From an uncultured delta proteobacterium (GTDB taxonomy: Bacteria > Myxococcota_A > Polyangia > Palsa-1104), in assembly GCA_963785725.1 (NCBI GenBank), contig CAWAWS010000016.1, forward strand, positions 1-64,000: DNA of 64,000 nt, in the 5' to 3' direction. Positions 1-64,000 of this stretch are shown in pieces. Positions within the stretch are counted from its first letter, which is position 1; each line of letters begins with the position of its first letter. The notes beneath the pieces were generated by a model. The model ran no database searches. It was not told the DNA's origin and saw only the letters and a program-made list of their open reading frames with translations. Both the position numbers and the translations under genes were made by a program.

Positions 1-106
1 AGGCGCCGCTTTGGGCGGAGGCTGCGGGCGTGGCCGACCCCACGACGAGGGCGCCGGTGATGGAACCGAGCAGAGCAGCGGTGGTCAGGGCGATCTTAGC
101 GTTCAT
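1..106 (-). CDS. N-terminus of a secreted protein (partial, runs off the window)
   Basis: MNAKIALTTAALLGSITGALVVGSATPAASAQ signal-peptide-like start with GGAGG upstream; mirror copy at 16936-17041. Confidence 0.55.
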   Translation of the reverse strand, partial: MNAKIALTTAALLGSITGALVVGSATPAASAQSGA

Positions 107-459
107 TTGGATTTCCCTCCGAGGATCGGAAAAAAATAAAAGCGCTTCTACGGGCGGTCTACCTGGCCCATGGTTAACGTGGTGCGCCGCGGGACGCGCC
201 GGCAGGCGATCCCTCTCCTTATGTATGAGCCGCGCCGATGTTTCACCCGCAGGCCCAAGACCGGCGCTCACATCTGCGTGAGCAAGCACTCCTTTCGGGT
301 TATTTTTCCAATTTGGCGAAATCTCTTCCGGAAAAGCAGAATATGTGTTAGTCTGCCGCCTTGGTGATGATGACGGCCTAACACCGCTGGCCGGGTTCGG
401 CCGAAGGAGATCGAGGAGACAAGAAATTTGGAAATCGTCGAAAAATGCGCCCCAGCCGC

Positions 460-569
460 CTCTTCCTGAGGAGCGGCGCCGCAGGCGACGCGTCTCGAAG
501 GACCAGCGCGCAGCCTCCCCACGGAGCGTCCTTCGAGACGCCGCGCTTCGCGCGGCTCCTCAGGAAGAG
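460..569. repeat. Rhizobial-type intergenic palindromic (REP/RIME-like) doublet
   Basis: CTCTTCCTGAGGAGC...GCGTCTCGAAGGAC and its inverted partner GTCCTTCGAGACGC...GCTCCTCAGGAAGAG; mirror at ~16466-16569. Confidence 0.65.
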
Positions 570-730
570 GGCGGCTTGGGAGTTGCGATGTTGCAGGAAT
601 CGGCGCCTAAGCCATTGAAAACACGGCTTAGCCTACAAAGTTTCACGCCCCGCCGGATCGAGCCCGCCTCGCGAGGAAGCCGTGGACTACTTTACTAGTT
701 ACGGTTGTGTTTGGAGGGCTGGTGGGAGCA

Positions 731-877
731 AAAAATTTGGAATCGCGCGAAAAAGCCTTTTTCCGCCTCGTAACCCCTTGATATTCCCCAAAACCGCCAA
801 AGGAATCTTTGGAAAAATTTGGAGAAACAAGCGGAAAATTTGGAGAAATTTGGCAAAAAGCTTGGAAAAAGCTTGGA
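731..877. repeat. AT-rich intergenic element with iterated (A/C)TTTGG and GCTTGG units
   Basis: Repeated AAATTTGG/TCTTTGG/AAGCTTGG units separated by A-tracts in a GC-rich background; mirror at ~16131-16272. Confidence 0.55.
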
Positions 878-880
878 GGG

Positions 881-1547
881 CTAAAGGCCCTCCGACCTGA
901 ATCGGTAGACCCCGCTGCGCTTGATCTCCGCGTCTTCCAGCGCGCGCGTCACCGGCACGCGGTATTCGGCAATGCATTCGAGCCGATCGCGCGCGAGATA
1001 GGCGCGGCCGGGATCGCCGATCAGAACGTCGGCGCCGCGCGCGGCGAGGCTCTCCAGCCAGGCCGTCGCGGCCTCGGCCATGTCGCGCTGGTAGGAAATG
1101 TCGCCGGCGAGCACGACGTCCCAGCCGTCGTCGCGGCCGATCGAGATCGCCGGCCGCAGCGTCGATCGTGACGCCGTTCTCGCGCGCGTTCATCTCGATC
1201 GCGGTCAGCGCGAAATCGTCGATCTCGCTCGCCTCGACCCGCGCCGCGCCCGCCTTCGCCGCCGCGATCGCGACGAGGCCCGGAGCCGGAGGCGAAATCG
1301 AGCACGAACTTGCCCGCGACCGTCTCCGGCCGCTCGGCGAGGAACGCCGCCAGCGCCTGCCCGCCCGCCCAGGCGAACGCCCAGAACGGCGGCGGCAGGC
1401 CGATCCGCCGAGCTCCTCCTCGGTCTTCTGCCAGAGCGCGACGGCTTCGTCGGCCAGATGCAGGCGCAGCTCCGGCGCCAGCGGCGGCGCGCAGCAGGCG
1501 CGTGTTTTCGAGGATGAACGCGCGCCGATCGCGGATCGCGCGCTCAC
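881..1547 (-). CDS. Class I SAM-dependent protein methyltransferase (PrmA/ETFB-KMT-like), frameshifted
   Basis: PPPFWAFAWAGG, VLDFASGSGLVAIAA and LIGDPGRAYL motifs spread across frames. Confidence 0.75.
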
Positions 1548-2035
1548 GACTTCCAATGCAGCGCCGAAATCAGCGTGAACAGGCGGCGCGCGGTCGGCAT
1601 GTCGATTTCGACCTTGTCGGCGAGCCGCGCGGCCATCAGTTCCGCGCCCTCGTTGTGCAGCGCGGTGCGCTCGCGGTCGATCGCCTCGATCTGCGCGCGG
1701 GCTCGCGGTGCGGATCGCGTTGTAATAGGTCTCGCAGACCAGGAAATAATCCTTCAGCAGCGGCCGGAACGGCGTCATCGAGACGATGAAGTCGGCGACC
1801 GTCTCGCCCGCCTCGTTGCGCACGACGAAGATCAGCTTCGCCTCCTGCTGCGCGATCGTCAGGCTGTAGGGGCCGTCGTCGCGGCCCGATCGCGCCGAAC
1901 GAGTTCTCCTCGACGAGGTCGAAAATCGCGACCGCGCGCTCGTGGTCCTCGTCCGGCGCGACGCGCGGCAGCGTCGCCTCGTCGAGCAGAACCTCGTAGC
2001 AGCCGCTTTCGCGAAGGCGCGGGCTCGGCGCTCAT
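1544..2035 (-). CDS. UPF0262 family protein, frameshifted
   Basis: [50 protein letters not shown]; lies directly after hisD. Confidence 0.75.
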
Positions 2036-3350
2036 CCCGGGCCGTCCCGCGCGAGGCGGATCGCGACCGAGCGCGCGTGCGCGGTCAGACCCTCGGCCTC
2101 GCCGAGCACGATCGCCGACGGGCCCGAGCGCGGCGAGCGACTCGGCGTCGCATTTGAGGATCGAGGTGCGCTTGACGAAGTCGTAGCACGCCGAGCCCGG
2201 AGGAAAACCGCGCCGAGCGCGAAGTCGGCAGCACGTGGTTGGAGCCGCCGACATAGTCGCCGATCGCCTCGGGCGTATAGCGCGCCCGAGGAAGATCGCG
2301 CCGGCGTTGTGGATCGTGCGGCTGATCGCGTCGGCGTCGCGCGCGAGGATTTCGAGATGTTCGGGCGCCAGCCGGTCGACCAGCGGCGTCGCCGCCGCGA
2401 GGCTCGGGCACCAGGATGATCGCGCCGTAGTCGCGCCAGCTCGCGCCCGGCGATTTTCGCGCGCGGCAGCGACGGCGAGCTGGCGCTCGACTTCCTCGCC
2501 GACGGCGCGCGCGAGCGCGGACGTCGTCGGTGATCGAGGATCGATTGCGCGGCCTCGTCGTGTTCGGCCTGCGCGAGCAGATCGGCCGCGACATAGCGCG
2601 GATCGGCGCTGGAATCGGCGAGCACGACGACCTCGGAAGGGCCGGCGATCATGTCGATGCCGACGACGCCGAACACGCGCCGCTTGGCGGCCGCGACATA
2701 GGCGTTGCCCGGGCCGACGATCTTGGCGACCGGCGCGATGCGTCTGCCGTGCCATAGGCGAGCGCGGCGATCGCCTGCGCGCCGCCGACGCGGTAGATTT
2801 CGTCGACGCCGGCGATCCGCGCCGCGGCCAGCACCAGCGGATTGATCCTGCCCGTCCGGCGTCGGCACGACCATCGCGATGCGCGCGCAGCCCGCGACCT
2901 TCGCCGGCGCCGCGTTCATCAGCACCGAGGAGGGATAGCTCGCCGCGCCGCCGGGCACATAGAGCCCGACCGACTCGATCGGCCGCCAGCGCCAGCCGAG
3001 CTCGACGCCGAGCGCATCGACGAAGGCGACGTCGCTGCGGCGCCTGCCGGCGGTGGTAGGCGAGGATGCGCTCGTGCGCGAATTCGCAGCGCCTCGACGG
3101 CCTTGGGGTCGGAGGCGGCGACCGCGGCGTCGATCTCGGCGGCGGAAATGCGAATGCCCTGTCGGGCGAGGTCGACGCGGTCGAAGCGCAGCGAATATTC
3201 CGCCAGCGCCGCGTCGCCGCGCGCGCGCACGTCGGCGATGATCGCCGCGACCGCATCGTCGACGTCGGCCGACGATTCGCGCTTGGCGTTGAGCAGCGCG
3301 ACGAATTCGGCTTCGAAATCGGCCGCGTTCGCGTCGAGAAACACCGCCAT
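2032..3350 (-). CDS. hisD: Histidinol dehydrogenase, frameshifted copy
   Basis: [60 protein letters not shown]. Confidence 0.9.
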
Positions 3351-3375
3351 GGCTACGCGTCTCCTCAGTCTCGCC

Positions 3376-3840
3376 TCAGGGATCATCGGCCTCGGCGCTG
3401 GTCAGCGCATGGCCGGGACAATCGCAGGCCGGCTGGCGCGGCCCGACGTCGCGAAGCTCGGCTTCCAGGCATTCGACCTCCAGCCGCACGATCGCGCCGT
3501 CGGCGAAAGTCAGGAACACCATGCCCGACGGCGGCTCGGTCTTCTCGAAGGTGACGCCGAGCAGGTTCAGCCCGTCGCCCGGCCGCCGTGCCCGCGAGCC
3601 CGAGATGCGAAACGCCGAGCACGCGATCGAAGCGCAGCACCGTGCCGACCCGCTCCTCCAGCCCCGTGCTTGGCGCCGCCCAGTCGTAGCGCATGCCGCG
3701 AGAGCACGAAGCGCTTCTGCTTGGGCAGCCAGGCCATGTCCTCGCGGCGCACGCAGGTATCCTGCACATGCGCCGAGATCACCGCGAGACCCTCGCGGTC
3801 CAGCGCGACCAGCTTCAGCGCGGTGTGCGGACTTCGGCAT
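3376..3840 (-). CDS. DUF2948 family protein, frameshifted
   Basis: [20 protein letters not shown] ... [18 protein letters not shown]; sits between murA and hisD. Confidence 0.75.
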
Positions 3841-3843
3841 GGC

Positions 3844-5135
3844 TCAGCCCGAGACGCGCTCGATGTCGGCGCCGCAGGCGCTGAGCTTGCTGCTCCAGCC
3901 GCTCGAAGCCGCGATCGAGATGATAGACGCGGTTGACCGTGGTTTCGCCCTCGGCCGCGAGCGCGGCGATGACCAGCGAGACCGAGGCGCGCAGATCGGT
4001 CGCCATCACCGGCGCGCCGCGCAGCCGTTCGACGCCGTCGACGATCGCCGTATCGCCCTCGAGCCGGATGTGGGCGCCGAGCCGCGCGAGCTCCTGCACG
4101 TGCATGAAGCGATTTTCGAAGATCGTCTCGGTGATGCGCGAGCGGCCGCGCGCGCGCGTCATCAGCGCCATGAACTGCGCCTGCAGATCGGTCGGGAAAC
4201 CGGGAAACGGCGCGGTCGAAATATCGACCGGCGCGATGCCCGCGCCGTTGCGCTTGACGCGCACGCCGCGATTGTCCGCCGAGACGCTCGCGCCGGCCTG
4301 CGTCGAGCGCGTCGAGCGCCTCCTGGAACAGATCGGCGCCGATGCCTTCGAGCAGCACGTCGCCGCCGGTCATCGCGACCGCGGCGGCGTAGGTGCCCGC
4401 CTCGATGCGATCGGGCAGCACGCAATGGTGGGCGCCGTTGAGGCGCGCGACGCCTGTGACCTCGATCGTCGAGGTTCCCGCGCCCTTGATGCGCGCGCCC
4501 ATCTTGACGAGGCAATCGGCGAGATCCTTCACTTCGGGCTCGCGCGCGGCGTTGCGGATCTGCGTCGAGCCGCGCGCCGTCGCCGCCGCCATCAGCGCGG
4601 TATGGGTGCCGCCGACCGTGACTTTGGGAAATTCGATCTCGCCGCCGACGAGCCCCTTCGGCGCCTTGGCGACGACATAGCCGGCCTCGATCTCGATCTC
4701 CGCGCCGAGCCGCTCCAGCGCCATCAGCAGGAGGTCGACCGGGCGGGTGCCGATCGCGCAGCCGCCGGGCAGCGACACCCGCGCCTCGCCCATGCGCGCC
4801 AGCAGCGGCGCGATGACCCAGAAGCTGGCGCGCATGCGCGAAACGAGTTCGTAGGGCGCGGTGGTGTCGACGATCGTCTTGGCGCGCAGATGCGCGGTCT
4901 GGCCCGCCGCCGCCTGTTCGCCCGGCCGCTTGCCGTCGACGGAATAATCGACGCCGTGATTGCCGAGGATGCGGACGAGCTGGCTGACGTCGGCGAGCCG
5001 CGGCAGGTTCTCCAGCGTCAGCGTCTGGTCGGTCAGCAGCGAGGCGATCATCAGCGGCAGCGCGGCGTTCTTGGCGCCCGAAATCGGAATCGAGCCGTTC
5101 AGCTCGGCGCCGCCGCGAATTTTTATGCGATCCAT
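3844..5135 (-). CDS. murA: UDP-N-acetylglucosamine 1-carboxyvinyltransferase, frameshifted
   Basis: [55 protein letters not shown]. Confidence 0.92.
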
Positions 5136-5139
5136 CCCC

Positions 5140-5334
5140 CCATCCTTCCCCGGTGTCCGCCGGTCGGTTAGCGTCATCGCCGGCCGCGCCCACCGAATTG
5201 GCGCGCCGCGGCTCTTCCCTTGCTGCGCGGCCGCGCTCTTGGCTTTTGCGGCGTTTCAGGTTTTCCCGCAGCGACGCGGCCAACCGTTCCCTCCGCTTAC
5301 GCTCCTGAGCCTCGCGTTCGACGTTCGCGCTCAT
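5140..5334 (-). CDS. Small basic hypothetical protein upstream of murA
   Basis: [30 protein letters not shown]; mirror ORF 11640-11834; 3' end uncertain. Confidence 0.55.
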
Positions 5335-5523
5335 CGAATCCGCCCGAGGAGGCCCCGGCGGCTTGATAGGCCCCCCCGCCAAGGGGGGCAAGTCCCCCGC
5401 GGCCGAGCGTGGGCGGATGGCGGGCGCGCTTCAGGCTTGTCAGAAGGTGCGATCCGCCGCCATCATGGCTTCGGGCGGCGCGCATTTCGCGAGTATCGGT
5501 CCGCCGCATTTTGGAGAAAATGA

Positions 5524-6021
5524 ATGGCCTCCCCTATTTGCACGGCGCTTGTCCTGGTCGCCGCGTCGGCGTCGGCCAACCCGGTTGCGCCCCCGGCCGC
5601 CGCGCCGCTGCCGCCCAGCGGCTCCACGTCCTACACCGCCTATTTCGCCTGCCGGCAGCTCATCGACATCGAAATGGGCAAGATCGGTTCAAATTCCGCG
5701 GCCGAATGCGTCGGCATATCCAAAAACATCGCCGATCCCGGCATGTTCGACAATCTTTCGGTGCGTTGCATCGAGGAGGGCGAGTTCCGGGGGCCGGACG
5801 CCAAATTCAACGGCTGGTGCGCGCAAACGGACGGCGACGGCGACAAATTCTTTACCCACTACACCGGCGGGGACGACGGGCCGGTGACTTACATCGGCGG
5901 GACCGGAAAATACGAGAATGTTTCCATGACGGGAAGCTGGGCGGTACGTGACGCTCCCGCCCTGCCAGCGGGGCAGTTCGCCTTTAGGCTCGAATATAAA
6001 GTCAGCTGGCGGGCAAAGTAG
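5524..6021 (+). CDS. Secreted hypothetical beta-rich protein
   Basis: Signal peptide, several Cys, GGTGKY motif; GGAGA upstream. Confidence 0.75.
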   Translation: MASPICTALVLVAASASANPVAPPAAAPLPPSGSTSYTAYFACRQLIDIEMGKIGSNSAAECVGISKNIADPGMFDNLSVRCIEEGEFRGPDAKFNGWCAQTDGDGDKFFTHYTGGDDGPVTYIGGTGKYENVSMTGSWAVRDAPALPAGQFAFRLEYKVSWRAK

Positions 6022-6049
6022 CTGAGGGGCAGTCGTCGGAGGGGAAGAC

Positions 6050-8059
6050 ATGCCGAAAGACCGGCGGATTAAAGTCGCCATCATCGGCGGCGGCTGCGCG
6101 TCGGTAACGACCGCATTCGAACTCACGCAGCCTATCCATAAAGGAAAATATCAGGTCACGATCTATCAGCTCGGTTGGCGTCTCGGCGGCAAGGGCGCCT
6201 CGGGGCGCGGCCCCGCCGGTCGGATTGAAGAACACGGCCTGCATATCTGGCTCGGCTTCTACGAGAACGCGTTCCGGCTGATGCGGCAATGCTACGAAGA
6301 ACTTGGCCGCGATCCCGAGACATGCCCGATCGCGACGTGGCGGGACGCCTTTTTCGCCGACCCTTACGTCGGCGTAATGGAGCGCTCGCGCTCAGGCGGC
6401 TGGCTGAAATGGCTCGCGCATTTTCCGCCGGCGCCAGGTCTGCCAGGCGATCCGATCCTCGAAAATAATCCCTTCGCGCTTCACAGCTACTTCAGCCGCA
6501 TGATCACCCTTCTGCGAAGCCTGCTGTTTGGCGCCTATACGCGGCAGGCGACCGACGAAGAGGAGGGCGAACCTTCGCCGACAACGTTATCGACGCTGAT
6601 CGCAAAATTGACGGGCCTGTTGAAAGTTGGCGTTCTTTCGACAGCGGCCGGCTTGAGCGAAGCCTTGGGCGTACTCGCTGTCGCCGTCAAATCGGTTCCC
6701 GCATTTCCCGAAAATCTCGTCAGCCGTCTCGTCGATGCCGTCGTCGCCAACATTCGCGAACGGCTGGATTCGCTGGTCGGCACGGACGAGGACATTCGTT
6801 ACAAGAGTGAAGTTATCGATCTCGTGCTCGCGTTCATGACCGGCGCGGTCCGCTTCGGCTTGATGACCGACCCGCGCGGCCTCAGCGCGATCGACGGCTA
6901 CGAATGCCGGGAATGGCTGCGCATGAACGGCGCCTCGGAGCGGTCCCTCAACTCGGCATTCGTGCGCGGCTTGTACGATCTGGCGCTCGCCTACGAGGAT
7001 GGCGATCCGAGCCGCCCAGGGCTTGCCGCGGGCCAGGCGCTGCGCGGGGGGATGCGGATGTTCTTCACATATCGCGGCGCCTTCTTCTGGAAGATGCGAG
7101 CCGGCATGGGCGATTGCGTGTTCGCGCCCTTCTATGAGGTCCTGAAAAAGCGCGGCGTTCGTTTCGAGTTCTTTCATCGGCTCGAGAACGTCAAGCTGTC
7201 CGCGGCCGAAAAGCTCAATCCCGGCGAGCGACCCTATGTCGAAGCTCTGGAGTTCGACGTGCAGGCCCATATCAAGCGCGGAGGCGAATACCGGCCGCTG
7301 ATTCCTGTCGCCGGCGTGCCCTGTTGGCCCTCGACCCCAGATTTCGGCCAGCTCGTCGACGGCGCCCGAATGAAGGAGGAGGATTGGCGGTTCGAATCGC
7401 ACTGGGATCGGCGAAAGATCGAAACCAAGACGTTGCGCGTCACCCGCGACTTCGATTTCGTTGTCCTGGGCGCAAGCGTCGGCGCCGTCCCCTACGTGTG
7501 CCGCGAAATTCTGGAGCGTGATGCCCGCTGGCGCGAAATGGTCGCGAATGTCAAAACCGTCGCCACGCAGGCGTTTCAGATCTGGATGAACGAAGACATG
7601 GCGTCGCTCGGGTGGGTCGATCCGCCGGCCACCTTGTCGGCTTTCGCCAAGCCGTTCGACACCTGGGCCGACATGGGCCACGTGATTGCTTGGGAAGGAT
7701 GGGGCAGGAACCCGAAGTCGGTCGCGTATTTCTGCAACGTGCTCGCCGATCCTCCGGCGCCGCCCGACCGATCGGACACCGAATATGAGGCGCGGCGGCG
7801 CGATGAAGTCAGGCGCAGTGCGGTCGGCTTTCTCAACAACCAGAATTCATCACCTGTGGCCCGGCGCCGTAACGGGGACGGGCCACTTCCAATGGGACCT
7901 CCTAGCGGACCCAAACGAAGCGGGTCGCCAGAAAACTCCCGCAGCCGTCGGCGAAAGCGGATTTTCCTCGCAATACTGGATCGCGAACATCAACCCAACC
8001 GATCGTTACGTCCTGATGCTGCCGGGCACGCTGCGGCACCGAATTTCGCCGCTCGACAA
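6050..8059 (+). CDS. NAD(P)/FAD-binding oxidoreductase (carotene-desaturase-like), truncated at the fold-back centre
   Basis: VAIIGGGCASV Rossmann motif, GWRLGGKGASGR, RIEEHGLHIWLGFYENAF; frameshift near 7845. Confidence 0.8.
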
Positions 8060-8916
8060 CACCTAAATGAACAGCGGAGGCTACGGAACGTGCGGCCTGG
8101 CGGGCGGCTCTGCGACGGCCCCCGCGGCGGCGGACGCGGCTGGGCCGCGGCAAAATCGCGAACGTCGGCCGCGGGCGCCGGCGACGGCCTCCGGCGGGCG
8201 GACGCGGTCTGGGCCGCGGAAAAAATGCGCGGGAAAAAAATCGTCGGCCGGGCGGGCGCGGCGACGGCCGGAGGCGGCCGGGACCGCCGGTCGGCTCCGG
8301 GCTCGGCCCGCTGAACGCGGCGGACCGAGGCGGCTCGGCGCGGACAAGGCTGGGGCAGGAGACGACAGGCCGGCGCTTGAAGAGAAGAGCACGCGGAAAG
8401 TCCCGGCGCGGAGACGCCGCGCAGCGCGGCGGGAGACGGACGGCGGCGGAGGGCGCCGGCGGTCGTGCGCGGAGCCACTCCCGATGGGGAATGGATACAC
8501 CCTCGGCCGTCGGCGGCGTACGCGCGAAGGCCGGGGCGCGCCGAGCAGCACGCGCCACCGGGACGAGAATGAGCGAGGACGCGTCGCTTCAAGTGACGGA
8601 AGGTGGTCATCGGCCCAAGCAGCCCGCGGCGGCGCGCCGAGGGCAGAAGGGGTCAAACGACCCGAGAGAGGGGCGGTCCGGTGGTCCTATCCGCGGAAGG
8701 GCCAACGCGGCGCTCGAGCGGATCGAGGCCCTGGCTCACGAGGAAGTCGGCGGCGACCTTGTCCTCGGCCTCGCGCCAGCGCGCCTTTGTCGGCGTCGGC
8801 TGCCGATCTCTCGAGCGAGCCGCCCGCGATCATGCCGTGGCCGCCGCCGCGGTTGCCGCCGCCTGAGCAGGCTGCTTAGCAATACGTACTCGTAGTCGAA
8901 GAACAGGTAGAAGAAC
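8060..8916. other. Low-complexity, non-coding fold-back spacer (probable base-calling noise) containing an ONT adapter remnant
   Basis: Purine/GC-rich sequence with no credible ORF; AGCAATACGTACTCGTAGTCGAAGAACAGG at 8878-8907 resembles the adapter complement AGCAATACGTAACTGAACGAAGTACAGG. Confidence 0.8.
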
Positions 8917-10923
8917 TTGTCGAGCGGCGAAATTCGGTGCCGCAGCGTGCCCGGCAGCATCAGGACGTAACGATCGGTTGGGTTGATGTTCGCGATCCAG
9001 TATTGCGAGGAAAATCCGCTTTCGCCGACGGCTGCGGGAGTTTTCTGGCGACCCGCTTCGTTTGGGTCCGCTAGGAGGTCCCATCCCAAGTGGCCCGTCC
9101 CCGTTACGGCGCCGGGCCACAGGTGATGAAATTCCGTTGTTGAGAAAGCCGACCGCACTGCGCCTGACTTCATCGCGCCGCCGCGCCTCGTATTCGGCGT
9201 CGGACCGGTCGGCCGGCGCCGGAGGATCGGCGAGCACGTTGCAGAAATACGCGACTGACTTCGGGTTCCCCCCCCATTCTTCTCGCGCGATCACGTGGCC
9301 CATGTCGGCCCAGGTGTCGAACGGTTGGCGAAGGCCGACAAGGTCGCGGGCGGATCGACCCAACCGAGGGAGGCCATGTCTTCGTTCATCCAGATCTGGA
9401 AAGCCTGCGTGGCGACGGTCTTGACATTTGCGACCATCTCGCGCCAGCGGGCGTCGCGCTCCAGAATTTCCCTGCAGATAAAGGGGGCGCCGACACTGGC
9501 GCCCAGAACGACGAAATCGAAATCGCGGGTGACCCGCAACGTCTTGGAGTCTGCCTTGCGTCGATCCCAGTGCGACTCGAACGCCATCCCTCCTGTTTCA
9601 TGCGGGCGCCGTCGACGAGCTGTTCAAAATCCGGTGTCGAGGGCCAGCAGGGCAGGCCCGCGACCGGAAATCAGGGGTTCGAACTCGCGGCCCCGCCTTG
9701 ATCTTGGCCTGAACGTCGAACTCGAGAGCTTCGACATAGGGCTTTTCGCCGGGAGCGAGCTTTTCGGCCGGGGACAGCTTGACGTTCTCGAGCCGATGGA
9801 AGAACTCGAAGCGAACGCCGCGCTTTTTCAGAACCTCATAGAAGGGCGCGAACACGCAGTCGCCCATGCCGGCTCGCATCTTCCAGAAGAAGGCGCCGCG
9901 ATAGGTGAAGAACATCCGCATTTCCCCCGCGCAGCGCCTGGCCCGCGGCAAGCCCCGGGCGGCCGGATCGCCGTCCTCGTAGGCGAGCGCCAGATCGTAC
10001 AAGCCCCGCACGAAAGCCGAGTTGAGGGACCGCTCCGAGGCGCCGTTCATGCGCAGCCATTCCCGGCATTCGTAGCCGTCGATCGCGCTGAGGCCGCGCG
10101 GGTCGGTCATCAAGCCGAAGCGGACCGCGCCGGTCATGAACGCGAGCACGAGATCGATAACTTCACTCTTGTAACGAATGTCCTCGTCCGTGCCGACCAG
10201 CGAATCCAGCCGTTCGCGAATGTTGGCGACGACGGCATCGACAAGACGGCTGACGAGATTTTCGGGAAATGCGGGAACCGATTTGACGGCGACAGCGAGT
10301 ACGCCCAAGGCTTCGCTCAAGCCGGCCGCTGTCGAAAGAACGCCAACTTTCAACAGGCCCGTCAATTTTGCGATCAGCGTCGATAACGTTGTCGGCGAAG
10401 GTTCGCCCTCCTCTTCGTCGGTCGCCTGCCGCGTATAGGCGCCAAACAGCAGGCTTCGCAGAAGGGTGATCATGCGGCTGAAGTAGCTGTGAAGCGCGAA
10501 GGGATTATTTTCGAGGATCGGATCGCCTGGCAGACCTGGCGCCGGCGGAAAATGCGCGAGCCATTTCAGCCAGCCGCCTGAGCGCGAGCGCTCCATTACG
10601 CCGACGTAAGGGTCGGCGAAAAAGGCGTCCCGCCACGTCGCGATCGGGCATGTTTCGGGATCGCGGCCAAGTTCTTCGTAGCATTGCCGCATCAGCCGGA
10701 ACGCGTTCTCGTAGAAGCCGAGCCAGATATGCAGGCCGTGTTCTTCAATCCGTCCGGCGGGGCCGCGCCCCGAGGCGCCCTTGCCGCCGAGACGCCAACC
10801 GAGCTGATAGATCGTGACCTGATATTTTCCTTTATGGATAGGCTGCGTGAGTTCGAATGCGGTCGTTACCGACGCGCAGCCGCCGCCGATGATGGCGACT
10901 TTAATCCGCCGGTCTTTCGGCAT
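8917..10923 (-). CDS. Mirror copy of the NAD(P)/FAD oxidoreductase, frameshifted and truncated
   Basis: N-terminal ~315 aa identical to the 6050 ORF, then fragments in several frames. Confidence 0.75.
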
Positions 10924-10950
10924 GTCTTCCCCTCCGACGACTCCCCTCAG

Positions 10951-11448
10951 CTACTTTGCCCGCCAGCTGACTTTATATTCGAGCCTAAAGGCGAACTGCC
11001 CCGCTGGCAGGGCGGGAGCGTCACGTACCGCCCAGCTTCCCGTCATGGAAACATTCTCGTATTTTCCGGTCCCGCCGATGTAAGTCACCGGCCCGTCGTC
11101 CCCGCCGGTGTAGTGGGTAAAGAATTTGTCGCCGTCGCCGTCCGTTTGCGCGCACCAGCCGTTGAATTTGGCGTCCGGCCCCCGGAACTCGCCCTCCTCG
11201 ATGCAACGCACCGAAAGATTGTCGAACATGCCGGGATCGGCGATGTTTTTGGATATGCCGACGCATTCGGCCGCGGAATTTGAACCGATCTTGCCCATTT
11301 CGATGTCGATGAGCTGCCGGCAGGCGAAATAGGCGGTGTAGGACGTGGAGCCGCTGGGCGGCAGCGGCGCGGCCGCCGGGGGCGCAACCGGGTTGGCCGA
11401 CGCCGACGCGGCGACCAGGACAAGCGCCGTGCAAATAGGGGAGGCCAT
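10951..11448 (-). CDS. Mirror copy of the secreted hypothetical protein
   Basis: Translation identical to 5524-6021. Confidence 0.75.
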   Translation of the reverse strand: MASPICTALVLVAASASANPVAPPAAAPLPPSGSTSYTAYFACRQLIDIEMGKIGSNSAAECVGISKNIADPGMFDNLSVRCIEEGEFRGPDAKFNGWCAQTDGDGDKFFTHYTGGDDGPVTYIGGTGKYENVSMTGSWAVRDAPALPAGQFAFRLEYKVSWRAK

Positions 11449-11639
11449 TCATTTTCTCCAAAATCTGGCGGACCGATACTCGCGACATGCGCGCCGGCCC
11501 GCAGCCATGATGGCGGCGGATCGCACCTTCTGACAAGCCTGAAGCGCGCCCGCCATCCGCCCACGCTCGGCCGCGGGGGACTTGCCCCCCTTGGCGGGGG
11601 GGCCTATCAAGCCGCCGGGGCCCTCCTCGGGCGGAGTCG

Positions 11640-13588
<1,949 letters not shown>

Positions 13589-13628
13589 TTGAATACCTTG
13601 GGCCAAAGTTTTTGGAAGACGCGGAGCC

Positions 13629-14934
13629 ATGGCGGTTCTTCTCGACGCGAGCGCGCCCGATTTCGAGGCCGATTCGCCGCGCTGCTCGGCGCCAAGCGCG
13701 AATCGGCCGAGGACGTCGACAAAGCGGTCGCCGCGATACTTCCCGACGTGCGGGCGCGAGGCGACTCCGCGCTCGCCGAGTATTGCCAAAAATTCGACCG
13801 CGTCGACCTCGCCGCAACTGGGCCTGCGCATTTCCACTGCAGAGATCGAGGCCGCGGTCGCCGCCGCCGACCCGAAGCGGTGAAGGCGCTCGAATTCGCC
13901 CACGAGCGCATCCTCGCCTATCACCGCCGGCAGACCCCGCAGAGACGTCGCCTTCGTCGATGCGCTCGGCGTCGAGCTGGGCTGGCGATGGCGCGCGATC
14001 GAGGCGGTCGGGCTTTATGTTCCCGGCGGCGCCGCGAGCTATCCCTCATCGGTGCTGATGAACGCGGCGCCGGCGAAGGTCGCGGGCTGCCCGCGCATCG
14101 CGATGGTCGTGCCGACGCCGGGCGGTCATATCAACCCGCTGGTGCTGGCGGCGGCGCGCATCGCCGGCGTCGATGAGATCTACCGCGTCGGCGGCGCGCA
14201 GGCGATCGCGGCGCTGGCCTTCGGCACTCAGACCATCAAGCCGGTCGCAAAGATCGTCGGCCCCGGCAACGCCTATGTCGCGGCGGCGAAGCGCCGCGTG
14301 TTCGGGATTGTCGGCATCGACATGATCGCGGGCCCTTCCGAGGTTGTCGTGATCGCCGATTCCACCGCCGACCCTCGCTATGTCGCCGCCGATCTGCTCG
14401 CGCAGGCCGAACACGACGAGGCCGCGCAGTCGATCCTGATCACCGACGATTCTTCGCTCGCGCGCGCGGTCGGCGCGGAGGTCGAAGCGTCAACTCGCGT
14501 TGCTGCCGCGGGAAAAAATCGCGGGCGCGAGCTGGCGCGATTACGGCGCGATCATCTTCGTTCCAAGCCTCGCGGCGGCGACGAAACTGGTTGACCGGCT
14601 GGCGCCCGAACATCTCGAAATTATTGCGCGCGACGCCGAAGCGATCAGCGAAACAATCAACAACGCCGGCGCGATTTTCCTCGGCGCCTATACGCCGGAG
14701 GCGATCGGCGACTATGTCGGCGGCTCCAACCACGTGCTGCCGACCTCGCGCTCGGCGCGGTTTTCCTCCGGGCTCGGCGTCTATGATTTTGTCAAGCGCA
14801 CCTCGATCCTCAAATGCGACGCGAAATCGCTTGCGGCGCTGGGCCCGGCGGCGATCACGCTCGGCGAGGCGGAGGGCCTCAGCGCCCACGCGCGCTCGGT
14901 TTCGATCCGTCTTGCTCGGGACGGCCCGGAATGA
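13629..14934 (+). CDS. hisD: Histidinol dehydrogenase (mirror, frameshifted)
   Basis: [37 protein letters not shown]. Confidence 0.9.
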
Positions 14935-15421
14935 ACGGCGAACCCGCCGCGCCGTCGCGAAAGCGGCTCTACGAAGTTCTGCTCGATGAGGCGACGCTGC
15001 CGCGCGTCTCGCCGGATGCGGATCACGAGCGGGCGGTCGCGATCTTCGATCTCGTCGAGGAAAACAGCTTCGGCGCCCCGGCCGCGACGACGGCCCCTAC
15101 AGTCTGACGATTGCGCAGCAGGAGGCCAAGCTGAGCTTCGTCGTTCGCAACGAAAGCGCCGAGACGGTCGCCGATTTCGTCGTCTCGATGACGCCGTTTC
15201 GCCCGCTGCTGAAGGATTATTTCCTGGTTTGCGAAACCTATTTCGCCGCCATCCGCACCGCCAGCCCCCGCGAGATCGAGACGATCGATCGCGAGCGAAC
15301 GTCTTTGCACAACGAGGGCGCCGAACTGATGGCGACGCGGCTCGCCGACAAGGTCGAGATCGACATGCCGACCGCGCGCAGGCTGTTCACGCTGATTTCC
15401 GCGCTGCATTGGAAGTCGTGA
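14931..15421 (+). CDS. UPF0262 family protein (mirror)
   Basis: [34 protein letters not shown]...ALHWKS. Confidence 0.75.
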
Positions 15422-16080
15422 GCGCGATCCTCGATCGGCGGAAGTTCATCGAACAAAACACGCGGCTTTTGCGCCCTCCGCTCGCGCCGCATCTGAAGCT
15501 TTATCTCGCCGACGAAGCCGTCGCGCTTTGGCAGAAGACCGAGGAGGAACTGGGCGAGATCGGCCTGCCGCCGCCGTTCTGGGCCTTCGCCTGGGCGGGC
15601 GGGCAGGCGCTGGCGCAAATACATCGCGGAGCGCCCGGAAATGGTCGCGGGCAAAAGCGTGCTCGATTTCGCCTCCGGCTCCGGCCTGGTCGCGATCGCC
15701 GCGGCCAAGGCGGGCGCGGCGCGCGTCGAGGCGAGCGAGATCGACGATTTCGCGCTGACCGCGATCGCAATGAACGCGCGCGAGAACGGCGGTCGCGATT
15801 CTGCCTCGCGCCGGCGATCTGATCGGCCGCGACGAGGGCTGGGAGGTCGTGCTCGCCGGCGACATTTCCTACCAGCGCGACATGGCGGAAGCGGCGACCG
15901 CCTGGCTCGAGACGCTCGCGGCGCGCGGCGCGGAGGTCTTTATCGGCGATCCCGGCCGCACCTATCTCGCGCGCGAGCGCTCGAATGCGTCGCCGAATAT
16001 CCGTGCCGGTGACGCGCGCGCTGGAGGATGCGGAGATCAAGCGGTCGGGGGTGTACCGGTTTCGGTCCGCTCGCTCATAG
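15418..16080 (+). CDS. SAM-dependent methyltransferase (mirror, frameshifted)
   Basis: LPPPFWAFAWAGG, VLDFASGSG, IGDPGRTYL. Confidence 0.75.
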
Positions 16081-17041
16081 GCGCGAGTTTTGTTCATGTT
16101 TTGTTTCACGTGAAACAGTTTTGCCGCTCCAAATTTTCCAAGCTTTTTGCCAAATTTCTCCAAATTTTCCGCTTGTTTCTCCAAATTTTTCCAAAGATTC
16201 CTTTGGCGGTTTTGGGGAATATCAAGGGGTTACGAGGCGAAAAAAGCATTTTGCGCGATTCCAAATTTTTTTGCCTCCACACACAACCATAACTAGTAAA
16301 ACAGCGCCGGATCGACCTGACGTGGACAGCAACTGCCAAGCCGGCTTCCTCGCGAGGCGGGCTCGATCCGGCGGGGCGTGAAACTTTGTAGGCTGCGCCG
16401 TGTTTTCAACGGCTTAGGCGCCGATTCCTGCAACATCGCAACTCCCAAGCCCTCTCCTGAGGGCCCTCTTCCTGAGGCGCCGCGCGAAGCGCGGCGTCTC
16501 GAAGGACGCTCCGTGGGGAAGCTGCGCGCTGGTCCTTCGAGACGCGATGCTGCGCATCGCTCCTCAGGACGAGGCGGTGGGGCGCGCCGGCTTTTGTGGG
16601 GATCGCCTTGGGAGTTACGCAACTCGCGCATTTTCCGACGATTTCCAAATTTCCAGCGGTGTTAGGCCGTCTTCATCACCAAGGCGGCAGACTAACACAG
16701 ATTCTGCTTTTCCGGAAGAGATTTCGCCAAATTGGAAAAACAACCCGAAAGGAGCGCTTGCTCACGCAGATGTGAGCGCCGGTCTTGGGCCTGCGGGTGA
16801 AACATCGGCGCGGCTCGTACGTAAGGAGAGGGATCGCCTGCCGGCGCGTCCCCGCGGCGCACCCGTAACCATGGGCCAGGTAGACCGCCCGTAGAAGCGC
16901 TTTTATTTTTTTCCGATCCTCGGAGGGAAATCCAAATGAACGCTAAGATAGCCCTGACCACCGCTGCTCTGCTCGGTTCCATCGCCGGCGCCCTCGTCGT
17001 GGGCTCGGCCGCGCCCGCAGCCTCCGCCCAAAGCGGCGCCT

Positions 17042-18811
17042 GCCGGTCACATCGTTCGAGAACACGCTGTAGACGCCGAGGCCCTCGGCGTGGTGCGCCT
17101 GCACGCCGTCCGCGACTTTGTACGACGGATAGCCGTCATGACCTTGCGCCGCCATCCACGAGCCCTGATCCGGCGGATCGTACGGCATCTCCGACTGATA
17201 GAAGTAGACGGCGCCGCGCTCGCCGTTCCACAGCGTCTGATACTGCTGGAAATGCTCGACGAACAGGCCGTAGACGGTGACGTCGGCGCCGTTGACGATG
17301 ATGCCGTTGTTGCTCGGGTTCGCGGTCCAGCCGGCAGTGCCGTTGTTGTTGTCGTGATCGGCGCGCCACAGCCACGTGTTGTCGACGATGACGTGGTTGC
17401 TGTTGACGGTGACGCAGCTCGACGTCTTGCCGGTGACGGCGCCGCCGATGCGGCAGTGCACGTCGAAGACGACGGTCGGCGCTGCCGTGTGATCGGCCGA
17501 GCTGCCCGTCGGTCCGAGCTCGAGCAGCGTCGTCGAGTTGGTCGCGCCCGCTTCGAGCACGAAGCCGGCCAGCGTCACGTTGTCGACGTCGGCGACGTCG
17601 ATGAGGTCGTTGCCCTTGTCCGCCGTCAACGTCGAGATGCCGAGCCCGAGGATGATCGTATTGGGCGCGTTGACCACGAGCGCGCTGTCCAAGTGATATT
17701 CGCCCGGCGTCAAGAGCAGGTGTTTGCCTTGCGCCAGCGCCGCGTTCAAGGTCGTCGCCGTATCGGTGTCGGCTTTGGCGACGTAGAAGCGATCGATCGA
17801 CAGCGGGCTGCCCGGCGGCGTGCCGTCGCCCCAGCTGTGCCCTTGGCTATTCGTCTTCAGATTGGGCACCATGACGAGGTAATTCCCGGCGTCGTCGAGA
17901 TAGAGGAACGGCTTTTCGCGCACGAGCGGCGTCGAATCGGCGACGGTATAGGGCGGATTGGGCCAATTGTCGCCGCTCGGCGCGTTGGGATCGCCGACGA
18001 AGACCATGTTCCAGTTCTGCCCAGTCCAGTTTTGATCGTTGTTGCGCGTGACGAACTGCTGCTGCGTGCCCGAGTTGATGTTGCCGTCGACGAGCGAGTC
18101 GACGATGAAGCCGCCCGACGACCAGCCGCCGTCGTCGAGGTTGATGTCGCCTTTGATGTGCATGCGCCGTAAATGCGTGCCTTGCGAGACGGCCCAGACG
18201 TCGACGTTGTTGTCCTGCGTCGGCGTGACGGCGAGGTTTTCGGCGCCGCGCCAGAAGTTGCACGTCGCGTTCTGGCCGCCGAGCCAGTCGGCCTTGGCGC
18301 GGACGGCGCCGGTGATCGCCGTGTCGTCGGGCGACTTGCCGAGCCCGAGCACGTGCGTGTAGAAGCCGACTTTGACGTCGACCTGATATTGGCCGGGCTT
18401 GAAGAAGTAGGCGTAGCGGCCGTCGCCGAACTGCGCCCCGTCCTGCTGGTTGTAGACGTTGTCGAGCTGCCCCTGGATGTCGCTCATCGCCATGGACGGG
18501 TCGAAGATGAGCACGTTGGGGCCGAAGTCGGGCGCGGCGCCGCCGTTGCCGCCGCCGCATTCGGGCGTGACGGTCCAGCTGGGCGGGCAATTGGCCGTCG
18601 AGCCGCCGCCGCCGCCGGCCGCGCCACCGCCGCCGCCGGCGTTGCCGCCGCCCGTGCCGCCGCCGCCGGCGCTGTTGCCGCCGCCGCTGCCGCCGCCACC
18701 GCCGGACATCGTGATCTTGGACGAGCTGCACGCCGACGCTGCCAGCGACAGCCACAGCGCGTAATGGCCGCAGCGCCCGAACGAACGCTTATTGAGGTTG
18801 GTCATCATCAT
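17042..18811 (-). CDS. GH55-like exo-beta-1,3-glucanase lipoprotein, C-terminally truncated at the chimeric junction
   Basis: Lipobox ASAC, Gly linker, PDFGPNVLIFDP, QFGDGRYAYFFKPG, ATCNFWRGAEN, WAVSQ, WLWRADH, GLFVEHFQ, FYQSEMPYDPP. Confidence 0.8.
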
Positions 18812-19947
18812 TACTGCTCCAGATAGCCGGCGAGCAGCGAGTACCAAGTCGCGCCGGCGGGAGAGATGTCATTGGCGTTGAGGAACACGCTGTCGTCGGG
18901 CCAGATGGCGACGGCGCGGAATCCGTAGGCGTTGACGGCGTCGAGGGCGCCGCCGGCGAAGACGTTGGTGCCGCCGTTGCCGCCGACGGGCGAGATGAGG
19001 CCGATGCTGACGTTGGCGGGCGGCAAGTCGCACATGACGTCGAGGCCGCCGGCGAACGTGCTGCTGCAGTCGATCTGATCCTGGAAGCCCGACGGGCAGC
19101 CGCTCGCGTTCGGGCTGCCGAGCGCGCCCGCGTAGTCTTCCAAGATGGCCCAGTCGACGCTGGCGGCGAGCGTCTTCAAGTCGACGAAGCCGTTGCCGCC
19201 CGAGTCGGTGCACTGCTGGACGTACCAGCCGCCGAGGTCGAGCGAGACGGTCAACCCTTGGGCATGCAGCGCGTCGCGGAACTTGGCGAGGAAGCTGTTG
19301 AGCTGGTCGCTGAGCGAGTGGCCGAGGTTCTGCACTTCCCAGTCGAGGTTGTAGCCGTCCCAGCCGTAAGTCGCGGCGTCGGCGAGCATCGAGGTGATGA
19401 AGCTCTGCTGCGCGCCGGGCGGCGAATCGGTGATGACGTTCTGGATGCCGGTGTCGACGCCGCTGTTGCCGGCGCCGGCGTAGACGAGCGGGATGCACTT
19501 CAGCCCCGCGGCGTGGATCTTCTGCGCGATTTGCGCGGGCGACAGGCCATCGAAGCTGGAGCTCAAGAGCTGCGCCGGGCCCGAGGTATAGGCGTAGTTG
19601 AGCTGATAGAGCGCCGGGCTGACTTGCGTGAAGCTCGGCGAATGCTGCGCCACCGTCGTCAGCGTGTTGCTGAAGTCCTGCCAGACCCAGACGAGGGACT
19701 GCTTGGGCGGCGGGCCGAGGTCGGGCGGGCTCGTCATGCCGCCGTCGTCGGCGCCGGCGCCGCCGTCAGTCGGATCGGTCGTGCCGCCGCCGCCGGCGCT
19801 GCCGCCGCCGGCAGTGCCACCGCCGCCTGCCGGCGCGCCGCCGCCGCCGGCACCGCCGCCGCTGTGGCTCTTGTTCGACGAGCAGCCGATCGCGCCCGCG
19901 AGCAGCGCGCACAAAGCCCAGGTGAAACGCCGTTGCCGTTGTCCCAT
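18811..19947 (-). CDS. GH18 chitinase-like lipoprotein
   Basis: Lipobox AIGC, Gly linker, DxxxxDxE catalytic motif WDGYNLDWE; stop overlaps the GH55 start. Confidence 0.7.
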   Translation of the reverse strand: MGQRQRRFTWALCALLAGAIGCSSNKSHSGGGAGGGGAPAGGGGTAGGGSAGGGGTTDPTDGGAGADDGGMTSPPDLGPPPKQSLVWVWQDFSNTLTTVAQHSPSFTQVSPALYQLNYAYTSGPAQLLSSSFDGLSPAQIAQKIHAAGLKCIPLVYAGAGNSGVDTGIQNVITDSPPGAQQSFITSMLADAATYGWDGYNLDWEVQNLGHSLSDQLNSFLAKFRDALHAQGLTVSLDLGGWYVQQCTDSGGNGFVDLKTLAASVDWAILEDYAGALGSPNASGCPSGFQDQIDCSSTFAGGLDVMCDLPPANVSIGLISPVGGNGGTNVFAGGALDAVNAYGFRAVAIWPDDSVFLNANDISPAGATWYSLLAGYLEQ

Positions 19948-20404
19948 GGGCGAGACACTTAGCAGCCGGCACGCCAACTCGCGGCTGACGCAATTGGCCA
20001 GCGAGCGCGGAATTCGACGGCGCAAAAGTGCGGACGAAAAGCCTCAGGCGTCCATGCGCGGTTTACAGTGGCGGCGGCTAAACACGCGGAAACCGAGTCC
20101 GCGTTTGCCGTCGCTGCGGTCTATTGCAGCTCCTGTGCGAAGGCGCTAGCGGGGGACGAAATTCTCATGGGGCTGCCAGACTCAGCTCCGGTACGCGGAC
20201 GACGTGCGTGGTGGTTGCCCTGCGGCGGCGGCGCACGGGCATCCGGTGGATGCGTGCGCCGCCGCTCCGCCGGAATCGGCCATCGTTGGATCGGGCCACG
20301 CCCGTGGGAGGGTTATTTCGGGCGTACGCGGCCTGCACCCACGCGCGCCCCCAACAGCGGCCGATCGCACGCACACGTTTGATGTCGCGCTCGATCGTGG
20401 CGGG

Positions 20405-22033
20405 TCAGGCGGTGTCGGGTTTGATCGCGGTCAGCCCGAGCTCGACGATGGCCAATTCGCGCATGCGGTACTTCTGCACTTTGCCGGTGACCGTGAGCGG
20501 GAATTCGTCGACGAGCTTCCACCAGCGCGGGATCTTGTAGGTGGCGATTTGGCCGCGGCAGAACTCGGTCAATGCCGCATCGCCGAGGTGCATGCCCGGC
20601 TTGACGCGAATCCAGGCGACGACCTCTTCGCCGTATTTTTCGCTGGGCACGCCGATGACCTGCGCCTCCGAGACGGCCGGATGCGTGTGTAGGAACTCCT
20701 CGACCTCGCGCGGATAGATGTTCTCACCGCCGCGAATGATCATGTCCTTGATGCGGCCGACGATGTTGATGTAGCCGGCGTCGTTCATCGTCGCCAAGTC
20801 GCCGGTGTGCATCCAGCGGGCGGCGTCGATGGCCTGGCGCGTGGAGGCGTCGTCGCCCCAATAGCCGAGCATGACGGAGTAGCCGCGGGTGCACAATTCG
20901 CCGCGCTCGCCGCGGCCGACGATGCGGCCGTGCTCGTCGACGATCTTGACCTCGAGGTGCGGCTGCACGCGGCCGACGGTCCCGACGCGCAGCTCCAGCG
21001 GATCGTCGAGCGCCGTCTGCGTCGACACCGGCGAGGTCTCGGTCATGCCGTAGCAGATGGTCACGTCGCGCATGTGCAGCTTGTCGCGCACGGCCTTCAT
21101 GACCTCGACGGGACAGGGCGAGCCGGCCATGATGCCCGTGCGCAGCGACGAGAAGTCGAGCTCGGCGAGGCGCGGATGGTCGAGCTCGGCGATGAACATG
21201 GTGGGCACGCCGTAGAGCGACGTACAGCGCTCGGCGGCGACGGCGTCGAGCACGCTGCCGGCGTCGAAGGCTTCGCCGGGGATGACCATGGCCGCGCCCG
21301 ACGTCACGCAGGCGAGCACGCCCATGACCATGCCGAAGCAGTGATAGAACGGCACGGGAATGCAGACGCGATCCTGCTCGCTATAGCCGCAGCCGCGGCC
21401 GACGAAGTAGCCGTTGTTGACGATGTTGTGATGCGTGAGCGTGGCGCCTTTGGGGAAGCCGGTCGTGCCCGAGGTGTATTGAATGTTGATCGGGTCGTCG
21501 AACTGCAAGACCGCTTCGCGCGCGCTCAATTCGCCGGCGCTACAGCGCTCGCCGTGCTCGATGAGCGCGCTCCAGTCGTCTTCGAGGCAGAGCGCCAGCT
21601 CGAGGTCGGGCAGGCGCGGGCGGACGGCGGCGACCATGGCGGCGTAGTCGCTCGCGCGAAAGGCGCGCGCGTGTACGAGCACGCTCGTCGCCGACTGTTT
21701 GAGCGCGTATTCGAGCTCGGCGGCTTTGTAGGCGGGATTGAGGTTGACCAAGATGGCGCCGATGCGCGCGCAGGCGAGTTGGGTGACGATCCATTCGTAG
21801 CGGTTGGGCGACCAGAGGGCGACCCGGTCGCCGACGGCGACGTCGTGCGCGAGGAGGCCGCGCGCGACCCGGGCCGACGCCTCTTCGAGCGCGCGCCAGC
21901 TGGCGCGGTAGCCTTGCGAGCGCACGACCAGCGCGTCGCGATCGCCGAAGCGCGCGACGGTGCGGCGCAGCGCTTGGCCGATGGTTTCGCCGAGCAGCGG
22001 CACGTCGCTGCCGCCATGCGCGTAGGAGAGCAT
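20405..22033 (-). CDS. AMP-binding acyl-CoA synthetase
   Basis: QYTSGTTGFPKG, YGMTETSP, WMHTGDL, RIKDMIIRGGENIYPREVE, TGKVQK. Confidence 0.92.
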   Translation of the reverse strand: MLSYAHGGSDVPLLGETIGQALRRTVARFGDRDALVVRSQGYRASWRALEEASARVARGLLAHDVAVGDRVALWSPNRYEWIVTQLACARIGAILVNLNPAYKAAELEYALKQSATSVLVHARAFRASDYAAMVAAVRPRLPDLELALCLEDDWSALIEHGERCSAGELSAREAVLQFDDPINIQYTSGTTGFPKGATLTHHNIVNNGYFVGRGCGYSEQDRVCIPVPFYHCFGMVMGVLACVTSGAAMVIPGEAFDAGSVLDAVAAERCTSLYGVPTMFIAELDHPRLAELDFSSLRTGIMAGSPCPVEVMKAVRDKLHMRDVTICYGMTETSPVSTQTALDDPLELRVGTVGRVQPHLEVKIVDEHGRIVGRGERGELCTRGYSVMLGYWGDDASTRQAIDAARWMHTGDLATMNDAGYINIVGRIKDMIIRGGENIYPREVEEFLHTHPAVSEAQVIGVPSEKYGEEVVAWIRVKPGMHLGDAALTEFCRGQIATYKIPRWWKLVDEFPLTVTGKVQKYRMRELAIVELGLTAIKPDTA

Positions 22034-22210
22034 GCCACCAGTATAGCGATTGTCGCCCGGGCCGCGACGCTCGGCGCAGTCGGCGCAGTCGGCGCCGCCA
22101 AACGCTCGGGGCAACCATGGAGTGATATTTCCATCAGCCCCATGAGTGATAAAAATATCACCAAGCGGTCAGTGGCGCTTGTCATTCGCGCGCTGGTGAT
22201 AGATTTATCA

Positions 22211-23449
22211 CTAGCGAACGACTTTGAGCAGGCGGGCGCGGGTCGCCGGCAGCGGATCGGGCGCGTCGAGCGGCTCCACGACAATCGCGAACGCGCCGTT
22301 GTCGAAGGGCGTGCCCGGCGCGCGCTCGGTGCGGACGAGCCGTTCGCGCAGCTGCCGGCGCGCCAACGTGCGCGCGCGAAAGTGACAATACGGGTTGTTG
22401 CCGGGGCGGCCGAAGAGCGAGTGCGCCGTGAACGTGCAGCCGCCTTTGCAGACCTCGGCGAACGAGCAGGTGCGGCAAAAGCCCCACAAATCGTCGACCG
22501 TGCGTTCGCGGTTGAAGGCGATGGCGCTCGTGTCGTCGTTCCAGATCGTGGCCAGGTCGCGCTCGCGTAAGTTGCCGCCGACGTAATGTTTCGTCTGCAG
22601 CGACGGGCAACCTTTGACGGCGCCGTCGGACTCGATGCCCATGACGTAGCGGCCGGCCTGGCAGCCTTGCCAATGCTCGTCGCCGCTGGCGTCGGGCGAG
22701 CGCAGGCGGCCCTCTTCGGGCCCGAAATAGCCCAAGTTGTTGCCGGGCATCACGAGGATGCCGTCGGCGAAGGCGCGCTCTTTGAGCTGCGCGAGGCGTG
22801 GCACGAGGTCGAGCAAGTCCCACGGCTGCAAGAGCATGTCGGGGCGATCGGCGGCGCGACCGAGCGGCACCGTCAGCTGCACCTGCCACGACGAGATGCC
22901 GAGCGAACGCAGCTGATCGTAGAGCGGCTCGAGATCGTCGCGATTGAGGCGATTGACGTTGGTGTTCGCCGCCGTGCGAATGCCGGCGCGGCGCAGATGG
23001 CCGAGCGCGGCGACGGCGGCGTCGAACCCGCCCGGCGTCGCGCGCTGGAGGTCGTGGCTGGGCCGCAGGCCGTCGATGCTCACCGACGCCAAGTAGAGGC
23101 CGGCGGACGCCATCTTCGTCGCCATCGCGGCGTCGAGGCGGCGTCCGCCGGTGGTCATCGTCGGGCGAATGCCGGCGGCTTTGAGCGCGGCGATGATGTC
23201 GAGAAAGCCCGCGTGCAAGTAGGCTTCACCGCCGATGAGCACGACCTCTTTGGCGCGCATTTGCCGCAGCTCGCCGACGACGCGCAAGGCCTCCGCCGTC
23301 GACAGCTCGCCGTCGCGCGCGTCGCCGGCGCGCGAGCCACAGTGCGTGCACAGCTGGTCGCAGGCGAGCGTCAGCTCCCACACGACGTACGCCGGCCGAT
23401 AGTCGTTGCCGACGACCTGCAGGCGGCGATGAACGCGCGCGCCGGCCAC
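22211..23449 (-). CDS. Radical SAM/SPASM peptide maturase, PlpX (splicease)-like
   Basis: WELTLACDQLCTHCGSRAG (CxxxCxxC), LIGGE, WQVQLTVPLGRAAD, PGNNLGYFGP, SPASM Cys (GCQAG, GCPSL, CRTCSFAEVCKGGC, GNNPYCH), PFDNG tail; GTG start 2 nt after the precursor stop. Confidence 0.9.
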   Translation of the reverse strand: MAGARVHRRLQVVGNDYRPAYVVWELTLACDQLCTHCGSRAGDARDGELSTAEALRVVGELRQMRAKEVVLIGGEAYLHAGFLDIIAALKAAGIRPTMTTGGRRLDAAMATKMASAGLYLASVSIDGLRPSHDLQRATPGGFDAAVAALGHLRRAGIRTAANTNVNRLNRDDLEPLYDQLRSLGISSWQVQLTVPLGRAADRPDMLLQPWDLLDLVPRLAQLKERAFADGILVMPGNNLGYFGPEEGRLRSPDASGDEHWQGCQAGRYVMGIESDGAVKGCPSLQTKHYVGGNLRERDLATIWNDDTSAIAFNRERTVDDLWGFCRTCSFAEVCKGGCTFTAHSLFGRPGNNPYCHFRARTLARRQLRERLVRTERAPGTPFDNGAFAIVVEPLDAPDPLPATRARLLKVVR

Positions 23450-23451
23450 GC

Positions 23452-23760
23452 CTATTGTCCGCCGTCGGGATTGCCGAGGCCGGCGTCGGGATCGTGCGCG
23501 ACCACGGGCGTCATATCGACGGGCACGGACATGTCGGGCGCGGGCGGCTCGAGCTCGCGGCAGCCGTTCTTGTCGCTGACGCAGGGACTGCCGTAGCAGG
23601 CCATGAGCGTCATCGACATGGTGCCGAGGCCGATGAAGCCGAGTATCTTGAAGAGGCGGCGGCTGATGACGCTCGGTCCCTTGGCGGCGCAGTTGGGGCA
23701 ATGCGACGCGGACGCGATCATGAAGCCCGAGCAGTGACGGCAGCGATTCATTAGTTTCAT
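23452..23760 (-). CDS. Putative rSAM substrate: zinc-ribbon + lipoprotein signal + CYG motif peptide
   Basis: CRHC...HCPNC, then RR + hydrophobic stretch, LMA-CYGSPC, Pro/Asp tail; GGAGG upstream. Confidence 0.8.
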   Translation of the reverse strand: MKLMNRCRHCSGFMIASASHCPNCAAKGPSVISRRLFKILGFIGLGTMSMTLMACYGSPCVSDKNGCRELEPPAPDMSVPVDMTPVVAHDPDAGLGNPDGGQ

Positions 23761-23782
23761 GTGCGGTTGGATCCTCCGCGGC

Positions 23783-23805
23783 GCTGTATAGCAAGCGAAG
23801 GGCCA
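23783..23805 (-). promoter_or_regulatory. Candidate promoter of the precursor/rSAM operon (sigma54-like, or extended -10)
   Basis: Minus strand TGGCCCTTCGCTTGCT (GG-N10-GC) overlapping TGCTATACA, ~30 nt before the ATG. Confidence 0.45.
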
Positions 23806-24101
23806 CGCGAATTCGCGAGCAGTTACGCCGAATCGACGGCGCGTGTGTGGCGTGGGCGTTCACAAGCAGGCGGGCCGCGACAGGGCTGTCGTTGTTCGCG
23901 CGTCGGGCGCTGCGGCGCCCAAAAGGCCGGCGGCGGCGTGCTCATCGGCGCGAGGTCGGGATGCCGATCGGCGGTGTCGCATTGTTGGCGCCGAACCCGC
24001 GCGGCGTCGCGTCGCGGCAGGATCGGTAGCGCGCGGTCAATGCGCGAGCGCCTGTCGCGGCAGCGCCGTGCGGTGGTTGGTCGGCCGGCGGGCCGCGCGG
24101 C

Positions 24102-25430
24102 CTACGCGGCGTGCACGACGCGCGGCGCCTCGCCGTAATAGTCGGCGATGTCGTCGCGGCCGATGCTGGCGATGTAACCGTCGGGACGAATGAGCACGCG
24201 CGCGCCCGCCTTCGTCACCAGCAATGTCGCGTGTGGCCCGCGCAGCCGATCGAACAGGCGCGTCCCATCGGGCAGCCGCGCATCGGGCATGCGGTCGCCC
24301 GGCTGGAGCTTGCCGAGCGGCGCGCCCGTCGACAGCGCGCTGCCGCGATAGTGCAGCGCCAGCTGGTTCGTCGCGTCACCGCGGCGAATCGAGCGCGACT
24401 GATGCAGCTGCTTCGTCAGTCCGAGCACCGCCGCGGCGATGGGCAGTCGCTCCGCCTCGTAGCTGTCGAGCAGCGTCGCCGTCGCCCCGCGAAGCACCGC
24501 CGCCAACTTCCAGCCGAGATTATAGGCATCCTGCACGCCGGTATTGAGCCCTTGGCCGCCCTGCGGTGGATGCACGTGCGCGGCGTCGCCGGCGAGGAAC
24601 ACCCGCCCGACGCGATAGCGCTCGACCATGCGCACCTGCGGCCGATAGACCGAGCTCCAGCTGACGCGCGCGACGTCGTAGCCCGTCGTTTCGTACACTG
24701 TACGCTCGATGCGATGCTCGGCCGCCGCCGGCGCGGCGAGCTGAAACTGCCGCGTCCCCGGCAGCGGGCACAGCGACAGCACGCCGCCTTTCGCCAGCGG
24801 CCACACGTGCCAATCCCGGCGATCGAGCCCCTCGACCTCGACGTCGCCGACGAGCTGCGGCTTCGACGGCAGCGCCTCGCCGGAGAAGCGCTCGCCCAGC
24901 GTCTTGCGCACGAAGCTGTGGCCGCCGTCGCAGCCGACGACGTACTCGGCGCGCAGCGTCTCGCCGTCGGCCAGCGTCACCGCGACGCCGTCATCATCTT
25001 GGCGCAACGCCGTGAGCGTCGTGCCCTGCTCCACCGCGCCGCCCAGCTGCGCCAGCCGCGCCCGCAGGATCTCCTCGGTGCGCCACTGCGGCACCATCCA
25101 CATGTTGGGATACGGAGTCGCTTCGCTGGCGGCGTGATTCGTGCCGATCGTGCCGGCGCGCAGCGAGAACGGTCCGGCGTGCATGCGAAAGCGCGGATAG
25201 GTCGCGCCCGCCGCGCGGATGGCGTCGACGACGCCGAGGTCGTCGAAGATCTCGAGCGTGCGCGGCTGCAGCCCCTTGCCGCGCGAGCCGGCGAACGGCT
25301 CCGGCGCCGCGTCGACAATGCGAAGGGCCACGCCGCGTCGCCGCAGATCGCAGGCCAACGTCAGCCCCGTCGGCCCGGCACCGACGATCAAGACCGTCGT
25401 ATTCGTACACCGTACGCTCGCTTCGTACAT
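24102..25430 (-). CDS. FAD-dependent monooxygenase (group A aromatic hydroxylase-like)
   Basis: IVGAGPTGL, VVGCDGGHSFVR, FLAGDAAHVHPPQGGQGLNTGVQDAYNLGWKL. Confidence 0.9.
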   Translation of the reverse strand: MYEASVRCTNTTVLIVGAGPTGLTLACDLRRRGVALRIVDAAPEPFAGSRGKGLQPRTLEIFDDLGVVDAIRAAGATYPRFRMHAGPFSLRAGTIGTNHAASEATPYPNMWMVPQWRTEEILRARLAQLGGAVEQGTTLTALRQDDDGVAVTLADGETLRAEYVVGCDGGHSFVRKTLGERFSGEALPSKPQLVGDVEVEGLDRRDWHVWPLAKGGVLSLCPLPGTRQFQLAAPAAAEHRIERTVYETTGYDVARVSWSSVYRPQVRMVERYRVGRVFLAGDAAHVHPPQGGQGLNTGVQDAYNLGWKLAAVLRGATATLLDSYEAERLPIAAAVLGLTKQLHQSRSIRRGDATNQLALHYRGSALSTGAPLGKLQPGDRMPDARLPDGTRLFDRLRGPHATLLVTKAGARVLIRPDGYIASIGRDDIADYYGEAPRVVHAA

Positions 25431-25462
25431 CGTACGAAAAAGCTAATGGTACAGTGTACGAA
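25402..25462. promoter_or_regulatory. Three GTAC-N3-GTAC palindromic operators (probable TetR sites)
   Basis: TTCGTACACCGTACG (25402), TTCGTACATCGTACGAA (25422), GTACAGTGTACGAA (25449), overlapping both divergent starts. Confidence 0.75.
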
Positions 25463-26166
25463 TGTCAACTGCGAAGCGGGTCGCCTCCATCTGGTCGCGC
25501 CCGGAGCCGGGCGGCCGCGAGGCGCGCCTGAGCCGAAAGAAGATCGCCGCCGCCGCGCTCGCCATCGCCGACCGCGACGGCATCGACGCCGTCTCCATGC
25601 GCAACATCGCCGCCGAGCTCGACACCGGCGCGATGAGCCTCTACCACTACGTGCGCAACAAGGACGAGATCCTGGCGCTCATCGACGACGCGTTGTTGGG
25701 CGAGGCGCTGTTGCCGTCGCTGCCGCGCGATTGGCAGCGGGCGCTCATGGAGATCGCGCGGCAGACGTACGCGATGTTCCTGCGTCATCCGTGGGCGTTG
25801 GTGGCGATGCGCGGCGCGCCGCCGGGGCCGAACGCCATGCGCCACTTCGAGCAGTGCTTGCAAGCGTTGGCGGCGACCGACCTGAGCGACAAGCAGAAGC
25901 TGACGCTGCTGGCGCTCGTCGACGACTTCGTGTTCGGGCATGCGCTGCGCGCGCCGGAGACGAACGGCGAGCTCGACCGCGAATTCGTGACGGCGATGTT
26001 GGCCACGGGCGAGCTGCCGCGGATCGCCGAGGCGTTCGCCAAGGGGCGCATCGAGCCCAGCGACACGCGGTTCGAGGAGGGATTGCGCGCCATCATCGAG
26101 GCTGCGCCGGTGAAGACGAAGACGACGGCGACGGCCGCGATCGGCAAGGCGCGGCGGATTCGCTAG
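25462..26166 (+). CDS. TetR family regulator (TetR_C-type)
   Basis: LSRKKIAAAALAIADRDGIDAVSMRNIAAELDTGAMSLYHYVRNKDE HTH; LRHPW; FEEGL. Confidence 0.9.
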   Translation: MSTAKRVASIWSRPEPGGREARLSRKKIAAAALAIADRDGIDAVSMRNIAAELDTGAMSLYHYVRNKDEILALIDDALLGEALLPSLPRDWQRALMEIARQTYAMFLRHPWALVAMRGAPPGPNAMRHFEQCLQALAATDLSDKQKLTLLALVDDFVFGHALRAPETNGELDREFVTAMLATGELPRIAEAFAKGRIEPSDTRFEEGLRAIIEAAPVKTKTTATAAIGKARRIR

Positions 26167-26327
26167 AGGGCACGGTCGCTCTCATCGGCGACCTCTTGAT
26201 CTTCGGCGACGACGGCCGAGTCTTGGTTCCGTGCGGCAACGATTCAAGGCCTCGCGGTCCTGACGAGCGCGGTCGTCGTGAGCCCCGGGCTTGGCGCGCG
26301 GCGGCCGAACGGCTTGCGCGCCGCGTC

Positions 26328-27566
26328 TCAGCCGTCGCCGAGTCGGTCGACCGCGCGTAAGCCCGGAAATAGCGCGGCATACAGCGCGACGATGACGCAC
26401 GCCGCGACGCCGCCCGCGATCACCGACGGGACGGCGCCGAGCCAGGCCGCCGTCATCCCCGACTCGAGCGCGCCCAGCTCGCTCGACGCGCCGACGAAGA
26501 CCATGTTGACCGCGCTGACGCGCCCGCGCATCTCGGGCGGCGTGACAATCTGCACGAGCGTGGAGCGGACGACCACGCTGACCATGTCGGCGGCGCCGAC
26601 GACGACGAGCGCGATCAAGGAGAGCCAGAAGCTGCGCGAGGCGCCGAACGCGACCGTCGCCGCGCCGTACAACGCGACGCCGACCAGCATCGTGGCGCCC
26701 GCGCGTCGCTCGAGCGGGCGAAAGCCGATGACGACCGCCGCCGTCGCCGCGCCGACCGCCGGCGCGCTGCGCAAGAGGCCCAATCCCCACGGACCAACGT
26801 GGAGCACGTCGCGCGCGAAGATCGGCAACAAGGCGACGGCGCCGCCGAAGAGCACGGCGCAGAGGTCGAGCGAGATGGTGCCGAGCAGGATCTTGTTGCG
26901 CCAGACGTAGACGACGCCGGCGACGACGGTCGCGAACGACACCGGGCGCTGCTCCATGCGTCCCGTGCGCACCGCCATCGCCGCCGCCAGGACGAAGGCG
27001 ACGAGGTAGGCGACCGCGCCGCTGACGTAGACGGCGCCGGCGCCGCGCCCGATGCTGTAAATCCAGCCACCCAGCGCCGGGCCGACGATGGCGCCGATCT
27101 CCCACAGCGACGAGCTCCAGGCGACGGTCCGCGCCAGCTGCGCCGGCGGCACGAGGTCGGGCAGCAGCGCCTGTTCCGCGGGCGCCAAGAACGCGCGGCC
27201 GATCGCGAAGCCGAACAGCATGGCGTAGAGCTGCCAGATGGCGGATCCGCTGCGCGTCGTCAGACACATCAGCGCGGCAATCAACGTCAGCGCTGCGCAA
27301 CAGACCATGACCACCTTGCGGCGATCGAAGCGATCGGTCGCGTGCCCAGTCAGCAGTGACAGTCCGATCGCCGGGACGAACTGCACGAGCCCGACGAGGC
27401 CGAGGTCGAACGGTCGACCGGTGCGCTCGTAGACCTGCCAGCCGACGGCGACCGCAATCATCTGCTCGGCGACGGTCGTCAGCAGTCGCGCGCCCTGATA
27501 GAGCCGCACGTCTCGCGACAGAAACCGCGGCGTCGGCGCCGCCGCCATCGAGGTCGCGTCCAGCAT
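26328..27566 (-). CDS. MFS transporter
   Basis: ~12 hydrophobic segments; GHATDRFDRRKV motif A; PPEMRGRVSAV. Confidence 0.9.
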   Translation of the reverse strand: MLDATSMAAAPTPRFLSRDVRLYQGARLLTTVAEQMIAVAVGWQVYERTGRPFDLGLVGLVQFVPAIGLSLLTGHATDRFDRRKVVMVCCAALTLIAALMCLTTRSGSAIWQLYAMLFGFAIGRAFLAPAEQALLPDLVPPAQLARTVAWSSSLWEIGAIVGPALGGWIYSIGRGAGAVYVSGAVAYLVAFVLAAAMAVRTGRMEQRPVSFATVVAGVVYVWRNKILLGTISLDLCAVLFGGAVALLPIFARDVLHVGPWGLGLLRSAPAVGAATAAVVIGFRPLERRAGATMLVGVALYGAATVAFGASRSFWLSLIALVVVGAADMVSVVVRSTLVQIVTPPEMRGRVSAVNMVFVGASSELGALESGMTAAWLGAVPSVIAGGVAACVIVALYAALFPGLRAVDRLGDG

Positions 27567-27577
27567 GCCAATCAGCG

Positions 27578-27698
27578 TGACTGACGGTCAGTCAATCGTC
27601 AACGAGTTTGACTGACCGTCAGTCACATAATTTGACTGACCGTCAGTCATTACAAATGACTAGCAGTCACCAATATTGACTGACCGTCAGTCAATATT
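27578..27698. promoter_or_regulatory. Array of TGACTGACNGTCAGTCA palindromes (probable TetR operators)
   Basis: Full copies at 27578, 27609, 27633 and 27677 plus a degenerate TGACTAGCAGTCA at 27657, between divergent MFS and TetR genes. Confidence 0.8.
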
Positions 27699-27732
27699 TG
27701 GAAAGTGCGACACCGTCGTTCATGATGCGCAG

Positions 27733-28566
27733 ATGGCCAGCCCGAGACGATCAAACGCGGTGCATCGCGACGCCGCGGCGAACGAGGATGTACGCGCGCC
27801 CAAAGTGCGCAAAGACGAGGATGTACGCGCGCCCAAAGTGCGCAAGGAACGCGCGGAGCTCCGGCACGAAGCGTTGCTGGCGGCCGCGGCGCGCATCTTC
27901 ATCGAGCACGGCATCGTCGCCACCAGCATCGATCAGATCGTCGAAGCGGCGGCGGTCGCCAAAGGCACGTTCTATCTGCATTTCGACTCGAAGGAGCAGC
28001 TGCTGGCGGCGCTGCAGCGGCGCTTCATCGATCGTTTTCGCGCCGATCTGCAGGCGGCGACCGATCTCCGACGTCGCGATGACTATCGCGGTCGTCTGCG
28101 GGCGTGGATCGCGACCGGCGTCGACGTCTATATCGATCGCGCGGCCGAGCATGACCTCGTGTTCCATCAGTTTCGCCCCGACGGGCCGCACGCGCCGCAC
28201 GACAACGCGATCGTCGCGCAGCTCGCCGAGCTGCTCGCCGCCGGCGCGCGCGCTCGGGCTTGGTTGACGGCGACGCCGCGCATGACCGCGGTCATGCTCT
28301 TCGCGGCGCTGCACGGCGCGCTCGACGAAGCCGTCACCCCGCCGCCGCTCGCGTCGTCCACCGCGCAACAGCACGCGCAGCGCGCGACGACGGCGGCGCA
28401 GACGTCACGCTCGTCGAAAGCCACGCCGCGCAGAGCGCCGAAATCACCGTCGAGCGCGAAGTCCCAAGCCGCCGCCGGTGCGACGAAATCCCGCGTAACG
28501 GTCGACCGCGCGCAGCTCGTGCGCACTGTGCAAACATTCTTCCACCGCGCTCTCGGGCTCGGCTGA
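27733..28566 (+). CDS. TetR family regulator
   Basis: LLAAAARIFIEHGIVATSIDQIVEAAAVAKGTFYLHFDSKE. Confidence 0.88.
   Translation: MASPRRSNAVHRDAAANEDVRAPKVRKDEDVRAPKVRKERAELRHEALLAAAARIFIEHGIVATSIDQIVEAAAVAKGTFYLHFDSKEQLLAALQRRFIDRFRADLQAATDLRRRDDYRGRLRAWIATGVDVYIDRAAEHDLVFHQFRPDGPHAPHDNAIVAQLAELLAAGARARAWLTATPRMTAVMLFAALHGALDEAVTPPPLASSTAQQHAQRATTAAQTSRSSKATPRRAPKSPSSAKSQAAAGATKSRVTVDRAQLVRTVQTFFHRALGLG
27782..27845 (+). repeat. 33-bp in-frame tandem duplication in the TetR N-terminus
   Basis: ACGAGGATGTACGCGCGCCCAAAGTGCGCAA twice (EDVRAPKVRK x2). Confidence 0.85.
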
Positions 28567-28842
28567 GCGCACTCACCGTCAGCGCGCTCCGCTTGCTTCG
28601 ACCGAACGGAACGTTCCGCCCTGCCCTACCGCGACGCAAGATCGTTCAGCTGCGATTTACGCCGAAATGACGATCTGTTTACGCAGCGTCGCTTCCGCCA
28701 AATCCTCGACTCGACCAGCGGTCGAGACCGGGAGCGGTCGTACCCCCGTGCCGGTCGTGCCCGAATCGAACGCAACGACGTGGCGCTCTAAACGCACGCG
28801 TCTCGGTCGCGCGCCTGGTGCCGCGCACGTCGCGGCCAACAC

Positions 28843-29514
28843 TCAAGCCCCGGCGATCGTCCGCTTGACCTTCCGCGCCCGCGGCTGCTTTTGCAGCCGT
28901 TCCAGATACGAGCACAAAAGATCAGCCGTCGTCGCCGTCCACCGCTCGAGGTCGGCCGTCGGCAGCGTCCGGTCGGTCACCTTCTCGGCAATGGCACCCA
29001 GCGACAGCGTGAAGAATTCGACGAGAAAATCGCGCTCCGCCGGCGTCCGCTTAGGCAGCGCCTCGACGAAGAACGCCAGCAAGCGCCGCTGATCGCGCTC
29101 GAAATGCGCCCGTGCCTCGACCGCGCCGCGAAAGACGGCGCTGGCGTCGTCGAGAGCCCGCCGCAGCTCGGCCTCCTCCAGCTCGCTCTGGAAGAACGCG
29201 AACACCGTCCGGCGCAGCCGCTCGACCGGCGGCACGCTGTGATCCGCGAGGACCCGCTGCAGCATCGCGAACGTGGTCTCCCACTCTTCGACCTGCAGCC
29301 GAAAGAGCAGCGCGCTCTTGTTCGGGAAGTACTGATAGAGCGAGCCGACGCTGATGCCCGCCTCCTCGGCGACGCGAATCGTCGTAAAGCGCGTGCCGCC
29401 TTCGCGCCGCAGCACGCGAATCGAGGCCTCGAGAATATCGACCACCATCTGCGCCGAACGCACCTGCTTCGGCTGCTTGCGCGACGACAGCTCGGGCTTT
29501 GCGCGACCGGCCAT
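28843..29514 (-). CDS. TetR family regulator
   Basis: SSRKQPKQVRS, FTTIRVAEEAGISVGSLYQYFPNK. Confidence 0.88.
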   Translation of the reverse strand: MAGRAKPELSSRKQPKQVRSAQMVVDILEASIRVLRREGGTRFTTIRVAEEAGISVGSLYQYFPNKSALLFRLQVEEWETTFAMLQRVLADHSVPPVERLRRTVFAFFQSELEEAELRRALDDASAVFRGAVEARAHFERDQRRLLAFFVEALPKRTPAERDFLVEFFTLSLGAIAEKVTDRTLPTADLERWTATTADLLCSYLERLQKQPRARKVKRTIAGA

Positions 29515-29550
29515 GCACGACATGCATAGCGAAACTCCCGCCCCCACTCA

Positions 29551-29570
29551 ATGCGAATGATAATTCGCAT
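29551..29570. promoter_or_regulatory. Palindromic operator ATGCGAAT-N4-ATTCGCAT
   Basis: Perfect 8-bp inverted repeat just upstream of the TetR gene. Confidence 0.6.
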
Positions 29571-29599
29571 ACACCTTGCGACCACTTAGCGCCACGCAC

Positions 29600-29957
29600 G
29601 GCGCGCCGGAGCTGGTCTCCAAAGTCGGAGGACTTCGGCATCCCGCTGCCGTCGTCGCCGCGGCTGCGCGCGTGGACGGCGACGTTCCTGGAAGCGCCGC
29701 GCGTCAAGGCGTCGATCGACGAAGCCGCCGTCGCCAGTCGCATGTCGCGGCGCTCGTTCACGCGCTACTTCGAGCGCGAGACCGGCCGCACGTTCTGGCA
29801 GTGGAAACGCCTCGTCCTCGTCCAGCACGCCATCGAGCGGCTCATCGACGGCCACGCCGTGGCCAGCGTCGGCTACGAGAACCCGAGCGCCTTCATCGCC
29901 ATGTTCAAGGCCATGCGCGGCCTTTCGCTGCGCCGGTTCGTCGCCCGCGCCGCGTGA
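29600..29957 (+). pseudogene. AraC family regulator remnant (C-terminal HTH only)
   Basis: IPLPSSPRL, MSRRSFTRYFERETGRTFWQW, VGYENPSAFIAMFK; no sensor domain or clear start. Confidence 0.65.
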
Positions 29958-30029
29958 GCGACGGGCCGAGCCTCGGGAACGCTGCGCCATGACTTGTGGT
30001 GACGCTCGCGCGGTCTTACGCTCCTTGGG

Positions 30030-30554
30030 TTGATGTCGCCCCATCGCCCACGCACGTCGACGGCGCTCCGCGTCGCGGTCTTGGCCGCGGCCTGGGTCGC
30101 GCTTGGGCTGGGCGCGCCGGCGTGCGATGACAGCGTCGTCGGCCGCGGCGCCGGCCCCGACGGCGCCGTCCTCGGCGGCGACGCGCCACCGCAGTTCGTC
30201 GACGAAGACTTCGACGCGCTCTACCCCATCTTCCTGCAGCACAAGATCGGCCAAGGCCCGAAGGCGGCGTTGTGGTCGCAGCGCTATCATCGTCGCTGGG
30301 TGCGCTGGACCGGCCGTATCCGCTCGTTCTCCGCCAACGGCATCACCATCCGGCAATTGAAGGCCACCAGCACCTTCGACGTCTCGCTGTGGCTCAACAA
30401 CAGCGAGCGCAAGACCGTCGCCGAGCAGTACAAAGTCGGCGATGTGGTCACCTACGTCGGCCGCCTCGACAGCTACGACGACGTCTGGCGCACGCTCTAC
30501 CTCATCAACGGCTCGGTCCTGCAGCGCCAGTCGCCCGACGCCGGCACGTTCTGA
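30030..30554 (+). CDS. Putative lipoprotein with OB-fold-like domain
   Basis: Signal peptide ending APAC; YHRRWVRWTGRI ... KVGDVVTYVGRL. Confidence 0.65.
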   Translation: MMSPHRPRTSTALRVAVLAAAWVALGLGAPACDDSVVGRGAGPDGAVLGGDAPPQFVDEDFDALYPIFLQHKIGQGPKAALWSQRYHRRWVRWTGRIRSFSANGITIRQLKATSTFDVSLWLNNSERKTVAEQYKVGDVVTYVGRLDSYDDVWRTLYLINGSVLQRQSPDAGTF

Positions 30555-30818
30555 GCTGCGGTCAGCCGGGTGCGACAAAGCGCCGCACGTCGATCGCCTA
30601 GCTGCTCGCGCGGTGATGACAGTCACCGCCACGGGCAATTTCCGTCGGGTTACAGTGCAGCCGCGTGTACGCCTTCGCAGCTACCCTTGCGGCTGTCGTC
30701 GGCATCGCTCGCGCCGCGTGACCTCGAGGCGCCTGCCGGGCGGTGAGCCGACTTTGACAGTGCCGTCGGATGTATGCGAAAATTTGAGCGCGCCGCAAGT
30801 GCGCTCGGAGCCGTAGAT

Positions 30819-32819
30819 ATGTTGCTCGTTCGTAGATTGGCTTATGTCGCTTCGCTTCTGCTCGTGCCCGCCTGTGGCCAGTCGCTCAACAAGGCGCCGC
30901 CGACCGTCACGGAAGACCTCGCCGGCACGACGCCGACGAATGCCCGCGACTTCGCGATGGTCGACGCCGCGCCCTCCGCGATCATCGACATGGCCGGCTT
31001 CAACCAGACGGGCGCACCGACGATCGTCATCACCTCGCCCGCTGCCGGCACCGAGGTTCACGGCGATACGTTAACGGTCACGGCGACGATCACCTCGCCG
31101 ACGAACGCGTTCATCCAAGCCAGCTCGGTAGAAGTCACGGTCGCGCCGCCCGGTGGACTGGTCGCCTCTTCGCCCCTGACGTTGACGACGACCGCCAACG
31201 TCTACTCCGGCTCGGTCACGCTACCCGATATCGCCTCGGGAGCGCGGACGTTCACTGTCAGCGCCAGCGACGTCAATGGGCTGAAAGGCTCGGCGCAGGG
31301 GACGTTTGTGCATGACCACGGCCCCATCTTGACCTTCGTGGCGCCGAGCGGAACCATGCCGGTCAAAGGCACGTCGTCGATCACGGTCGAGATCGCGGTG
31401 GACGATTCGCTGCACCCCATCACTGACGTCAGCGCCGTCTCGGCGTGGATTCGGACCTTTGGCGACATCACGCTCACAGAGGTGCCCGGGCAGAGTCCAT
31501 TCACCGTCGAGGCCACGGTCGATCTGAAGGCCTACCAAAATCCGGCGCTCGACGGAAATCAGCTCATCAGCGCCCAAGCCAAGAACTCGGCCAACACGAT
31601 CGGTATGGCGACGCAGCCGCTCATCGTCGACAACTCCGGCCCTCTCATCGTGATCAACACGCCAAAATCGTCGACGACGACGTTCGTCAGCGGCGTCACG
31701 CCGATCTCGGCGACCATCACCGACATCAGCGGCGTCGATGCTTCGTCGGTCGTCGCCGTCTGGGGCGGCAATGATGCGTTGTCGGTGCAGCTGACGAATT
31801 CGGCGAGCGCGCCGACCGTGTTCACAGGCACCTATGACGTTCGAGCCCTCGGCACCACGTACGTCCATCCCACGCTCTCGGTGCGCGCCAACGATACGCT
31901 CGGCAATCAAGCCAACGTGACCGACACCTTCTACGTCGACAACACGCGCCCGTGGCTGACGATGGACAGCCGACTCAACGTTCGCATCGGCCAGTTCGAT
32001 TCGACGGACCAGCTCGAGACCTGCTCGGCCTTGTTCACGCCCATCGGTAGCGACGTCTTGCCCGATGGCAGCACGGTTCAGCTCGCCGTCACGCTGCGCG
32101 CCCGCGTCGAAGATCACGGCAACACCGAGCCAGGCCTCAAAGACGAGGTTTTCTCAGGCATCAACGAAAGCACCGTCAGCATCTACGTCATTGAAGACGA
32201 CGGCGCGACGCCGTTGGCGGTCGACACCGACGCCGACGGGGTTTGCGACGACGTCAATCCGCTGCTGGTGCCGACGACCGACACGGTCACGATGCCCGGC
32301 GAAGCCCTCGTCGTCGGAATGGTGCCGATCACGGGCAGCGGCACCGCCAACTTCGTGGACGAGAAGGGAGCACCGTTTGCGCCGCTCAACGGCGCCTGCG
32401 GCGAATACGGCACGCCCAACAACGCCACGCCGCCGCCGCCGCTGTGCACCAACGCGCCCCTGAACGTGAACATCGAGTCGATCACCGGCTTCGACGAGAT
32501 CTTCACGCTTGGGCCGACCAACCTGCCCAACGTCGGTTGCGTCGGCGCGCAGCTCGACAGTCAGAACCGCAACCTGCGCGGACCGGTCTGCGTGATCACT
32601 CGCGCCGTGGACAACACCGGCAACATCAGCGTCAGCTACCCGCTACACCTGTGCATCAAAGATCCGGCCAATCCGACCAACTGCAACAGCTACACAGCGG
32701 TCACGACGCACTGCACTGGGGTGTGGAACAAGGTCACGCAGCAGCTCGGAACCGGCGGGTGCACGCTGCCAGGTGCCGGCGCGACATTCTCGAACGGCGA
32801 GGTCATCGAAACGCCGTAG
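30819..32819 (+). CDS. Large Thr/Val-rich lipoprotein with Ig-like repeats and a Cys-rich C-terminus
   Basis: Lipobox VPAC; recurring P.I.I.SP / A.D..GN / VDN..P motifs. Confidence 0.75.
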   Translation: MLLVRRLAYVASLLLVPACGQSLNKAPPTVTEDLAGTTPTNARDFAMVDAAPSAIIDMAGFNQTGAPTIVITSPAAGTEVHGDTLTVTATITSPTNAFIQASSVEVTVAPPGGLVASSPLTLTTTANVYSGSVTLPDIASGARTFTVSASDVNGLKGSAQGTFVHDHGPILTFVAPSGTMPVKGTSSITVEIAVDDSLHPITDVSAVSAWIRTFGDITLTEVPGQSPFTVEATVDLKAYQNPALDGNQLISAQAKNSANTIGMATQPLIVDNSGPLIVINTPKSSTTTFVSGVTPISATITDISGVDASSVVAVWGGNDALSVQLTNSASAPTVFTGTYDVRALGTTYVHPTLSVRANDTLGNQANVTDTFYVDNTRPWLTMDSRLNVRIGQFDSTDQLETCSALFTPIGSDVLPDGSTVQLAVTLRARVEDHGNTEPGLKDEVFSGINESTVSIYVIEDDGATPLAVDTDADGVCDDVNPLLVPTTDTVTMPGEALVVGMVPITGSGTANFVDEKGAPFAPLNGACGEYGTPNNATPPPPLCTNAPLNVNIESITGFDEIFTLGPTNLPNVGCVGAQLDSQNRNLRGPVCVITRAVDNTGNISVSYPLHLCIKDPANPTNCNSYTAVTTHCTGVWNKVTQQLGTGGCTLPGAGATFSNGEVIETP

Positions 32820-32835
32820 AGCGGTCGTCCCCGAA

Positions 32836-32858
32836 GCCGCCCGCGCCGAGCGGGCGGC
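32836..32858. terminator. GC hairpin between convergent genes
   Basis: GCCGCCCGC-GCCGA-GCGGGCGGC; no long U tract. Confidence 0.4.
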
Positions 32859-32878
32859 CGTTTCCCCGCTGCTACCGC

Positions 32879-34309
32879 TTATTTCCCCGACTTCTCCGAC
32901 CGACCCGGCGCGTTCTTCCGCTTCATCTTCGGCGACTGCCCGCGCTCTTTGCACACGATGCGCACCGGCGTCCCGAACAAATCGAACTGCTCGCGCAGCT
33001 GATTCTGCAGATAACGCCGATACGAGAAGTGCACGCCGTCGGGATGATTGACCGACAGGATGAACGTCGGCGGCTTCGCCTGCGGCTGCTGGATGTAATA
33101 CAGCTTCACCGGATGCCCACGATACAGCGACGGCGGATGCTTCTCGACGATGCCTTCGAACCAGCGATTGAGCTGCCCCGTCGTCACGCGCTTCGTGTAC
33201 GCCGCGTACGCCGCCTGCACCGCGTCCAAGATGCGCTGCACGCCTTTGCCGGTCGTCGCCGACGCGAACACGACCTTGGCCCAGGGCACGAACTGCAGCT
33301 GCCGCTTCAAATCCTCGTGCAGCTTCTTCTGCTGGTCGGCGTCGATGAGATCGAGCTTGTTGAAGCAGATGACGAGCGCGCGCCCCGCTTCGTCGCACAT
33401 GCCGGCGACCTTGGCGTCCTGCTCGGCCAAGCCGTCGGCGGCGTCGACGACGAGCACGCACACATCGCAGCGACCGACGGCCTTCTCGGCCATCGCCACC
33501 GCGATCTTCTCCATCGGCTCCGAGATCTTGCTGCGCCGCCGAATGCCCGCGGTATCGATGAGCACGTAGCGTCGCCCGCCGAGCTCGACCGGCGTATCCA
33601 CCGGATCGCGCGTCGTGCCCGCCACCGAGTCGACGATGACGCGCTCCTCCCCGACGAAGCGATTGACCAGCGACGACTTGCCCGCGTTCGGTCGCCCGAC
33701 GAGCGCCATGCGAATCGGCCGCGTCGCGTCGTCTTCCTCTTCCGGCTGATCGATGATGCGCGGCGCGTTCGGCAGCGCGGCGACGATGCCGTCGCACAGC
33801 TCGTTGACGCCGCGGCCATGCTGCCCCGAAATCGGAAACACCGCATCGGCGCCGAGCGCGTACAGCTCCTGCGCATCGGCCTCACGGCGCGCGCTGTCGA
33901 CCTTGTTGGCCGCCCAAATGATCGGCTTGCCGGTCTTGCGCAGCGTCTTGATGGCGTCGCGATCCTGCGCCACGAGCCCGACTTGCGCGTCGATGACGAA
34001 GAGCACCAAGTCGGCTTCGCCGACGGCCTGCATCGCCTGCTGCAAGATGCCGCGCGCCAACGTCGCGTCGTTCGGCTTGGCCGCGCTCCAGTCGAGCCCG
34101 CCCGTGTCGACGACGCGGAAGAGCCGGCCGTCCCACTCGGCCTCGCCGTAGCGGCGATCGCGCGTCACGCCCGCCTCGTCCTCGACGATGGCGTCGTGGC
34201 CGCCGCACAACCGGTTGAATAGCGTCGACTTTCCGACGTTGGGCCGTCCGACGATGGCGACCAGCGGCCACGACTCGGACGCGCCCAGCTCATTGATGCG
34301 CGGGCTCAT
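32879..34309 (-). CDS. der: Ribosome biogenesis GTPase Der (EngA)
   Basis: Two P-loops (GRPNVGKS, GRPNAGKS), GVTRDRRY, DTGG/DTAG, C-terminal KH-like domain. Confidence 0.97.
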   Translation of the reverse strand: MSPRINELGASESWPLVAIVGRPNVGKSTLFNRLCGGHDAIVEDEAGVTRDRRYGEAEWDGRLFRVVDTGGLDWSAAKPNDATLARGILQQAMQAVGEADLVLFVIDAQVGLVAQDRDAIKTLRKTGKPIIWAANKVDSARREADAQELYALGADAVFPISGQHGRGVNELCDGIVAALPNAPRIIDQPEEEDDATRPIRMALVGRPNAGKSSLVNRFVGEERVIVDSVAGTTRDPVDTPVELGGRRYVLIDTAGIRRRSKISEPMEKIAVAMAEKAVGRCDVCVLVVDAADGLAEQDAKVAGMCDEAGRALVICFNKLDLIDADQQKKLHEDLKRQLQFVPWAKVVFASATTGKGVQRILDAVQAAYAAYTKRVTTGQLNRWFEGIVEKHPPSLYRGHPVKLYYIQQPQAKPPTFILSVNHPDGVHFSYRRYLQNQLREQFDLFGTPVRIVCKERGQSPKMKRKNAPGRSEKSGK

Positions 34310-35250
34310 TCTTCTCCGTACCCCAATTCGCGTAGCGTGCGCGCGCTCTCGGTCCAGCCTTCGTCGACGCGTACGAACAGCTTGAGATGCACGGGAATGG
34401 CCAGCAGTTGCGAAATCTCGTGGCGCGCGCGCGAGCCGATCTCGCGCACCATGCGGCCGCCTTCGCCGACGATCATGCGCTTGTGCGCCTCTTTGTCGAC
34501 GTGGATGGTGGCTTCGACCATCACGTCTTTGCCGCGCTCTTCCCAGGTGTCGATGCTGACGGCGCACGAATACGGCACCTCTTGGCGCGTCAACAAGAAC
34601 ACCTGCTCGCGGATGAACTCGGCGCCGATCCAGCGCTCGGCGCGATCGGTCAGCATCTCTTCCGGGAAGATCGCTTCGCCGATGGGCAGGAGCTTCGTCA
34701 GCTCGCCTTCGAGCCGTTCGACGTTGTCACCGTCTTTGGCCGAGATCGGAATGATCGCGCGCCACTCGTGCGCCGCCTGCAGCTTCTCCAGCACCGGCAA
34801 GAGCAGCGACTTATTGCGCAGCAAATCGACCTTGTTGATGACCAACACCGCCGGCTTCTTGGCGGCCTTGATCTCGTCGATGACATACTTCGTGGCGACG
34901 TCGATGCGGTAGCCTTCGGCCTCTTTGGCCGTCGGCGCCTCGACGATGGCGCAGATGCTGTCGACGTCGCCGAGCGCCTGCAGCGCCTCGCCGACCATGT
35001 ACGAGTTGAGCTTCGTGCGGCCGCGTCCGCTCGGGCGATGCAGGCCGGGCGTGTCGACGAGCACGAGCTGCGCGCCCGCGAAGTTACGGACGCCGACGAT
35101 GCGATTGCGCGTCGTCTGCGGGCGCGGCGTGGCGATGGCGATCTTCTCGCCGAGGATACGATTGAGCAGCGTCGACTTGCCGACGTTCGGCCGGCCGATG
35201 AGCGCGACGAAGCCCGCGCGGAATTCTTCGGGCGGCCGTTTTTTCACCAT
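34306..35250 (-). CDS. era: GTPase Era
   Basis: GFVALIGRPNVGKST, PQTTRNRI, DTPG, NKVD, QEVPYS, KH domain. Confidence 0.97.
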   Translation of the reverse strand: MVKKRPPEEFRAGFVALIGRPNVGKSTLLNRILGEKIAIATPRPQTTRNRIVGVRNFAGAQLVLVDTPGLHRPSGRGRTKLNSYMVGEALQALGDVDSICAIVEAPTAKEAEGYRIDVATKYVIDEIKAAKKPAVLVINKVDLLRNKSLLLPVLEKLQAAHEWRAIIPISAKDGDNVERLEGELTKLLPIGEAIFPEEMLTDRAERWIGAEFIREQVFLLTRQEVPYSCAVSIDTWEERGKDVMVEATIHVDKEAHKRMIVGEGGRMVREIGSRARHEISQLLAIPVHLKLFVRVDEGWTESARTLRELGYGEE

Positions 35251-35338
35251 GGCGCGCCCTTCTACCACGCAATGACGTGAGTGACCATGGCCGCTTGTGG
35301 GTCTGTGGCCTAACCCATAAGATGGTGCGCGGAGGTGA

Positions 35339-35839
35339 TTGGTGGCCGTAGCTGCGTTGGTCCTGGGCATCATCGGTATCGTTTTCAGCTGGTTTCCCGC
35401 CGTTATCGTCGGCGTTCCCTTGGCCATCATCGGCCTCATCCTGTCGATCGTCGCGCGCAAGAACGCCGTCGCCAACGGGCAGCCGACCGGCATGGCGACC
35501 GCCGGCCTCGTGGTCAGCATCATCGGCATCGCGTTCGCGACGGTGACCACGATCGCGTGCGTCTCCTGCTTCGCCAAGATGGACAAGAAGATGCAGGATC
35601 CGGCGTTCCGCGAGCAGCTGCGGCAGCAGCAAGAGGACTTCCGCAAGTCGCAGCAGCAGAGCGACCGCGAGTTCAACGACGCGTTCAAGAACGCCGTCGA
35701 CCACACGCAGAAGCCGGGACCGGGCGCCACGACCGTGCCGGCGCCCGCGGCCAACGCCGGCGCCATGCCGGCGCCGCTCGGCGACGCGCCGCCCGCCAAG
35801 CCGGCGCCCGCGCTGCCGCCGAGCCAGCCGCAAAAATAG
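35339..35839 (+). CDS. Membrane protein (DUF4190-like) with Pro-rich tail
   Basis: VAALVLGIIGI ... GMATAGLVVSIIG; three TM segments. Confidence 0.7.
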   Translation: MVAVAALVLGIIGIVFSWFPAVIVGVPLAIIGLILSIVARKNAVANGQPTGMATAGLVVSIIGIAFATVTTIACVSCFAKMDKKMQDPAFREQLRQQQEDFRKSQQQSDREFNDAFKNAVDHTQKPGPGATTVPAPAANAGAMPAPLGDAPPAKPAPALPPSQPQK

Positions 35840-35855
35840 CCGCAAAAATAGCCGC

Positions 35856-36614
35856 ATGCATCCCGAGCTCGCTCGCTTCACCGCATTCGGCGTCGAACGA
35901 GCGATCTATTCCTACGGAGTCTTCGTCCTCCTCGGCGTCGCCAGCGGTCTCACCATTGCCGTCTGGCGTGCCCGCGGCGAGCAGCTCCTGCGCTTCGACG
36001 TGCTCGCCGCCGGCCTCTTCGCGGTCGCCGGCGGCCTCGTCGGCGGCGTCCTCCTCTACATCGCGGTGCACGTGCCGCTCTTCGTCGCCGATCCGGGGCT
36101 GTTGTTGCAGCCGGGCCTCGTCTTTTACGGCGGGCTCATCGGCGGCGCCGGCGCGGCCGCGCTCTACTGTCGCGGCTACGCCGTGCCGTTGCCGCGCGTC
36201 GCCGACGCCGCCGCGCCCGGCCTGGCGTTCGGCCACGCGCTCGGCCGCGTCGGCTGCTTGCTCGGCGGTTGCTGCTACGGCCGCGTCGTCGCGCCGTCGT
36301 TCCCTCTCGCCGTCGAGCTCGCCGGCGCCACCCGCCATCCCGTGCAGCTCTACGAAGCGGCCGGCCTCCTCGTCATCGCCGCCGTGACCTCGCTCTTGCC
36401 GCGGCAACACAAGGGCGCCATCTTTACGGTGTATCTCGGCCTCTACGCCGTCTTGCGCCTGGCCACCGAGCGCTTTCGCGGGGACGACTTCGAACGCAGC
36501 GCCATCGTGCGCGGCTCGTCGACGTCGCAGCTCATCGCCGCCGTCATGCTCGTCGCTGCCGTCGCGCTCGTCTTTCACCTGTATCGGCCTTCGAATCGGA
36601 AAGGAGCGGCCTAA
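35856..36614 (+). CDS. lgt: Prolipoprotein diacylglyceryl transferase family
   Basis: YSYG, GLVFYGG, GRVGCLLGGCCYG, RHPVQLYE, ERFRGD. Confidence 0.8.
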   Translation: MHPELARFTAFGVERAIYSYGVFVLLGVASGLTIAVWRARGEQLLRFDVLAAGLFAVAGGLVGGVLLYIAVHVPLFVADPGLLLQPGLVFYGGLIGGAGAAALYCRGYAVPLPRVADAAAPGLAFGHALGRVGCLLGGCCYGRVVAPSFPLAVELAGATRHPVQLYEAAGLLVIAAVTSLLPRQHKGAIFTVYLGLYAVLRLATERFRGDDFERSAIVRGSSTSQLIAAVMLVAAVALVFHLYRPSNRKGAA

Positions 36615-38353
36615 ATGGACGAAGGGAATCCCTCGAGCTTCGGCAAGAGCCTCTACTTTGGTCACATTCCCGAGGCGCTGGTCGTGCCTTATCCGGCGAT
36701 CGATCCCGATGAGCGCTCGAATCTCCAGCTCATCCTCGACTCGTTCAACAAGTTCGCCCACGCGCAGATCGACTCGCGCAAGATCGACGAGGACGGCAAG
36801 CTGCCTCGGGCCGTGCTCGACGGCATGAAGCAGCTCGGCCTGTTCGGCCTCGCCATTCCCGAGGAATACGGCGGTCTCGGCCTCAGCGTCACCGGCTATG
36901 CGCGCGCCATGCAGTCGATTGCCGCCGTCGACGGCTCGATCGCGGTCACCATCGGCGGCCATCAATCGATCGGCTGCAAAGGGCTCATCCTCTTCGGCAA
37001 CGACGCGCAAAAGCAGAAGTACCTGCCGCGCTTGGCGACGGGCGAAATGGTGGCGGCGTTCGCGCTCACCGAGCCCGGCTCGGGCTCCGACGCGGCGTCG
37101 ATCAAGACGCGCGCCGTCGTGCAGCCCGATGGCAGCTTCGTCTTGAACGGCAACAAGATTTGGATCACCAACGGCGGCATCGCCGACTTCTTCACCGTCT
37201 TCGCGCAGTGCGAGGTCGAGCGCGACGGCCAGAAGAAAGATCGCATCACCGCGTTCCTCGTCGAGCGCAGCTTCGGCGTCAAGAACGGCCCCGAAGAGCA
37301 CAAGCTCGGCATCAAAGGCTCGTCGACGACCGCGCTCTACTTGGAGGACGTGCGCGTGCCCGCGGAGAACGTGCTCGGCGCGGTCGGCGGCGGCTTCAAA
37401 GTGGCGATGGGCATCCTCAACAACGGCCGCCTCGGCATCGGCTCGGGCTCGGTCGGCGCCGCGCAAACGGTCCTCAAGCTCGCGCTCGCGCACGCCACGA
37501 CGCGCCGGCAATTCGGGCGCAACATCTCCGAATTCGGCCTCATCAAAGACAAGGTCGCGCGCATCATGATGGAGATTTACGCGGCCGAATCGATGGTCTA
37601 CTTGACGACCGGCCTCATCGATCGCGGCATCGAGGACTACTCGGTCGAGAGCGCCTGCTGCAAGGTCTACGGCTCCGAGATGTTGTGGCGCGTCGTCAAC
37701 GAATGCCTGCAGATCGCCGCCGGCATGGGCTACATGAAGGAATATCCGTTCGAGCGCCTGCTGCGCGACGCGCGCATCAACCTCATCTTCGAAGGCACCA
37801 ACGAGATCCTGCGCTGCTTCATCGCGCTGTCAGGCATGCAAGGGCCGGGCGATCGCTTGGCGCAGCTGGCCGACGCCATCAAGTTCCCGCTCAAGGGCTA
37901 CGGCCTCGTGGCCGACTTCTTCGTCGACAAGATCAAGACGCAATATTACGGCGGCGAGCGCCTCGAGCACATTCACCCGTCGCTGAAGAAAGAGGCGGTG
38001 ATGTTCGAGGATTGGGTGCCGGAGCTGGCCAAGAACGTCGAGAAGGTGCTGCGCAAGCACGGCAAGAACATCTCCGAGATGCAGTACGTGCAGCAGCGCG
38101 TGGCCGACGTCGTCATCGATCTCTTCATGATGGTGGCGGTCATGTCGCGGGCGACGGCGGCGCTCAACGCGCACGGCCCGGCGGCCGAGCGCGAGGCCAA
38201 GCTGTGCCGCGCGATCTGCGGGCGCGCCGCCCATCGCATCAAGCAGAACATTCGCCGCTTCGACGACAACGACGACGAGCTGCTGCAAGAGCATCGCCAA
38301 GGACGCCTACGACGCCATGGCGCTACGACCACGACGTCGTCCTCGAAGACTAA
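36615..38353 (+). CDS. Acyl-CoA dehydrogenase (VLCAD/ACAD9-like), frameshift near the 3' end
   Basis: AFALTEPGSGSDA, NGNKIWITNG, KLGIKGSST, RDARINLIFEGTNEI. Confidence 0.92.
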
Positions 38354-38359
38354 GCAGCG

Positions 38360-39255
38360 CTAAGCGCTCGCGACGACGAAGTCGACGAACGCGCGCACCT
38401 TGGCCGGCGGCTGATGCCGCGACGGATAGTAGACGTAGAGCGGAAAGCGCTCGTCGGCCCACGCCGGAAACAGCTCGACGAGGCCGTGCTGGCCGAGCGC
38501 TTGAGCTCCAGCTCGAGCGGCTGCGCGATGCCGTGACCGGCGATGCACGCCGCCAGCTGCGTCGCGCTGTCGTTCACCGTCAGCCGGCCGTGGACCGCCA
38601 CGCGCACGCGCTTCCTGCGCCTGGTGAAACTCCCATTCGAACGGCCGCCCCGTCGCTGGATTGCGAAAGAGGATGCACTCGTGGCTGCGCAAGCTCGCGC
38701 GGCTGTCGCGGAGTCCCGTGCCGCTCTGAGTATATGCCGCGAGGCGCAGGTCATGACGCGCGTCTCCAAGAGCTTGCGCATGATGAGCGTCGACGGCAGC
38801 GGCTCGCCGAAGCGAATGGCCGCGTCGAGCCCATCGGCCACGAGATCTCCCGGCTGCTCGCGCACCACCAGCTCCAGCGACAGCGCCGGATAGCGCGCCA
38901 AGAACGCCGCCGCGCGCGGTCCCATGAGCACGCGCGCGCCGAGCGCGTCGATGGCCACACGCAGCGTGCCTTTGGGCGTCGTCGAGGCGTCGGCGGCCTC
39001 GGCAGCAGCGTCGGCGAGGCCGGCCAAGAGTGGTCCGACCTTTTCGTAGAAGGCGCGCCCGTCCTCGGTCAACGTCACGGCGCGCGCGCTCCGCTGCAAC
39101 AGGCGCACGCCCACTTCGGCCTCGAGGCGCGCGATGGCGCGGCTGACGCCCGACTGCGTGAGGCCGAGCGCCTCGGCCGCGCGCACGAAGGTCCCCGCCT
39201 CGACGACAGCGACGAGGACGCCGACTCCGTTGAGGATGCGCGTGTCGAAGGCCAT
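38360..39255 (-). CDS. LysR family regulator, frameshifted
   Basis: GTFVRAAEALGLTQSGVSRAIARLE ... LLQRSARAVTLTEDG; C-terminal PPAKVRAFVDF in another frame. Confidence 0.85.
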
Positions 39256-39347
39256 GGCGCCGTCCGGCAACGTCGCACGCCGTGACCCCCAGCTCAAGCA
39301 GCGACGGCAGTTGCGTGCGCGGCCGTACGACCGTATAAGCAGCGTCC

Positions 39348-40778
39348 ATGGCCGCCGGACGTTTTGCACGCGCGTTTTTCTTCCTGCTCGACGGCGCGCG
39401 CACCGATATCTTCGAAGAGCAGCTCGCCCGCGGCGATCTGCCCAACATCGCGCGCTACATGGTCGAGCCCGGCGGCTATCGCCCGGCCACGACCGTGTTT
39501 CCATCGGTCACCGGCGTCGCGTACATCCCGTATTTGACCGGCATGTTCCCCGGCCGCGCCAACATCCCCGGCTATCGCTGGTTCGATCGCGATCGTTATC
39601 AAAAGCGCCCGCTGTCGATGATGCGCTTCCGCAACTACCACGGCCTCGGCTCCTACTTGATGGACCGCGATCTGGCGAAGTCGGCGGTGACGCTCTTCGA
39701 GCTGCTCAAGCCGTCGTCGAACATCTTCAGCGGCATCTCGCGCGGCACCGGCTTTCGCCGCAACGCCGCCTACTTCCGTCGCGTCCCCGCCGCGCTCAAG
39801 TTCTTCCGCACCGGCGACTGGGACGAGATCGACGAAGCCGGCGAGCGCTTCTTGTTGCGCGCCGCCAACCGCAAGCGCGAAGTCTTCACCTTCCACACCA
39901 CCTACTCCATCGACGAGTATTCGCACCATCACGGCCCATTCTCCGACCGCGCCCGCGCTCGCTACGGCGAGTTCGATCGCGTCTTCGGCCGGCTCGTGTC
40001 CAGCTTGCGCGCGAGCGGTCAGCTCGAGTCGTCGCTGCTCATGCTCGGCGCCGATCACGGCCACACCGAGGTCAAGGCGCACTTCGACCTCGAGGGCTTC
40101 TTCGAGCGCCGCGGCTTTCGTACACTGTACTATCCGAAGCAGGTCAGCCGCTGGCTCGGCGCCGACGCCGCCGTCATGGTCGCCGGCAACGGCGTCGGCC
40201 ACGTCTACCTGCGCGGCCCCGACAAGTGGACCGCGCGCCCCGCCGCCGACGAGCACTTGGCGCGCCACCCGTCGATGATGGACGACCTGCTCGCCAACGA
40301 CGCCATCGACCACATCGTCTACCGCGGCCAAGACGGCGTCGAAGTGCGGTCACGACGAGGCCGCGCCAGCATCAAGCTCGAGGACGGCAACGTCCGCTAT
40401 CGCGTCGACGGCAACGATCCCTTCGGCTACGGCCCGCTGCCGGAGACGATGTCGCGCGCCGAAATCCTCACGCGCACCGCCGACAGCGACTATCCCGACG
40501 CGCCGCTGCAGGTGGCGCAGCTGTTCGACTCGCCGCGCGCCGGCGACTTCGTCATCTCGGCCGCGCCCGGCTTCGACTTGCGCGCCGGCCACGCCGAGCG
40601 CGTCGAGATGCGCTCCTGCCACGGCTCCTTGCACCGCGAGCACATGCGGGTCCCGTTCTGCGTCAACGCGCCGACGGTGGCGCGCACGCCGCGCTCGGTC
40701 GACGCCTTCCCGACCATCCTCGAGCTGCTCGGCAGGCCCACGCCCGACGGCATCGACGGCCGCACGCTCCTCGCGTAA
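39348..40778 (+). CDS. Alkaline phosphatase superfamily (nucleotide pyrophosphatase/phosphodiesterase-like)
   Basis: LLDGAR, TVFPSVT, DEYSHHHG, ADHG, CHGSLH. Confidence 0.85.
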   Translation: MAAGRFARAFFFLLDGARTDIFEEQLARGDLPNIARYMVEPGGYRPATTVFPSVTGVAYIPYLTGMFPGRANIPGYRWFDRDRYQKRPLSMMRFRNYHGLGSYLMDRDLAKSAVTLFELLKPSSNIFSGISRGTGFRRNAAYFRRVPAALKFFRTGDWDEIDEAGERFLLRAANRKREVFTFHTTYSIDEYSHHHGPFSDRARARYGEFDRVFGRLVSSLRASGQLESSLLMLGADHGHTEVKAHFDLEGFFERRGFRTLYYPKQVSRWLGADAAVMVAGNGVGHVYLRGPDKWTARPAADEHLARHPSMMDDLLANDAIDHIVYRGQDGVEVRSRRGRASIKLEDGNVRYRVDGNDPFGYGPLPETMSRAEILTRTADSDYPDAPLQVAQLFDSPRAGDFVISAAPGFDLRAGHAERVEMRSCHGSLHREHMRVPFCVNAPTVARTPRSVDAFPTILELLGRPTPDGIDGRTLLA

Positions 40779-40798
40779 TCGTCACTCGCCGTAAGCGT

Positions 40799-40912
40799 TC
40801 AGCGCGCCAGCCAGGACGCGAGCCCGACGGCCAGCGCCGAGGCGAGCGTGCCGGCCAGCGCCGTCGTCAGGAGCAGTTGCAGGGTCGCGCGGTGCATCAT
40901 CATCGACTTCAT
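40799..40912 (-). CDS. Possible small single-TM peptide
   Basis: MKSMMMHRATLQLLLTTALAGTLASALAVGLASWLAR; hydrophobic, no other support. Confidence 0.3.
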   Translation of the reverse strand: MKSMMMHRATLQLLLTTALAGTLASALAVGLASWLAR

Positions 40913-41067
40913 GTTGTCGAGGAGACGGACAGCCGCCCACGTTGTCGCAGCCTGCGCGACCGCCGAACGCACGATTTCGTGATTTTTTGCGCTGGCGCTT
41001 GAAGAGACTAGCGAGAGCGCGCCATCCCTCGTACGCGATCGCGACGGGAATGAGCGCGTAGAGGCGG

Positions 41068-41742
41068 TTACTTCTTGGCGGGAGCAGCCGGCGCCGGCGC
41101 GGCCGGCGGCGGCGTCGCGCCCGGGATCGGCGCCGAGATGTCCAGCTTGGGCTTGGCGTCCGCGCCCGCGGCCGTCAACACCGCTTCGGCGCCGCGCGAG
41201 TCGGCCATCTTCACCATGCCCGTCGGCACGGCCTTGTCGCTCATCCAGACGTCGATGGTCGTGCCCTGCGGCGTGTTGGCGTCGGTCGGCAGCTGCTTCT
41301 GGTAGTGCTTGCACGAGTAGCTGCCCACGGCCGTCTTGATCTGCTCGGTGCCGATGAGCTTGCCGAAGACATCGCCCTTCTTGATGCCGCCCTGCGACAG
41401 CTGCGCCGCCGGCATGTCCTGCGCGTTGGAGCCGATCTGCATGCGCGCCTTGACCAGCTTCCACGTGTCGGCGCCTTCGGGCTCGTAGGCCATGTGCAGC
41501 AGCACCGGGCCCATCGGCGTCACCGAATCGATCTCGTACGCCGCCGACTTGTCGCTCTTGGCGACGAGCGCGTACTTCATCTTGATCGTCTGCGGCTGGC
41601 CTTTGGCCGTCATCGTATATTCCGACCACTGCCCGGCCTTGCTCTTGGCCAGCGCGTCGTAGGAGATGGGATTTTGCTGCTGGGCGCCGGCGACGCCGGC
41701 AAAACAGGTCACGGCAAGGAAGGCAAGCAGTGTACGCATCAT
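41068..41742 (-). CDS. Secreted hypothetical protein
   Basis: Signal peptide; GQWSEY, EQIKTAVGSYSCKHY, VWMSDKAVPTGMVK. Confidence 0.75.
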   Translation of the reverse strand: MMRTLLAFLAVTCFAGVAGAQQQNPISYDALAKSKAGQWSEYTMTAKGQPQTIKMKYALVAKSDKSAAYEIDSVTPMGPVLLHMAYEPEGADTWKLVKARMQIGSNAQDMPAAQLSQGGIKKGDVFGKLIGTEQIKTAVGSYSCKHYQKQLPTDANTPQGTTIDVWMSDKAVPTGMVKMADSRGAEAVLTAAGADAKPKLDISAPIPGATPPPAAPAPAAPAKK

Positions 41743-41778
41743 CGGCTCCTTAACTTGGCGCCGTGTATAGCACGTACG

Positions 41779-42345
41779 CTACTCGAGCGATTCTTCTTTG
41801 CGCCGCTTGGCTTCACGCAGCTCGTCGGCCACCGGACCCGACCCGATCGTCGCCGCCGCCTTGTCGAGCAGCGCGATATCCTCCTCGGTCCGCGTGCGCA
41901 ACGCATCGTGCGCGCCCTTGAAGTGCTCGAAGAAGTCGACCAGCTGATCGCCTTTGCGCAGGTTGTAGACGATGCCCAGCTTGCCGTCGCGCATCTTGTC
42001 GAGGTGGTTCGTGATCTTGTAGAGCGGACCGGCCACTTTGTGCGTCAGCATGATGCCGTAGACGGCCATCACGATCGACAGCACGAAGCCGAACGCGATC
42101 AGGATGAGCATGAGGATGCGATCGCTATGCGCGAACTGGCGGGCCAGCTCTTGCGCCAGCTGATTGTCGGGATCCATGGCCTGCACGGAGACGAGCCGCG
42201 ACGCTTCACGCGCCTTGGACATCACGAAATAGCCGAGCCCGCCCGTCAAAATCGCCGCCAGCAAGACGATGACCGCCGTGAACCGCAGCTGATATTGCGA
42301 GTTCAAGAGGTAGTTGCGGAGGCTGCGTTTATAGCCCTGAGGCAT
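41779..42345 (-). CDS. Two-TM membrane protein with HAMP-like segment
   Basis: THKVAGPLYKI ... LRKGDQLVDF. Confidence 0.75.
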   Translation of the reverse strand: MPQGYKRSLRNYLLNSQYQLRFTAVIVLLAAILTGGLGYFVMSKAREASRLVSVQAMDPDNQLAQELARQFAHSDRILMLILIAFGFVLSIVMAVYGIMLTHKVAGPLYKITNHLDKMRDGKLGIVYNLRKGDQLVDFFEHFKGAHDALRTRTEEDIALLDKAAATIGSGPVADELREAKRRKEESLE

Positions 42346-42355
42346 TGACCGCTCC

Positions 42356-43183
42356 TTATTCCTGCGTCCGTAAGAACTTGCCCACGTCGTCGCGCACCGC
42401 CTCCGCCGCCGCGCCCAGACAGTCGCGCTTGCCGCTGTCCGCTTCCGACGGCCCCGAGCCGGCCGTCAGTGACGCGCCCTCTTGCGTGATCATCTTGATC
42501 GACTTGTCGGGGAAGGTGGCGACGACGGCCTTGAGCCCGCAGTCGATCTGCTGACCGCCGGCCGCCGGCGTGGCTGCGAGCTGCTGGATGTTGACGTCGA
42601 TCATGAAGCCGGTCAGATGACGCGACGACAGCGCCGCCTTCGACGGCGCACCGCCGGCGACGGTCAACGTCACCGTCGACAGCTTCTGCAGCTCACGTTG
42701 CAGCGCCTCTTTGACCATGCGCGCCGCCTGCGGATCGGCGCGACCCAAGATGTCGATGGCGACGTAAAAACGCGCGCCCGCACGCGGCTCGGGCGTCGTC
42801 GCCGGTCCGCCGCCGCCCGCGCCGGCGATGAGCTCGAGCGCCTTCTTCGCCTGCGTCTTGACGAAGTCGGAGCTGTCGTTCGTCGCCGACTGCATGAGCG
42901 CGTTGGCGGCCGATTTGTCGTTCATGCGCCCGAGCGACGTCGCGGCCACGCCGCGCACCGTCTCGTTCTCGTCGTGCAGCGCCTGAATCAAGGCCGGCAC
43001 GGCGCGCTTGTCGTTGAGCTTGCCGAGCACGAGCGCCGCCTGAACGCGGACTTTGTACGACGGGTCCTGCATGAGCGCGCGGGTCAGATCGTCGACCTTG
43101 TCCGCGTGCGCCGGCGACGACCACGCGAGCGTCAACGCCGACAAGAGCGCCACCAATGCCAGCCGAGATGAGCGGGTCCACAT
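42356..43183 (-). CDS. Secreted HEAT-repeat protein
   Basis: DPSYKVRVQAALVLGK, AVPALIQALHDENETVRGVAATSLG. Confidence 0.85.
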   Translation of the reverse strand: MWTRSSRLALVALLSALTLAWSSPAHADKVDDLTRALMQDPSYKVRVQAALVLGKLNDKRAVPALIQALHDENETVRGVAATSLGRMNDKSAANALMQSATNDSSDFVKTQAKKALELIAGAGGGGPATTPEPRAGARFYVAIDILGRADPQAARMVKEALQRELQKLSTVTLTVAGGAPSKAALSSRHLTGFMIDVNIQQLAATPAAGGQQIDCGLKAVVATFPDKSIKMITQEGASLTAGSGPSEADSGKRDCLGAAAEAVRDDVGKFLRTQE

Positions 43184-43217
43184 GACGCCGCTTTCGATTT
43201 TACATCAGCTGCGTTAC

Positions 43218-43760
43218 TTATTTCCAGTCGGGATCTTCAGCGTACTTCTGCGCGAGCTCGACATAGTTGCTCGCCGAGGCCTCCAGCCACTGCAATTCCT
43301 CGTCGGTGAGCGGCCGTTTCGGGCGCGCCGGCGAGCCGACCGCCAGGTGGCCGGGCGGAATCTTCGTCCCCGGCGTCACCAGCGCGCCGGCGCCGACGAT
43401 GCAGCGCTCGCCGATGACCGCTTGGTCGAGGATGACGGCGCCCATGCCGATGATGCACGAGTCGCCGACGGTACAGCCGTGCAGCGTGACCGAGTGGCCG
43501 ATGGTGACCTTGTTGCCCACCTGCGTCGCGTGCTGGCCGTGGGTGACGTGGATGACGGCGTTGTCCTGGATCGACGTGTCGGCGCCGATGCGGATGTGGA
43601 AGACGTCGCCGCGCAAGACCGCGCCGAACCACACGCTCGAGCGCGCGCCGATGCTGACGTCGCCGATGACGGTGGCGTTGTCGGCGATGAACGCCGTCGG
43701 ATCGACCGCCGGTCGCTTGCCATCAAAGCCGCGGACGAGGCCGCGATGCAGCTTGCTCAT
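43218..43760 (-). CDS. Gamma carbonic anhydrase family (hexapeptide repeat)
   Basis: VIGDVSIG, VLRGD, IQDNAVIH, TIGHSVTLHGC. Confidence 0.92.
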   Translation of the reverse strand: MSKLHRGLVRGFDGKRPAVDPTAFIADNATVIGDVSIGARSSVWFGAVLRGDVFHIRIGADTSIQDNAVIHVTHGQHATQVGNKVTIGHSVTLHGCTVGDSCIIGMGAVILDQAVIGERCIVGAGALVTPGTKIPPGHLAVGSPARPKRPLTDEELQWLEASASNYVELAQKYAEDPDWK

Positions 43761-44122
43761 GCTCTCGTATTAACGCGGAGGATGAGGCGATGGTAGCCGT
43801 AAAATGCAGCGGCGCCGAGGCTACTGCCGACGAGATCGGCGGTCATGTCGCCGACGTCGTTGCCGGAGCGGCCGGGGACGAACGTCTGGTGGTACTCGTC
43901 AGCGACGCCGAACGCGAAGGCGAGCGCGATCGCGAGCCACCAGCGCCGCAGACCGAGCGCGTTCGTCACGAGAAACGCCAGGCCCGCGTACTCGATGGCG
44001 TGCAGCACTTTGTCGTAGCGCATGAACCACCAGCGCGGCAGCTGATGGCCGGTCTTCGACGAGAGGTAAAAGATGAGCGCGGCGTAAGGAAGGACGAGAA
44101 GCCAGCGCTTCACATCTTCCAC
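43757..44122 (-). CDS. VanZ family protein
   Basis: IFYLSS, DKVLHAIEY, DEYHQTFVPGR. Confidence 0.88.
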   Translation of the reverse strand: MEDVKRWLLVLPYAALIFYLSSKTGHQLPRWWFMRYDKVLHAIEYAGLAFLVTNALGLRRWWLAIALAFAFGVADEYHQTFVPGRSGNDVGDMTADLVGSSLGAAAFYGYHRLILRVNTRA

Positions 44123-44685
44123 TTGCCGAAGTCTTCGTCGGCCAAGTGCTCGAGGATGCCCGGCGAAGGAATGGCGTCGATGAGCGCCTGCGTCAGGCCC
44201 TCGTCGCTGTTGCGGCTGGCGGCGCGCTTGTCGACCTTGCGCGCGCCGTCGATGACCTTGCGCGCGACACAGATGCGCGCGCCGGTGCGCAAGGCCAGCG
44301 CCAGCGCGTCCGACGGCCGCGCGTCGACGCGAATCTCTTTGCCGCCCGGCGCCACGAGGAAGATGGTCGCGTAGAAGACATCATCACGGAAATCGTGCAC
44401 TTCGATGCGATCGACGGTGGCGCCGATCTCGCCGATGATGTTCTTCATGAGGTCGTGCGCCATCGGCCGCTCGAGCGCGATCGACTCGAGCTGCGCCGCG
44501 ATCGCGCTCGCTTCGCCGATGCCGATCCAGATCGGCAGCGCCTCGGTGCCGCTGGCGACGTCCTTCAAAATGACGATGGGGATGTTGCTGAGTGGATCGA
44601 TCGTGAGCTGACTGACCTTCATGTCGAGCATGCTGCGTCGTCGACGGGCGGCGCCGTTGCTGCCGTTGCCGGGCAGCGGGCTCAC
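44110..44685 (-). CDS. Bifunctional nuclease (DUF151)
   Basis: LPIWIG, RPMAHDL, DARPSDALALALR; start may be ~44631. Confidence 0.88.
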   Translation of the reverse strand: MSPLPGNGSNGAARRRRSMLDMKVSQLTIDPLSNIPIVILKDVASGTEALPIWIGIGEASAIAAQLESIALERPMAHDLMKNIIGEIGATVDRIEVHDFRDDVFYATIFLVAPGGKEIRVDARPSDALALALRTGARICVARKVIDGARKVDKRAASRNSDEGLTQALIDAIPSPGILEHLADEDFGKWKM

Positions 44686-44713
44686 GCGCGCACCGCCGAC
44701 ACGCTGGCCGCGC

Positions 44714-46120
44714 TCACGCTTGCACCAGCGGCAGCCGATGCGCCGACTGCGCGTGCTCGCCGATGAGCGTATGCGTGCGCATGCCGGTGATCGTCACCGG
44801 CACGAGCCGGCCGACGAGCGACGGCGGCCCGGCAAAGTTGACCATCTCGTTGCCGGTCGTGCGTCCGCACAGCTGCCCCGGATGTCGCGCCGAATCGCCC
44901 TCAACCAACACGTCAGCTCGCCTCCCCACCCAGCGCGCGAGCCGACGCGCCGAGATTTCCTTTTGCAGCGACTGCACCTGCTGCAGCCGCTCCGCTTTGA
45001 CCGCCGCCGGCACATTGTCGCGCAACGCCAACTTCAGCGCCGGCGTGTCCGGTCGCTCCGAATACTCGAACGAGTAGATGCTGTCGTATTGAACCGTCTC
45101 CAAAAGCGAGATCGTTTCCGCGAAATCAGAATCGGTTTCCCCCGGATATCCGACGATGATGTCCGTCGAGAGCGAGATATCGGGGCACACCGAGCGCACG
45201 TATTCGATCTGCTGCAAATACTGCTCGCGGGTATAGTCGCGCACCATCCGCTTGAGCGTCCGCGAGCTGCCCGCCTGCACCGGCAAGTGCAGGAAATGCG
45301 CGAGCCGCGGCAGATCGCGGAAGGCATCGGCCACGCGCGTCGTGAAGTCGTGCGGATGCGACGTCGTGTAGCGCACCCGCAAAAGGCCCGGAACCGCGTC
45401 GACGCGCGCCAACAGCTCGGCGAAATCGTCTCGATCGTCGCCGGCCCCGCGCGGATTGTCGGCGCCGACGCCGTGATACGAGTTCACGTTCTGCCCGATG
45501 AGCGTCACTTCGCGCGCACCGGCGGCGACGAAGCGCGCCACCTCGTCGACGACCTCGCGCCACGGCCGCGACACTTCGCGCCCACGCGTGGCCGGCACGA
45601 CGCAGAAGGCGCAGTGGTTGTCGCAGCCCTTCTGAATCGTCACCAGCGCCGTCACCGGCGTCGCCGAAGCTTTCGGCTCGGCGTGAAGAAAACGATAGTC
45701 CTCGACGTCGATGACGGAGGTGGCCGCGAAACGCCGACCGAGCTCTTTGCGCCGCCCGATGAGCTCCGGCAGCGCCGCGATCTGGTCGGGCCCGAAGGTG
45801 AAATCGGCGACCGGAATGCGCTTCAAGAGCTTGTCGCCCTCTTGCTGCGCCACGCAGCCGCCGATGGCCACGACCATGTCGGGCTTGAGCTGCTTCAGCT
45901 CTTTGTAACGACCGGCCGCGCTCGCGACTTTCGCCTCCGCCTTCTCGCGCACCGAGCAGGTGTTGATGACGATGAGATCGGCCTCATCGGCGCTGGCGGC
46001 CGCGTCGTAGCCCGAATGCGCCAAAACTTCACGCATGCGGTCGACGTCGTAGTCGTTCATTTGGCAGCCGTAGTTCTGGACGAACAGGCGGCGCCGCGGT
46101 GCTGGAGGCTCGGGATCCAT
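44714..46120 (-). CDS. miaB: tRNA i6A37 methylthiotransferase MiaB
   Basis: YGCQMNDYD, NTCSVREKAE, GCVAQ, GCDNHCAFCVVP, TSHP, C-terminal TRAM. Confidence 0.95.
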   Translation of the reverse strand: MDPEPPAPRRRLFVQNYGCQMNDYDVDRMREVLAHSGYDAAASADEADLIVINTCSVREKAEAKVASAAGRYKELKQLKPDMVVAIGGCVAQQEGDKLLKRIPVADFTFGPDQIAALPELIGRRKELGRRFAATSVIDVEDYRFLHAEPKASATPVTALVTIQKGCDNHCAFCVVPATRGREVSRPWREVVDEVARFVAAGAREVTLIGQNVNSYHGVGADNPRGAGDDRDDFAELLARVDAVPGLLRVRYTTSHPHDFTTRVADAFRDLPRLAHFLHLPVQAGSSRTLKRMVRDYTREQYLQQIEYVRSVCPDISLSTDIIVGYPGETDSDFAETISLLETVQYDSIYSFEYSERPDTPALKLALRDNVPAAVKAERLQQVQSLQKEISARRLARWVGRRADVLVEGDSARHPGQLCGRTTGNEMVNFAGPPSLVGRLVPVTITGMRTHTLIGEHAQSAHRLPLVQA

Positions 46121-46204
46121 GCGTACTTACGAATTGAGGGTAGCCGCGGCTTTCTCGTCGGTCAAGCGAGCCCACGTCGATTTAGTCAGACGCAATGACA
46201 CCCA

Positions 46205-47614
46205 TTACAACACTAGGCTATCTACTATTTTGGCCAGCTGCGCGAGGTTACCCACCGTCTCCACGCGACTGCAGAAGGGCTCGTAGTCGCGCATGGCCGA
46301 GTCGCCGAACGCCCAAGCCGCCGGCGGCTCCGGATTGAGCCACAAGACGCGACGCGCCCGCTCGTGGATGGCGCCGAGCGCCCACGCTTCGGCCGGGTTG
46401 TAGTTGTTGCGCGCGTCGCCGATGACGATGACGGTGGTCTTCGAAGTCACCGCGTCCAAGTAGCGCCGCTCGAACATGGCGAAGGCGCGCCCGAAGTTGG
46501 AGTTGGCGTAGACGTTGACGATGCCGCCCGAATAGGCGAGGTCGACGGCGCGCTGGATCTCGTTCTCCTTGAACAGCTTCGTGCACTCGGCGAGGTCGGA
46601 CACGAAGACGAACGAGCGCACTTTGGCGAACAGCTCCTGCAGCGTGTAGGCGAGCTGCAGCATGAAGCGCGACACGTGCCGCACCGAATCCGAAATGTCG
46701 CACAAGACCACGAGGCGCGGCTTGTCGATGCGCCGGCGTTTGTGCACGAGCTTGAACGGAATGCCGCCGGTGCCGAACGCGCGCCTGAGCGTGCGACCGG
46801 CGTCGAGCCGACCGCGCCGGCCGAGCCGCGGCCGCAGCGACGCCTGCTGCTTGAGGCGCTTGCCGAGCCGCGTGACCTCGTCGCGCAGCCGCATCAGCTC
46901 CTCTTCGTTCATGGCGCCGAACGGCTTGTAGGCGAGGATCTGCTGCTTCATCTGTGCCGCGTAGTCGACGTTGCGGCGCTCGAACTCGTCCGCCACGTGC
47001 CGGCGCAGCGACGAGCGCACGCGCTGCAGCTCGGCCGCGGCCACGCGCGCCATCAGCTCGGCGCGCTCGGACCCGAGCTTGCGATCGAGCCGGCCGAAGA
47101 GCGCGTCCAGCTCCTGCTTGGCGCCCGTCGGATTGAGCTGCTCGAGCAGCTGCTGCGTGAAGAAGCCGATCTGCATCGGGCTCTGCAGCCGCGACAGATC
47201 GAGCCGCACGCCGGCCAGACGCATCAGCGCTTCCACTTGCGTCCGCCGCAGCCCGAGTCCCATGCGCGCCAGCGGCGACAGGCGCGCCGCTTCGTCCGAC
47301 AGCATGGCGATCAAGTGCTCGATCTCGTCGTCGCTGAGCCCCTCTTTGCGCAGCGTCTCGACGAGCGGCGGAGCGTCGCCCGACGTGCGATCCCAGTCGC
47401 CGCGACGCCGGAAATAGAGCGTGAACAGCTCGTCGAACAGCTCGGCGTCGGCTTTGCGTTTGACGAGCGTCGCCTCCAGCGCGCCGCGCAGCGACTCCGG
47501 CTCGTCGACGCCGACCAGCCGCGCGGCGGTCACGCTGTCGAGCACCTCGGCCGTCGACACGCGCAGCCCGTTGGCGCGACAGAGCGTCGTGAACTCGAGC
47601 AGGCGATCGAGCAT
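46205..47614 (-). CDS. VWA (CoxE-like) domain protein
   Basis: LCDISDSV, SNFG, IGDARNNY, LWLNPE, WAFGDSAM. Confidence 0.85.
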   Translation of the reverse strand: MLDRLLEFTTLCRANGLRVSTAEVLDSVTAARLVGVDEPESLRGALEATLVKRKADAELFDELFTLYFRRRGDWDRTSGDAPPLVETLRKEGLSDDEIEHLIAMLSDEAARLSPLARMGLGLRRTQVEALMRLAGVRLDLSRLQSPMQIGFFTQQLLEQLNPTGAKQELDALFGRLDRKLGSERAELMARVAAAELQRVRSSLRRHVADEFERRNVDYAAQMKQQILAYKPFGAMNEEELMRLRDEVTRLGKRLKQQASLRPRLGRRGRLDAGRTLRRAFGTGGIPFKLVHKRRRIDKPRLVVLCDISDSVRHVSRFMLQLAYTLQELFAKVRSFVFVSDLAECTKLFKENEIQRAVDLAYSGGIVNVYANSNFGRAFAMFERRYLDAVTSKTTVIVIGDARNNYNPAEAWALGAIHERARRVLWLNPEPPAAWAFGDSAMRDYEPFCSRVETVGNLAQLAKIVDSLVL

Positions 47615-47617
47615 GCG

Positions 47618-48382
47618 CTAGTTCGCTTTGAGCGCGCTGGCGACGGCGGCGTCGAGCGCGTCGGTGTCGGCGACCGCCACTTCGCGCACGACGCCCTTCT
47701 TGTCGATGACGACCATCGTCGGCAGCGCGAACACTTGATACGCCGTCGACACTTTCTCGTCGGTGTCGGCGGCCAGCGGATAGCTCACGTGAAAGCGCCC
47801 CGCCGCTGCGCCGACGACGTCCGCCTCTTCGTGTGACACGCCGAGCACGGTCACGCCCTTGTCCTTGAGCCGCTGATGCATGGCCTCGATATGCGGCATC
47901 GCCTCGACGCAGGGCCCGCACCAGGTCGCGAAAAAGTCGATGACCACGACGCGCCCCTTCAACGTCGAGATGCGCGGCAGCTTGGCGCCCGTCTGCACCG
48001 CCGGCAAGAAGTCGGGCGCCGGCCGATTCAAGATCGAGTCGCGCTGCATCTTCTCGCGATCGGGCCGCGCCGCGTACACGAGCTCGATGTTGCGCGTGTG
48101 CCCTTTGTCGTCGACGAGCTTGAGCTTCGCGTGATGCCCGATGCCGCCTTGCAGCACCGTCTGGATGACCTCTTGCGGCGACGACGTCATCAGCCCATCG
48201 ATGGCCACCACCTCGTCACCTGCGTGAATCCCCGCGCGATCGCCCGGCGATTGCGGAATGACCGAATTGACCTTGGCGCCGCCGAACTTACCGTCCGAGC
48301 CGAGCGCGAGGCCGATCCACGGCGACTCGGCGTGCGCCACCGCGCCGAGCAGAGCCACCATGACAAACGCGAGCTTGTTCAT
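47618..48382 (-). CDS. Secreted PDZ + TlpA-type redoxin
   Basis: SPGDRAGIHAGDEVVAIDG (PDZ); DFFATWCGPC; ALPT cis-Pro. Confidence 0.88.
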   Translation of the reverse strand: MNKLAFVMVALLGAVAHAESPWIGLALGSDGKFGGAKVNSVIPQSPGDRAGIHAGDEVVAIDGLMTSSPQEVIQTVLQGGIGHHAKLKLVDDKGHTRNIELVYAARPDREKMQRDSILNRPAPDFLPAVQTGAKLPRISTLKGRVVVIDFFATWCGPCVEAMPHIEAMHQRLKDKGVTVLGVSHEEADVVGAAAGRFHVSYPLAADTDEKVSTAYQVFALPTMVVIDKKGVVREVAVADTDALDAAVASALKAN

Positions 48383-48608
48383 TCGTATCCCGATCGTGCG
48401 AACCGAGCGCACCGGTAGTGGATGGTGCCCGCGCCGTGCCCACTCGGCAAGCGAGGCCCCACCTGAACGCCTTGTTAACTACAAATTACGGCTAGTTGCG
48501 CCAAGCGCTAGATGACGAATTGCAAATCCTTCATATCCCGACATGTAGGATATTTGACTTCATTTGGCTACCGATTATGATTTCCATATGTTGCTGACGA
48601 GGGATTGG

Positions 48609-48959
48609 ATGAACAAGCGCGCGGCACTCCGCTTCGAGAAAGTGTTCCCGGTGATTCTGTCGACTGAACAGTTCGGCGAGTGCAACGCGATGGCGCGCAA
48701 TGTCTCCGCCGGCGGCATCCTGATCGAGATCTCGGAGCCGATGCCGCTCGGCACCAGCGTGCGCGTGCACTTCATGATGCAGGACTCATCGGCGACGATC
48801 ATCGCGCGCGGCGAGGTCAAGAATCACTACTTCTTGAACTTCAATGATGCCGGCGGTCAGCGCTCGCTCACCGGCATGGCGATCAAGTTCAAGGAGTTCG
48901 AGGCCGACTCGCAGGAGATGCTCGGCCTCGGCCTCACCCGCATGCGCGTCCTGCACTAG
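48609..48959 (+). CDS. PilZ domain protein
   Basis: RxxxR (KRAALRF), NVSAGG, GMAIKF. Confidence 0.85.
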   Translation: MNKRAALRFEKVFPVILSTEQFGECNAMARNVSAGGILIEISEPMPLGTSVRVHFMMQDSSATIIARGEVKNHYFLNFNDAGGQRSLTGMAIKFKEFEADSQEMLGLGLTRMRVLH

Positions 48960-49052
48960 CCGGCACTCGCCGCGCTCGTCGACAAGGCGACGGCTGTCGC
49001 GCGCCGTCGCCGTTGTTGCACCCATTCTCCGTCGCTGCTACACCCGGTGGCG

Positions 49053-50759
49053 ATGCTCGCGCCGCTTCTGTTCCTGTCGCTGGCGGTCGCCACCGAGGCG
49101 CCCGCGCTCAGCGATGCCCAGCTCGATCAGCTGTGCGCCCCGATTCATGCCGGCGACGGGCCGCAGCAGCTGGCGGCGGCGCAAAAAGTAGCCGCGCTCG
49201 GTCCCGACGCGTACGCGGCGCTGGTCAAGCGGCTCGGCACGCCGCCGAAGACGAGCATCGTCCACTTTCGCAAGCTGTTCCTGTCGATGTGGGCCCAAGT
49301 TCCCAACTGGAAGAGCGGCGATCCGATGTGGATTCGCGCGCCCGAGCCGCGCTGGACGCCGCCGCCGCGCGTCAAAGGCGAGCCGCGCGCCAAGCGTCCG
49401 CCGCCGCACGACCCCGAGACGCTCGATTGGCTGACGGCGCTGGCGACGGCCGATCTCGACGCGGCCGCGAAGATCGACGAGGACGCGTTCATTCCGCCGC
49501 CGCCGTTGCCGCCGGGACAAAAGAAGAAGCCGGTCGTGCCCGTCGATCCGACGCTCGTGCCGGCCGCGCCGCCGCCACCGACGACCGCCGAGCTGGCGAC
49601 GGCGCGCGCCGAGGCGATGGAGATCGTGGCCATCATGCGCGCCATCTCCAACACGCGGCGCCTCGATGCCGTCGAGCCGCTGTTCAACCTCGCGTTTCAG
49701 CTCGACGGCGTCTTTCGCGACGAGTGCGGGCGGCAGATTCGCGCGATGGATTCGTTCGCGGTGCCCGAGCTCGTGCGGTTGATGCATCGCGACGACACGA
49801 AGCAGCAGCGCTTCGCCAAGCAGCGTCGTTATGCCAGCTATCAGCTCGATCGTATGGATCGCGCGCGGCCGTCCAAGGCGATCGCGACCGCGCCCGACGA
49901 TCGCGTCAAAGCCGAGATCATTCACGCGTACGGCGAGACGCGCGCGCTCGATGCCGTCGAGTCGGTGTTGAATCAGGTCGACTCGCCGGCGCATCGCGTG
50001 CGTCGCGAGGCGCGCTGGACGTGGCTGCGCTATGTGACCGGCAAAGCGCCGCCGCCGGCGCCGAAGCGCAAGCGCAAACTGCAGGGCGGACACACCGAAT
50101 CCGAAGAGAAGCCCGATTATCTGACCTATCGCGAGATCGCGCTCTTGGCGCTGCAGAAGCAGCTGCAGGCGATCAACGACGCGCCGCCCGATCCGAACGC
50201 GACCGCCAAGCAGCTGACCGACGAGCTGTTCAACTACTACGACGAGAAGCACGCGGCCGAGTGGAACGAGCTCTTCGAAGGCGCGCACGCCAAAGAGACG
50301 CGCGGCGACTTGAAGGGCGCGACCGACGATTACGGCTGGATCCTGGCGCACGATCCTGGTTACACGCGGCGGGCCGAGATGGCGCCGGCGTTCGCGCGCT
50401 ACGCCGACAGCTTGCGCGACCAAGGCGACGTCGGCCGCGCGCTCGGCTATTGGCGGCAGGCGATCGATCTGGCGCCCAATGGCCCCGACGCGCGTTACGC
50501 GGCGGCGCGCGTGGCGTTGTACGACGGGCAGGAAGCGGTCGCGCATGGCCATCCCGACGTGGGCGCGTTCCGGCGCGCGTTGGCGCTCGATCCGTCGTTG
50601 GACGAGGCGCGCCGCGGGCTCGGTCGCGCCGAGGCGCTGCATGCGCGCCGGCGCTGGCTGCAGCTCGGCACAGCCTTCGCCGCGGCGCTGGCGCTCGGCC
50701 TCCTCTTGTGGCTGCTGTGGCGCAAGACGGCGCCGCCGGGCCCGACCGCCGCGACGTAA
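49053..50759 (+). CDS. Secreted HEAT/TPR-like protein with C-terminal TM anchor
   Basis: Signal peptide, helical repeats, RALGYWRQAIDLAP, C-terminal hydrophobic helix + RK. Confidence 0.7.
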   Translation: MLAPLLFLSLAVATEAPALSDAQLDQLCAPIHAGDGPQQLAAAQKVAALGPDAYAALVKRLGTPPKTSIVHFRKLFLSMWAQVPNWKSGDPMWIRAPEPRWTPPPRVKGEPRAKRPPPHDPETLDWLTALATADLDAAAKIDEDAFIPPPPLPPGQKKKPVVPVDPTLVPAAPPPPTTAELATARAEAMEIVAIMRAISNTRRLDAVEPLFNLAFQLDGVFRDECGRQIRAMDSFAVPELVRLMHRDDTKQQRFAKQRRYASYQLDRMDRARPSKAIATAPDDRVKAEIIHAYGETRALDAVESVLNQVDSPAHRVRREARWTWLRYVTGKAPPPAPKRKRKLQGGHTESEEKPDYLTYREIALLALQKQLQAINDAPPDPNATAKQLTDELFNYYDEKHAAEWNELFEGAHAKETRGDLKGATDDYGWILAHDPGYTRRAEMAPAFARYADSLRDQGDVGRALGYWRQAIDLAPNGPDARYAAARVALYDGQEAVAHGHPDVGAFRRALALDPSLDEARRGLGRAEALHARRRWLQLGTAFAAALALGLLLWLLWRKTAPPGPTAAT

Positions 50760-50808
50760 GCACACGTCGCTCGACGGCGCTCGAACGAACCGTTACGACC
50801 GCTAGGCG

Positions 50809-52359
50809 CTACGGGTTGTCGTCGGGAGGCGGCGGAGTCGGCAGGTGCGGCAAGCTCACGGCGCCATGCGACGCCGGCTTCGACGTGTGATGCGACGAAT
50901 GCTTCGGCTCGGGCTTGGCCGACTTGTCGGTCGCGGCGACGGCGGGCGGAGTCGGCGTCGCCGGCGTCAGCGGCGTCGCTTTCGGCGCATCCGCGCCCAC
51001 GGACGGCACGGCAATCTCGGTCGGCTTCGGCGCCTTGGCCGGCTTGGCCGCGACGCCCGATGTCGCCGCAGGCGCAGGCGTTGCCGGTGCGGCCGGCGCG
51101 GCCTTTTGCGCCTCGCTCTCACCGCCGTTGCGCGTGGCGAAGAACCAGAAGCCCAACGCGACCGCGACGACGAGCAGCACGACGACGACCGTCGAGCCAC
51201 CGCCGCGACCGCCGCCGCCGCCGCGCGTGCGCCGCTGATCTTCGTAGCTGCCCAGCGACGGCGACGATAGATCGCCCATCACCAACGGCGGCTCGCCGCC
51301 ACCGCGCTGATCTTTTTGCCCCGGGTCGGTGCCGCGCACTTGCAGCATCGGCACCGTGGGGTCGGTCACTTCGATCGGCAGCGACTCGGCCGCTTCGCGC
51401 GTCTTGTCGCGCAGGCCGGGAAACAGCCCGTCGAGGTAAGCCGCCACGTCGTGCGCCGAGCAGCGAATCCCCGAGCCGAGCAGGAACTCCTCGAGCGCCT
51501 CGTGCATGTCGCGCGCAGTCCGGAAGCGCTCCGACGGCGTCTTCGACATCGCCTGGCGCACGATATCGGTCAGCCCCGCCGGATAGCCATCGACATAGAC
51601 CGACGGCGGCTTCGGAATCGTCTGCAGAATCTTGAGCGACAGATCGGCCGGCCCTTCGCCGTCGAACGGCTTGTGCCCGGTGGTCAATTCGTAGAGCACG
51701 GTGCCGAGCGAGAAGATGTCGCTGCGCGAGTCGAGCGTGTCGCCTTGGACCTGCTCGGGGCTCATGTACGGGATCTTGCCCTTGATGACGCCGACCTCGG
51801 TGCGACCCTTCTTGGCGACGGCTTTGGCGATGCCGAAGTCGAGGATCTTGGCCACGCCGTCGAAGCTGACGATGACGTTGGACGGCGTCACGTCGCGATG
51901 GACGAGGCCGAGCGCCGCGCCGCGCCCGTCGGTGGCGCGATGGGCGTGCTCGAGGCCTTCGGCGACGTTGGAGACGATGCGCACGGCGACCGCCAGCGGC
52001 ATGCGTCCACCGCGCGCCGTCTCGGCCTCTTCGATCTGCTGCAGATCGACGCCGTGGACGTGCTCCATCGCCAAGAAGTAATCGCCCTCGGTGACCGAGC
52101 CGAGATCGTAGATCTGCACGATATTCGGATGCGACAGCCGCGCCGCGATGCGTGCCTCGTCGAGGAACATGCTGACGAACTGCTGATCGGCGGCCAGCGC
52201 CGGCAAAATGCGCTTGATGACGCATTCCTTCTCGAAGCCGGCCGGGCCGCTTTGACGCGCCAGATAGACCTCGGCCATGCCACCGATCGCCAATTGACGC
52301 AGCAGCAGATATTTGCCGAAAGGGCGCGGGTAGCGGTTCGTTTCGTGCACGGCCCGCAA
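50809..52359 (-). CDS. Ser/Thr protein kinase with TM segment
   Basis: GGMAEVY, IKRI, VHRDVTPSN, DFGIAK, YMSPEQ. Confidence 0.95.
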   Translation of the reverse strand: MRAVHETNRYPRPFGKYLLLRQLAIGGMAEVYLARQSGPAGFEKECVIKRILPALAADQQFVSMFLDEARIAARLSHPNIVQIYDLGSVTEGDYFLAMEHVHGVDLQQIEEAETARGGRMPLAVAVRIVSNVAEGLEHAHRATDGRGAALGLVHRDVTPSNVIVSFDGVAKILDFGIAKAVAKKGRTEVGVIKGKIPYMSPEQVQGDTLDSRSDIFSLGTVLYELTTGHKPFDGEGPADLSLKILQTIPKPPSVYVDGYPAGLTDIVRQAMSKTPSERFRTARDMHEALEEFLLGSGIRCSAHDVAAYLDGLFPGLRDKTREAAESLPIEVTDPTVPMLQVRGTDPGQKDQRGGGEPPLVMGDLSSPSLGSYEDQRRTRGGGGGRGGGSTVVVVLLVVAVALGFWFFATRNGGESEAQKAAPAAPATPAPAATSGVAAKPAKAPKPTEIAVPSVGADAPKATPLTPATPTPPAVAATDKSAKPEPKHSSHHTSKPASHGAVSLPHLPTPPPPDDNP

Positions 52360-52537
52360 AGTCTAATCCGGCGGCCGGAGCGTCACAAGGTTTCAACGTG
52401 GGATCTTTTGCGCCGAAGGCCTCGCGAGATCGCGCGTCTGGCCATGTCGGAAGTGGGCTCGCTGACGCTATTTTCACGCCCGTCACGCGATCGTGATCGA
52501 AGTTGCCTCGACCGTCGCTGACAGGCACACTCGAGGT

Positions 52538-53014
52538 ATGCGCAAGTGGTTGCTCGCGATCGTATTTTGCGGCTGCGCAACGGCGTCGCCCGCGCAAAAG
52601 GGCGTCGAGCCGGCCGCCGGCGACCCGCCGCCGGCGAGCGAAGCGGCGCCGGCTCCGGTCGCCGCTGCGACGACGGTGCCGCTGCCCGATCATACGATCG
52701 GCCGGCGCGAGATCGACGCCGTGCTCGCGCAGTCGCCGGGCTATTTCCTGCAGCACGTCGAGACCAAGGCGCAATTCCGCGGCGGCCACTTTCACGGCTG
52801 GCGCTTGATCGCGTTCTTCCCCGGTGACAACCGCTTCTCCGGCGTCGATTTGCAGGCCGGCGACGTCGTGACCAGCGTCAACGGCAAGCCCATCGAGCAG
52901 CCCGATCAGTTCATGGCCGTGTGGACCGCGCTGCGTTCGTCGAGCGAGCTCACCGTCGACGTCGAGCGCGATGGCACGCCGCGTACGCTGCGCTGGCAAA
53001 TCAGCGAAAAGTAG
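52538..53014 (+). CDS. PDZ-domain lipoprotein (GspC-PDZ-like)
   Basis: Lipobox FCGC; LQAGDVVTSVNGKPI. Confidence 0.75.
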   Translation: MRKWLLAIVFCGCATASPAQKGVEPAAGDPPPASEAAPAPVAAATTVPLPDHTIGRREIDAVLAQSPGYFLQHVETKAQFRGGHFHGWRLIAFFPGDNRFSGVDLQAGDVVTSVNGKPIEQPDQFMAVWTALRSSSELTVDVERDGTPRTLRWQISEK

Positions 53015-53028
53015 CTTACGGTCGAGGC

Positions 53029-53382
53029 ATGATTCCGTACGAGGAGCTGGTCGCGGCGCTCGATGGCTACGTCGCCCGCGGTCGCGCGCCGCTGGCGCAG
53101 TCGGAGCGCGCCGCACCCATCGCGATCGGAGCCGCGCCCGCCGGTCGCGCGCCGGCCGCGCCGCCGTCGCGGCCGCAAGCGCCGATTGTCGCGCATTCGG
53201 AAGAGGTCGATCTCGGTCATTATGACGAGGCCCACGATCCCGATTTGCCGGCGCTCGGCGGTCAACACGAAGAGGACTCGACCCACGTCGGCGCCATGCC
53301 GCTGACGTCGCCGCCGCGCCATCACGAGGAGCACGGCGACGAGATCGACATCGGCGACGTCCTCGCCGACGACGAAGTCTGA
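53029..53382 (+). CDS. Small acidic hypothetical protein
   Basis: GAGG before ATG; MIPYEELVAAL ... EIDIGDVLADDEV. Confidence 0.6.
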   Translation: MIPYEELVAALDGYVARGRAPLAQSERAAPIAIGAAPAGRAPAAPPSRPQAPIVAHSEEVDLGHYDEAHDPDLPALGGQHEEDSTHVGAMPLTSPPRHHEEHGDEIDIGDVLADDEV

Positions 53383-54216
53383 TTGTCGGCGCCACTTTCC
53401 TTACAGGCCGGGCAGGTCGTCATCAGCGTCGCCGGCGCCGCGCTGGGCGTCGACCCGCGCGCCGAGATCGCCGGCACCGTCTCTGCCGTCGGTGAAGCGG
53501 CCGGCGACTGGCTCGGCAAGCGTGTCGTCGTGCCGCGCCTCCTGCCCTGCGGCGACTGCAACGCCTGCCGCCGCGGGCGCGTCGCGCATTGCCGATCGCG
53601 CGCCGCGCGCAACGGATTGGGCGCGACCGAAACCGTGCCCGCGCGTTGGCTGTGCAGCGTCGAGCCGCCGCTGTGGCCGGACAACGTGGAGCTGTGGCAG
53701 CTGGCGGCGCTCGCCGATGCGGCGCTGGCGCCCTACACGGCGCTGTCGCGCGCCGGCGTCGGGCCGAGCGATCGCGTCGTCGTCGTCGGGCGTGACGCGC
53801 GCGCCCACTTCGCCGCCGCCATCGCCGTCGCCAAAGGCGCCACCGTCGTCGCCGATGACGCCGCTGAAGCGCCCGTCGATGGCGCGATCATCGTGGCGAC
53901 GAGTGCCGCGGAACGTCGTCGCGCGCTGACGCTCGCCGGTCAAGGCGCGACCGTCGTCCTCCTCGACAGCAGCGTCGATAGCACCGCCGATTCGGCGCCG
54001 TTCGCCACCGATTGGTCGCGGCTCGTCGACGCCGAAGCGCACGTGCTCGGCAGCGTCGGCGGCCATCCCGACCTCTTGCCCGAGCTGTGCGCGCTCGTCG
54101 TGCGCGGGCAGCTTCCACTCGCCGCCGCCGTGCGCCGCGTCAGCGTCGACGAGGCCGCGCGGGCCCACGCCGCGTACTTGCGCGACGGCGGACCGCTGCC
54201 TATCGCCGTCCCGTAA
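53383..54216 (+). CDS. Degenerate zinc-binding alcohol dehydrogenase-like protein
   Basis: EIAGTVSAVG, PCGDCNACRRGRVAHC; no GHE motif or GxGxxG. Confidence 0.7.
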   Translation: MSAPLSLQAGQVVISVAGAALGVDPRAEIAGTVSAVGEAAGDWLGKRVVVPRLLPCGDCNACRRGRVAHCRSRAARNGLGATETVPARWLCSVEPPLWPDNVELWQLAALADAALAPYTALSRAGVGPSDRVVVVGRDARAHFAAAIAVAKGATVVADDAAEAPVDGAIIVATSAAERRRALTLAGQGATVVLLDSSVDSTADSAPFATDWSRLVDAEAHVLGSVGGHPDLLPELCALVVRGQLPLAAAVRRVSVDEAARAHAAYLRDGGPLPIAVP

Positions 54217-54269
54217 CACCGCGCAACGACCGCGTTACACCCACACCGGAAGAGATATCCCTAGTTGCG

Positions 54270-54299
54270 TTGACACGTCACCGTCGGTCCGCGCATACT
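54270..54299 (+). promoter_or_regulatory. Sigma70 promoter, probably leaderless
   Basis: TTGACA-N18-CATACT, 8 nt before the ATG at 54308, no SD. Confidence 0.55.
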
Positions 54300-54307
54300 C
54301 CGCCCCC

Positions 54308-55270
54308 ATGTTCTCGGGCTTCACCACGGCGGACTTCGACGCCTATCAGCAGAAGAAGTGGAAGTCGAACGTCTTCAACCGCGAGCGGATGGAGGTGAAG
54401 CAAAAGCTCACCGAATTCGGCCGCGAAGTGCAGGCGATCATGGTCGCGCCCGACGGCAGCCCGCTCGCCGTCGAGGCCAGCGTCGAGCATCCGGCTTTGT
54501 GGAACCACAAGCAGGTCGAGGCGCAGCACCTCTATTTCTCGCGCAACGAAGGCTCGCGCAAGGAGCTCGATCTCATCATCGATCGCGGCAAGTCGTTCGC
54601 GTCGATGATCGACGATCCGACGCCGCTGCGGAACCACCTGTTCTTGGCCGTGACGCTGACGGAGCAGGCGATCGAGCTGTCGCTCAAGCTGCATCCCGAT
54701 GCGCGCGTCGATCGCGAGAACCTCGAGCGCAAGTGCAGCGATCACTTCGAAGCGGGCAAGCTCGTGCACCTCTTGCACTCGCTCGATCCGTCGTTTCGCG
54801 CGGGAATTACGCCCGATACGCTGCCGGTGGCCGAGCTCGACGAGGGCAAGCTGCTCGAGCTCGCCGTGTCGCTCGGCAAGCCGGCGACGACGCCGGCGCC
54901 GTTGACGCTGAGCGCCGGTCCGCAGCGGCTGTTCTACGTCGGTCGCGCCATCGCGCGCGCCGATGCGCTCGCCGCCGGCGCCGGGCTCGTCGACACGGCG
55001 CGCGCGTCGCTGGCGTCGCTGATTCCGGTCTATCGCTTCATCGCTTGGTCGCGCGACAACGACTTTTTGGCGATGCGCGAGACGATGCAGAAGGAAAAGC
55101 AGCAGAAGCGGCAAAAGGGCCTGGCGAAGAACGACGGCGTCCGCATCATCCGCGGCATGTTCGCCGGCAAGTCGGGCGTCGTGCAGGAAGTCGACGCCAA
55201 AGGCGGCCTGCGCGTCCTCGTCGGCAAAGTCGCGGTCAAGCTCGGCGCCGACGACGTCGCCAAAGCCTAA
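54308..55270 (+). CDS. DUF1054/YktB-like domain fused to a C-terminal KOW motif
   Basis: MFSGFTTADFDAY start; DGVRIIRGMFAGKSGVVQEVD KOW. Confidence 0.65.
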   Translation: MFSGFTTADFDAYQQKKWKSNVFNRERMEVKQKLTEFGREVQAIMVAPDGSPLAVEASVEHPALWNHKQVEAQHLYFSRNEGSRKELDLIIDRGKSFASMIDDPTPLRNHLFLAVTLTEQAIELSLKLHPDARVDRENLERKCSDHFEAGKLVHLLHSLDPSFRAGITPDTLPVAELDEGKLLELAVSLGKPATTPAPLTLSAGPQRLFYVGRAIARADALAAGAGLVDTARASLASLIPVYRFIAWSRDNDFLAMRETMQKEKQQKRQKGLAKNDGVRIIRGMFAGKSGVVQEVDAKGGLRVLVGKVAVKLGADDVAKA

Positions 55271-55335
55271 GTCGCCGTCCGCCGCGCGATTCGCGCGCGC
55301 TGCTCCTCAACCAACGAAGCTTCGCGGGCGCTGAC

Positions 55336-57453
55336 TTAGCGACGCTTTTCGGCGCGTTTCAGCCGCGCCAGCAGCTGCTTGTCCGTCAGCTCGGTCGCGC
55401 GATCGTGCTTGTGATGCGCCGCTTTCTCGTCGCTGGCGATGGCCTTTTCCAGCCGCTTGAGCTCGCGCTTGTCGTTGGTCGCCTGCGCGCGCTCGATGGC
55501 CGCGGCAAAGCCGGGCACCACCGGCGGCGGCGTCTTCGGAGTCGGCGATGTCGGCGAAGGCGAGTCGGCTGAAACGGGAGGCGATGGGGCGACGGGCGCC
55601 GTCGACGCCTGAGGCGGCGACGGCGGCGCAGCCGGTGGCGACGCCGCCATCGGCGCCGGCGGCGACGCGGGCGGACCGGCGGCTTTGGGCGCGCCGCCTC
55701 GCGTCGCGAAGTAGAGGCCGATGCCCAGCAGCACCGCGACGACGACGGCCACCGCGATCACGAGATACTTCCGCGATCCGGCGATCTCGGCCATCATCTC
55801 GTCTTCGTCCATGCGCTCGCCGGGCAGCCCTTGCGGCGCGTGGCGAATGACCGGCATCGCCTGCGTGCCGCCCGTCTTGAGCGACAGCCGCGCCTGGTCC
55901 GTCGACGACAGCGACAGCTGGCTCTCGTCGAGCACGGCCTGCTTGCCGGTGGTGCCGGTCTTGAGCGGATCGCTGCCGGCGGCGGCTTGCGCGCGCGCCA
56001 TCTCCTCTTCGAGCTCGCCGCGCTTGAACCACGCGGTCTCGCGGAAGCCCTTTTTGCGGCCGCTCGGATCGTTGCCGGACTTGGCCAGCTGCTGCGGCGG
56101 CGTGTACGGCTCGGCCACCATCGTCGCTTGCTGGGCCGCCGGCTGTGGCGCCGGGCGCGCGGGCGGCTCGACCATCATCGTCGCCTGTTGCGGCGGAGCC
56201 TGCGGCGCCGGCGTCGGCAGCGGACGCGCGGGCGGCTCGAGCATCATCGTCGCCTGTTGCGGCACGGCCTTCGGCGGCGGAGTCGGCAGCGGACGCGCTT
56301 CCGGCTCCGGCGATGCGACCTCGATGGGCGGAATCGACAAGCCGCTCTCGCGCGCGACGATCGGCGGCGACTGGACCACCGGCGCCGGCGATACGCCCAT
56401 CACCGTCTGCGCGTTCGGCCGAATCGCCGACGGCACCGCGACGACCGGCGGCGCGCTCGCGACGACCGGCGCTTCCAGACCCATGATCGTCTTGGCGCCG
56501 GCGTCGGCGCGGACGTGCGCCTGCGGCACCGACGAGGTGGCCCCGATCTCGGTCAAGAGCTGCCGCAACGTCAGATGGCGTCGCCCGCCGCTCTTCTCGA
56601 GCGCCTTGGCGACGACGCGATCGATATCGGTGCCCAGCCCCGGCCGCTTCAGCGACGGAACGGGCGCCGTCGCATGCAGCTGCTGCTGAATGAGCGCCGG
56701 CACATCGCCCGCGAACGGCGGCTCCCCAGTGAGCGCGTAGTAAAAGATGGCGCCCAAGCTGTAGATATTCGAGCGCTGATCGACCGGCTTGCCTTCGGCC
56801 TGCTCCGGCGACATGAACGCCGGCGCGCCGAACACCTTGTCGCTGACCGCCTCCGCGAGCCCAAAGTCCGCCACTTTGACGTGGTCGCCCGGCCCCACCA
56901 ACACGTTGCGCGGCGCGACGTCGCGATGAATGACGCCGACCTTCTGCGCCTCGGTCAACGCCTCGCCCACTTGCAGCACGATCGCCTTGGCGCGCTCGAC
57001 CGACAGCGGCCCGCCGGCCACGAGCTCGTCGAGCGTCATCATGCCGTCGAGGCGCTCGCTGGCGACGTAGATCCGCCCGTCCGACAGCTTTCCCTGATCG
57101 ATGATGCGCACGATGCGCGTCGACGTCACCTTGGCCAGCTGCTTGAGCTCGCGCAGCGCGCGATCGGCCATCGCCGTCGTCGGCAACACCTCGGGCGGCA
57201 CGAGCTTGAGCGAGACCACCCCGCCGCCGGTCGCGTCATTGGCGTCGGAGACGGTGCCGGTCGGCGTCACATGGCCGATGCCGAGCGGCAAGAAGCGCGC
57301 GGCGACCGGCGCCGGCTGATCGGGCATCGTCGCTGCAGGATCGGCAGCCGTCGCAGTAGCTTGGACGGCCGGCGGCGGCAATCGCGTCGCGTCCATCGGG
57401 CAGAAATTTGCGTCGTCGGGAAACGAATTACCGCACGTGGGACAGAGTCTCAT
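55336..57453 (-). CDS. Ser/Thr kinase with N-terminal zinc ribbon, Pro-rich linker and TM
   Basis: CPTC...FCPMD, LKLV, IHRDVAPRN, DFG, FMSPEQ. Confidence 0.9.
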   Translation of the reverse strand: MRLCPTCGNSFPDDANFCPMDATRLPPPAVQATATAADPAATMPDQPAPVAARFLPLGIGHVTPTGTVSDANDATGGGVVSLKLVPPEVLPTTAMADRALRELKQLAKVTSTRIVRIIDQGKLSDGRIYVASERLDGMMTLDELVAGGPLSVERAKAIVLQVGEALTEAQKVGVIHRDVAPRNVLVGPGDHVKVADFGLAEAVSDKVFGAPAFMSPEQAEGKPVDQRSNIYSLGAIFYYALTGEPPFAGDVPALIQQQLHATAPVPSLKRPGLGTDIDRVVAKALEKSGGRRHLTLRQLLTEIGATSSVPQAHVRADAGAKTIMGLEAPVVASAPPVVAVPSAIRPNAQTVMGVSPAPVVQSPPIVARESGLSIPPIEVASPEPEARPLPTPPPKAVPQQATMMLEPPARPLPTPAPQAPPQQATMMVEPPARPAPQPAAQQATMVAEPYTPPQQLAKSGNDPSGRKKGFRETAWFKRGELEEEMARAQAAAGSDPLKTGTTGKQAVLDESQLSLSSTDQARLSLKTGGTQAMPVIRHAPQGLPGERMDEDEMMAEIAGSRKYLVIAVAVVVAVLLGIGLYFATRGGAPKAAGPPASPPAPMAASPPAAPPSPPQASTAPVAPSPPVSADSPSPTSPTPKTPPPVVPGFAAAIERAQATNDKRELKRLEKAIASDEKAAHHKHDRATELTDKQLLARLKRAEKRR

Positions 57454-57538
57454 CCGCGACCCCAATCTCGGGAACCCGGTGAGTGTATCGTTCTATCTAC
57501 CGGCTGGCTAGCGGCAGGCAACGGCGGAGCCGCGCTGT

Positions 57539-57715
57539 TTACTTCGCGGCCGACTTCGTCTTGGCGGGCGCCGGCTGACCGGGCTCGCCCATGCCGGCGA
57601 ACAGCTCCGCCGACGACGGCGTCGAGTGGCGCGCCTCTTGATTCTTCCGCTTACGGCCCGCGTTCTTGTGAGCCCGCGTGCGCTTGTGCCAGGTAGCCAT
57701 CGTGTTCGACGCCAT
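57539..57715 (-). CDS. Small, highly basic protein (58 aa)
   Basis: GAGGAG/AAGGA upstream; MASNTMATWHKRTRAHKNAGRKRKNQEARHSTPS. Confidence 0.65.
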   Translation of the reverse strand: MASNTMATWHKRTRAHKNAGRKRKNQEARHSTPSSAELFAGMGEPGQPAPAKTKSAAK

Positions 57716-57827
57716 CGTTCCTTGCTCCTCGAAAGGGCTGATTACGTATCCTACGAGCCCTACTCTGTCAAGTATCCCTCGGACATCACTGGCGGCTCGG
57801 CTCTGTTCTGCTCTGTTCTGTTCTGCA

Positions 57828-57922
57828 AGCCAGAGCGGAGACATGATGGGCGCGCGCGAGTTGTCTCCCGCAGCCCGTAGGGCGAGGACTGTCTGAGCGC
57901 GCGCCCATCATGTCGGAGCGAC
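57828..57922. repeat. 95-bp structured intergenic repeat, copy A
   Basis: 17-bp perfect stem ACATGATGGGCGCGCGC/GCGCGCGCCCATCATGT around a 39-nt loop containing GCCCGTAGGGC; abuts the relA stop. Confidence 0.85.
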
Positions 57923-60081
57923 TTACATACGCGAGACTTGGTAGACGCCGCTGATCTTCTGCAGCGCGCGCATCACCGTCTTCAGCTGATCTAGGTCCTG
58001 CACTGCAAACGTAAATGTATTGATGGCCTTGTGATCATCCATCGAGCGACAGTTGGCCTGCGAGATGTTGACGCCCAGGTCGTTGAACGACTGCGACAGC
58101 TGCGCGAGGATGCCGGGCTTGTCGGCCGACATGACCTGCACGCTGACCGGGCGCGGCTGCTTGAGCTTGCCGTCCCACTCGACTTCGCACGCGCCGATCG
58201 GGATCTTGGTCGATCGCTTTCGTGCAGCCGAGCGTATGCACGGTGACGCCGCGCCCGCGCGTGATGAAGCCGACGATCGGATCGCCCGGCAACGGCGAGC
58301 AGCACTTGGCGAAGCGCACGAGCACGTCGTCTTCGCCGGCGACCTTGATGCCCGACCGTCGAGCGCCGCGTGATGCGCCGCACCAGGTTGAGCACCGGAT
58401 TTTCCGACGGGGGCGGCTCGGCCTGCACTTCGCGCCGCTTGTCTTCGGGCACGATCTGCTCGATGACGTCGGTCGGCAGGATCTTGCCGTAGCCGACCGA
58501 GATCAGCAGCTCCTCGAACGTCGCCACTTTGAGCTGCGCCAGCGCCTTGTCCATCTCGCCCGACTTCTGCGTGCGATTGAGCGTCAGCGCGTACTTCTTG
58601 AACTCGCGCTCGAGCAGCTCGCGCCCGAGCAGCTTCGACTTCTCGCGCTCCGCCGTGCGCAGATAATTGCGGATCTTCGCCTTCGCCGACGACGTGATGA
58701 CGAACTTCAGCCAATCCTTGTTCGGCTTCTGATTGGGCGACGTGATGATCTCGACGGTGTCGCCGTTGCGCAGCACGTAACGCAGAGGAACGATGAGCCC
58801 GTTGACGCGCGCGCCCGAGCAGTGATGCCCGACCTCGGTGTGAATCGCGTAGGCGATGTCGATCGGAATCGCGCCCTTCGGCAGCGCCTTGACGTCGCCT
58901 TTGGGCGTGAAGACGTAGACCTCGTCGGCGAACAGATCGATCTTCACGTTCTCGATGAACTCGGTCGGATCCTTGAGATCGCGCTGCCACTCCATCAGCT
59001 GCCGCAGCCAGGCGAAGCGCTTCTGATCTTTGTCGTCGGGCTGAATGCGCCCTTCTTTGTAGCGCCAGTGCGCCGCGATGCCCTCTTCGGCCACGCGATG
59101 CATGTCTTGCGTCCGAATCTGCACTTCCATGCGCTCGCCGCGCGGACCAATCACCGACGTGTGCAGCGACTGATACATGTTCGGCTTCGGCAGCGCGATG
59201 AAGTCTTTGAAGCGGCCGGGAATCGGCGTCCACTTCGAATGCACGACGCCGAGCGTCTCGTAACAGGCGCGCACCGAGTCGACGAGCGCGCGAAAGGCGA
59301 CGATGTCGAACAGCTGATCGAGATCGCGCCCGGTCTTCACCATCTTCTGATGGATCGACCACAGATGTTTCGGCCGACCGTAGACGCTGCACTGCACGCC
59401 GTTCTCGGCCAGCTCCGTCTTCAAGATGTCGCTGACGTCGTCGATGTATTTCTGACGCTCTTTGTGGTAGCGCGTCAGCTTGCCGGTGAGATCTTCGAAC
59501 TCCTTCGGAAACAGATACTTGAACGACAGATCTTCCAGCTCTACTTTAATCCACTGGATGCCGAGGCGGTTGGCCAGCGGCGCGTAGATCTCCATCGTCT
59601 CGCGCGCGATTCGCTCCTGCTTTTCGGCGGGCATCGAGTCGAGCGTGCGCATGTTGTCGGTGCGATCGGCGAGCTTGATGAGGATGACGCGGATGTCACG
59701 CGCCATCGCCAAGAGCATCTTGCGGAAGTTCTCCGCTTGCCGCTCTTCTTTGTTATTCCACGGGATTTTGCCGAGCTTCGTGACGCCTTCGACGAGGAAC
59801 GCGATCTCGCCGCCGAACTGCTTGGAGATGTCCTCGGTCGTCGCGCTCGTGTCCTCGACGCAGTCGTGCAAGAGGCCGGCGCAGATCGACGGCACGTCGA
59901 GCTTCAGGTCGGCGATGGTCGCCGCGACGCCGAGCGGATGCACGACGTAGGGATCGCCGGAGCGCCGCAGCTGGCCGTCGTGCGCCTTGGCGGCATACTC
60001 GTACGTGCGCTGAATCAGCTCGATGTTGGCGGCTGGGTGATAGCCTTGGACTTTCGAAAGGATGTCATTGAGCCGCATCAT
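57923..60081 (-). CDS. relA: Bifunctional (p)ppGpp synthetase/hydrolase (RSH), frameshifts in the 3' part
   Basis: RRSGDPYVVHP, LLHDCVED, IKLADRTDNMRTL, GRPKH, YQSLHT, EVQIRT, TGS and ACT domains; frame breaks ~58350 and ~58190. Confidence 0.93.
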
Positions 60082-60148
60082 GGAAGACGTGACAATCTAA
60101 CGCACGGCGACGCGCTTTGCCACAGCCGCGCGGCCCATTTTGCAGCCG

Positions 60149-60799
60149 TTACTCGCGCTTTTCCGCCTCGCGCACGAGCGCTTCGGCGATGTGACCGGTG
60201 CGATCGGCGCCGCACTGCGCGGCCAGGTAAATGGCCCGCAGCTTATCGTAAGCATTGAGCAAATCGTCATTGACGATGAGATATTGGTAGATGCCGTATT
60301 GCTTCAGCTCTTCGCGCGCTTTGACGAGGCGGCGCTCGATGACGTCGGGCGCGTCGGTGGCGCGCATGCGCAGGCGTCGCTCGAGCTCGCTCAGCGAGGG
60401 CGGCAGCACGAACACCAGCACCGCCTCCTTCTCGAACTTGGCCTTCAGCTGACGGCCACCTTGGTAGTCGATATCGAAGAGCACGTGGCGCCCACCTTCG
60501 AGCGCCTGACGAACGGCGGTGATCGTCGTGCCGTAGCGATGGTTGTGCACCTCGGCCCACTCGGCGAAGTCGCCGCGCGCCATCATCTCGTCGAACTTGG
60601 GCTCGTCGATGAAGTGGTAGTCGATGCCGTCCTCTTCGCCGCGCCGCCGCGGGCGCGTCGTGTACGAGACGGAGAACATGACCTCGGGAAACTCTTGAAT
60701 GAGCCGGCGGCACAGCGTCGTCTTGCCGGCGCCCGACGGCGACGACACCACGATCAAAAGGCCACGCGACGAATCGTCGATCTCGCTCATCTTCGTCAT
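60149..60799 (-). CDS. gmk: Guanylate kinase
   Basis: SPSGAGKTT, SVSYTTRPRR.GEEDGIDYHF, YGT, DIDYQG. Confidence 0.96.
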   Translation of the reverse strand: MTKMSEIDDSSRGLLIVVSSPSGAGKTTLCRRLIQEFPEVMFSVSYTTRPRRRGEEDGIDYHFIDEPKFDEMMARGDFAEWAEVHNHRYGTTITAVRQALEGGRHVLFDIDYQGGRQLKAKFEKEAVLVFVLPPSLSELERRLRMRATDAPDVIERRLVKAREELKQYGIYQYLIVNDDLLNAYDKLRAIYLAAQCGADRTGHIAEALVREAEKRE

Positions 60800-61668
60800 T
60801 CCACGTTCTGGATCTGCTCGCGCAGCCGCTCGAGCTCGGCCTTGGCGTCGACGACGCGCGCCGCGACCTCCGCCGACTGCGACTTGGAGCCGATGGTGTT
60901 GACCTCACGATTCAGCTCTTGCGTGAGGAAGTCGAGCCGGCGACCGGTCGCGTCCGTCGCGGCGCACAGCCGGCGACACTCGGCGAGATGGGCGGCGATG
61001 CGCGTCAGCTCTTCGGTCACGTCGAGCTTGTCGGCGACGAACGCGATCTCTTGCGCCAGCCGCTGCGGATCGACCTCGCCCGGCTTCAACGCGCGCTCCA
61101 GCCGCTCGCGCAGCTTCTTACGGTAGTTCTCGGGCGCGTCCTTCGCCAGCAGCGCGATCTCGCGCGCCGCGACCTCGAGCGCATCGAGGCGCGCCACGAG
61201 ATCGGCTTGCAGCGCCGCGCCTTCGCGCGCGCGCGCGGCGACCAGCGCATCGAGCGCCGACTTGAGGCCGGGCTCGAGCGCCTTCCACAGCGCGTCCGCG
61301 TCGCCGACGCTTTCCCCGACGGAGACGACGCCCGGCAGCGCCATCACCGCTTCGAGCGTCACCGGCTGATTGATGCCGAGCGCGTCGCGCACTTCGACGA
61401 GCGCGTGGTGATACTGCCGCGCCAAGGCCACGTCGGCGCGCACTTGTTGGGCCGCGCCGCCGCCTTCGTCGCGCGCGCTGGCCGTGATGACGCCGCGGGC
61501 CAGCCGACCGCGAATCGCTTGCGTCACTTGCGCTTCCAAGCCGGCGTCGCCGAACGGCAAGCGCAGCTTGACCTCGAGGAAGCGGTGGTTGACGGAGCGC
61601 AGCTCGACCACGAGGCGGCGGCCGCCCACCTCGCAGGCGCCGCGCCCATAACCGGTCATTGATTTCAA
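60796..61668 (-). CDS. yicC: YicC/YloC family endoribonuclease
   Basis: SMTGYG, RSVNHRFLE, GRRLDFLTQELNREVNTIGSK, REQIQNVE. Confidence 0.93.
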   Translation of the reverse strand: MKSMTGYGRGACEVGGRRLVVELRSVNHRFLEVKLRLPFGDAGLEAQVTQAIRGRLARGVITASARDEGGGAAQQVRADVALARQYHHALVEVRDALGINQPVTLEAVMALPGVVSVGESVGDADALWKALEPGLKSALDALVAARAREGAALQADLVARLDALEVAAREIALLAKDAPENYRKKLRERLERALKPGEVDPQRLAQEIAFVADKLDVTEELTRIAAHLAECRRLCAATDATGRRLDFLTQELNREVNTIGSKSQSAEVAARVVDAKAELERLREQIQNVE

Positions 61669-61707
61669 CGGAGGCCTACCGAAGCGACACGAAACATTCC
61701 GGGGAAC

Positions 61708-62652
61708 TTACAGGGTCTGGCGATACCAGGCAATCGTGCGCTCGAGCCCTTCGGCGAACTTTATCTTGCCGCTGTAGCCGAGGATCTTCTTGGCCTTGCC
61801 GATGTCGGCGAGCGAATACTTGATGTCGCCGGTGCGCGCCGCTTCGTGGATGGGCGCGATCTTCTTGCCGACGATGCCGGCGATGATATCGACGGTCTCG
61901 GTGAGCGACGTCGACTCGCCGCACGCGATGTTGAAGACCTCGCCGCCTGCGCCTTTGGCCGTGCACGCGAGGAGGTTGGCCTCGATGGCGTTCTCGACGA
62001 AGCAGAAGTCGCGCGAGGTCGTGCCGTCGCCGTAGATCGTCGCCGGCTTGCCATGCAGCGCCGCCGTGACGAAGTTCGGGATGACCGCGGCGTACTGCGA
62101 CTTCGGATCTTGGCGCGGCCCGAAAATGTTGAAGTAACGCAGCGCCACCGTCTCGAGGCCATATGAATGATAGAACGCCTGCAGATAGTATTCGCAGGCC
62201 AGCTTCGCGGCCGCGTAAGGCGAGAGCGGCGCCGGCAGCATCGTCTCCACTTTCGGCTCGCCCGGCGTCTTCTCGCCGTAGGCCGACGACGAGGCTGCGA
62301 AGACGACGCGTTTGACACCCGCTTTGCGCGCGGCGTCGAGCACGGTCACCGTGCCGTGAACGTTGACGTGATCGCCGCCGAGCGGATCCTCGATCGAGCG
62401 CGGCACCGACGGAATCGCCGCCTGATGGAGCACGAAGTCGACGCCTTTGACCGCGCGCGCCACCGTCTCACCATCGGTGATGTCGCCGCGAATGAGCTCC
62501 ACCTTCTTATGCTCGACGAGATCGGCGATGTTCTCCTCGCGACCGGTGGCGAAGTTGTCGAGGATGCGGACCTGCTCGCCCTCCGCCGAAAGCGCCCGCG
62601 CGATGTTCGAGCCGATGAACCCCGCCCCGCCGGTAACGAGATAGTGAGCCAT
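61708..62652 (-). CDS. NAD-dependent nucleotide-sugar epimerase (WbpP-like)
   Basis: VTGGAGFIGS, HQAAIPSVPRS, PYAAAK, LRYFNIFGPRQDP. Confidence 0.92.
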   Translation of the reverse strand: MAHYLVTGGAGFIGSNIARALSAEGEQVRILDNFATGREENIADLVEHKKVELIRGDITDGETVARAVKGVDFVLHQAAIPSVPRSIEDPLGGDHVNVHGTVTVLDAARKAGVKRVVFAASSSAYGEKTPGEPKVETMLPAPLSPYAAAKLACEYYLQAFYHSYGLETVALRYFNIFGPRQDPKSQYAAVIPNFVTAALHGKPATIYGDGTTSRDFCFVENAIEANLLACTAKGAGGEVFNIACGESTSLTETVDIIAGIVGKKIAPIHEAARTGDIKYSLADIGKAKKILGYSGKIKFAEGLERTIAWYRQTL

Positions 62653-62658
62653 GCTGCG

Positions 62659-62687
62659 GTTCTACTCAGCCACCCCCATACTGTCAA
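62659..62687 (-). promoter_or_regulatory. Sigma70 promoter, probably leaderless
   Basis: TTGACA-N17-TAGAAC-N6-ATG on the minus strand. Confidence 0.65.
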
Positions 62688-62748
62688 TCGCCGCTCTGCC
62701 CAAAATCTCCCAACATTTCAATCCACGCCGCCGTCCTCTCCGATTCCA

Positions 62749-62961
62749 ACGACCGCGCACGCTCAGCCAGAGCGGAGGCATTCTAGGTCCGCGCGAGCTA
62801 TCGACTCCGGCCGAGCCGAACCCGACGACCGCGCACGCTCAGCCAGAGCGGAGGCATTCTGGGTGCGCGCGAGTTGTCTTGCGCAGCCCGTAGGGCGAGC
62901 ACTGTCTGAGCGCGCACCCAGAATGCCGGAGCGACCGCGCACCCAGAATGCCGAAGCGACC
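62749..62961. repeat. Structured intergenic repeat copy B (62841-62935) with flanking partial copies
   Basis: Stem GCATTCTGGGTGCGCGC/GCGCGCACCCAGAATGC; 5' partial copy at 62749-62799; duplicated 3' end at 62937-62961. Confidence 0.85.
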
Positions 62962-63107
62962 GTGAACGAAAGTCCACAGTCTCACGCGAACGAGTGGTCA
63001 CAGTTGTCGAATGACGTAGACGTAAACCGGCGCAGCAATTATGTTTGGCGGGTCGTTCGCGTGGCACGAAAAGTGGGTCTACGCGCGCGTTGCGGAGGAG
63101 TGGACTC

Positions 63108-64000
63108 ATGCGCATTGCGGTCACCTTGGCGATGGCAACGACGGCCCTGATGTGGGGAGCGACAGCGAGCGCCCAAGCGCCCATCGACCCGTATCAGCCG
63201 GAACCGGCGGTTGCGCCTGGACCGCCGCCGGGGTTCATCCCGCCGGCTCCGGCGGTCATTCCGCCCGCTCCGCCGGCCGCGGTCGCCGCGCCGATGGATC
63301 CTTATAGCGCCTATCCCGCGCCGCCGGCCTACGGCTATCAGGCGCCGCAAACCGGACCGGCGGTCGTCCCGTCGCCGCCGGCTTACGAGCGCGGCTACTA
63401 TTTGTATTCGACGCCGGGCGCGCCGCCGGTCTATTACGCGCCGCCGCCGACGCAGTTCCGTCCTTCGTGCTCGAGCTACTGCGGCTGCTCCTGTTGCCAG
63501 CCGAACTGCCAGGCGCTCCGTTTGCGCCAGCCGAAGCGCAAGTGGGACGGCGTCCGCCGCTTCTCGCTCGGCGCGCACTTCGGCTTCATGTCGCTCGATC
63601 AGAAGGTCGGTAACCAGGCCGTCGTCATGGGCGGCGCCGGCTTCCAGCTGCGTCTGCGCTCGGCCGGGCACTTCGGCTTCGAGGCGTCGCAGAGCTTTCT
63701 GACGGCGTCGTTCTACAACGGCGCGTTCAGCCGCAACTCGTATCCGTTCCAGCTGTCGTTGATGTTCTATTTGTTCCCGAACCGCGACGCGCACCACTTC
63801 AACATCTACGCGCTCGCCGGCGTCGGCATCATGGGCGACGACGTCTCGCTCTACGACGAGAACCAGCGCAAGGTGACGCAGTCGTTCACCGAGTACGACG
63901 TGCACGCCGGTGGCGGCGCCGAGCTGCGCTTCAAGTGGTTCGGCATCGAAGCCGACGCGCGCTACGTCAAGCTGTGGCGCGACGACTCGAGCACGCCGGC
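63108..64000 (+). CDS. Outer-membrane beta-barrel protein with Pro/Tyr-rich N-terminus (partial, runs off the window)
   Basis: GGAGGAG SD; MRIAVTLAMATTALMWGATASAQ signal; amphipathic strands (FSLGAHFG, IYALAGVG, AGGGAELRF, IEADARY); absent from the ORF track. Confidence 0.75.
   Translation, partial: MRIAVTLAMATTALMWGATASAQAPIDPYQPEPAVAPGPPPGFIPPAPAVIPPAPPAAVAAPMDPYSAYPAPPAYGYQAPQTGPAVVPSPPAYERGYYLYSTPGAPPVYYAPPPTQFRPSCSSYCGCSCCQPNCQALRLRQPKRKWDGVRRFSLGAHFGFMSLDQKVGNQAVVMGGAGFQLRLRSAGHFGFEASQSFLTASFYNGAFSRNSYPFQLSLMFYLFPNRDAHHFNIYALAGVGIMGDDVSLYDENQRKVTQSFTEYDVHAGGGAELRFKWFGIEADARYVKLWRDDSSTP

Follow-up and report, generated by a model that had tools for sequence, protein, structure and literature searches.

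Within the window, by which we mean the whole 64,000-nucleotide stretch of myxobacterial DNA analysed here, two minus-strand genes encode a small precursor protein and, after an intergenic gap of 2 nt, a radical SAM/SPASM enzyme. The initial annotation had described this two-gene unit, and the ORF coordinates (22211-23449 and 23452-23760) bear it out. The features of the locus are as follows.

22211..23449, minus strand: radical SAM/SPASM enzyme of the PlpX (splicease) clade, 412 aa from an inferred GTG start
23452..23760, minus strand: precursor of 102 aa (translation), with zinc ribbon, signal-II-like helix, lipobox Cys55, Tyr56-Gly57 and Pro/Asp tail
23689..23742, minus strand: zinc ribbon C7-C24, predicted splicease-docking module (profile matches, hhalign, complex model)
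23599..23661, minus strand: RR then hydrophobic helix, residues 34-54 (sequence and lipobox-pattern test in homologues)
23590..23607, minus strand: lipobox L-M-A-C55 overlapping the predicted splice site C55-Y56-G57 (homologue counts)
23455..23589, minus strand: C-terminal cargo with C60, C67 and an acidic Pro/Asp tail (translation)
23773..23777, minus strand: GGAGG, likely ribosome-binding site of the precursor, 12 nt 5' of its ATG

Third-position GC of the two ORFs is 0.89 and 0.87. Because the tetranucleotide composition of the locus is genome-typical and a genome of the same genus holds a 74%-identical copy of it, we judge that it is no assembly artefact; it also lies outside the suspect first 17 kb of the window. 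That region (1-17041) is an imperfect palindrome with arms of ~8 kb at 87-91% identity and a centre near 8500, shows a raised tetranucleotide distance and carries DUF2948, UPF0262 and a histidinol dehydrogenase gene broken across frames. The appearance is that of foreign DNA, which we take to be alphaproteobacterial, folded back in a long read and joined to the contig start, and the contents of the region are suspect. Two tandem lipoprotein-like genes with Gly-rich linkers lie at 16943-20025, one with a weak GH18 match and the second with no Pfam match.

Scans for promoters and terminators at the splicease locus gave results at chance level, and the RNA search returned one soil metatranscriptome (share 0.06), whose fragments were mostly <90% identical and provide no evidence of expression. 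The flanking acyl-CoA synthetase, FAD monooxygenase, TetR and MFS genes were rejected as pathway members, since none recurs among the fetched loci. By-eye inspection of the window locus showed no Y-like ORF. The initial annotation had remarked on a missing RRE partner; no PqqD gene indeed lies near this locus or near its paralog in the genome, but such a lack is normal outside cyanobacteria, according to the account in PMC11414181.

The enzyme matches PF04055 and PF13186 and has a CxxxCxxC motif at residues 30-37 and seven SPASM cysteines. The five splicease motifs named in the initial annotation, WQVQLTVPLG, PGNNLGYFGP, GCPSL, GNNPYCH and PFDNG, are all present (at residues 188, 235, 280, 350 and 381), and by-eye comparison with Table S3 of PMC11414181 finds all of them in PlpX, PcpX and RhaX. 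Against family profiles the enzyme scored 451.8 bits for TIGR04103 (cut-off 725), 403 bits for TIGR03913 (cut-off 591.75) and 135 bits for TIGR04133 (cut-off 425), under the cut-off in each case; the best unrelated family reached 145.8 bits, against more than 400 for TIGR04103 and TIGR03913. The match to TIGR03913 stops at model position 396 of 477, and the enzyme has no C-terminal zinc ribbon. Pairwise identity is 44-46% with TIGR03913 enzymes of Azospirillum and 47% with a Nostoc enzyme that bears the TIGR04103 annotation and has a Nif11 precursor on one side and a Y-like ORF on the other. Family searches at the window locus gave no match to a Nif11 or a DUF1843 precursor. TIGR04133, which we take to be a SPASM enzyme paired with a lipoprotein of partner family TIGR04134, resembles the window locus in being named as lipoprotein-paired, but the window enzyme matches it at only 135 bits, and TIGR04134 matched none of 64 precursor N-termini among the matches listed. 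The earlier placement in the splicease clade is borne out by family profiles, identity to the Nostoc enzyme and shared motifs, at scores under the family cut-offs; judged by its sequence, the enzyme would work like a splicease, yet it belongs to none of TIGR04103, TIGR03913 and TIGR04133.

Among solved structures, which include no splicease, the closest to the enzyme is SkfB, and in the ESM Atlas only Myxococcota clusters were matched, at 0.91-0.92. The clade of the window enzyme is well supported in a careful tree (100/99), with deeper branching unsettled. In a quick tree, enzymes with CYG and non-CYG precursors are intermingled in one clade. The quick tree alone also nested the type I and DUF1843 enzymes within the ribbon-lipoprotein enzymes, an arrangement that the careful tree, with its unstable root, does not settle (AU p 0.227), and we therefore claim no direction of evolution.

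We searched all 107,847 six-frame ORFs of the genome with a profile of the precursor and obtained only two full-length matches, both directly upstream of a splicease homologue. One belongs to the window locus and the other to the genome's one enzyme paralog, which is 65% identical and has its ribbon precursor directly upstream. In this second pair (L093, C39:453267-454808) the lipobox Cys stands nine residues before HYG, and the pair offers a natural control for experiments. Among the 80 best of 123 homologous loci, 69 have a precursor within 3 kb of the enzyme; 36 of the 69 had seeded the precursor profile and 33 were found independently. Relative to the enzyme, 77 precursor ORFs are arranged upstream in tandem (37), head-to-head (31) or downstream (9). 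In 41 related genomes, for each of which the best 150 candidates were scored, the enzyme occurs in 11 and a precursor profile match in 11, with 10 genomes shared and 29 having neither; one enzyme-bearing genome has precursors that the profile missed, and one fragmented genome gives a partial match only. Across the phylum, 53 of 201 genomes carry an enzyme homologue, while non-myxobacterial spliceases were sampled via five plasmid records only. In three genomes the enzyme stands without a neighbouring precursor, and CYG precursors occur at other sites that lack an enzyme inside 1.5 kb. Because the loci are related, the counts are not independent. The pairing of precursor with enzyme far exceeds chance, and the gene pair is real and spread across many Myxococcota. 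At one further locus (L091, G021:C101), which is possibly a decaying pair, a single TAG stop interrupts the splicease homologue, next to which lies a large ribbon-lipoprotein that has a CxxCH motif and no YG within the first 75 residues after the Cys.

Translation of the precursor confirms the anatomy first reported for it: a CxxC-type ribbon (C7, C10, C21 and C24), R34-R35, a hydrophobic stretch, the run L52-M53-A54-C55-Y56-G57, which holds the sole YG of the protein, and a Pro/Asp tail. In the family alignment C7, C10, C21, C24, Y56 and G57 are invariant; YG had been required of the seed sequences. The pattern scan covered 123 loci, those left of 132 fetched once three duplicates and six reference loci had been set aside; 94 of them yielded 109 precursor ORFs, every one with a Cys in the stretch between ribbon and YG. 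A lipobox pattern like PROSITE PS00013, which also allows Asn at -1, was matched by 103 of the ORFs, against a mean of 6.5 and a maximum of 14 after shuffling, a control that is lenient because a hydrophobic stretch had been demanded of the ORFs at selection. The matched Cys lies directly before YG in 68 precursors and 3-96 residues before it in 35, the remaining 6 being missed by the pattern; LMAC occurs in 57 of the 109. Cys as X is the main subtype of precursors and not the rule. The proposal that YG sits at the lipobox Cys thus stands in so far as YG is conserved and C-Y-G occurs in 68/109, but fails for the 35/109 with the Cys apart, including the genome's own paralog.

Another way to view the association is to select ORFs by ribbon and lipobox, leaving YG out of the selection. 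This gave 109 ORFs, with a YG within 75 residues in 105 and directly after the Cys in 70, compared with 56 and 0, respectively, for the 609 ordinary lipoprotein-like ORFs of the genome. Across the family the residue at X may be C, V, L, A, M, P, H or another, and YG is fixed. We consider splicing at YG likely. A different reading is that the precursor is a lipoprotein on which the enzyme, when X is Cys, performs other Tyr-radical chemistry, for example cross-linking Cys to Tyr or cleaving the backbone. The enzyme is only 47% identical to a type I enzyme, scores under the cut-offs and sits in a separate clade (100/99), and a thiol beside the radical site could divert the radical. Against this, X varies while YG does not, enzymes of CYG and non-CYG precursors are mixed in one clade and all splicease motifs are retained, and we consider such a diversion improbable.

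Lipoprotein signals usually lie at the very N-terminus, with the Cys within about 35 residues. Cys55 of the precursor lies far beyond this range, and in nearly all homologues the lipobox Cys is found at residues 43-77. Met at -2 is rare in this genome (6 of the 609 lipoprotein-like ORFs), which suggests that TLMAC is conserved for more than lipidation. The 35 of 109 precursors with a linker between Cys and YG have ordinary boxes, for example LAGC and VAGC, and the twin precursors of locus L001 differ in form, one reading LSAC-YG and the other AVGC-x5-YG, so that the Cys is retained when it is not X. This conservation of the Cys independently of the splice site favours a real lipobox. The RR and helix (residues 34-54) are likely to form an internal signal peptide II or a signal anchor, and the genome has matches to at least six Lgt, two LspA and one Lnt; one of the Lgt paralogs lies within the window (35898-36575), with no link to the splicease locus shown. 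From these patterns we regard lipidation of the precursor family as probable, whereas the chances that both modifications fall on the same Cys appear evenly balanced.

The late position of the Cys, at residue 55, and the LMAC box, atypical for the genome, could be read as signs that the CYG subtype is spliced and not lipidated. Cys55 would then serve as X only, the helix would be an uncleaved signal anchor or recognition helix, the ribbon would stay cytoplasmic and the ketoamide would lie at the membrane surface. Known splice sites also have hydrophobic residues ahead of X, and a ketoamide at +1 could keep Lgt or LspA from acting. We think this unlikely in view of the 35/109 precursors that keep a lipobox Cys, in ordinary LAGC or VAGC boxes, apart from YG, and of the L001 twins, which switch between forms; furthermore, MNIO-modified DAG-RiPPs, as described in PMC13056109, are a case in which cytoplasmic modification precedes lipidation. 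Since the splice site overlaps the lipobox in 68/109 precursors, splicing might alternatively act as an anchor switch, with spliced and lipidated pools competing, or with the thioether beta to the ketone being eliminated to give lipid release or an enone. The diversity of folded cargo domains would suit a switch, and the elimination chemistry is conceivable. The Cys-linker-YG subtype, however, cannot operate in this way, and we consider this reading decidedly improbable.

The product had been pictured as a membrane-anchored lipopeptide. The conserved lipobox Cys speaks for the anchor, but precursors range from 62 aa (an incomplete ORF) to 451 aa and frequently carry folded C-terminal domains, so that 'lipoprotein' is the better term. 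The C-terminal cargo after YG varies freely between homologues and includes PF11617 and DUF4215 domains, MopE-like motifs (27/109 precursors) and myxobacterial Cys-rich motifs (8/109), the last two of which we take to be envelope domains. At L044:4337-5689, L056:4262-5332, L058:4274-5350 and L140, ribbon-LMACYG heads are fused to Cys/Asp-rich repeat proteins of 300-450 aa, and the splice tag can therefore front full-size proteins. Precursors of the linker subtype at L105, L108, L123, L127, L130 and L145 have 3-5 XYG repeats in acidic tails, at times with several precursors in tandem.

We compared the N-termini of 64 precursors with NCBIfam, and of its 18,950 families TIGR03913 was the one most often matched (18/64, best E 2.4e-6), the window's own precursor not being among the matching N-termini. 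The matches fall on model positions 425-465, which correspond to the C-terminal tail of the TIGR03913 enzyme. Such a C-terminal ribbon is present on 4/131 enzymes. Two of them have DUF1843 precursors and the other two a look-alike or a weak DUF1843 match; none of the four is paired with a ribbon precursor, and two further Azospirillum enzymes fit the same ribbon-tail/DUF1843 pattern. No locus among those examined has the ribbon on both partners: either the enzyme or the precursor carries it. The presence of a homologous ribbon on the C-terminus of DUF1843-type enzymes, and its absence from their precursors, is new here. Profiles of the precursor ribbon and the enzyme-tail ribbon aligned at 95.8% in hhalign. 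When ranked with 872 generic ribbon-like stretches, 4/6 enzyme ribbons outrank all generic ones and two rank 31st and 42nd; with the reverse, enzyme-tail profile, 47 of the top 50 matches are precursors, the window ribbon scoring 6.1 bits (rank 159) and the paralog ribbon -0.5 bits. Given the ranks of 31st and 42nd and the low reverse scores of the window and paralog ribbons, the homology is uneven. The helix that follows the enzyme-tail ribbon showed no significant likeness to a Nostoc Y-like ORF (probability 0.9%, E 0.058). In two genomes of the same order (G033 and G034, at loci L095 and L096, respectively) there is also a second type of splicease, which carries a C-terminal ribbon and has upstream of it a longer protein that closes with a DUF1843-like YG segment.

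When the enzyme was modelled in complex with zinc and residues 1-38 of the precursor, the score was 0.79, compared with 0.39 for the best of three controls; a control in which an unrelated protein replaced the enzyme scored 0.39. The mark for this score, reached by 116/157 solved and 2/215 mismatched pairs, is only roughly valid here. Contacts agreed to at least 88% between runs, with a partner pLDDT of at least 71, and place G12, F13, P22 and N23 of the ribbon against F242-G247, H259 and F357 of the enzyme, residues that are conserved on both sides. A single-sequence fold of a ribbon-fused enzyme was too low in pLDDT (42) for use. The suggestion in the initial annotation that the ribbon serves as recognition element is thus supported by homology to the TIGR03913 tail, by hhalign and by the predicted docking. 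It could instead be a generic zinc sensor or folding aid, like the TIGR03913 tail by convergence, a view compatible with the other alternatives above. Family members match generic DZR-type Pfam families too and the control ranks are uneven. The restriction of the ribbon to one partner or the other, the 47 of 50 precursors among the reverse-profile matches and the complex model at 0.79 point away from such a generic role, which we regard as unlikely.

We are fairly confident that the ribbon binds the enzyme, and it likely plays the role of PlpY or of a leader. PlpY and the RhaA leader are described in PMC11414181 as activators that still function when fused to the C-terminus of their enzymes, and a module found on the substrate head or on the enzyme tail fits this activator logic. 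The ribbon is a well-supported new lead on enzyme-substrate recognition. If the interpretation is correct, it would join PlpY and the leader helix as a third kind of splicease activator, offer a tag of ~25 residues with which to install ketoamides in proteins and, if portable, be the natural counterpart of engineered splicease-leader fusions.

In the scheme that we propose, the zinc-loaded ribbon would dock in the cytoplasm on F242-G247, H259 and F357 of the enzyme, replacing PlpY or the leader helix, and the PlpX-clade enzyme would excise tyramine at C55-Y56-G57 to leave a ketoamide. The helix would then insert as an internal signal peptide, routing the precursor through Sec; Lgt would add diacylglycerol to the thiol of Cys55, LspA would remove ribbon and helix together, and Lnt would acylate the amine. 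As this route also removes the leader, a dedicated protease or exporter would not be needed. The product would be an envelope-anchored ketoamide, speculatively most likely a protease-reactive group; inhibition of proteases by it is a speculation by analogy with the tested spliceotides of PMC11626197. For the scheme as a whole, with splicing at CYG, docking of the ribbon and then export and lipidation on Cys55, we put belief and doubt on a par. Our literature search found no paper in which Cys is accepted as X, or in which Lgt or LspA accept a ketoamide at +1.

The locus is a variant of the spliceotide systems, and one that extends phylum-wide. It shares enzyme motifs, cysteine pattern and an XYG in the adjacent precursor with the type I systems PlpXYA and PcpXYA (TIGR04103), but in place of their Nif11 leader and Y protein it has a ribbon and a lipoprotein-type signal. 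The binary type II systems RhaXA, RcsXA and RasXA, as presented in PMC11414181 and PMC11626197, likewise consist of two genes, have no Y protein and supply the enzyme-binding element from the precursor N-terminus; this element is a helix in those systems and, by prediction, a zinc ribbon in the window precursor. RhaA as printed in PMC11414181 has no hydrophobic signal or lipobox, unlike the window precursor. The TIGR03913/DUF1843 systems, with their GDL motif, have a homologous enzyme and a homologous zinc ribbon, but their enzyme carries the ribbon as its C-terminal tail and acts with a precursor that is a small, soluble and helical peptide.

RiPP-lipoprotein hybrids have already been published as DAG-RiPPs, with a different enzyme family (Chen et al., PNAS 2026, PMC13056109). 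DybA and NedA are, in that account, likewise modified in the cytoplasm and then processed by Sec, Lgt, LspA and Lnt with no dedicated protease or exporter, as we propose for the window system; their enzymes, in contrast, are MNIOs that act away from the lipid Cys. The main text of PMC13056109 does not contain 'radical SAM', 'rSAM' or 'splice', and it expects leader-independent or follower systems, whereas the window precursor has a folded leader ahead of its signal. The ribbon-lipoprotein spliceotide systems are probably also DAG-RiPPs, and if so would bring radical SAM enzymes into that class, along with precursors whose signal peptide is preceded by a folded leader. More broadly, we tentatively suggest, at somewhat less than even chances, that Myxococcota make phylum-wide spliceotide-lipoprotein hybrids, with splicing and lipid on the same Cys, proteins of up to ~450 aa and portable ribbon targeting on the substrate or the enzyme tail.

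We found no description of a zinc-ribbon lipoprotein spliceotide in the literature, a comparison to which Scott et al. 2022 is external. That screen, as summarised in PMC10849128, covered 3,418 enzymes, with 189 genera and 27 confirmed pairs reported, and its breadth means that the myxobacterial ribbon loci may well appear in its catalogue. According to the review in PMC9811515, the end products of spliceotide pathways had remained elusive in native hosts; if the products are membrane-bound lipoproteins, they would be overlooked in extracts. Cultured hosts (Sorangium, Polyangium and Pyxidicoccus) make a direct search for the product possible, and a ketoamide fixed in the envelope of a predator would suggest protease protection or covalent capture. 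Outside the phylum, a splicease-clade enzyme with no visible precursor lies amid kinase, trypsin-like and M23 peptidase genes on a plasmid of Tropicibacter oceani (L100), and in the quick tree it clusters with the myxobacterial enzymes.
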